Below, one piece after another: positions 1 to 32,000 of a stretch of DNA of 32,000 nucleotides. The notes below the pieces were generated by a model, which saw only the letters and a program-made list of their open reading frames with translations, made no database searches and was not told where the DNA came from. The position numbers and the translations under genes were made by a program. Source of the stretch: Cereibacter sphaeroides 2.4.1 (GTDB taxonomy: Bacteria > Pseudomonadota > Alphaproteobacteria > Rhodobacterales > Rhodobacteraceae); the NCBI RefSeq assembly GCF_000012905.2, contig NC_007493.2, positions 1,050,001 to 1,082,000 on the forward strand, read 5' to 3'. Each line of letters begins with the position of its first letter. The stretch's first letter is position 1.

Positions 1-1
1 C

Positions 2-472
2 ATGGTGGCCGAGATCATCGGCAACATGCTGGCGCAGGTGCGGCTCGACATCGACGAGAAGCTGTCGGCGATGAAGCAGAGCGCGTCGGCCAGCATGATC
101 GTCGCGGGCCAGCGCCGGGGCGGCGAGATGCGGATGTTCCTCATCTACCCCGAGGGCAACTTCATCGAGGCGACCGAGGACACGCCCTTCCTGCAGATCG
201 GCGAGCACAAATACGGCAAGCCGATCCTCGACCGGGTGGTGAAGCCCGAGACCTCGCTGGCCGACGCGCAGAAGGCCGTGCTCCTGTCGATGGATTCGAC
301 CCTGCGCTCGAACCTGTCGGTGGGAATGCCGCTCGACCTTGCGGTGATCGAGCGGGACGGCTGCTGCATCGCCTCGCGCCGCCGGATCGAGGCGGGAGAC
401 GAGAATTTCCGCGCCATGTCCGAGGCCTGGTCGCGCGCGCTGCGCGAGGGTTTCTCGCAGATCAGGATCTGA
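2..472 (+). CDS. Proteasome-type (Anbu / ancestral beta-subunit-like) peptidase, C-terminal 156 aa; the 5' end lies outside the window
   Basis: The ORF is open to the left edge. Motifs FLQIGEHKYGKPILDR and LLSMDSTLRSNLSVGMPLD match what I recall of bacterial proteasome-like COG3484 proteins. The stop is TGA at 470-472. Confidence 0.65.
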   Translation: MVAEIIGNMLAQVRLDIDEKLSAMKQSASASMIVAGQRRGGEMRMFLIYPEGNFIEATEDTPFLQIGEHKYGKPILDRVVKPETSLADAQKAVLLSMDSTLRSNLSVGMPLDLAVIERDGCCIASRRRIEAGDENFRAMSEAWSRALREGFSQIRI

Positions 473-1415
473 CGGCGTCCGGGTCCGCGCTCGCCCGGAA
501 CAGCGCCGCGGCGGCGTCGAAGAAGGCGTCGCGCACCTCGGGGCGGTCCATCATCACCTCGTGCTCGGCCCCGGGCACGATCTGCAGTTCGCCCCGGCCC
601 CAGCCCTCCATCCGGCGCTGGATCTCCTCGAGATCGACCACCTTCTCGGCCGAGCCCACGATGCAGAGCGCGGGCAGATCCGGCGCGGGCAGCCGCTTCA
701 GCCGCGCCGTCTCCTCGAAGGCCGCGCGCAGCCAGTCGAGGCTCGGGCCGGCAAGACCCAGTTCCGGCGCCTGCACCAGCTGCTCCTGCATCCAGGCGAA
801 CATCTCCGGGTCGCGGGTGAGGACGTTCGTGTCGAAGGCGGCGGTGGCGACATAGCTGCGCGTGCCGGTGCCGGGGACATAGCGGTGCCCGAGCCCCGTC
901 GCGCGGGCGAGCGCCCCGAGTGCCGCCGCTACGATCCGCAGCGCGGCATGGACGCGGATGCCCCACATCGGCGCCGAGAAGCAGGCGGCGCGCACGGGCA
1001 GCCCCTCGTGCAGCGCGCGGAGCCCGATGCAGCCGCCCATGGAATGGGCCAGAAGATGGAAGGGCTCGGGCAGCCCCTGCGCGCGCAGCGCCGCGACGAA
1101 GGCCGTCACATCCTGCTGATAGGAGGCGAAATCGTCGACATGGCCCACGAGCGGATCGCGGAGCGACCGGTCCGACAGCCCCTGTCCGCGCCAGTCGAGG
1201 GTGGCTGAGGCAAAGCCGCGCCGGCGCAGCGCCTCGGCCGCGGGGCCGTATTTCTCGGCATATTCGGTGCGGCCCGAGAAGATGAGGACGGTTCCCGCCG
1301 CCCCCTCGGGCCAGACCACGGTGCGCAGCCGCACACCGTCGCCGGTGCGGATCCAGTCCGCATGCGCTCTGGCCGGTCCGCGGGCGAGGGCGGCGTGAAA
1401 AGGTGCGCCGCTCAA
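462..1415 (-). CDS. Alpha/beta hydrolase (lysophospholipase-like)
   Basis: Nucleophile elbow LLAHSMGG and the N-terminal segment VLIFSGRTEYAEKYGPAAEALRRRGFASATLDWRGQGLS support the call. The tracked ORF 462..1757 is trimmed because its upstream part overlaps the SCP2 gene in another frame. There is no in-frame ATG near the start of the domain. I propose the TTG at 1415-1413, which overlaps the SCP2 stop (TTGA), so the start is uncertain. The 3' end overlaps the convergent peptidase gene by 11 nt. Confidence 0.75.
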   Translation of the reverse strand: MSGAPFHAALARGPARAHADWIRTGDGVRLRTVVWPEGAAGTVLIFSGRTEYAEKYGPAAEALRRRGFASATLDWRGQGLSDRSLRDPLVGHVDDFASYQQDVTAFVAALRAQGLPEPFHLLAHSMGGCIGLRALHEGLPVRAACFSAPMWGIRVHAALRIVAAALGALARATGLGHRYVPGTGTRSYVATAAFDTNVLTRDPEMFAWMQEQLVQAPELGLAGPSLDWLRAAFEETARLKRLPAPDLPALCIVGSAEKVVDLEEIQRRMEGWGRGELQIVPGAEHEVMMDRPEVRDAFFDAAAALFRASADPDAVRS

Positions 1416-1696
1416 CTCAGCGCTGCGCCCACCTTCATCGCCATCGGGATCGAGCCCTCGACGGCGAGGCGGCCGGACATGAAGGCCATCGTGGGATTGA
1501 GGTCGCCCTCGAGGATCTGCCGGAACACGTCGGCCGAGGCGGTCATCGTGACGTCGGCCTCGCCATCGCCCTCGCGCACGCCCTGTTCGTCCATCATGAT
1601 CACGCCCTCGTCGGCAATGACGAACTTCGCGCTGCCATCGAAAGTCGCAACCTTCCGGCTCAGGGCCTCCACCGCGGCGTCGATCACCTTGCTCAT
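1412..1696 (-). CDS. SCP2 sterol-binding domain protein (94 aa)
   Basis: ATG at 1696. The sequence DVTMTASADVFRQILEGDLNPTMAFMSGRLAVEGSIPMAMKV is typical of SCP2 domains. This is the only credible part of the 1238-aa ORF 1412..5128. Confidence 0.8.
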   Translation of the reverse strand: MSKVIDAAVEALSRKVATFDGSAKFVIADEGVIMMDEQGVREGDGEADVTMTASADVFRQILEGDLNPTMAFMSGRLAVEGSIPMAMKVGAALS

Positions 1697-1771
1697 TCCC
1701 GGCTGTCTCCAATCCCGTTTTCTTGACGTTCCGCCACTGGCGTTTGCGCCGTGGCACGTTACATTCGGACT

Positions 1772-2344
1772 ATGAAAGCGCGGCGACCGTTTCACAACGC
1801 TATCGTGGGGGCAATCGTGCCGATTGTCCTCGGTCTCGCACCGGTGGGCGCGCAGACGGCCGGCGGCCCCGGCGGCATGGACGAGCTCTTCGCGCGCCTG
1901 AAGGAAGCCGATGCGGCCGCGGCGCGGCGGATCGAGCGGCAGATCTTCACCGAATGGTCGAAATCCGGCTCTGCCTCGGCCGATCTCCTGCTCGAGAGGG
2001 GGCGCAAGGCGCTGGCCGCGGGCGACACCCGGACGGCCATCGACCATCTGACGGCGCTCATCGATCACGCGCCCGATTTCGCCGAAGGCTGGAACGCGCG
2101 GGCCACGGCCTATTTTCAAGCGGGCATGTTCGGCCCCTCGATGGCCGACATCGCCCATGTGCTGACGCTCAACCCGCGCCATTTCGGCGCTCTCGCCGGC
2201 CTCGGCACCATGCTGGAGCAGATGGACCGGCCCAAGCCGGCACTCGAGGCCTATCGGGCCGCGCTCGCTATACATCCGCACCTCGACGGGGTAGAGCAGG
2301 CGGTGGAACGGCTGGAAGCGAAGGCTGCCGGTCAGGAACTCTAA
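1772..2344 (+). CDS. Secreted/periplasmic tetratricopeptide-repeat protein
   Basis: The N-terminus looks like a signal peptide (KARRPFHNAIVGAIVPIVLGLAPVGAQT). TPR-like repeats include AIDHLTALIDHAPDFAEGWNARATAYFQAG, ADIAHVLTLNPRHFGALAGLGTMLEQ and ALEAYRAALAIHPH. I prefer the ATG at 1772 over the one at 1751. Confidence 0.7.
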   Translation: MKARRPFHNAIVGAIVPIVLGLAPVGAQTAGGPGGMDELFARLKEADAAAARRIERQIFTEWSKSGSASADLLLERGRKALAAGDTRTAIDHLTALIDHAPDFAEGWNARATAYFQAGMFGPSMADIAHVLTLNPRHFGALAGLGTMLEQMDRPKPALEAYRAALAIHPHLDGVEQAVERLEAKAAGQEL

Positions 2345-2353
2345 GGCAGGCCC

Positions 2354-5221
2354 ATGCGCGCGACCGCGAGGGTGACGGCGGTTCTCGGGCCGACCAACAC
2401 CGGCAAGACCCACTATGCCATCGAACGGATGCTGGGCCATCGGACGGGCGTGATCGGCCTGCCGCTGCGGCTTCTGGCGCGCGAGGTCTACGACCGGATC
2501 GTGGCGCAGCGCGGCCCCTCGGTCGTGGCGCTCGTGACCGGCGAGGAGCGGATCGTTCCCGAGCGGACGCAATACTGGGTCTGCACCGTCGAGGCCATGC
2601 CGATGGAGATCGGCGCGGATTTCGTGGCGGTGGACGAGATCCAGCTCTGCGGCGACCCCGAGCGCGGCCATGTCTTCACCGACCGGCTGCTGCGGGCGCG
2701 GGGCCTCGTCGAGACCATGTTCCTCGGCTCGGACGTGATGCGGGGCGCCATTGCCGCGCTGGTGCCGCATGTGACCTTCCTGCGGCGCGAGCGCTTCTCG
2801 ACCCTCTCCTATGCGGGATCGAAGAAGATCAGCCGGATGCCCCCGCGCAGCGCCATCGTGGGCTTCTCGGTCGATAACGTCTATGCCATCGCCGAGCTCA
2901 TCCGCCGTCAGAAGGGGGGCTGCGCCGTGGTGATGGGCGCGCTCAGCCCCCGCACGCGGAACGCGCAGGTGGCCCTCTACCAGAACGGCGACGTGGATTA
3001 TCTCGTCGCCACCGATGCGATCGGGATGGGGCTGAACCTCGACATCCGCCATGTGGCCTTTTCCTCGACCGTGAAATTCGACGGCCGGCGGATGCGGCCG
3101 CTGTTCCCGCACGAGCTGGGGCAGATCGCGGGTCGGGCCGGGCGCCACACCGAGGCGGGCACCTTCGGCGTCACCGGCGAGGCGAGCCCGCTCGACGAGG
3201 GCGTGGTCGATGCGATCGAGAACCACCGTTTCGCCCCGATCCAGCGGCTGCACTGGCGCAACGACCGGCTGGAGTTCGGCACGGTCGAGCGGCTGATCGC
3301 CTCGCTCGAGGAGCCCACCTCGAACGAATGGCTCTCGCGGGCGCGGGAGTCGGACGATCTCCATGCGCTGAAGGCGCTGTCCGAGGAGCCCGAGGTGCGT
3401 GCGCGCCTGCACTCGCCGCACGAGGTGCGGCTTCTCTGGGACGTCTGCCGGATTCCCGACTTCCGCAGCATCTCGACCACCGAGCATGTGACTCTCCTTG
3501 CCCGGATTTTCGGCTTCCTGTGCGAAGGAAAGGTGCCGAACGACTGGCTTGCAGGCGCCATCGCCCGGATCGACCGCCCGTCGGGAGATATCGACACGCT
3601 TTCGAAGCGGCTGGCCTATATTCGGACCTGGACCTATGTGGCGCAGAGACGCGGCTGGGTGCAGGACGAAAGTCATTGGCGGGAGGAAACGCGCGCGGTA
3701 GAAGACCGCCTGTCGGATGCGCTCCACGGCGCCCTGACTCAGAGATTTGTCGACCGGCGCACCTCTGTGCTCATGCGCCGGTTGAAACAGAAGGAGAGCC
3801 TTGTGGCTGAGGTCAATGACAAGGGTGAAGTGACGGTGGAGGGCGAATTCGTCGGCCGTCTCGAAGGGTTCCGCTTCCGGCAGGATGCGTCGAACTCGCC
3901 CGACGAGGCACGCACCCTGCGGCAGGCCGCCGTTCAGGCGCTGCGGCCCGAGTTCCACCTCAGGGCGGACCGCTTCTACAATTCGCCCGACACCGAGATG
4001 GATTTCACCGAGCAGGGCGGCCTCATGTGGGGCGAGCAGGCGGTGGGCAAGCTGATCGCCGGCCCAGAGCCGATGCGCCCGCAGGTCGAGGCCTTCGTCG
4101 ACGAGGATGCCGGCCCCGAGGTCGCCGAGAAGGTGCGCCGCAGGCTCCAGCATTTCATCGACCGCAAGGTCGCCGCCCAGTTCGAGCCGCTTCTGGCCAT
4201 GAGCCGCGACGAGACGCTGACGGGCCTTGCCCGCGGCTTCGCCTTCCGGCTGGTGGAAAGCCTCGGGCTGATCCCGCGCGAGCAGGTGGCCGAAGAGGTC
4301 AAGTCGCTCGATCAGGAGGCGCGCTCGGCACTGCGCAAGCATGGCGTGCGCTTCGGGCAGTTCACGATCTTCCTGCCGCTCCTGCTGAAACCCGCGCCGA
4401 CGCGGCTGCGGCTCGTGCTCTGGTCGCTTGCGAACGGCCTGCAGGAGTTTCCCGAAAGCCCGCCGCCCGGCCTCGTCACGATTCCGCACATCGCCGACGT
4501 GCCGAAGATGCACTATACGCTCGCGGGCTATCATCCGGCCGGCCAGCGCGCGATCCGTATCGACATGCTCGAGCGGCTGGCCGATCTCCTGCGCGCCAAG
4601 GACAGCCGCGCGGGCTTCGAGGCCACGCCCGACATGCTCTCGATCACCGGCATGACGCTCGAACAGTTCGCGGGCCTCATGCAGGGCCTGGGTTACCGGG
4701 CCGAGCCCGGCGAGCGGCCGAAGGTGAAGGCCGCTCCGGCCGCCGCTGAGGCCGCTCCCGCCGAGGGCGAGGCGCCCGCAGAGGTGCCGGCCGAGGAGGC
4801 CCCCGCGGCCGAAGCTCCGTCCGCGGACGCCGAGGCAGCCCCGGACGCGCCGGCCGAAGAGCCGGCGGCGGTCGAGGTCGAGAGCTTCTACACCTTCACC
4901 TGGGCGCCGCGCCGTCCGGATCGCGGTCCGCGCCGGCACGACCGGGGGCAGGGCGAGGGGCGCAACCGCGGCCCGCGCGCAACCCCGGGCGACGCCCCGG
5001 CCGAAGGCGCTGCCGCCGAGGCCCGTCCGCCGCGCGGCGACCGGCCCGAGCGTCAGGGCCACGGCCATGGGGGCAAGCCCAAGGGCAAGGGCGGCAAGCC
5101 CGACCGCAAGGGCGCCGACCGCAACCAACCCAAATCCTTCGAATCGCGCCCCGCGCGGAGCGACAGGATCGACCCGGACAATCCGTTCGCCGTCCTCGCC
5201 GCGCTGCGCGACCGGAGCTGA
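2354..5221 (+). CDS. SUV3-like superfamily-2 ATP-dependent (RNA) helicase with a long low-complexity C-terminal tail
   Basis: Walker A GPTNTGKTH, DExx box VAVDEIQL, and helicase-C motifs ATDAIGMGLNLD and QIAGRAGR are present. The tail has an Ala/Pro/Glu-rich acidic stretch, then an Arg/Gly/Lys-rich basic stretch, and ends in DPDNPFAVLAALRDRS. Confidence 0.85.
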   Translation: MRATARVTAVLGPTNTGKTHYAIERMLGHRTGVIGLPLRLLAREVYDRIVAQRGPSVVALVTGEERIVPERTQYWVCTVEAMPMEIGADFVAVDEIQLCGDPERGHVFTDRLLRARGLVETMFLGSDVMRGAIAALVPHVTFLRRERFSTLSYAGSKKISRMPPRSAIVGFSVDNVYAIAELIRRQKGGCAVVMGALSPRTRNAQVALYQNGDVDYLVATDAIGMGLNLDIRHVAFSSTVKFDGRRMRPLFPHELGQIAGRAGRHTEAGTFGVTGEASPLDEGVVDAIENHRFAPIQRLHWRNDRLEFGTVERLIASLEEPTSNEWLSRARESDDLHALKALSEEPEVRARLHSPHEVRLLWDVCRIPDFRSISTTEHVTLLARIFGFLCEGKVPNDWLAGAIARIDRPSGDIDTLSKRLAYIRTWTYVAQRRGWVQDESHWREETRAVEDRLSDALHGALTQRFVDRRTSVLMRRLKQKESLVAEVNDKGEVTVEGEFVGRLEGFRFRQDASNSPDEARTLRQAAVQALRPEFHLRADRFYNSPDTEMDFTEQGGLMWGEQAVGKLIAGPEPMRPQVEAFVDEDAGPEVAEKVRRRLQHFIDRKVAAQFEPLLAMSRDETLTGLARGFAFRLVESLGLIPREQVAEEVKSLDQEARSALRKHGVRFGQFTIFLPLLLKPAPTRLRLVLWSLANGLQEFPESPPPGLVTIPHIADVPKMHYTLAGYHPAGQRAIRIDMLERLADLLRAKDSRAGFEATPDMLSITGMTLEQFAGLMQGLGYRAEPGERPKVKAAPAAAEAAPAEGEAPAEVPAEEAPAAEAPSADAEAAPDAPAEEPAAVEVESFYTFTWAPRRPDRGPRRHDRGQGEGRNRGPRATPGDAPAEGAAAEARPPRGDRPERQGHGHGGKPKGKGGKPDRKGADRNQPKSFESRPARSDRIDPDNPFAVLAALRDRS

Positions 5222-5226
5222 TCCGG

Positions 5227-5523
5227 TTGCCTGCGCCGGAGCGGATCCGGCTCGACAAATGGCTGGTGCAGGCGCGCTTCTTCAAGACGCGCGCCCTCGC
5301 CACGGCCCTCGTCGGAAGCGGCCGGATCCGGCTCAACGGCCAGCATGTCGCCAAATCGGCCCAGGCCGTGGGCGCGGGCGACACGCTGACCTTCCCGCAA
5401 GGGGGGCGCATCCGCGTGATCCGGGTTGTCGCGGTGGGCCTGCGCCGCGGTCCTGCCACCGAAGCCCGCACGCTCTATGACGATCTCGACGCACCCCCTG
5501 CGGCCGCTTCGCCGCTTGAATGA
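5227..5523 (+). CDS. S4-domain RNA-binding protein (Hsp15-like)
   Basis: RLDKWLVQARFFKTRALATALVGSGRIRLNGQHV matches the S4 alpha-L motif. The only available start is TTG at 5227, 5 nt after the helicase stop, so the start codon is uncertain. Confidence 0.75.
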   Translation: MPAPERIRLDKWLVQARFFKTRALATALVGSGRIRLNGQHVAKSAQAVGAGDTLTFPQGGRIRVIRVVAVGLRRGPATEARTLYDDLDAPPAAASPLE

Positions 5524-5577
5524 TCGCCGTCGCTGCTTTAACAGACCCCGCAAAGACAGAAAGCAAGGTTTCCGTCC

Positions 5578-5916
5578 ATGACCTATGTGGTGACCGACAA
5601 CTGCATCGCCTGCAAATACACCGACTGCGTGGAAGTCTGTCCGGTGGACTGCTTCTACGAAGGCGAGAACATGCTGGTCATCCACCCGGACGAATGCATC
5701 GACTGCGGCGTCTGCGAACCGGAATGCCCGGCCGATGCGATCCGCCCCGACACCGAGCCCGACATGGAAAGCTGGGTCGAGCTGAACCGGAAATATGCCG
5801 AGGTCTGGCCGGTTATCGTGACCAAGAAGGACCCGCTGCCCGAGGCGACCGATCTCGACGGCCAGCCCGGCAAGCTCGCCACGCATTTCTCCGAAAAGCC
5901 CGGCGAGGGCGGTTGA
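5578..5916 (+). CDS. fdxA: 7Fe (3Fe-4S plus 4Fe-4S) ferredoxin
   Basis: Cys clusters [14 protein letters not shown] and [12 protein letters not shown], the 112-aa length, and the TYVVTDNC N-terminus are typical of FdxA-type ferredoxins. Confidence 0.9.
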
Positions 5917-6064
5917 AGCCTGCGGCGCTTCGTCCCAGTGGGGCCTGAAACCGCGGTTTTAGCGGCTTGATAACGGTTTTGTGGAAACCCGACCCCCCGC
6001 CGGAGTTGGAATCAGCCGCATTTCGTGGTATGAATGTTTCACAAACAAGCACGGAAGCCTTCAC

Positions 6065-6097
6065 CCACCTCGCAGCTCTCAGCTTGAGGTGGATTTT
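6065..6097 (+). terminator. Intrinsic-terminator-like hairpin inside the fdxA-carD spacer
   Basis: CCACCTC (6065-6071) pairs with GAGGTGG (6086-6092). An inner AGCT/AGCT extension gives about 11-12 bp with one bulge and a 3-nt loop. The hairpin is followed by ATTTTCT. It lies 150 nt after the fdxA stop. Confidence 0.45.
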
Positions 6098-6195
6098 CTA
6101 GCGACCATTCCACCCGCATCGCCCGGACCGGAAGTTCCGGGCGTTGGATTGTCCGTCGCCGGAAGACTGAGCTGCCGCATCGAGGAAGCGACTGG

Positions 6196-6705
6196 ATGAC
6201 CAAGACCAAGAAGCCCGAGTTTCGCCCCAATGAGTTCGTTGTCTACCCGGCGCATGGCGTCGGCCGGATCATCTCGATCGAGGAGCAGGAGATCGCCGGC
6301 ATCCGCCTCGAGCTGTTCGTGATCTCGTTCGAGAAGGACAAGATGACGCTGCGCGTGCCCACTCACAAGGCCACCGAGGTGGGGATGCGCTCGCTCTCCA
6401 CGCCCGATGTGGTGACCAAGGCGCTCGACACGCTCAAGGGCAAGGCGCGGGTCAAGCGCGCCATGTGGTCGCGCCGGGCGCAGGAATATGAACAGAAGAT
6501 CAATTCCGGCGATCTCATGTCGATCGCCGAGGTGGTGCGCGACCTGCACCGGACCGACGACCAGCGCGAGCAGTCCTATTCCGAACGCCAGCTCTACGAG
6601 GCGGCGCTCGAACGGCTGACCCGCGAAGTGGCGGCTGTCTCGGGCGTGGACGAGGCCGGCGCGCAGAAGGCCGTCGACGCGGTCCTCGTCTCCCGCGCGG
6701 CCTGA
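6196..6705 (+). CDS. carD: CarD-family RNA-polymerase-binding transcription regulator
   Basis: The N-terminal RNAP-interaction domain reads FRPNEFVVYPAHGVGRIISIEEQEIAG...FEKDKMTLRVP. The protein is 169 aa. An SD-like GAGGAA sits 8 nt upstream of the ATG. Confidence 0.9.
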   Translation: MTKTKKPEFRPNEFVVYPAHGVGRIISIEEQEIAGIRLELFVISFEKDKMTLRVPTHKATEVGMRSLSTPDVVTKALDTLKGKARVKRAMWSRRAQEYEQKINSGDLMSIAEVVRDLHRTDDQREQSYSERQLYEAALERLTREVAAVSGVDEAGAQKAVDAVLVSRAA

Positions 6706-6727
6706 GGCCCGCATCAGGCGCGAAAAG

Positions 6728-6753
6728 AACCGCGGCCCCGGCCGCGGTTTTTT
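6728..6753 (+). terminator. Rho-independent terminator of carD
   Basis: AACCGCGGC (6728-6736) pairs with GCCGCGGTT (6741-6749) around a 4-nt loop. A run of six T follows (6748-6753). An A-rich stretch upstream could allow bidirectional function. Confidence 0.75.
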
Positions 6754-6821
6754 CATGCCCATCCTCCGGGCTCGCGCCCCCGAAGCGCGCTTTCACTCTG
6801 CCCAAATATCCTGCGGGGGGA

Positions 6822-6847
6822 GGTCTCCGCCCATGGGGGCGGAGACC
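6822..6847 (-). terminator. GC-rich hairpin downstream of cobS (possible terminator, no U-tract)
   Basis: An 11-bp perfect stem GGTCTCCGCCC/GGGCGGAGACC encloses the loop ATGG. It lies 46 nt downstream of the cobS stop and is flanked by G/C runs rather than T runs. Confidence 0.35.
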
Positions 6848-6892
6848 GGGGGGCGCACAGCCCCCCGCTGCGCCGGCCCCTTGCGCGCCCTC

Positions 6893-7642
6893 TCAGACCA
6901 GAGCCGCCGCCGCCACCAGCACCGCGGCCTCCGAAAGCTGCTGCGAGGCGCCGAGGATGTCGCCGGTCTGCCCGCCGATCTTCGCCCGCGCCACCAGCCC
7001 CAGCGCCAGAGCGGCCGCTCCGCCCGCCGCGGCCAGCACGAGCGCCGCCGGGCCCGCAAGGAGCAGCGCCACGCCGGCCCCCACCGCCGCCGCCAGCGCC
7101 GCCTGCCGCCCATCGGGCCGGCCGAGCGACTGGGCGAGCCCCGCGCCGCGCGCATTGGGCAGGAGCGCCATCAGCCCCACCATCGGCACCCGCGACAGCA
7201 CCGCCGCCGCCACGAGAAGGGCCACACCGCCCTCGAGCGCGGCGGCCAGCGCCGACCAGCGCAGAAGACCCACCAGCACCAGCGCCGCGACTCCATAGCT
7301 GCCGGTGCGGCTGTCCTTCATGATCTCGAGCCGCCGCTCGCGGGTCCAGCCGCCCCAGAGCCCGTCCGCCGTATCGGCGAGCCCGTCCTCGTGCATGGCG
7401 CCGGTCGCCAGCGCCTGCACCGCAAGGGCCAGCGCCGCCGCCACGGTTGCAGGCAGGCCCAGAGCGAGCGCCGCCGAGGCGGTCAGTGCCGCAAGGCCGC
7501 CCACCGCCGCCCCGGCCAGCGGCCAGGCCCAGGCGGCCCCGGCGCCCCGGTCGGGCAGGGACTGCCCCGGCAGCGGCAACCGCGTGAGGAGCGCCAGCGC
7601 CAGTTGCACGTCCGCCCACCGCTGCGACAGCCTGTCTTTCAT
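6893..7642 (-). CDS. cobS: Adenosylcobinamide-GDP ribazoletransferase (cobalamin synthase)
   Basis: This is a polytopic membrane protein with LTRLPLP near the N-terminus and the HEDGLADTADG motif. I prefer the ATG at 7642 because GGGAGA lies 6 nt upstream; the alternative is 7660. Confidence 0.85.
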   Translation of the reverse strand: MKDRLSQRWADVQLALALLTRLPLPGQSLPDRGAGAAWAWPLAGAAVGGLAALTASAALALGLPATVAAALALAVQALATGAMHEDGLADTADGLWGGWTRERRLEIMKDSRTGSYGVAALVLVGLLRWSALAAALEGGVALLVAAAVLSRVPMVGLMALLPNARGAGLAQSLGRPDGRQAALAAAVGAGVALLLAGPAALVLAAAGGAAALALGLVARAKIGGQTGDILGASQQLSEAAVLVAAAALV

Positions 7643-7723
7643 CCCGTCTCTCCCGGCCACTGGTCTCCACCGCCGCTTCCCGATACCGAAGCGGGATCAG
7701 CCTAGCAACCGGAAGGACCCACC

Positions 7724-8740
7724 ATGAAGGCTCCGTTCACCTCCCTCGCCGGCTTCCGTGCCGTGTTCGAGACGCTCCCGCAGGTCGATGCGGAGGCGGT
7801 CGAGGCCGCCACCGCGCGGAACGAGACGCTGACGAAGCCGAAAGGGGCGCTGGGTCGCCTCGAGGAGCTCGCGATCTGGTATGCGGGCTGGATCGGCGAC
7901 GGCCGGCCCGCGCTCGAGCGGCCGCAGGTCGCCATCTTCGCGGGCAATCACGGCATCGCCGCGCGGGGCGTCTCGGCCTTTCCGCCCGAGGTGACGGTTC
8001 AGATGGTCGCGAACTACCGCGCGGGCGGGGCTGCGGTGAACCAGCTCTGCCACGTCGCGGGCGCCTCGATGACCGTGACCGAGCTCGAGCTCGACCGGCC
8101 GACGCTCGATTTCACCGTCAGCCCCGCCATGACCGAGGACGAGCTGGTGGCCGCCCTCGCGGCCGGATGGGAGGCGGTGGACGACGAGAGCGACCTTCTC
8201 GTGGTGGGCGAGATGGGCATCGGCAACACGACGGCCGCGGCGGCCATTGCGGCCGCGCTTTTCGGCGGCACGGCGGCGGAATGGACGGGCCGCGGCTCCG
8301 GCGTCGCGGGCTCGGCGCTCGAGGCCAAGACGCGGGTGGTGGCGGAGGGGCTCGAGCGGCATGCGGACGCGCTTTCCGATCCGCTCGAGGTGCTGCGGTG
8401 TCTGGGTGGGCGCGAGATTGCCGCCATGGCGGGCGCCATCGCGCGCGCCCGCGTCGGCCGCACGCCCGTGATCCTCGACGGCTTCATCTGCACCTCGGCG
8501 GCGGCGGTGCTGCATGCGCTGACCCCTTCGGCCCTCGATCACGCCATCGCCGGGCATGTCAGCGCCGAGGGCGCCCATCCGGCGGCGCTGGCGCGGATCG
8601 GCAAGGAGCCGCTCCTCGATCTCGGGATGCGGCTCGGCGAGGGCACCGGCGCCATCGTCGCGATCAACATCCTGCGGAGCGCGGTGGCCTGCCTCTCCGG
8701 CATGGCGACCTTCGCCGAGGCGGGCGTGTCCGGGGGCTGA
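7724..8740 (+). CDS. cobT: Nicotinate-nucleotide--dimethylbenzimidazole phosphoribosyltransferase
   Basis: Motifs [31 protein letters not shown] and [10 protein letters not shown] support the call. An SD-like GGAAGGA lies upstream. The gene is divergent from cobS. Confidence 0.9.
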
Positions 8741-8795
8741 AGCCCGCGAGCCCGGTCCGATCATCCAGCGCCAGGGGAGGGCGCCCGGACGGGTC

Positions 8796-10664
8796 TCACT
8801 CGGCCGCTTCGGGGTCGAGGGGGATCTGTCCGGCCTCCTCCAGCATCGCCGTTTCGAGATCGTCATCGAGCTGGCGGGCGCGGGCCACATAGGCCTCGTT
8901 CAGATGGGCGGGCTGGCCCGGCACCCAGAGCTCGGCCAGATCGCGCATGGCGGCGCGGTCCACCCGGTAATAGGTGCGCGACCGCTGGGCCGCCTCATAT
9001 TCGCTGAAGCCCATGTTCTCGAGCACATAGCGCCCCGCCCGGATCGAGCTGTCGAAGGTCTCGCGCACGATGTCGTCGGCGCCCGCCTGATAGAGCTCGT
9101 AGACATGCACCCGGTCGCGCGCGCGGGAGACGATATGCAGGTCGGGCCGCACCTGCCGGGCGTAGCGCACGATCTTGATCGCATTCTCGCGGTCGTCGAC
9201 CGCCACGACCAGCACCGTGGCCTCGGCCAGCCCCGCCGCCTGCAGAAGCTCGGGCCGGGTCGGATCGCCGAAGAAGCCCTTCACGCCGAAGCGGCGCATG
9301 ATCTGCACCGCCGCCATGTCGTGATCGAGCACGACGGTCTCGATCCCGCTCATCCGCACCAGCCGGTTCACCACCTGCCCGAAGCGGCCGATCCCCGCGA
9401 TGATGACGCGCCCCTTCTCGTCGATCGCATCCGCCCCGAGGGCAGGGGCCTCCTCGCCCAGCCGCGTGAGCCAGCTGGCCACGAGGAACAGGACAGGCGT
9501 CACCAGCATCGAGAGGCTGATGACGATCAGCGCCTTCTGGGCAAGAAGCGCGGGCAGGATCGTCTCCTGCGCGGCGAAGGCCACCAGCACGAAGCCGAAC
9601 TCGCCCGCCTGCGCGAGGCCGAGCGTCAGCAGCCAGCGGTCGCGCCCTGTGAGGCCGAAGGTCTGGGCGAGCGCGGCCAGCACCAGCACCTTGAGGCCCA
9701 CCAGCGCCAGCGTGAAGCCCGCGAGCGTCCAGGGATCGGCCGCCAGCAGGCGGAAGTCGATCCCCATGCCCACCGCCATGAAGAAGAGGCCGAGCAGGAT
9801 CCCCTTGTAGGGCCGGATGTCGGCCTCGAGCTGGTGGCGGAACTCGGAGTTGGCGAGCACGACACCCGCGAGGAAGGCGCCGAGCGCCGGCGAAAGACCC
9901 ACCACCATCGTGAGGAAGGCCGTCCCCATCACGGTGAAGAGGGCGATGAAACTCCCCATTTCCGGCAGGCGCGAGGCATGGACATAGCGGAACACCGGCC
10001 GGGTCAGGAAGTGGCCGCCCAGCACGATGAAGCCCACCACGCCCAGCATCACCAGCGTGTCGGCCCAGCCCGGCAGCGATTGCAGCAGGCCGATGATCGG
10101 CATGGCGGGGCCCTCCGTCGCATCGTGCGCCGAATGCGCGCCCGCGCCCGGCCTGAGCGCGATCAGCGGCACCAGCGCCAGCATCGGCACCACCGCGATG
10201 TCCTGCGCCAGAAGCACCGCAAAGGCGCTGCGGCCTCCGGTCGTGCGCAGCATCCGCCGCTCGGTCATGGTCTGCAGCACGATGGCCGTCGAGGAGAGGG
10301 CGGCGACCATCCCGAGCACCGCCGCCTCGGGCCAGGGAAAGCCCAGCCAGAACAGACCCAGCGCCGCGGCGAGGCTCGTCAGCACGATCTGCAACCCGCC
10401 GAGCCCCACGAGCGACCGGCGCATGGCCCAGAGCGCCGCGGGCTCGAGCTCGAGGCCCACGAGAAACAGCATCAGCACCACGCCGAACTCGGCATAGTGG
10501 CGCAGATCCTCTGTCTCGGCCCCCGCCAGTCCCAGCACGGGGCCCATGACGATGCCGGCGGCGAGATAGCCAAGGACCGACCCCAGCCCCGCGCGCACGG
10601 CGAGCGGCACGATGAGCAGCGCCGCGCCGAGATAGATGCTTGCCTGCAGAAGAAGGCTTTCCAT
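8796..10664 (-). CDS. CPA2-family monovalent cation:proton antiporter, KefB/KefC-like glutathione-gated K+ efflux protein with a C-terminal RCK/TrkA-N domain
   Basis: The N-terminus is MESLLLQASIYLGAALLIVPLAVRAGLGSVLGYLAAG, followed by about 12 hydrophobic segments. A Rossmann motif IIAGIGRFGQVV is present. I prefer the ATG at 10664 to the upstream start at 10724. Confidence 0.85.
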   Translation of the reverse strand: MESLLLQASIYLGAALLIVPLAVRAGLGSVLGYLAAGIVMGPVLGLAGAETEDLRHYAEFGVVLMLFLVGLELEPAALWAMRRSLVGLGGLQIVLTSLAAALGLFWLGFPWPEAAVLGMVAALSSTAIVLQTMTERRMLRTTGGRSAFAVLLAQDIAVVPMLALVPLIALRPGAGAHSAHDATEGPAMPIIGLLQSLPGWADTLVMLGVVGFIVLGGHFLTRPVFRYVHASRLPEMGSFIALFTVMGTAFLTMVVGLSPALGAFLAGVVLANSEFRHQLEADIRPYKGILLGLFFMAVGMGIDFRLLAADPWTLAGFTLALVGLKVLVLAALAQTFGLTGRDRWLLTLGLAQAGEFGFVLVAFAAQETILPALLAQKALIVISLSMLVTPVLFLVASWLTRLGEEAPALGADAIDEKGRVIIAGIGRFGQVVNRLVRMSGIETVVLDHDMAAVQIMRRFGVKGFFGDPTRPELLQAAGLAEATVLVVAVDDRENAIKIVRYARQVRPDLHIVSRARDRVHVYELYQAGADDIVRETFDSSIRAGRYVLENMGFSEYEAAQRSRTYYRVDRAAMRDLAELWVPGQPAHLNEAYVARARQLDDDLETAMLEEAGQIPLDPEAAE

Positions 10665-10838
10665 GCCGCGCTGCCCGTGCTGCCCCAGTGTCAAGCTATC
10701 GCTTGCGCTGCGGGACCTGTCCATCCTCCAGCGCAGGCCATGCTGTCGCGCAGGGCCGGACGGCGGCTCACCGCCGCGCGGTCACGCTCTGGGGCGGCCT
10801 CGCGCAGCAGAGCTGCGGCCGGGGTCTTTGCGCGTGGC

Positions 10839-13715
10839 TCAGCCCTTCGGCATGGACAGGGCGAAGATCCGGCTGCCCTTCTGGTAGCGCAGCTCGCTGG
10901 CGGTGATCGCCGCGACCACGCCGCCGTCGATCCGGTCTCCCACGCGCACCTTGACGTAGCGGCCGTTCGACTGGCGCACCAGCGCGTAGCGGTTCGAGGA
11001 GGAGCCGTAGACGCCGATCAGGTTGGTCTTCGACAGGTTGATGGCATTCGCGAAGGTCGCATTCTGCGCCACGTTGGCCCGCGTCGGGATGCGCGGCGCG
11101 ACCGAGACCTCGGGCTCGTCCTCCTCCTCGGGCGAGGGGGCGCGGACGGCGGGAGCGACCTGCTTCGGCGGCGCAACGGCGGCCACCACGACCGGCGTCC
11201 GCGGCTCCTGCACGGCCGCGGCGACCGCGGCCTCGATGGCGTTCGAGAAGTCGCTCGGACGGGCTTCGGGCTTGCGCGAGACGGCGATGGCGAGCGGGCT
11301 GATCGCTCCGTTCGAGGTGGCGATGGCCTCGGGGGCGCCGTCCGGCCGCGGCGCGGGGCTGGTGGCCATGGCGATGGTGGCGGCCTGCGCAGGAGGCTCC
11401 TCGGGCGAGGCGTCGCTCGGCCGGGCACGGGGCCGCAGGCCGCTCATGCGCGTGTCGGCTTCCGGCTCGGGCGCGGCCTCGGGGGTCGCGGCGGCGCTGT
11501 CTTCGGGACGGTCCGGCCGCACCTTGGGCCGGTGGCCCTGCAGGGCGGGTTCCGCGGCGGGCGCCTCGGCGCTGGCCGATCCGGGGAAGATCGACCCGGG
11601 CGCGGCCGGCGCAGGGTCGGCCGCGGCCTCTTCCGGTTCCTCGGCAGCCGGCCTGCGCGGCGGCAGGATCGGCGGCTTGCCCGCAATGAGAAGGAATTCG
11701 CCCGGCGCCAGCACGCCTTCGGCGCTCGGCCGGATCAGCCCGTTCTCGTCGAGCTCGTAGCTCGCGCCGAAGGGGGGCGGGGGCAGCGGCAGGCCGGGCG
11801 CCGCATCGAGCGCAATCTCGGGCGGCGGCGCCGCGACCGCATCGAGCGACGGAGGCGGCGTGTCCATCGTGGTGAGAAAGATCTCGTCCTGCGGCGTGTC
11901 CGCGGGCAGCGCCGGATCGGTCGCGCCCGAGGCCACCTGCGGCGCCTCGGACGCCGGTGCGGTGGCGCTCGATGCCGCTTCCGGTACGTCCGGCGCCGGT
12001 GCGGCAGCGGTGCGGGCGGGCTCGTCGGGCGTCTCTGCCTCCACCTCGGCAGGCGCCTCTGCGGCCGCCTCCGGCTCGACGGCGGCCGTTTCCTCCTCGT
12101 CCGCCGGTGCGGCATCCGGCAGCCTCTCGGCCACGGCCAGAGCGGTTTCGGCCTGAGAGTCGCCCGAGGCCACGAAGTAGGACGAGACCGCCGCCACGGC
12201 CGCGAGGACGAGAAGCAGCACGAGGGTCAGGATCAGTCCGAGAAAGCGCGGCTTGCCCCGCGAGGGCGTGGGCCGTCCGCCGAGCCCGCTGAAGGGCACG
12301 TCCTTGCGGGCGGGCGCTTCAAGCTTCGGGGACCGGGCAGCAGCCTTCGGCGGTGCGCCCGGAAGGGCGGATCCGTTCGGCAAAGGCTGCGCCTTGAGGC
12401 GCCCGTTCGGCTGGGCGGGCCCCTGCGGCGGCATCGCCGAGCGGGCCACGCGCACGCGCACCCCCTGTTCGGCCACCTGCGCCGGAGGACGGACAGGCTT
12501 TTCCTCGGCGGCGAGGCGCGCCTTCGCCTCGACCCGGCGGCTCGCGAAGGCGCCGGGCGGCATGTCCGGCACATCGTCGTCGGCGAGCTCCACATAGGGC
12601 GCTTCGGGAATATCGGCGCGGGCCGCCGGCGCAGGCTCAGGTTCGGGCTCCGGCGCAAAGGGCGGCAGCTCGCGCGCATGGGGGATCGGGCGCTCGACGG
12701 CCCGAACCAGCGGCGGCGGCACGAGAAATTCCTCGCGCGGCTCCTCCGGCTCCTCGGTCTCCTCCTCCGGTCCGGGCAGGGGGAGGGCCGCCTCGTCGGG
12801 CGTCAGCGAGGCCAGCACGGCGGGATCGGGAGCGGGCTGCCACGCCTCTTCCTCTTCGGACCCGGCCTCTTCCCCGACCGGCTCGGTCAGGGTCTGCACG
12901 GGTTCGGGCTCCGTGACCGGCGAAGGCTCCGGCTCGACCGGATCCGCGCGCTCCGGTGCGAAGCGGGGCTCCTCGTCGGGCTCCGGCTCGGTCGGGAGCG
13001 CCTCCGCCGGTTCCGGCTCGGCCAGCATCGGCTCCGCTTCGGCCTCTGCAAGCGCTTCACGCGCCGCATCTTCCTGCGAGACCTCGTCGGACAAAGCCGC
13101 CTCCAGCGGCGGCTCCTCGGCGAGCGGTGCCTCGACTTCATCGGGCAGGTCCGCCACCGCAACCGGGGCTGCGAGGATCCGAATCGGCTCCAGATCGCGC
13201 TCGACCTTCACGCCTTTCGGCAGTCGCCGCTGCGCCGCCGAGATGATCCCGAAGGCGGGCTCGCGCGGGAAGTCGCCCGCCTCGGGCAGCGCCACGAAGG
13301 CCACCGGGTTGAACCCATGCTGTTCGGCGAAATTCTCGGCCTCGTCGAGCGTCTCGCGCGCCACGACCGCGAGCCGCACATCCGCGCCCTCCGGCTCGAA
13401 ATCGTACACCAGATCCTTGACCTCGTAGGGCGTCAGCCCCTCGAGCCCTTCGCGGATCTGCGCCCTGCGGCTGGTCTTGTCCGGCCCCGGCGCCGCGAGG
13501 GTCATGTAGAGGATCTGCGACCGCGGGATCACGACCTTGGTGGTGACACCCTCGTCCCCCGCCAGAGCTTCGGCCCCGGCGCGCAGCGCGGCCAGCGCCG
13601 CCTCGGTGTCATCGGCATCGAACGGCACCGACCCCAGTTCGTCCCATCCGTCCGGCATCCGCCGAAGCAGACTCGCGGCCTCAGGAGTCAGGTTGAGGGC
13701 AAATCTCGGTTTCAT
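10839..13715 (-). CDS. Large (958 aa) bitopic Pro/Ala/Glu-rich protein of unknown function, with a folded N-terminal cytoplasmic domain, one TM segment and a small C-terminal beta-rich domain
   Basis: The ATG at 13715 opens a long uninterrupted ORF. A single hydrophobic segment FLGLILTLVLLLVLAAVAAVSSYFV covers residues 491-515 (12171-12245). EP/AP-rich low complexity lies on both sides of it. The conserved-looking ends are residues 1-160 and 885-958. No family assignment is possible by eye. Confidence 0.7.
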   Translation of the reverse strand: MKPRFALNLTPEAASLLRRMPDGWDELGSVPFDADDTEAALAALRAGAEALAGDEGVTTKVVIPRSQILYMTLAAPGPDKTSRRAQIREGLEGLTPYEVKDLVYDFEPEGADVRLAVVARETLDEAENFAEQHGFNPVAFVALPEAGDFPREPAFGIISAAQRRLPKGVKVERDLEPIRILAAPVAVADLPDEVEAPLAEEPPLEAALSDEVSQEDAAREALAEAEAEPMLAEPEPAEALPTEPEPDEEPRFAPERADPVEPEPSPVTEPEPVQTLTEPVGEEAGSEEEEAWQPAPDPAVLASLTPDEAALPLPGPEEETEEPEEPREEFLVPPPLVRAVERPIPHARELPPFAPEPEPEPAPAARADIPEAPYVELADDDVPDMPPGAFASRRVEAKARLAAEEKPVRPPAQVAEQGVRVRVARSAMPPQGPAQPNGRLKAQPLPNGSALPGAPPKAAARSPKLEAPARKDVPFSGLGGRPTPSRGKPRFLGLILTLVLLLVLAAVAAVSSYFVASGDSQAETALAVAERLPDAAPADEEETAAVEPEAAAEAPAEVEAETPDEPARTAAAPAPDVPEAASSATAPASEAPQVASGATDPALPADTPQDEIFLTTMDTPPPSLDAVAAPPPEIALDAAPGLPLPPPPFGASYELDENGLIRPSAEGVLAPGEFLLIAGKPPILPPRRPAAEEPEEAAADPAPAAPGSIFPGSASAEAPAAEPALQGHRPKVRPDRPEDSAAATPEAAPEPEADTRMSGLRPRARPSDASPEEPPAQAATIAMATSPAPRPDGAPEAIATSNGAISPLAIAVSRKPEARPSDFSNAIEAAVAAAVQEPRTPVVVAAVAPPKQVAPAVRAPSPEEEDEPEVSVAPRIPTRANVAQNATFANAINLSKTNLIGVYGSSSNRYALVRQSNGRYVKVRVGDRIDGGVVAAITASELRYQKGSRIFALSMPKG

Positions 13716-13878
13716 TTCGCGGGTCTAGCACATCTGGCGGCACACCGGGGAGTCCGGGTCTCGGCGTCCCCGGTGTTACAGCAGCTTTTCGCCGAATGAA
13801 AGAAAAAGACCCAAGGATCGGCTTGCTGGCTGCGTCATGAGAGGCGAACGCTATTCACTCCAAGGAGGAACTTCACAG

Positions 13879-14571
13879 ATGAATATTGCCAAGGTCCTGA
13901 TGCTCTGCACCGCTCTCGTCCTGCCGGGACATGTCCTCGCGGACACGCCGCGCCTGACCGTGACGGGGGAAGGCGCGGTGGCCGGTCGTCCCGACATGGC
14001 CACGATCACGCTCGGTGTGACGACCGAGGCCGCCACCGCGGCGGAGGCGATGGCCGGCAACAGCGAGAAGCTGGGGCGGGTGCTGCAGCGGCTGAAGGAG
14101 GCCGGGCTCGAGGACCGCGACCTGCAGACCTCGGGCCTGTCCCTGAACCCGAACTGGACCCAGAGCCCGGAGGGCGAGGCGCCGCGTATCGCGGGCTATG
14201 TCGCCTCGAACATGCTGACGGTGCGGGTGCGGGCGCTGGATCGGCTCGGGGCGGTGCTCGATCAGGCGGTGCAGGATGGCGCCAACACGCTTCAGGGCGT
14301 GAGCTTCGGGCTCGTGGATCCCCAACCGGCCATGGACGAGGCCCGGCGCAAGGCAGTGGCCAGGGCCCAGGCGCGGGCGCAGCTTCTGACCGAAGCGGCG
14401 GGCGTGCAGCTTGGCCCGATCCTCGAGATCCGCGAGGGCGGCGACGGCTATCGGCCGCCGATGCCGATGTATCGCGAGGCGGCCATGGACGCGCCGGTGC
14501 CGATGGCCGAGGGCGAGATCGAGACGACCGCGCAGGTGACGCTGGTCTACGAGCTGAAACAACAGCAGTGA
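13879..14571 (+). CDS. SIMPL-domain (DUF541, BP26/Omp28-like) periplasmic protein
   Basis: AAGGAGG lies 10 nt upstream of the ATG at 13879. A signal peptide MNIAKVLMLCTALVLPGHVLA is present. TVTGEGAVAGRPDMATITLGV and the C-terminal GEIETTAQVTLVYEL are typical of SIMPL proteins. Confidence 0.8.
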   Translation: MNIAKVLMLCTALVLPGHVLADTPRLTVTGEGAVAGRPDMATITLGVTTEAATAAEAMAGNSEKLGRVLQRLKEAGLEDRDLQTSGLSLNPNWTQSPEGEAPRIAGYVASNMLTVRVRALDRLGAVLDQAVQDGANTLQGVSFGLVDPQPAMDEARRKAVARAQARAQLLTEAAGVQLGPILEIREGGDGYRPPMPMYREAAMDAPVPMAEGEIETTAQVTLVYELKQQQ

Positions 14572-14577
14572 CAAAGT

Positions 14578-14609
14578 CTTCGGAGGCGATCTTCGGATCG
14601 CCTCCGAAG
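14578..14609. terminator. Bidirectional terminator hairpin between the SIMPL gene and metY
   Basis: A perfect 14-bp stem CTTCGGAGGCGATC/GATCGCCTCCGAAG encloses the loop TTCG. It sits in the 45-nt gap between two convergent genes. The T-tracts are weak. Confidence 0.6.
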
Positions 14610-14616
14610 GTGGCCG

Positions 14617-15909
14617 TCAGGCCGTCGCCTTGGCGAGGGCCTGATCCAGGTCCGCGATCAGATCGTCGGCATCCTCGATTCCGATCGAGATGCGCACGAC
14701 ATTCGGCGCTGCGCCGGCCGCCACCTGCTGCTCGGGCGTGAGCTGGCGATGGGTGGTGGAGGCCGAGTGGATCACAAGCGACCGTGTATCGCCGAGGTTG
14801 GCGACATGGCTGAACAGCTGCAGCGCATCGACGAGCGCCACGCACGCGTCGTAGCCGCCCTTGACCGCGAAGGTAAAGAGCGCTCCGGCCCCCTTCGGGC
14901 AGATCCGCGCGACGCGGCCGTGCCAGGGCGAGGAGGGCAATCCTGCGTAGCTCACGAATTCCACCCGCGGGTCCTGCTCCAGCCAGGCGGCCACCTTCTG
15001 CGCGTTCTCGACATGCCGGGCCATGCGCAGGCTGAGGGTCTCGATCCCCATCAGCGTGTAATGCGCCCCCTGCGGGTTCATGGTCATGCCGAGATCGCGC
15101 AGGCCCACAGCGATGGAGTGGAACGTGTAGGCCATTGGCCCCAGCGCCTTGTGGAAGACGAGGCCATGGTAGGCCGGCTCGGGCTGCGACAGGCTCGGGA
15201 ACTTGTCCGACGCCGACCAGTCGAACTTGCCCGAGTCCACGATCACGCCGCCGGTCACTGTGCCATTGCCGGTCAGGTATTTCGTTGCGGAATGAACGAC
15301 GAGCGTCGCGCCATGCTCGATGGGGCGGCAGAGCCAGGGCGTGGCAGTGGTGTTGTCCACGATGAGCGGCAGGCCCATCCTGTCCGCGATGGCCGAGACC
15401 GCATCGAGATCCGTGATGACGCCGCCGGGGTTGGCAATGGTCTCGCAGAAGAGGGCGCGCGTATCCGAGTCGATCGCGGCCTCGATGGCGGCGGGATCGT
15501 CGAAGTCCACGAACTTGGCCGACCAGCCGAACCGCCTGATCGTCTGCGAGAATTGTGTGATCGTGCCGCCGTAGAGACGTGTCGAGGCCACGATGTTGCG
15601 GCCGGGTGCCATCAGCGGGAAGAGCGCCATGATCTGCGCGGCATGCCCCGAGGAGCAGCAGACGGCGCCCGCGCCTCCCTCCAGCGCGGCCACCCTCTCG
15701 GCCAGAGCCATGACCGTCGGGTTGGTAAGGCGCGAGTAGATATAGCCCACCTCTTCCAGATTGAAGAGACGTGCCGCGTGCTCGGCGTCGCGGAACACAT
15801 AGGCGGTCGTCTGGTAGATCGGCACCTGCCGGGCGCCCGTCGCCGGATCCGGCTTGGCCCCGGCGTGGATCTGCAGCGTGTCGAAGCCGAGTTTGCGGTC
15901 TGAGCTCAT
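14617..15909 (-). CDS. metY: O-acetylhomoserine sulfhydrylase (aminocarboxypropyltransferase), PLP-dependent
   Basis: The N-terminus FDTLQIHAGAKPDPATGARQVPIYQTTAYVF and the PLP-lysine motif HSATKYLTGNG are present. The protein is 430 aa. Confidence 0.88.
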   Translation of the reverse strand: MSSDRKLGFDTLQIHAGAKPDPATGARQVPIYQTTAYVFRDAEHAARLFNLEEVGYIYSRLTNPTVMALAERVAALEGGAGAVCCSSGHAAQIMALFPLMAPGRNIVASTRLYGGTITQFSQTIRRFGWSAKFVDFDDPAAIEAAIDSDTRALFCETIANPGGVITDLDAVSAIADRMGLPLIVDNTTATPWLCRPIEHGATLVVHSATKYLTGNGTVTGGVIVDSGKFDWSASDKFPSLSQPEPAYHGLVFHKALGPMAYTFHSIAVGLRDLGMTMNPQGAHYTLMGIETLSLRMARHVENAQKVAAWLEQDPRVEFVSYAGLPSSPWHGRVARICPKGAGALFTFAVKGGYDACVALVDALQLFSHVANLGDTRSLVIHSASTTHRQLTPEQQVAAGAAPNVVRISIGIEDADDLIADLDQALAKATA

Positions 15910-16151
15910 CGGTCACCCCCCGTTGAATTGCTGCGCGCGACCCTAGGGGAAAGGCCGGAGCGGCACAACGGCTGGCGAGGATCGTGAGAGCGCAGCACCT
16001 GCGCTTCTGCGTCGGGACGTTCGGAACATCGCAGCGACGGTGCAGGGTGAGCAGGTCCCCGTTGTGACTGAACGAGAAAGGGCGAGAGCCTCGATCGGGC
16101 AGGAGCGCACGGTGAGGGGACGCCCGCCGCTCCGGCATGACAGGGAACATG

Positions 16152-16499
16152 TCAGAAGAAGTCGGCGCTTCCACTTTCGACCCTCTCGCATTCCTGGCCG
16201 GCGAGGGCAGTGGCTAGGCTTCTCTGGCGAACTGCGGCCACCGCATCGTGAATGTTGACCATGGGCTCCATGCCCATGTCCTGTCCCAGACGGCCGACAT
16301 AGGCGGTCAGTCCGGCCAGAGACTGAACCAGATCGTCGAGGCTCTGAAGGATCTCTCCGCCGCCCAGGCGCCCTCCGGCGGCCGCGATGTCGTGTCCCAC
16401 GGCCTCCTCGATCTCGCCACTCATGGCGGCGAGCCTGTCGAGCTGCACCGCCAGCCGTTCGAGAACGACCCGCAGAGGCGTTGTCTGCGGACCGCTCAT
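16152..16499 (-). CDS. Small (115 aa) helical protein ending the chemotaxis operon; positionally like S. meliloti orf10/cheT
   Basis: The ATG overlaps the stop of the preceding cheY (ATGA at 16496-16499). The sequence is helix-prone and contains the motif EILQSLDDLVQSLAGL. No family can be assigned by eye. Confidence 0.55.
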   Translation of the reverse strand: MSGPQTTPLRVVLERLAVQLDRLAAMSGEIEEAVGHDIAAAGGRLGGGEILQSLDDLVQSLAGLTAYVGRLGQDMGMEPMVNIHDAVAAVRQRSLATALAGQECERVESGSADFF

Positions 16500-16885
16500 A
16501 GAGCGCCTACGACAGCTTGGATGGCCTTGCGCATCCCGTCGGTGGTGAAGGGCTTCTTGATGAAGTTGTTCATACCGAGAGACTGGCCCTTTTCGATGAT
16601 ATCACGCGTGGCGGTACCGCTGACGAGGATGAAACCCATCCGCTGCGTGGTTTTGTTCTCGCGGATCCCCTTGAGCAGGCCCAACCCGTCGAGACCAGGC
16701 ATATTGTAGTCGGAAATCACCAGATGCACCGGATTGGCCGCAAGCTGCCGCAGGGCCGAGGCGCCGTCCTTGCAGAAGTCGATCTTCTTGATCCCCAATT
16801 CCTCCAATGCCTGAATGATCAGACCCCGGCTGGTCGACATGTCATCGACCACCATGATCCTAATGCTGTCCCTGAGTGCCACCAA
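16496..16885 (-). CDS. cheY: CheY-type single-domain response regulator (third CheY of the cluster)
   Basis: Receiver signature residues are present: VVDDMS, VISDYNMP, ILVSGTA and IKKPF. The start is TTG at 16885 or GTG at 16882, which overlaps the cheR 3' end. The ATG at 16855 would remove strand beta-1. Confidence 0.85.
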   Translation of the reverse strand: MVALRDSIRIMVVDDMSTSRGLIIQALEELGIKKIDFCKDGASALRQLAANPVHLVISDYNMPGLDGLGLLKGIRENKTTQRMGFILVSGTATRDIIEKGQSLGMNNFIKKPFTTDGMRKAIQAVVGAL

Positions 16886-17777
16886 AGATCTCCTTTCCTG
16901 GTCCGCCCGTCGGCGGGGGTGCGCGCAGGCGGAATGATGTCATGCCAACAGTTTCGAATTGGTGTCTGACCTCGTGCGAAAGCCGCTCGGAATGGCCGAT
17001 GAAGAGATGGCCTCCCGGAGCGAGCGTGCTCGCGAAGCCCCGCCAGATGCGGTTCTGAGTGTCGGGGTCGAAGTAGATCGCGACGTTCCGACAGAATATC
17101 ACATCGAAAGGTCTGGTCACCGGCCAGGGCTTCACCAGGTTCAGCGGCTTGAAAGTCACGAGGGCGCGCAGATCCGCCGACACCTCCCTTCGACCGTCGC
17201 GGTCGGGCGGCCCGAAGTGATGTGCCAGAATCGCATCCGGCAGAGCGGCAAGGCTCGAGGCTGCAAACCAGCCCGCTTGCGCCCTTCCCAGGATCTTGCG
17301 GTCGATATCGGTGGCAAGGATCTTGATATCATAGTGGCCGGCGTCCGGGCAGAGCTCCAGCAACGTGATCGCCATGCTGAAGGGCTCCTCTCCCGACGAA
17401 CAGCCCGCGGACCAGAACCGGACCCGTGCGCCATGTCGCGCCGCGTCCAGCAGGGGCGGCAGCACGCGTTCTGAAAGGAGTTCGAAATGATGTTCTTCGC
17501 GGAAAAAGCGGGTCGTATTGGTGGTCATGCTCGAGATGAACATCGAGCGCTCGTCGCGGCCTTCAGGTCTCGAGATCAGGTCGATATAGGCCGTGAAGCT
17601 CGTCAGGGACAGTTGACGGAGCCGCTTGGCAAGCCGGGCGTAAACCAGCGGCTCCTTGGCGTCAGGCATCGTGAGCCCCGCCTCGGCATGGGCCAGTTGC
17701 GCAATTCGCTGGAAGTCTTCCTGCGAAAGCTGCGGGTCACGGACTGCAGTCGGGGGATGTCGCGGCCAGTATTTCAC
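16860..17777 (-). CDS. cheR: Chemotaxis protein methyltransferase CheR
   Basis: The SAM-binding region is [18 protein letters not shown], followed by [13 protein letters not shown]. The GTG start at 17777 overlaps the cheW stop (GTGA). Confidence 0.9.
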
Positions 17778-18232
17778 ATCATCCGCCTGACGTTCGGCAG
17801 CACTCCGATCAGATCGAGCAGCCGCAGCATCCGCTGGTCCAACGTGATCACGCCTCGCACGAAGGACAAGGTGGTTTCGGAGGCAATCTTCGGCATTGGC
17901 TGGACGGAGGAGGGAGGCAGCGTCAAGATGTCGGAGACAGCATCGACAAGCAGTCCCACGACCTGACCCTCGACCACGGTGATGATGATGACGTGGCGGG
18001 CCTCGGGCTCGAGGGATCCGAGTCCCAGCCGTTCCGCAAGATTGATGATCGGCACCACCGAGCCTCGCAGATTGATCACTCCGATGATATAGGAGGGCGC
18101 GTGAGGCAGAATGGTCGTCGGCGTCCAGCTGCGGATCTCGCGGACGGCGCGGATGTCAATGCAGAATTCCTGGCTTCCGATTCGGAAAGCCACGACTTCT
18201 CGCAGGTCGTCGTCCAGGCTCACGGCCGCCAT
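17774..18232 (-). CDS. cheW: Chemotaxis coupling protein CheW
   Basis: The 152-aa sequence has [20 protein letters not shown] and [13 protein letters not shown], typical of the CheW fold. The ATG lies 1 nt after the cheA stop. Confidence 0.9.
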
Positions 18233-18233
18233 C

Positions 18234-20294
18234 TCAGAACTCCATCGAGAACGTGCCCCCGGAGGTGCCGATGTCCACGGCTTCCTCCGGAGCTATGATC
18301 AGCGCGATGCGTCCGTCGCCCAGGATGGTGGCAGCGGCCACCCCCGGAATGCGGCCGTATCCGTTCTCGAGACCTTTGATCACCACCTGACGCTGGTCAT
18401 GGATGGTGTCGACGACAAGAGCGCAGAGCTTCTGGCGAGCCGTCTCCACCAGAAGTAGAACGCTCTCCTCATAGCTGCGCACGGGCGCGCGAAATCCGAA
18501 GATGGACCCGCAATCGACGATCGGAACCAGACTGCCGCGGATAGCGACCACCTGATCGCCAGATCCCAGGATATGAATGTCGGCGGGGCGCGGGCGCAAT
18601 GTCTCGACGATGGCTGCGACGGGCACCACCATCGTCTGACCGCCCACATCGACCACCATTCCATCAAGCACCGCAAGCGTCAGCGGCAGGCTGATGGTAA
18701 AGGTGGTGCCCACGCCTGGGTCCGAGGCGATGGTGATGCGCCCGCCCAGCGACTCGATGGCGCTCTTGACGACGTCCATGCCCACGCCGCGGCCGGACAA
18801 GTCGGAGACGACGGAGGCGGTGGAGAAGCCCGGCATGAAGAGCAACCCGTCGATCTCCTCTTCCGTCAATTGCGCATCCGGGGCCACGAGACCCTTGCCG
18901 CGGGCGATCTCGAGCACGCGCGGCCGATTGATGCCGCCGCCGTCGTCCTTGATCTCGATGAGCACCCGGCCGGATCGATGGGCTGCGGTGAGCGTGATCA
19001 GTCCGACGGGGGGCTTGCCGAGATGGAGACGCCTGTCTGCCGGTTCGATGCCGTGATCGACCGCATTGCGGATCATGTGCGTAAGCGGGTCGGCAAGCCG
19101 CTCGATGACGGTCTTGTCCACTTCGGTGCTCTCGCCTTCGGTGACCAGCCTGATCTGCTTCTGGGCGATTTCCGAGGCCTCGCGGGCGATGCGCGACATC
19201 CGCTGGAAGAGCGGCTTGATTGCCTGCGCCCGGATGGCCATCACGCTCTCCTGGATTTCCCGCGCGAGGTTGCGGAAGTCATCGAGCCGATTGCGAACAG
19301 GGGAGCGCGGCGGCACGCCCTCGTCCTGAACGCACTGAGAAAGCATGGCCTGATTGATCACCAGCTCGCCCACAATGTTGATCAGGCGATCGACGCGATC
19401 GAGTTCCACTCTTACGGTGGCGCGCGGCGAGGAGGTCCGGTGGTCCTCCGCAGGAGACTTTTTTGCCGCTGCGGGTCCCGAAGCCGGAGGATCAGGTTCA
19501 GGATCGGGCTCGGGATCCGGGTCCGTCCTGGGCGCTTCCATGGCCATCGGGCGGATTTCGAGCCTGCAGAGATCCTCGACGAATTCGAATACTTCGTCGA
19601 TCTGGTGCTCCGGTTCATCCGTTTCGAGCGTGAGATGCCAATCGAGCCAGCTCTCTTGCCAGTCGAGAGCGTCGAAATCCGGCAGACGGGACCGATCCAG
19701 CCGCACCTCCATCCGGCCGAGGTCGCTCAGGACGCGGAACAGGATGCTCGTATCGTTTCCGCAGGCATAGAGGGCGCGTGTCGGGCTGAAGTCGATCGAG
19801 TAGCAACCCGATTGCCCCTCGTCCGGAGCCGCCGCCGGCAGATCGAGATCCAGCGGCATCGGCACGAAGCCCAAATCCTCTGCATCGGCTTCCCCAGCCT
19901 CTTCCTCTCCCGCCGCTTGTGCGAGCTGCGCTACGAGATCATCGGGATCGATGGTCGCTGTCTCGGATCCTGTCCGGGCCGCCTGCAATAGATCGGACAG
20001 TCGATCCGCGGCCTTGTGCAGTAGGGCCAGAAGTGGAGGATCGGCGGAAACGCGACCGGCGCGAAGGGCGTCGAGCGTCGTCTCGAACTGGTGGGCAAAC
20101 CTGACGAGCGCGTCGAGCTTGAACGCCCCGGCGCCCCCCTTGATCGAGTGGACGGCGCGGAAGACGGCGTTTACCGTTTCGTCGTCATGCCCGTCGTCCA
20201 GCATATCCTCGATACGATCGAGCCCCTCGTTGAGGGCCTCCATGAGATCCTCGCACTCGACGAAGAAGGCGCTGCGAATATCGCTTTGATCCAT
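18234..20294 (-). CDS. cheA: Chemotaxis histidine kinase CheA
   Basis: Domains seen are Hpt ([12 protein letters not shown]), N-box ([12 protein letters not shown]), G1 (DDGGGIN), G2 (GRGVGMDVV) and a C-terminal CheW-like domain. The inter-domain linker contains [13 protein letters not shown] (about 19487-19528). I prefer the ATG at 20294 ([11 protein letters not shown]) to the upstream start at 20348. Confidence 0.92.
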
Positions 20295-20301
20295 GATGCC
20301 C

Positions 20302-20670
20302 TCACGCGACCGCCACGCGCCGCAGGGCGGAAACCAGCTTCGCTTCATCGAAAGGCTTCACGATCCACGCGGTTGCACCTGCCTCGCGCGCTTTGGCCTT
20401 CAGCTCGGCCGCACTTTCGGTCGTCAGCACGATGATGGGCAAGGCCGAATGCTGCGGTTGCTCACGGACTGCTCGGATGAAGCCGAAGCCGTCCATGCGC
20501 GGCATGTTGATGTCCGTGATGACGGCATGAGGCTTGGCCGCCTCCAGCTTTTCGAGCCCGTCGAGCCCGTCGATGGCGAGATGAACCTCGAAGCCGGCCT
20601 GCATCAGAGCTTCTCGCAACAGTTCCCGGATGGTGCGGGAGTCGTCGATGGCAAGAACGGTCAGCGGCAT
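20302..20670 (-). CDS. cheY: CheY-type response regulator immediately upstream of cheA
   Basis: This 122-aa protein has AIDDSRT, VITDINMP, IVLTTES and VKPF. Its ATG at 20670 overlaps the STAS ORF by 10 nt. Confidence 0.9.
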   Translation of the reverse strand: MPLTVLAIDDSRTIRELLREALMQAGFEVHLAIDGLDGLEKLEAAKPHAVITDINMPRMDGFGFIRAVREQPQHSALPIIVLTTESAAELKAKAREAGATAWIVKPFDEAKLVSALRRVAVA

Positions 20671-20945
20671 GATCCTTGATCCTCCTGAAACTCTTTGGGG
20701 TCCACGCCAAGGCGGGTGACGTCGTCCGTGAAGGCGGGCGACATGGGCTGACATGTGAATTGGTGACCTTCCGCGCGCCACTTGGCGGCAGCGGCAAGAA
20801 GGAGCTGAAGCGCCAGGCCACCGACAAAGCTGACCTGTCCGGCCGCCAGGCATGTGTCTCCGGGCGGCATGCTGAGCAGAGCTGCATAAAGTTGTCGCGC
20901 CCCTTGGTGGTCGAGACGTGCGGGAAGGTCCAGACGGTTCTTCAT
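20661..20945 (-). CDS. STAS-fold (STAS_2/MlaB-like) small protein; positionally equivalent to S. meliloti CheS (orf2)
   Basis: This 94-aa protein follows the pattern LDLPARLDHQGARQLYAALL...GQVSFVGGLALQLLLAAAAKWRAEGHQF, typical of non-phosphorylatable STAS domains. Its ATG overlaps the cheD stop (ATGA). Confidence 0.6.
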   Translation of the reverse strand: MKNRLDLPARLDHQGARQLYAALLSMPPGDTCLAAGQVSFVGGLALQLLLAAAAKWRAEGHQFTCQPMSPAFTDDVTRLGVDPKEFQEDQGSCR

Positions 20946-21541
20946 CTCGGTTCCTTGATCGGATCGGGCATTTCGGCGTTGTTATGTCGGTCGAAGAAGG
21001 TGACGTCGCCGGCGCCACCCTGAAGGCGGAATTGCGGTTGTTCGTTCGGCACCACATCCTCGCTGCCCAAGAACATCTGCTGGACGCGCCCCGTCTTGGG
21101 CCAGAACCGGATGCGCCTGGCCCGATTGCCCCCCAGACTGTGAGCCGTGCAGCGGATCCCCTCATCTTTGAGATAGCGCCGGGCGAAAGCAGCATTTGCT
21201 TGACCGATCGCCCCCAGCTGCGGCGTCATCATTGCGCCGCCGAAGATCTTGGCTTCTATCCGCTGCCGGGCGGCGCCCAGCTTGAGAAGCGCATTGATCA
21301 GCAGTTCCATTGCATGGGAGCCGTAACGGAGGTGCTGGGCATCTTCGACGTCGGCTGAAGGCAACAGGAAGTGGTTCATCCCCCCCACGCCGGCCACCGG
21401 ATCGCACATGCAGGTGCAGATGCAGGACCCAAGGATCGTCGCATAGACCTCGTTCGGGGATGAGGAGGCAACACAGCTTCCTTGGGTCACATGCGTGATG
21501 CTTATCTGGCTGGCTGAAGGACTGTCGTCGCAACGGGTCAT
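20942..21541 (-). CDS. cheD: Chemoreceptor glutamine deamidase CheD
   Basis: The CheD catalytic region ILGSCICTCMCDPVAGVGGMNHFLLP is present. The protein is 199 aa. Confidence 0.9.
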   Translation of the reverse strand: MTRCDDSPSASQISITHVTQGSCVASSSPNEVYATILGSCICTCMCDPVAGVGGMNHFLLPSADVEDAQHLRYGSHAMELLINALLKLGAARQRIEAKIFGGAMMTPQLGAIGQANAAFARRYLKDEGIRCTAHSLGGNRARRIRFWPKTGRVQQMFLGSEDVVPNEQPQFRLQGGAGDVTFFDRHNNAEMPDPIKEPR

Positions 21542-21663
21542 GGGTGGGGCTCGCAGGTGCAGAGCAGAGGTCCGGGCGGCCTTGAGAGCATATTCATGTC
21601 AAAAGTCCTCCCATCCGGGCTCTGCCCGCGCGAGCGCCCTGGAGTTATGTGGCGTCGCCGCTG

Positions 21664-23976
21664 TCAGGGGGGGGTGGGGCGGTTGCGCTTGGCAGGAGCG
21701 TCCAGGTGAAACTGCTGCACCGTCTCGAAGAGCGCGTTGGCGCTCGTCGTAAGCGACTCGCTTGCGGCGGTCGCCTCCTCGAGACGCGCCGCATTCTGCT
21801 GGGTTGACTGGTCGAGGTTGTTCACCGCGCAGTTGATCTCCGCGAGAGACACAGACTGCTGCCTCGACGACACGGCGATATCGGAGACCAGAGTCGAGAT
21901 TTCGGAAACCGAGGATACGATCTGCTTCAACGCGTCACCCGTCTTTCCAACCAGATCCACGCCGCGCCGCACCTGGTTGCCGCTCTTCAGGATGAGGTCC
22001 GTGATCTCTCTCGCAGCTTCGGAAGACCTTTGAGCGAGCGCCCGCACTTCGGAGGCGACGACCGCAAATCCGCGGCCGGCGTCTCCTGCCCTGGCGGCCT
22101 CTACGCCGGCATTGAGCGCCAACAGATTTGTCTGAAACGCGATGTCGTCGATCACTTTCACGATCGAGGTGATCTTGTCGGATGAGGCGGCAATCATGTC
22201 CATCGCTGCCACTGTCTCGACGACGACATGCCCGCTCTCCTCAGCGTTCGCCCGCGCGTCGGCGACCACCCGATCTGCTTCTGCGGCGCCGTCCGCAGCG
22301 GACCGGACCGAAACTGTTAGCCCGTCAAGCGCTGCCGCTGTCTCTTCCAGAGTGGCGGCGGTGCTTTCCGTTCTTTGAGCCAGAGATTGTGCAGCGGAAC
22401 TGATGTCTCGGGCTTCGTTGCGGATGCTTTCAGCGGCAGAGATCACGTCTTCGACGAGAGAGGCGAGCCCTTGCAGGGCGCTGTTGAAATCCGGGCGCAG
22501 GGCTTCGAAGGGTTCGGGAAGCGGATGATCCAGACGGGATCCGAGATCACCTTGGGCAAGCTGCCGAAGCGCTGAAATCAGCCGCTCAGGTGCCGGCGGA
22601 GGCTGGTCCGCAGCGGCAGTCGTCGGTGCCTGCGCGTACTGGTGGCGGATCTCCGTCACTAGGACCAAGTTGCCGCCGCCCGGTCGTCGCAGGATCGAGA
22701 TGCCGACCTGCACCTGGTCTGAACCATAGCCCTCTTGGCTCAGGAAACTGCGCCCTTCGCCGTCCCGTTCGATCGCCGCAAGGAGTTCGGCACTGTCCGG
22801 CGTTGCCTCGAGCAGGGAGCGCAGCGAGGCCCCCGAGGATCCGAAGAGCTTCGCAAAGCCGTCGCTCGCCTTTATCATCTGACCTCTGATGTCATAAGTC
22901 GCGGCGATGGCTTCGCGAATGACCCCTTGGAGGAGGAGGTCAAGTTGTGTCTCTTCGGTCCGGTCGGTGAAACTAAGGACCTCGGCACCCGTTGCGCCGA
23001 CGGGAGCCCGTGTCACCTGATATTGGCGTCCCCCGATCGCCAGGGACATCGTCCTGCCTGTATGGTCCGGCCAAGCCCGTGCGAGATCATGGTGAAGACT
23101 TGCAACCGGTTGACCTTCGAGAAGTGGCTCCGGCAGGCCCGCAACCACCTGCCGCGCGGGGTGGTTCATCATGAGCACGCGACGATCGCTGGCGACGAGG
23201 ATCCAGGGGGCTGGGAGGGCGTCGAGTGCCATGGCTCGGCTATGCGCGGCCTCGAACTGCTCCCGCTCGCCCTGCAGAGCGGCGGACAGGGCATCGATCT
23301 CGTCCGCAAGCGTTGGGATCGACAGCTCGATCCGCGTCATGGCGGTGGCGTCGGGTCTCTGGTTGTTCTTGATCCGCCGGGTCGTCTCGATGAGCAGCCG
23401 CTCGGTCTCTTTTCGGCGCCTCCAGAGATGCCCCGCAATCCCCATTGAGATCATCAGGCCCGCGACCAGTGCGGTTGCCGGCATCAGCAATGCGTAGGAG
23501 CCATTCAGCGCGGGCAGAGACACGGCAAAGACGCCGGCGAGAGAGTCGTCCCCCTCGCGGGTGACCGGGATGGCAATGGAGGTGCCGCCCTTGGCCTTCA
23601 CGGGAGCCCCCGCGGTCATTGCGCTCAGCGCTTGGGCCTGCAGGTTCTCGGCGCCGGCCAGATCCGCCGGCATCGAGGCAATGACGCGTCCCTCCACATC
23701 CATCGCGAGAGCCGAGAAGGTTTCGCCCGGATAAGTTGCGGCGGCCGCGCCGAACAGTTGCGACAAACGATGACCATCGCGGAAGGCAAGGGCCGCGCGC
23801 CCTTCGGCCGCAATCAGCCTTGAGAAGGCCTGCGTCTGTTGTTCCGTTGCGCGTAGCGCCCCTTCGTGGTTGAGCCAGAGCGCGGTTGCGATGCCGAGCA
23901 ACATGGGCAAGGGCATACCCAGAAGCACCAGAGGCTGCTTGAAGCGCCATAAGCGCGAAGGGTCGGTGCGGTTCAT
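21664..23976 (-). CDS. Transmembrane methyl-accepting chemotaxis protein with a periplasmic domain, two cytoplasmic PAS-like modules, HAMP and an MCP signalling domain
   Basis: Two TM segments are present ([20 protein letters not shown] and [25 protein letters not shown]). PAS-like stretches are [28 protein letters not shown] and [23 protein letters not shown]. The receptor tip is intact: [41 protein letters not shown] prefer the ATG at 23976; the TTG at 24063 is possible. Confidence 0.88.
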
Positions 23977-24082
23977 GCGGCTATCCCATGTATTGCCTGA
24001 CGGCGAGCTCTGGCCTTGGACCTTGCCTCGGTTGTGCAATTCTTGGCGCTCACCGCTTTCCAACTCGTGAAGGCTGGTGCGA

Positions 24083-25870
24083 TCAGAACAGAACGTCCAA
24101 GATGTCGTCCGCGGGCGGCGCGGTCGTCTCTGAGACCTCCTCTGCCGGATTCACGCCGAGATCCCGCAGCAGGAGATCATGCACCAGACGCTCTGCGGCC
24201 ATCGTGTAGCCTGCGCGGATCCGTTCGAGCGCGTCTCCTGTGGCTGTGGCGTTCAGGTCCCCGTCCAGACGGTTGGCCCATCGTTCCAGAGCGGGGGCCA
24301 TGGTGAGCAGGTCGGCAAATGCCGCGGAGTGGCCATCCAATGCAGCAATGCCGGTGGCCACGTCCCGCTCCGCCAGCCGGCGCTCCCGTTCGACCGTGGC
24401 ACTCGTCTGGAGGATCCCGGCCTCAATCCCGGACAGCAGCGAGAAGACCCGGTCGCCGGCACCTGTGAGATCGTGCAGATCCTGCTTGAACGGCCCTTCG
24501 AGTTCGACGGCCGTAATGACGGCTTCGTCGCTCATCGCGGAGAGGCTTCGGGTGATGCTCCCCAGACGTTCGGCCGATGTGGAGGCCAGTTCCCGCAGCT
24601 GGAAGGAGATCTCGCGCAGGGCCAGCGCCTCGTCGCCGAGCTGCACGCAGGCGATGACGGCGTTCAGTCCGATCATGCTCATCCGCTCTTCGACCCCGGA
24701 CATGCGCTCGAGAATAGGGAGCAACTCGGCCAGTCCGCTGGAGAGGTTGCGAGCCACCGACACGAGGCGCGTCTGCGCGGTTCGGCATTCGTCGAGGATC
24801 GCCTGAAGTTGCTGAAGATGCTGTTTGAGGTTATGGCGCGGCGATGTTCCTACACGTCCGCTGATCCTGCCGATCTCCGCGGTCGCCTGGCCTGAGTCGC
24901 GGAGGGCGGATCGGGCCGTCACGATCGCGGCCGCATGCCGTTCGTGCGCGTCGCGCAGATGGGCTGCGGCGAGCGCCAGCGTGATCCGCGCCAGCGCTCC
25001 GTCTGCCGTCTCCTGCGCTGCCGTGCCGTCCATCATGTCGGCCACATGTTCCAACCGTTGCCGCGTCGTGTCGCCGATCTGGAGCGACAGCACGGCCGTG
25101 GTGACCGCACGGCGGAACTCGTCGCCATGGGTCATGAGGATGCTTCCGTCTGCCGTGGTACGCGTCAGATCCTTCTCGAAGGCATCCATGTCGAGACGCA
25201 GGCCTGCGAGCGCAGGACCGAGCTGACGGCGCAGGAGGTGTGACAGGTTGCCGGCCTCGGCCGAGGCCAGGTGCAGTCTGCGCGCCATGTGCTCGACCGC
25301 TTCGGTGATCTGGCCGATCGTATCGCCTGCCTCCATCACCTGGGCCGTGGCCGCCGTTGTGAAGACTTCCAGACTGGAATTCTGGCCCGCGAGCGTCGCC
25401 ACCGTCACACGGGCATTGAGCGCGACGATGGACATGGTACGGATGACCTGACGCATGACGCTCAGGTCCGTGCCCAGGGTTTCGGCCGCGGCGGAGAGGG
25501 TTTCGATCCTTTCGAGGAGCGGGCCGCTGTTGGCGGCGAAGAGGGCGGCCCGTTCCTCGAGACCCGCAGCGTCGGCGCTCGCTTGGGCGAACTCTCCGGC
25601 ATCGGCGACCGCTGCCAGTTGCGCCAGAGGAGCGGACAATCGGTCGAAGCGGGAGATGGCCCGTTCGAGGCTGGCGCCAGCTCGAAGGAAGGCCTTCTCT
25701 GTGGCGCTGGCGAGGCCGGACACGCGGCTGGCCGCCTTGCGCATCGCTGGCGTCGAGACCCTGCGTCGGCCGTTGGCCCTGTCGAAGGTGCCCTCGCCAG
25801 GCGGGGCGACAGGGCCAGGCTGGTGGGCCGTCGCCGTAGCTTCACCTGGGAGCGGAGTAGAAAGCGCCAT
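24083..25870 (-). CDS. Soluble 595-aa all-helical receptor-like protein (TlpS/IcpA-like) with degenerate MCP tip motifs
   Basis: There is no hydrophobic TM segment and no HAMP domain. Two tip-like motifs ([24 protein letters not shown] and [32 protein letters not shown]) align with the canonical [30 protein letters not shown], but most invariant residues are replaced. The ATG is at 25870; an alternative Met is at residue 43. Confidence 0.7.
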
Positions 25871-25973
25871 TCGGGAACCTGTTTGCTGGGGGCGGGACAG
25901 AAGCCGGTGCAGCCGGCGAATGCGGGGAGGGCAGGCAGCTCGGGCGTCTCGATCGTGGGATCAAGGGCGCGGG

Positions 25974-27656
25974 TCAGGCCGCATGGTCGGTGGCGTGGCG
26001 GCGAAAATCCGCATCAAGGTCGTCGCCATTGCCGTCCAGATCGAACTGGAAGCCGCCGGGAGACTGCGTCACCGGACGCGATTTGGCGGAACGACGGGGC
26101 AGCTCCGAGCGGTTGGGAAGCTGGGCTGTCGGGAGGCTTTCCTGCGACGGGACAACCTCGGGGCCCCTGTCGGTCGTGAAAAAGCCGATTGCTGTCCGCA
26201 GCTGTTCGGCCTGTCCGGCCAGCTGGCCGGCCGTCGCAGACAGTTGCTCGGATGCGGTGCTGTTGCTTTGGGTGACCTGATCGAGTTGCTGGATCGCCGT
26301 GTTCACCTGTGCCACGCCGGCCGCCTGCTCCTGCGCGGAGGTCGAGATCTCGAGCACGAGGCGGGCCGTCTCCTCGATGTCCGGCACGAGCTGCGAGAGA
26401 CGCCCGCCGGCGGTCTGGGCCGCCTCGACCGTCGCCGCGGAGAGGACGGAAATCTCGGTTGCCGCGGCGCGGCTGCGCTCGGCAAGCTTGCGCACCTCGG
26501 CCGCCACCACGGCGAAGCCGCGGCCATGCTCCCCGGCCCGGGCGGCCTCGACGGCGGCATTGAGCGCGAGGAGATCCGTCTGGCGCGCGATCTCCTGCAC
26601 GATGCCGATCTTCTGCGAGATGGTGCGCACGGCCTCCACCGCCTCGACCATCGTCGTGCCGCTCTCGTGGGCCGCGAGCGCCGACTGCCGGGCCCGGGAC
26701 TCGGTATCGGCGGCATTCTGCGCCGATTGCTTGATGTTGGCGGTCATCTCTTCCATGGAGGAGGAGGCCTGCAGCGTGGCGCTGGCCTGTTCGGCGGCCC
26801 CCTGACTCAGTTTCACGGCCGTGGAGGACATCTCGTCGGCGCCTGCGGCCACGGTGCGCGTGGATCTTGCGACGTCGTTCACCACCGTGCGGAGCTTCGT
26901 CACCATGCCGTTCAACGAGGCGATCAGATCGCCGATCTCGTCTCGTTGCGACTGGGGCTCGGTCTGGGACAGATCCCCCGCGGCGACGCGCTCGGACAGG
27001 CGCAGCGCCCGTTTCAAGCCGGTGGAAAGGGTTACCACGATCCAGCTGCCGGCTGCGGCAACGAGAAGGATGTTGGCAAGGAAGGCGCCCAGAACCGTGA
27101 GGCGGCTGATCTCCTGCTGGCGCTGGGCCTCGGCCGACGCGTCGGTCAGCTGCTGCGTGTGGTGGGCCAGGAGCGCGCTCAGGCGCGTCTCCATCGCGAG
27201 CCACTGCTCGCGACCCTGCGTCACGACGATCGTGAATCCCTCGTAACCAAGCCCCATCCGCGCCATCTCGATCGCCTTTTCGTCGATCCTGGCGAGTCGC
27301 TCCTTCGCTTCCTGGACCTCGGCGAGGCGGGCGCGCGTCTCCGCATCGGCGGAGGCCTCAAGGGCGGCGAAGGCCTGCTCGCTGCCGGCAGAGGCGGTCG
27401 CCAGGCGGTCGTCGATGGCCCGGCGCTCTTCCTTGGTGCGCGACAGGAGGTAGTTGCGGATCTCGCGCTGTGTCTTCAGCCGGTTCTCGATCAGCTGGTA
27501 AGTCATCTCCACCTGCTTGACCTTGGTGTGCACGATGTCGTCGAGCGAGGCGCGGATCTGGTCGAGGTCGCGCAGGGCCACCATCTGCCCGCCTCCCGAG
27601 ACGAGCAGCACGGCGAGGAACACTCCGGCGAGCTTCAGCTTGATGGACAGTCTCAT
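25974..27656 (-). CDS. Transmembrane methyl-accepting chemotaxis protein (periplasmic four-helix-bundle type, HAMP, MCP signalling domain)
   Basis: TM1 is [20 protein letters not shown] and TM2 is [25 protein letters not shown]. The HAMP region is [13 protein letters not shown]...[15 protein letters not shown]. The receptor tip is intact: [40 protein letters not shown]. Confidence 0.9.
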
Positions 27657-27744
27657 CGCTACAGGGATCCTTCTTGTCGGGGGCGGGAGGTGGCCCGCGA
27701 TTCGGGACGCCGGGCGCAGACGGTGCGGCCGGCGGGGCCTTGCC

Positions 27745-28113
27745 TCAGGCGCCGGCCACCTTCTTGACGACGGCCAGAAGCTGAGCCTGATCGAACGGCT
27801 TGATCATCCAGCCGATGGCCCCGGCCTCCTTGGCCTGCGCCTTCAACGTGTCCTGCGACTCCGTCGACAGGAAGACGATGGGCACGCCCTTGCCCTCGGG
27901 CAGGGTGCGGAACTTGCGGATGAAGCCTATCCCGTCGAGGCGCGGCATGTTCTGATCGGTCAGGATGGCATCGAAGCGCTGGGCCGTGGCCTTCTCGAGC
28001 GCATCCTGCCCGTCCACCGCCTCGACCACCGTATAGCCGGCGCCGACGAGGGTCAGTCGCACCATCTGCCGGACGGAGGGAGAATCATCCACCGCGAGGA
28101 TCGTCTTGCTCAT
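27745..28113 (-). CDS. cheY: CheY-type response regulator (first CheY of the cluster)
   Basis: This 122-aa protein has [22 protein letters not shown] and IKPF. Its ATG overlaps the stop of the upstream STAS ORF (ATGA at 28110-28113). Confidence 0.9.
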
Positions 28114-28439
28114 CCCTGCGCCACTCCGACAGGCAGGCCGGTCCAGAGGCCGTCAGCCCCGACCAGGCCCGCATCGGCCAGCCCGTGCACCTTCATCGCC
28201 GTCTCCATGGGCGAGCCGGCGGGGACTGCGATCTCGAACGGGACGCCGGCAGAGGCGGCCTGCCGATGCGCCGCCACGAGGAGCTGGAGCACCGCAAGGC
28301 CCACCTCCTGTGCAGGCGCCGTGTCCAGCCGGACGGGCCCCGGCCCGGCGAAAGCCCGGGCGAGATCGGCCGCGAGCGGACCGGCTTCGGGAAGGCCCGC
28401 CCGGTCCGGGAGGCTGAGAGAGACGGGGGGAGCGGACAT
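28110..28439 (-). CDS. Second STAS-fold small protein, first gene of the chemotaxis cluster
   Basis: This 109-aa protein counts from the ATG at 28439, with GAGG 8 nt upstream. The pattern LSLPDRAGLPEAGPLAADLARAF...AQEVGLAVLQLLVAAHRQAASAGVPFEI parallels the STAS ORF at 20661-20945. The longer version starting at 28493 is less likely. Confidence 0.55.
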   Translation of the reverse strand: MSAPPVSLSLPDRAGLPEAGPLAADLARAFAGPGPVRLDTAPAQEVGLAVLQLLVAAHRQAASAGVPFEIAVPAGSPMETAMKVHGLADAGLVGADGLWTGLPVGVAQG

Positions 28440-28771
28440 GGCAGGGGCCTCGGCTGATTGCTTCCTCCCTGCCGTTCTGGGGCCCGAACCCATAAGGTTT
28501 CCCTAATCCTGATCGCCGAATGCCTAAAATGCGCATGGCCCTTGCCGCGCCCTCCGCCGGAAGAGGGAACCAAAGATTGTGCGACCGGTTGAGTTCGCAC
28601 ACTCGACCAAGATGGGGATCAGGCGTGACGGACAGGAATGGCGAGAGCGGCCGCATGCGGCCCGCCCGCGCATTGCGCGCTCCGAAAGGACCGGACTCAG
28701 AGGCCAACCGGCAGGGCGTGGCAGCAGCGACAGGAGCGCAGGACAGGCGCGACGGGGGCGAGGAGGCGCTG

Positions 28772-30724
28772 ATGCGGCTGGCCGACGCCCGCGTCGCCAT
28801 CGAGGGCGTCAATCTGGAGATCGACGGCGGGCGCTTTGCGGCGAAGGTGGTGGCCGGTTGGGAGGTGGCGGTCGAGGCCGACATCTTCTGCGACGGGCAT
28901 GACAGCATCGACGCGGCCGTGCTGCACCGTCAGCGGGGCACCGATGACTGGATCGAGGTCCGCATGGAGTTCCTCGTGAACGACCGCTGGCAGGCGCACG
29001 TCACCTTCGCCGAGAACGCCTTCCACGAGCTGACCTTCCTCGCCTGGCGCGACCTCTACACCACCTGGCGCAAGGAGGTGGCGAAGAAGCTGGCCGCTGG
29101 CCAGAAGATCGATCTCGAACTCGAGGAGGGGCGCAGGCTCCTGCAATCGGTCGAGACCGCCGGAGCGGAGGATCGCGCCCTCGTCGACCGCATCCTCGGC
29201 GAGGACGGGGCGGATCAGGAGGCGGGCGCCCGCTTCGCCCGGATGAGCTCTCCCGAAGCGGTGGCGGCGATGAAACGCTGTGCGCCGCGCACCAATCTCA
29301 CCTGCTACAAGATCCTGCCGATCTTCGCCGACCGCGAGGCCGCGGCCTTTTCGGCCTGGTACGAGATGATGCCGCGGTCGCAGTCGGACGATCCGGAGCG
29401 GCACGGCACCTTCGACGATGTGATCCGCAAACTGCCCTATGTGCGGGATCTGGGCTTCGATGTGCTCTATTTCACGCCGATCCACCCGATCGGGCGCGTG
29501 AACCGCAAGGGGCGCAACAACAGTCTGACGCCTGCGCCGGACGATCCGGGCTCTCCTTATGCCATCGGCAGCGAAGAGGGCGGGCACGATGCGATCCATC
29601 CCGAACTCGGCGATTTCGAGAGCTTCGGCCGGCTGGTCGAGGCCGCCCATGCCCATGGGCTCGAGATCGCGCTCGATTTCGCGATCCAGTGCGCGCCGGA
29701 CCACCCCTGGATCCGCGAGCATCCGGAATGGTTCGACTGGCGGCCGGACGGCACGATCAAGTTCGCCGAGAACCCTCCGAAGAAATACGAGGACATCGTC
29801 AACGTCCATTTCTACCGCGGCGCCCTGCCGGAACTGTGGTATGCGCTCCGCGACGTGGTGCTGTTCTGGGTGGAAAAGGGCGTGAAGATCTTCCGGGTGG
29901 ACAATCCCCACACGAAGCCCTTCCCGTTCTGGGAGTGGATGATCGGTGAGGTGCAGTCGCAGCATCCCGACGTGATCTTCCTCGCCGAGGCCTTCACGCG
30001 CCCCAAGGTGATGAAGCGTCTGGGCAAGGTGGGCTACGGCCAGAGCTATTCCTACTTCACCTGGCGCAATACCAAGGCCGAGCTCATCGACTATCTCACC
30101 GAGCTCACCACCGAAGAATGCCGGCACTACATGCGGCCGAACTTCTTTGCCAATACGCCCGACATCAATCCGGTCTATCTCCAGCATTCGGGGCGGGCGG
30201 GGTTCCGGGTGCGGCTCGCGCTGGCCGCGACGCTCGGGGGCAACTACGGGCTCTACAACGGCTATGAGATCTGCGAGGCGACCCCGGTGCCGGGGAAGGA
30301 GGAGTATTTCAATTCCGAGAAATACCAGCTCCGCGCCTGGGACTTCGACCAGCCGGGCCATATCCAGGATGACATCCGGCTGATGAACCACATTCGCCGC
30401 ACCCATCCTGCGATGCGCGATTTCACCCGGCTGCGCTTCTACGATGCGCACAACGACTCCGTGCTGGCCTATGGCAAGAGCACCGAGGACAAGCAGGATT
30501 TCCTGCTCTTCCACGTCAACCTCGATCCGCACGCGGCCCAGACCTTCGAGTTCGAGGTCCCGCTGTGGGAGTTCGGGCTGCCCGACGATGCCTCGGTCGA
30601 GGTCGAGGATCTGCTCAACGGAAATCGCTTCACCTGGCACGGAAAGTGGCAGTGGCTTGAACTCGACCCGCAGACCCGCCCCTATGCGGTCTGGCGGCTC
30701 TACGCGCCGGGAATGCCCAGATGA
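28772..30724 (+). CDS. glgE: Alpha-1,4-glucan:maltose-1-phosphate maltosyltransferase
   Basis: The N-terminus [35 protein letters not shown] is typical of GlgE. GH13 motifs are [30 protein letters not shown] and FLAEAFTRP. The ATG at 28772 follows AGGAGG at 28761. The 84-codon upstream extension from 28520 is rejected. Confidence 0.88.
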
Positions 30725-32000
30725 ATCAGAATGTCTCTCCCTCCACCGTTGCCGTCCGCCGCACGGACGGCATCGATCGCAGCCAAACCGACTGGTACAA
30801 GGACGCGATCATCTATCAGCTGCACATCAAGGCGTTTCAGGACGCCAATGGCGACGGGATCGGTGACTTCGCGGGCCTGATGCAGCGGCTGGATTATGTG
30901 CAGGCGCTGGGCGTGACCGCGATCTGGCTGCTGCCTTTCTATCCCTCGCCGCTCCGCGACGACGGCTACGACATCTCGGACTATCGCTCGATCAACCCGT
31001 CCTACGGCGCGATGCGCGACTTCAAGCTGTTCGTGCAGGAAGCGCACAAGCGCGGGCTGCGCGTCATCACCGAGCTGGTCATCAACCACACCTCCGACCA
31101 GCATCCCTGGTTCCAGCGGGCCCGGCGGGCGAAGAAGGGATCGGCCGCGCGCGACTGGTACGTCTGGAGCGATACCGACCAGAAATTCCCCGAAACGCGG
31201 ATCATCTTCCTCGATACGGAAAAGTCGAACTGGACCTGGGATCCGGTGGCAGGCGCCTATTACTGGCACCGCTTCTATTCGCACCAGCCCGACCTGAACT
31301 TCGACAATCCCCGTGTGCTCGAGGAAGTGCTCAAGATCATGCGCATGTGGCTCGAGATGGGCGTCGACGGGCTCCGGCTCGACGCGATCCCCTATCTGGT
31401 CGAGCGCGAGGGCACCAACAACGAGAACCTCCCCGAGACGCACGATGTTCTCAAGAAGATCCGGGCCAACCTCGACCAGCATTTCCCCGACAGGATGCTG
31501 CTCGCCGAGGCGAACCAGTGGCCGGAGGACACGCGCCCCTATTTCGGCGAGGGCGACGAATGCCACATGGGCTTCCATTTCCCGCTGATGCCGCGGATGT
31601 ACATGGCGCTGGCGCAGGCCGACCGGCATCCGATCACCGACATCATCCGCCAGACGCCCGAGATCCCGGAAGGCTGCCAATGGGGCATCTTCCTCCGGAA
31701 CCACGACGAGCTGACGCTCGAGATGGTGACGGCCGAAGAGCGCGACTACATGTGGCGCTTCTACGCCGAAGATTCGCGGGCGCGGATCAATCTCGGCATC
31801 CGGCGCAGGCTGGCGCCGCTGATGAAGAACGACCGGCGCAAGATCGAGCTTCTGAACCAGATGCTGATGTCGATGCCCGGCACGCCCATCGTTTATTACG
31901 GCGACGAGATCGGCATGGGCGACAACTACTATCTCGGCGACCGGGATGGCGTGCGGACGCCCATGCAATGGTCGGCCGACCGCAACGGCGGCTTCTCGCG
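30721..32000 (+). CDS. treS: Trehalose synthase / maltose alpha-D-glucosyltransferase, N-terminal 426 aa; the 3' end lies outside the window
   Basis: This ORF is not in the supplied track because it runs off the right edge. My translation from the ATG at 30721 gives [10 protein letters not shown]...[63 protein letters not shown] and [13 protein letters not shown]. The ATG overlaps the glgE stop (ATGA). Confidence 0.88.

Follow-up and report, generated by a model that had tools for sequence, protein, structure and literature searches.

The chemotaxis operon in the window (the 32,000-nucleotide stretch of DNA analyzed here) encodes, between two mcp genes, a 595-residue protein that raises the question of whether it is an unusual receptor or a signal-terminating enzyme: the first-pass annotation had pointed to three CheZ-like motifs in it and proposed a CheY-P phosphatase or CheY dock in a pathway thought to lack CheZ. 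The ORF (24083..25870, minus strand) is a genuine gene whose coordinates are exact, and the three peptide strings are present as given, with codon arithmetic placing them at 25043-25084, 24458-24484, and 24086-24112. The E. coli CheZ sequence quoted for comparison is also right, being identical to PDB 1KMI chain Z.

Operon context and the TlpC/TlpS family

The surrounding genes, identified by Pfam and NCBIfam scans and all on the minus strand, form a cheOp1-type operon (16152..28113) that runs cheY (27745-28113), mcp (25974-27656), the ORF itself, mcp (21664-24063), cheD (20942-21541), cheY (20302-20670), cheA (18234-20348), cheW (17774-18232), cheR (16860-17777), cheY (16496-16885), and a CheT-like ORF (16152-16499), with no cheB in the cheOp1 of the window. 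A tlpS gene between two mcp genes corresponds to the cheOp1 gene content (PMC7277832), and C. azotoformans (L001) has the same gene order. The ORF is named tlpS because its gene order matches that of the Cereibacter (Rhodobacter) sphaeroides-type cheOp1, and ORF, homologues, and gene order together indicate that its product is probably the TlpS orthologue of a Cereibacter-type cheOp1 operon, within the TlpC/TlpS family. The cheOp1 pathway is reported to steer Fla2 flagella.

Homologues of the product in Cereibacter and Rhodobacter are 55-69% identical to it; identity to the C. sphaeroides and C. azotoformans TlpS-type proteins is only ~63-66%, and to the C. ovatus TlpC-type member ~27%. The TlpC/TlpS family as a whole comprises ~1,580 clusters at 50% identity (representatives, E<=1e-30), of which all 150 listed have a near-full-profile alignment (548-651 aa), and it is carried at no fewer than 435 alphaproteobacterial genome loci (species-level genomes). 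Membership is defined by full-length homology over ~550-610 aa, which is found for the product of 24083-25870, and this also has the hallmark set of the family: N-terminal E..F...G..L, tip 1, LQ.GD.TRQR.EH, tip 2, and YTM..ER..H. Family sequences were used as a set of 19 homologues, a 149-sequence alignment, 164 representatives, and 239 sequences for the tail and covariation. There is no Pfam or NCBIfam model for the family, the literature examined describes neither the duplication nor the LQ.GD.TRQR.EH block nor the tail, and a search of it with the motif strings was empty. TlpC and TlpS belong to a large family with a defined duplicated architecture that is unmodelled in the databases, and what had been a loosely defined "odd receptor" now offers a few specific residues to mutate and interactions to assay.

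TlpC of Rhodobacter (Cereibacter) sphaeroides is described as a protein of ~580 aa without TM segment, HAMP, methylation region, or canonical glycine hairpin (PMC3964821, PMC6829392), and the 24083-25870 product agrees with it in these traits. It belongs to the same family as the TlpC and TlpS of that organism, with full-length alignment and all hallmark motifs, with the difference that degeneration of tip 2 goes further than in the family consensus. TlpC is reported to be cytoplasmic and self-interacting, to bind CheW4 and CheA3, and to reside in the cytoplasmic chemoreceptor cluster (PMC6829392), which agrees with the earlier view of TlpS as a soluble protein of the receptor-array type. Deletion of tlpC gives a diffuse cluster, and TlpC has no obvious adaptation sites (PMC6829392, PMC3964821). 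Functional statements on TlpS are all carried over by analogy from TlpC, to which it is only ~27% identical.

Most family members occupy the position typical of tlpC, last in a cheY-cheA-cheW-(mcp)-cheW-cheR-cheB operon, and the published cheOp2 gene set likewise ends in tlpC (PMC7277832). About 59 of the 80 kept loci have cheA and cheW upstream, followed by cheR, cheB (seen as a REC match), and the family gene, and most of the remaining loci are either cut by a contig end or have a divergently arranged che cluster. At the C. ovatus locus (L018) the Pfam order CheY-CheA-CheW-CheW-CheR-CheB is followed by a 575-aa family member, which is the cheOp2 gene set, and the family gene overlaps cheB by 4 nt.

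TlpS is a duplicated MCP signalling hairpin

TlpS is a tandem duplication of the MCP signalling hairpin, with ~120+120 residues occurring twice. The N-terminal and C-terminal halves match one another in hhalign with a probability of 94% (E=1e-7) and both tips aligned, and against a profile of operon-MCP tips the tip-1 half scores 83% (E about 1e-5) and the tip-2 half 94%. In a PDB profile search, profile positions 287-532, in the C-terminal half, match the T. maritima MCP 2CH7 (E=1e-15), and the top Foldseek matches of two AF2 models against the PDB are MCP cytoplasmic domains. The MCP likeness is reached only at the level of the family profile, as the single TlpS sequence falls below the Pfam threshold with PF00015, and MCPsignal is weakly matched in 6 of the 19 homologues. 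The two degenerate MCP tip-like motifs that had been noticed earlier therefore correspond to an internal duplication, and the tips of the flanking MCPs are indeed canonical.

Hairpin tip and coiled-coil arms are homologous between TlpS and the canonical MCP signalling domain (PF00015; 2CH7, 1QU7), and an arm length of ~120 residues is common to TlpS and the MCPs of the sampled operons. TlpS differs in having two hairpins per chain and in lacking a methylation consensus, TM segments, and HAMP. The absence of the latter two, as previously claimed, is borne out by a maximum Kyte-Doolittle 19-residue window of 1.45, with no TM segment in TlpS, and by a HAMP match (E=0.29) that is noise. The methylation consensus [ASTG][ASTG]xx[EQ][EQ]xx[ASTG][ASTG] has no site in TlpS and 4 and 2 in the flanking MCPs, and the means are 0.26 per family member versus 5.0 per operon MCP signalling domain.

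The N-terminus (residues 1-39; 25754..25870, minus strand) is unconserved, poorly aligned, and predicted to be disordered, with AF2 pLDDT below about 55 up to residue 30 (below 50 for residues 1-19, and a mean of 77 for the 31-40 block) and no helix assigned by DSSP before residue 40. Helix 1 carries a conserved N-terminal motif (residues 57-68, with E58, F61, G65, and L68; 25667..25702, minus strand). The degenerate MCP-like tip 1, identified by hhalign, spans residues 146-171 (xALNARV...F170; 25358..25435, minus strand), and AF2 puts a turn at residues 160-164. Tip 2 (residues 397-428; 24587..24682, minus strand) is defined by PDB profile search, hhalign, and column counts; N403 is invariant, and G412, L418, and L425 are present in at least 97%. 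Its family consensus, LNA..KCARLG.EGRAL.VIA.ELR, is near-canonical, and the degeneracy is in the Cereibacter TlpS branch (G415A, R416L). An indel-tolerant loop at 286-290 divides the two halves, and TlpS has an extra loop at 342-347.

The arrangement of the hairpins was derived from MI-APC covariation among 239 sequences, where z-scores are modest (2.3-3.5) and bands occur only at i+j about 327, 573-577, and 828-836, together with parallel offsets of about 250. This pattern suggests that the two hairpins lie side by side as an up-down-up-down four-helix bundle with both tips at one end, such that the TlpS bundle would be a single-chain mimic of an MCP homodimer. AF2 with a deep alignment (pLDDT 91, pTM 0.76) instead gives residues 348-522 as one continuous helix without a U-turn at tip 2, in conflict with the covariation topology. 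The continuous helix was not adopted, since it predicts a signal near i+j 687, where covariation shows none.

A conserved distal block and a C-terminal tail

The first of the three CheZ-like motifs lies in the most conserved element of the family, [LM]Q.GD..RQR.EH, which is found in 161 of 164 representatives and 236 of 239 sequences. In TlpS this hallmark block spans residues 259-276 (25043..25096, minus strand), near the distal end of helix 2. Q264, D267, Q271, and R272 never vary in an alignment whose mean column identity is 26%, and only six residues are invariant across 149 sequences, D267 and Q271 among them. The alignment to the CheZ active-site helix had been drawn through this D267-x3-Q271 pair, which is present and invariant, and through a downstream Asp, D278, which is unconserved. 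A DxxxQ by itself is uninformative, occurring in 70% of TlpS shuffles (1.18 expected); a second one, at residue 183, is unconserved. Canonical MCPs, both neighbors of tlpS included, have a conserved LDxxTQxN that is itself a DxxxQ. Motif 1 as a diverged copy of this MCP sequence was rejected, as the positions differ (tip+115 versus tip+93/100); the hhalign match stopped short of the region. The block is 115 residues past the tip-1 Asn in 136 of 152 scorable members (164 scanned), and the MCPs have no polar block at tip+115.

Two other conserved segments are placed near motif 1. The segment L-Q-x-A-Q-L-x-D-A in helix 3 (residues 300-308; 24947..24973, minus strand) would face it, consistent with the H2-H3 antiparallel covariation band at i+j about 576, and residues 57-68 of helix 1 would pack against it, consistent with the H1-H2 antiparallel band at i+j about 327 and the pair 54-277. 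E58; Q264, D267, R270, Q271, R272, E274, and H275; and Q301 and Q304 would form a dense, near-invariant polar cluster at the distal end, opposite the tips. A further segment in the short C-terminal helices, YTMxxERxxH (residues 555-564; 24179..24208, minus strand), has an invariant E560 and Y555, R561, and H564 at 95% or more; from its place in the topology, just after helix 4, it may cap the distal polar cluster.

An Ala/Pro/Glu/Asp-rich flexible linker of variable length follows (residues 571-586; 24113..24160, minus strand), recognizable from the gapped alignment and reduced pLDDT (block means of 78 and 65 over residues 571-590), and leads to the acidic-hydrophobic C-terminal tail (residues 587-595; 24086..24112, minus strand), the third of the motifs. 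The tail, h-D-D-h-[LF]-F, is kept in about 70-75% of members. Its conservation among orthologues, as the first-pass annotation had asked, is seen in 163 of 239 sequences that fit [LIVMF]-x-x-h-[LFMI]-[FL]-COOH (x standing for D, E, A, G, S, N, or Q, and h for a hydrophobic residue, Ala and Cys included); 182 of 239 end in F. Across the 80 loci the pattern ends family ORFs only, namely 36 labelled as such and one read-through ORF (L048) that is labelled CheR but ends in the family gene. In operons of this type the MCPs terminate in D[DE]LDx[DE]F[ST]RRGAA, and the [DE]LDxxF core is common to these and the family tail. An aromatic residue at position -3 (x-W-x-x-F) defines the pentapeptides that bind CheR and CheB; the tail as a classical xWxxF pentapeptide was rejected, as its position -3 is Asp. 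Judged from sequence, the strong conservation of motif 1 and the tail would look like that of a functional site with a tethered docking peptide.

The second motif, QDLHDLTGA (residues 463-471; 24458..24484, minus strand), is a chance likeness rather than a feature. It does match CheZ QDFQDLTGQ at 6 of 9 positions, as claimed, and only 4 of 5000 shuffles reach this, but no column of it is conserved among 149 homologues. We attribute it to coincidence because none of its columns is conserved in the family, and a degenerate second active site is excluded by the same zero conserved columns. The sole BLASTP match to CheZ (E=0.09) is this unconserved motif.

Relationship to CheZ and possible roles of TlpS

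Searches at several levels give no support for CheZ homology. The Pfam CheZ model (PF04344) has no match at E<=10 to the whole of TlpS or to residues 239-300 and 442-595, the two segments singled out in the first-pass annotation, and none at E<=1 in the 19 homologues. Alignment by hhalign of the family with enterobacterial CheZ gives a probability of 0.1%, where the CheZ side is shallow (22 sequences, 78-100% identical); they come from the best 120 matches listed, none of which falls below 71% identity to E. coli CheZ, and the diverse case is covered by the Pfam model. A motif-only hhalign finds the CheZ register at a probability of 0.13% (E=0.45), and a tail-only one gives 1.3%. The PDB profile search returns MCPs only, and 1KMI is outside the top 50 in Foldseek of the two AF2 models against the PDB. 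CheZ homology is thus rejected by hmmscan, BLASTP, global and motif-local hhalign, the PDB profile search, and both Foldseek runs. TlpS is not a CheZ homologue, any resemblance is at most an analogy, and "CheZ-like" is not an appropriate annotation for the window protein.

What the two share is an all-helical bundle, a helix-borne D-x3-Q, a flexible linker, and an acidic-hydrophobic peptide ending in F (CheZ: PF04344; 1KMI). They differ in length (214 versus 595 aa), and TlpS lacks the AxxFQ part and is demonstrably MCP-descended. Compared with the CheZ signature AxxFQ-DxxxQ, the family has an invariant DxxxQ preceded by A/S-L-Q-I-G, which shares only the Ala and a hydrophobic residue at -2. 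The CheZ reading is weakened because MCPs carry both a DxxxQ and a similar tail, and because the operon holds a CheT-like protein.

The premise of a CheZ-less alphaproteobacterial system is also outdated, with CheT, CheA3 phosphatases, and some true CheZ now described. R. sphaeroides CheA3 dephosphorylates CheY6-P (PMC12654446, PMC6829392), true CheZ is present in some alphaproteobacteria (PMC7750401), and S. meliloti CheT is a DXXXQ phosphatase that is reported to accelerate CheY1~P decay and to bind CheR (PMC12654446). CheT resembles TlpS as an alphaproteobacterial che-operon protein with a conserved helix-borne DXXXQ and no CheZ sequence homology, but it is small, and the CheT-like protein of the window is encoded by a separate gene, 16152-16499. 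The CheT profile NF047973 (length 130) matches this ORF at E=0.007 and its C. sphaeroides homologue at 3e-5, both far below the curated 200-bit cut-off; TlpS segments have no match to it. The CheT assignment rests on these weak NCBIfam matches because a word-indexed search found only two homologues of the ORF, both Cereibacter proteins. Its product ends in ADFF. This DxxxQ ORF is a better phosphatase candidate in the operon than TlpS.

TlpS is best read as a receptor-like scaffold or sensor that is integrated into the array and has a conserved polar site at its distal end and a docking peptide on a tether. By analogy with MCPs and the published TlpC interactions, the tip end, and mainly the better-conserved tip 2, would insert TlpS into CheW/CheA arrays as a non-adapting component with a tuning or scaffolding role in signalling; for TlpS such insertion is less certain than for the family because tip 2 is degenerate in Cereibacter TlpS. 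The distal polar cluster would be the family's functional site for a ligand, ion, or partner protein, and from this end a flexible tether of about 15-25 residues would lead to the tail h-D-D-h-[LF]-F-COOH. The tail may serve as a docking peptide of the receptor class, keeping a chemotaxis partner close to both the array and the polar site, with CheR or CheB somewhat more likely than CheY as that partner.

Several more specific roles can be weighed. It is possible that the tail is the equivalent, in this chemotaxis class, of the NWETF pentapeptide, through which a non-methylated TlpC or TlpS in the array recruits CheR and/or CheB to neighboring methyl-accepting receptors and so provides adaptational assistance. 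The tail is located like the MCP pentapeptides, at the end of a flexible arm past the signalling domain, the MCP tails of the same operons have the [DE]LDxxF core, the family has no methylation sites of its own, and its gene directly follows cheR-cheB in most loci, with the 4-nt cheB overlap in L018; also, binding to CheR is reported for S. meliloti CheT (PMC12654446), and ADFF is the end of the CheT-like ORF. However, cheOp1 of the window has no cheB, the tail is missing in about 25-30% of family members, it has no -3 aromatic as in x-W-x-x-F pentapeptides, and the F of the MCP tails is internal rather than C-terminal. Tentatively, TlpS could instead be a true cytoplasmic receptor, in which distal polar residues (D267, R270, Q271, R272, E274, H275, Q301, Q304, and perhaps Y555, E560, R561, and H564) line a metabolite, anion, or metal site at the pseudo-dimer interface, as four-helix-bundle sensor domains have their ligand site at the dimer interface. 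Small residues (G65, A262, G266, A303, A308) flank the polar ones on three helices at heights that match by covariation, and this is the bundle end at which, in established MCP architecture, input modules join the signalling domains; similarity to a known ligand- or metal-binding family is absent, however, and a non-adapting receptor would be unusual. The cytoplasmic cluster of R. sphaeroides is regarded as a reporter of metabolic state (PMC2829493, PMC10924463), consistent with such a pocket. A purely structural stabilizer, an extended rod with oppositely pointing hairpins that bridges two CheA/CheW baseplates of a sandwich array, is very unlikely. The two signalling-domain-like halves recall V. 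cholerae DosM (VC1403), a soluble protein with two signalling domains that is in a cytoplasmic array and stabilizes it (PMC7534058), and the cytoplasmic arrays of R. sphaeroides are double-layered and become diffuse upon TlpC loss (PMC3964821, PMC6829392). DosM, though, is described as rod-shaped and extended, its two tips at opposite ends, whereas the antiparallel H1-H4 and H2-H3 contacts and parallel H1-H3 and H2-H4 registers of TlpS favor side-by-side hairpins, with the indel-tolerant loop 286-290 dividing the halves. That side-by-side topology is a prediction, AF2 disagrees with rod and bundle alike, and a rod leaves the invariant polar block and the tail unexplained.

A convergent CheZ-like phosphatase, in which the tail captures CheY~P (or the CheB receiver) and D267/Q271 enter the receiver active site, is unlikely. 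The two residues would sit on the outer face of the four-helix bundle, some 15 residues short of its distal end, and speed up dephosphorylation by inserting there, as CheZ D143/Q147 and S. meliloti CheT do, and a heptad reading with D267 at e and Q271 at b would put them outside the core. Such a role would account for their place among the six residues invariant in 149 sequences, and the family A-x-x-[IV]-x-D-x-T-x-Q echoes CheZ A-x-x-F-Q-D-x-T-x-Q (AXXFQ/DXXXQ, PMC7750401). The C-anchored tail L-D-D-h-[LF]-F agrees with CheZ L-D-S-L-G-F at -5 (Leu), -4 (acidic), -2 (hydrophobic), and 0 (Phe), the linker before it compares with CheZ residues 169-199 (PMC7750401), and CheT is a non-homologous alphaproteobacterial DXXXQ precedent (PMC12654446). 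By tblastn (E<=1e-5), a low-sensitivity test for such divergent proteins, neither E. coli CheZ nor the CheT-like ORF has a match in the cheOp2-like operons. Against this, hmmscan, hhalign, and Foldseek find no similarity to CheZ or CheT, the LDxxTQxN of MCPs is a conserved DxxxQ without a phosphatase role, the tail core is common to ordinary MCPs of the same operons, and the operon already has a CheT-like DxxxQ protein; the partners predicted by covariation, E58-R270, F61-G266, R272-Q304, and H275-Q301, suggest that the block is largely tied up in an inter-helix polar network and not free. We regard as equally doubtful that the whole TlpC/TlpS family is a convergent, array-embedded response-regulator phosphatase, an MCP pseudo-dimer with a DxxxQ and a CheY/CheB-docking peptide. 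Were it so, the family would supply the missing signal termination in cheOp2- and cheOp1-type pathways and explain TlpC essentiality in R. sphaeroides, and a catalytic DxxxQ would mean that CheZ-type chemistry arose independently a third time in chemotaxis, here within the receptor array. A non-catalytic DxxxQ would probably point to a cytoplasmic pocket for sensing or for binding a partner, likewise a novelty.

Identity and relatives of TlpS

The minus-strand ORF at 24083-25870 encodes a 595-residue protein. The first-pass annotation translated it exactly, and the three peptides singled out there as CheZ-like fall where it placed them: motif 1 (the block with D267 and Q271), motif 2 (QDLHDLTGA, residues 463-471) and motif 3 (the C-terminal tail, residues 587-595). 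Pfam and NCBIfam give no match to the protein beyond a noise-level HAMP. In the same scans its gene lies between two mcp genes (25974-27656 and 21664-24063), with a cheY gene (27745-28113) ahead of the first, and the second is followed by cheD, cheY, cheA, cheW, cheR, cheY and a 115-aa ORF, in that order and all on the minus strand. Pfam finds no cheB in this operon (16152-28113, minus strand), though cheR and cheD are present, and this absence agrees with the published cheOp1 gene list. R. sphaeroides cheOp1 (mcpA, mcpB, tlpS, cheD, cheX, cheW1, cheR1, cheY1, cheY2 and cheY5) is activated by CtrA and has the Fla2 flagella under its control (PMC7277832). The gene content of the operon is that of cheOp1, the gene order in Cereibacter azotoformans is identical, and the nearest homologues are Cereibacter/Rhodobacter proteins (55-69% identity); the ORF is therefore an orthologue of tlpS. 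The genes flanking the operon have no tie to chemotaxis: a GlgE-type maltosyltransferase (28520-30724, plus strand), an O-acetylhomoserine sulfhydrylase (14617-15909, minus), a SIMPL/DUF541 protein (13837-14571, plus) and a Na+/H+ exchanger with a TrkA-N domain (8796-10724, minus).

A profile built from the first 19 homologues and searched against 1.84 billion representatives returned 1,580 proteins at E<=1e-30, and each of the 150 matches listed aligned over nearly the whole profile (548-651 aa). The motif GDx[TA]RQR[LIV]EH is present at no fewer than 435 loci in species-representative genomes, chiefly of Alphaproteobacteria (Devosia, Rhodobacterales, Hyphomicrobiales, Sphingobium, Phenylobacterium and Acetobacteraceae). 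Members with intact motifs also occur beyond this class, in Litchfieldella anticariensis (Halomonadaceae; L054) and in a MAG labelled Terriglobia (L079), which could reflect horizontal transfer or binning error. Eighty loci were kept. In about 59 of them cheA and cheW are followed by cheR, cheB (with a REC hit) and the family gene; of the remainder, most either run into a contig end or have their che genes in a divergent arrangement. For C. ovatus, Pfam identifies CheY, CheA, CheW, CheW, CheR and CheB and then comes a 575-aa family member. These are the genes published for cheOp2 (cheY3, cheA2, cheW2, cheW3, cheR2, cheB1, tlpC; PMC7277832), with the family member in last place, and the family is therefore that of TlpC and TlpS. 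The stop of the C. ovatus cheB (L018, 8814-9929) overlaps the tlpC-type start (L018, 9926-11653) by 4 nt, which suggests that the two proteins may be translationally coupled. TlpC is described as a soluble protein of ~580 aa in which no HAMP domain, methylation region or glycine hairpin can be recognised; it sits in the cytoplasmic cluster, self-interacts, has CheW4 and CheA3 as partners, and its loss renders the cluster diffuse (PMC3964821, PMC6829392). The TlpS orthologue adds a member to this known family.

A duplicated receptor hairpin

In a PDB profile search, positions 287-532 of the family profile match 2CH7, the cytoplasmic domain of a Thermotoga MCP, at E=1e-15, and they match Tsr as well. 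The two halves of TlpS (40-288 and 289-540) align with each other tip to tip (hhalign probability 94%, E=1e-7) and both match a tip profile made from MCPs of the same operons, which indicates that TlpS is an MCP signalling hairpin duplicated in tandem. The arms, at ~120 residues, equal those of the operon MCPs. The two degenerate MCP tip-like motifs recognized earlier are thus seen as the tips of the duplicated halves: tip 1 is degenerate family-wide, and tip 2 has a near-canonical family consensus (LNA..KCARLG.EGRAL.VIA.ELR) but is more degenerate in the Cereibacter TlpS branch. The protein had also been described as without TM or HAMP regions, and indeed no TM segment was found in it and its HAMP match is noise. 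TlpS contains no methylation-consensus site and its family averages 0.26 per member, whereas the signalling domains of the operon MCPs average 5.0.

AlphaFold2 with 149 sequences (pLDDT 91, pTM 0.76) predicts helices at 40-159, 165-286, 291-341 and 348-522, the last a single unbroken helix of 175 residues that runs through tip 2 without a turn, followed by three short helices up to residue 570, a lower-confidence linker and a short tail helix (588-594). Helix pairing was tested by MI-APC covariation in 239 sequences, averaged along anti-diagonals. Antiparallel covariation is seen only at i+j ~325-333 (H1-H2), ~569-577 (H1-H4 and H2-H3) and ~827-839 (H3-H4), the last band implying a turn at ~412-416, and parallel covariation has offsets of ~250 (H1-H3 and H2-H4). 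At i+j ~687, where the long AlphaFold2 hairpin predicts contacts, these sequences show no covariation. With z-scores of 2.3-3.5 the signal is modest, and the two approaches conflict over residues 348-522. A four-helix bundle that runs up-down-up-down, with its two tips sharing one end, would mimic an MCP dimer in a single chain and fits the covariation; a rod with a tip at either end, as in DosM (PMC7534058), does not.

In the bundle model motif 1 would lie on helix 2, 11-19 residues short of the distal end (that opposite the tips). The covariation registers would place E58 against R270, F61 against G266, G65 against A262, R272 against Q304 and H275 against Q301, and in a heptad reading D267 takes position e and Q271 position b, both off the core, such that the distal end would carry a dense polar cluster from three helices. 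Short helices bearing YTM..ER..H, and then the tether, are predicted at the same end. We infer that TlpS is a soluble, non-methylated array protein that arose from an MCP by duplication, whose polar site at the distal end hardly varies in the family and whose docking tail is held on a tether.

Motif conservation and the relation to CheZ

Only six columns are invariant in an alignment of 149 family members (mean column identity 26%, most ~20% identical to the query), and these are Q264, D267, Q271, R272, N403 and E560; the D and Q proposed as an active-site pair are thus both among them. Conservation reaches 90% or more at L263, G266, R270, E274 and H275, and the motif 1 block, [LM]Q.GD..RQR.EH, found in 161/164 and 236/239 sequences, is the strongest signature of the family. 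A D-x3-Q pair on its own is uninformative: 70% of shuffles of TlpS contain one (1.18 expected), and a second pair in TlpS, at residue 183, is not conserved. Other conserved blocks are E58-F61-G65-L68 close to the N-terminus, L300-Q301-A303-Q304-L305 in the third helix, and Y555-T-M-x-x-E560-R561-x-x-H564. The tail consists of acidic residues followed by L(-5), D/E(-4), D(-3), I/L/F/V/M(-2), L/F(-1) and F(0), after a variable linker rich in Ala, Pro, Glu and Asp; 163 of the 239 sequences fit the strict pattern and 182 end in F. Among the 80 loci the ORFs ending in this pattern are family members only, 36 of them labelled so, and one more, labelled CheR, is a read-through (in L048) that ends in a family gene. 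Motifs 1 and 3 therefore stand as genuine hallmarks of the TlpC/TlpS family, whereas motif 2 has no conserved column. Its 6/9 match to the CheZ catalytic motif QDFQDLTGQ is rare in shuffles (4/5000 match as well), yet is coincidental because none of its columns is conserved.

The E. coli CheZ strings quoted in the first-pass annotation are correct (our CheZ copy and chain Z of PDB 1KMI are identical), but homology to CheZ is not borne out. Pfam CheZ matches neither TlpS, nor the two sub-segments proposed for scanning, nor any of the 19 homologues; the PDB profile search contains no CheZ chains even at E<=10; and BLASTP against CheZ returns the unconserved motif 2 as its sole match. By hhalign the family against CheZ has a probability of 0.1%, the motif regions recover the proposed register (mALQiGD~TRQ with MAQDFQDLTGQ) but at a probability of 0.13% (E=0.45), and the two tails give 1.3%. 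Two Foldseek searches returned MCPs and not 1KMI. With all of these tests negative, membership of the CheZ family is excluded, and the resemblance left over is analogy only.

Candidate functions, receptor tails and a CheT-like ORF

By that analogy D267 and Q271 might catalyse receiver dephosphorylation, which we consider very doubtful. Both residues are invariant, there is a partial likeness between the consensus A-x-x-hydrophobic-x-D-x-T-x-Q and the CheZ signature AxxFQ-DxTxQ (PMC7750401), bundle, flexible linker and tail are laid out geometrically as in CheZ, and S. meliloti CheT is a non-homologous DXXXQ phosphatase from alphaproteobacterial che operons (PMC12654446). However, canonical MCPs have a conserved DxxxQ at tip+93/100 without a phosphatase role, as do both neighbouring window MCPs (LDQVTQ and LDQSTQ), and the modelled inter-helix contacts seem to engage much of motif 1. 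Moreover, the [DE]LDxxF core of the tail is common to MCPs of the same operons (compare the Devosia family tail TDLDALFF), and because it is shared with ordinary receptors it looks like a receptor-class docking peptide and not a CheZ-specific CheY dock, possibly one for CheR or CheB, the genes of which precede the family gene. Acidic-hydrophobic C-terminal tails are a generic docking device, the SSB tail being an example. Tethering of CheR or CheB by the TlpS tail is a tentative proposal, somewhat unlikely as it stands, and we would put a ligand or metal pocket at the distal polar cluster no higher; the phosphatase, tether and pocket readings are not mutually exclusive and can hold together.

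About 85 of the 104 MCPs encoded in cheOp2-like operons (MCP genes of L002-L080) end in D[DE]LDx[DE]F[ST]RRGAA-COOH, a tail for which we know of no described function and whose terminal AA resembles ClpXP-type degrons. The window MCP at 25974-27656 (minus strand) shares the [DE]LDxxF core with the TlpC/TlpS tail at its C-terminus.

The premise that such systems lack phosphatases is outdated, as CheT and CheA3 are known (PMC12654446, PMC6829392) and a true CheZ exists in some alphaproteobacteria (PMC7750401). From its sequence, the CheT-like 115-aa ORF at 16152-16499 (minus strand), the last gene of the che operon, would be more plausible than TlpS as a candidate DXXXQ phosphatase; it has a conserved helix ILQSLDDLVQSL with D55-x3-Q59 and a C-terminus of SGSADFF. 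The NCBIfam CheT model (NF047973, cut-off 200 bits) matches it weakly but near-full-length (E=0.007), and likewise its C. sphaeroides homologue (E=3e-5). The ORF probably corresponds to 'cheX' in the published gene list of R. sphaeroides cheOp1 (PMC7277832).

The C. azotoformans counterpart (L001, ~13416-14300) of the second window MCP (21664-24063, minus strand) ends in GWEDF, like the classical CheR/CheB pentapeptide, whereas the window protein ends otherwise, and this CheR/CheB tether thus seems either to be gone from the window's strain or to have been altered there.
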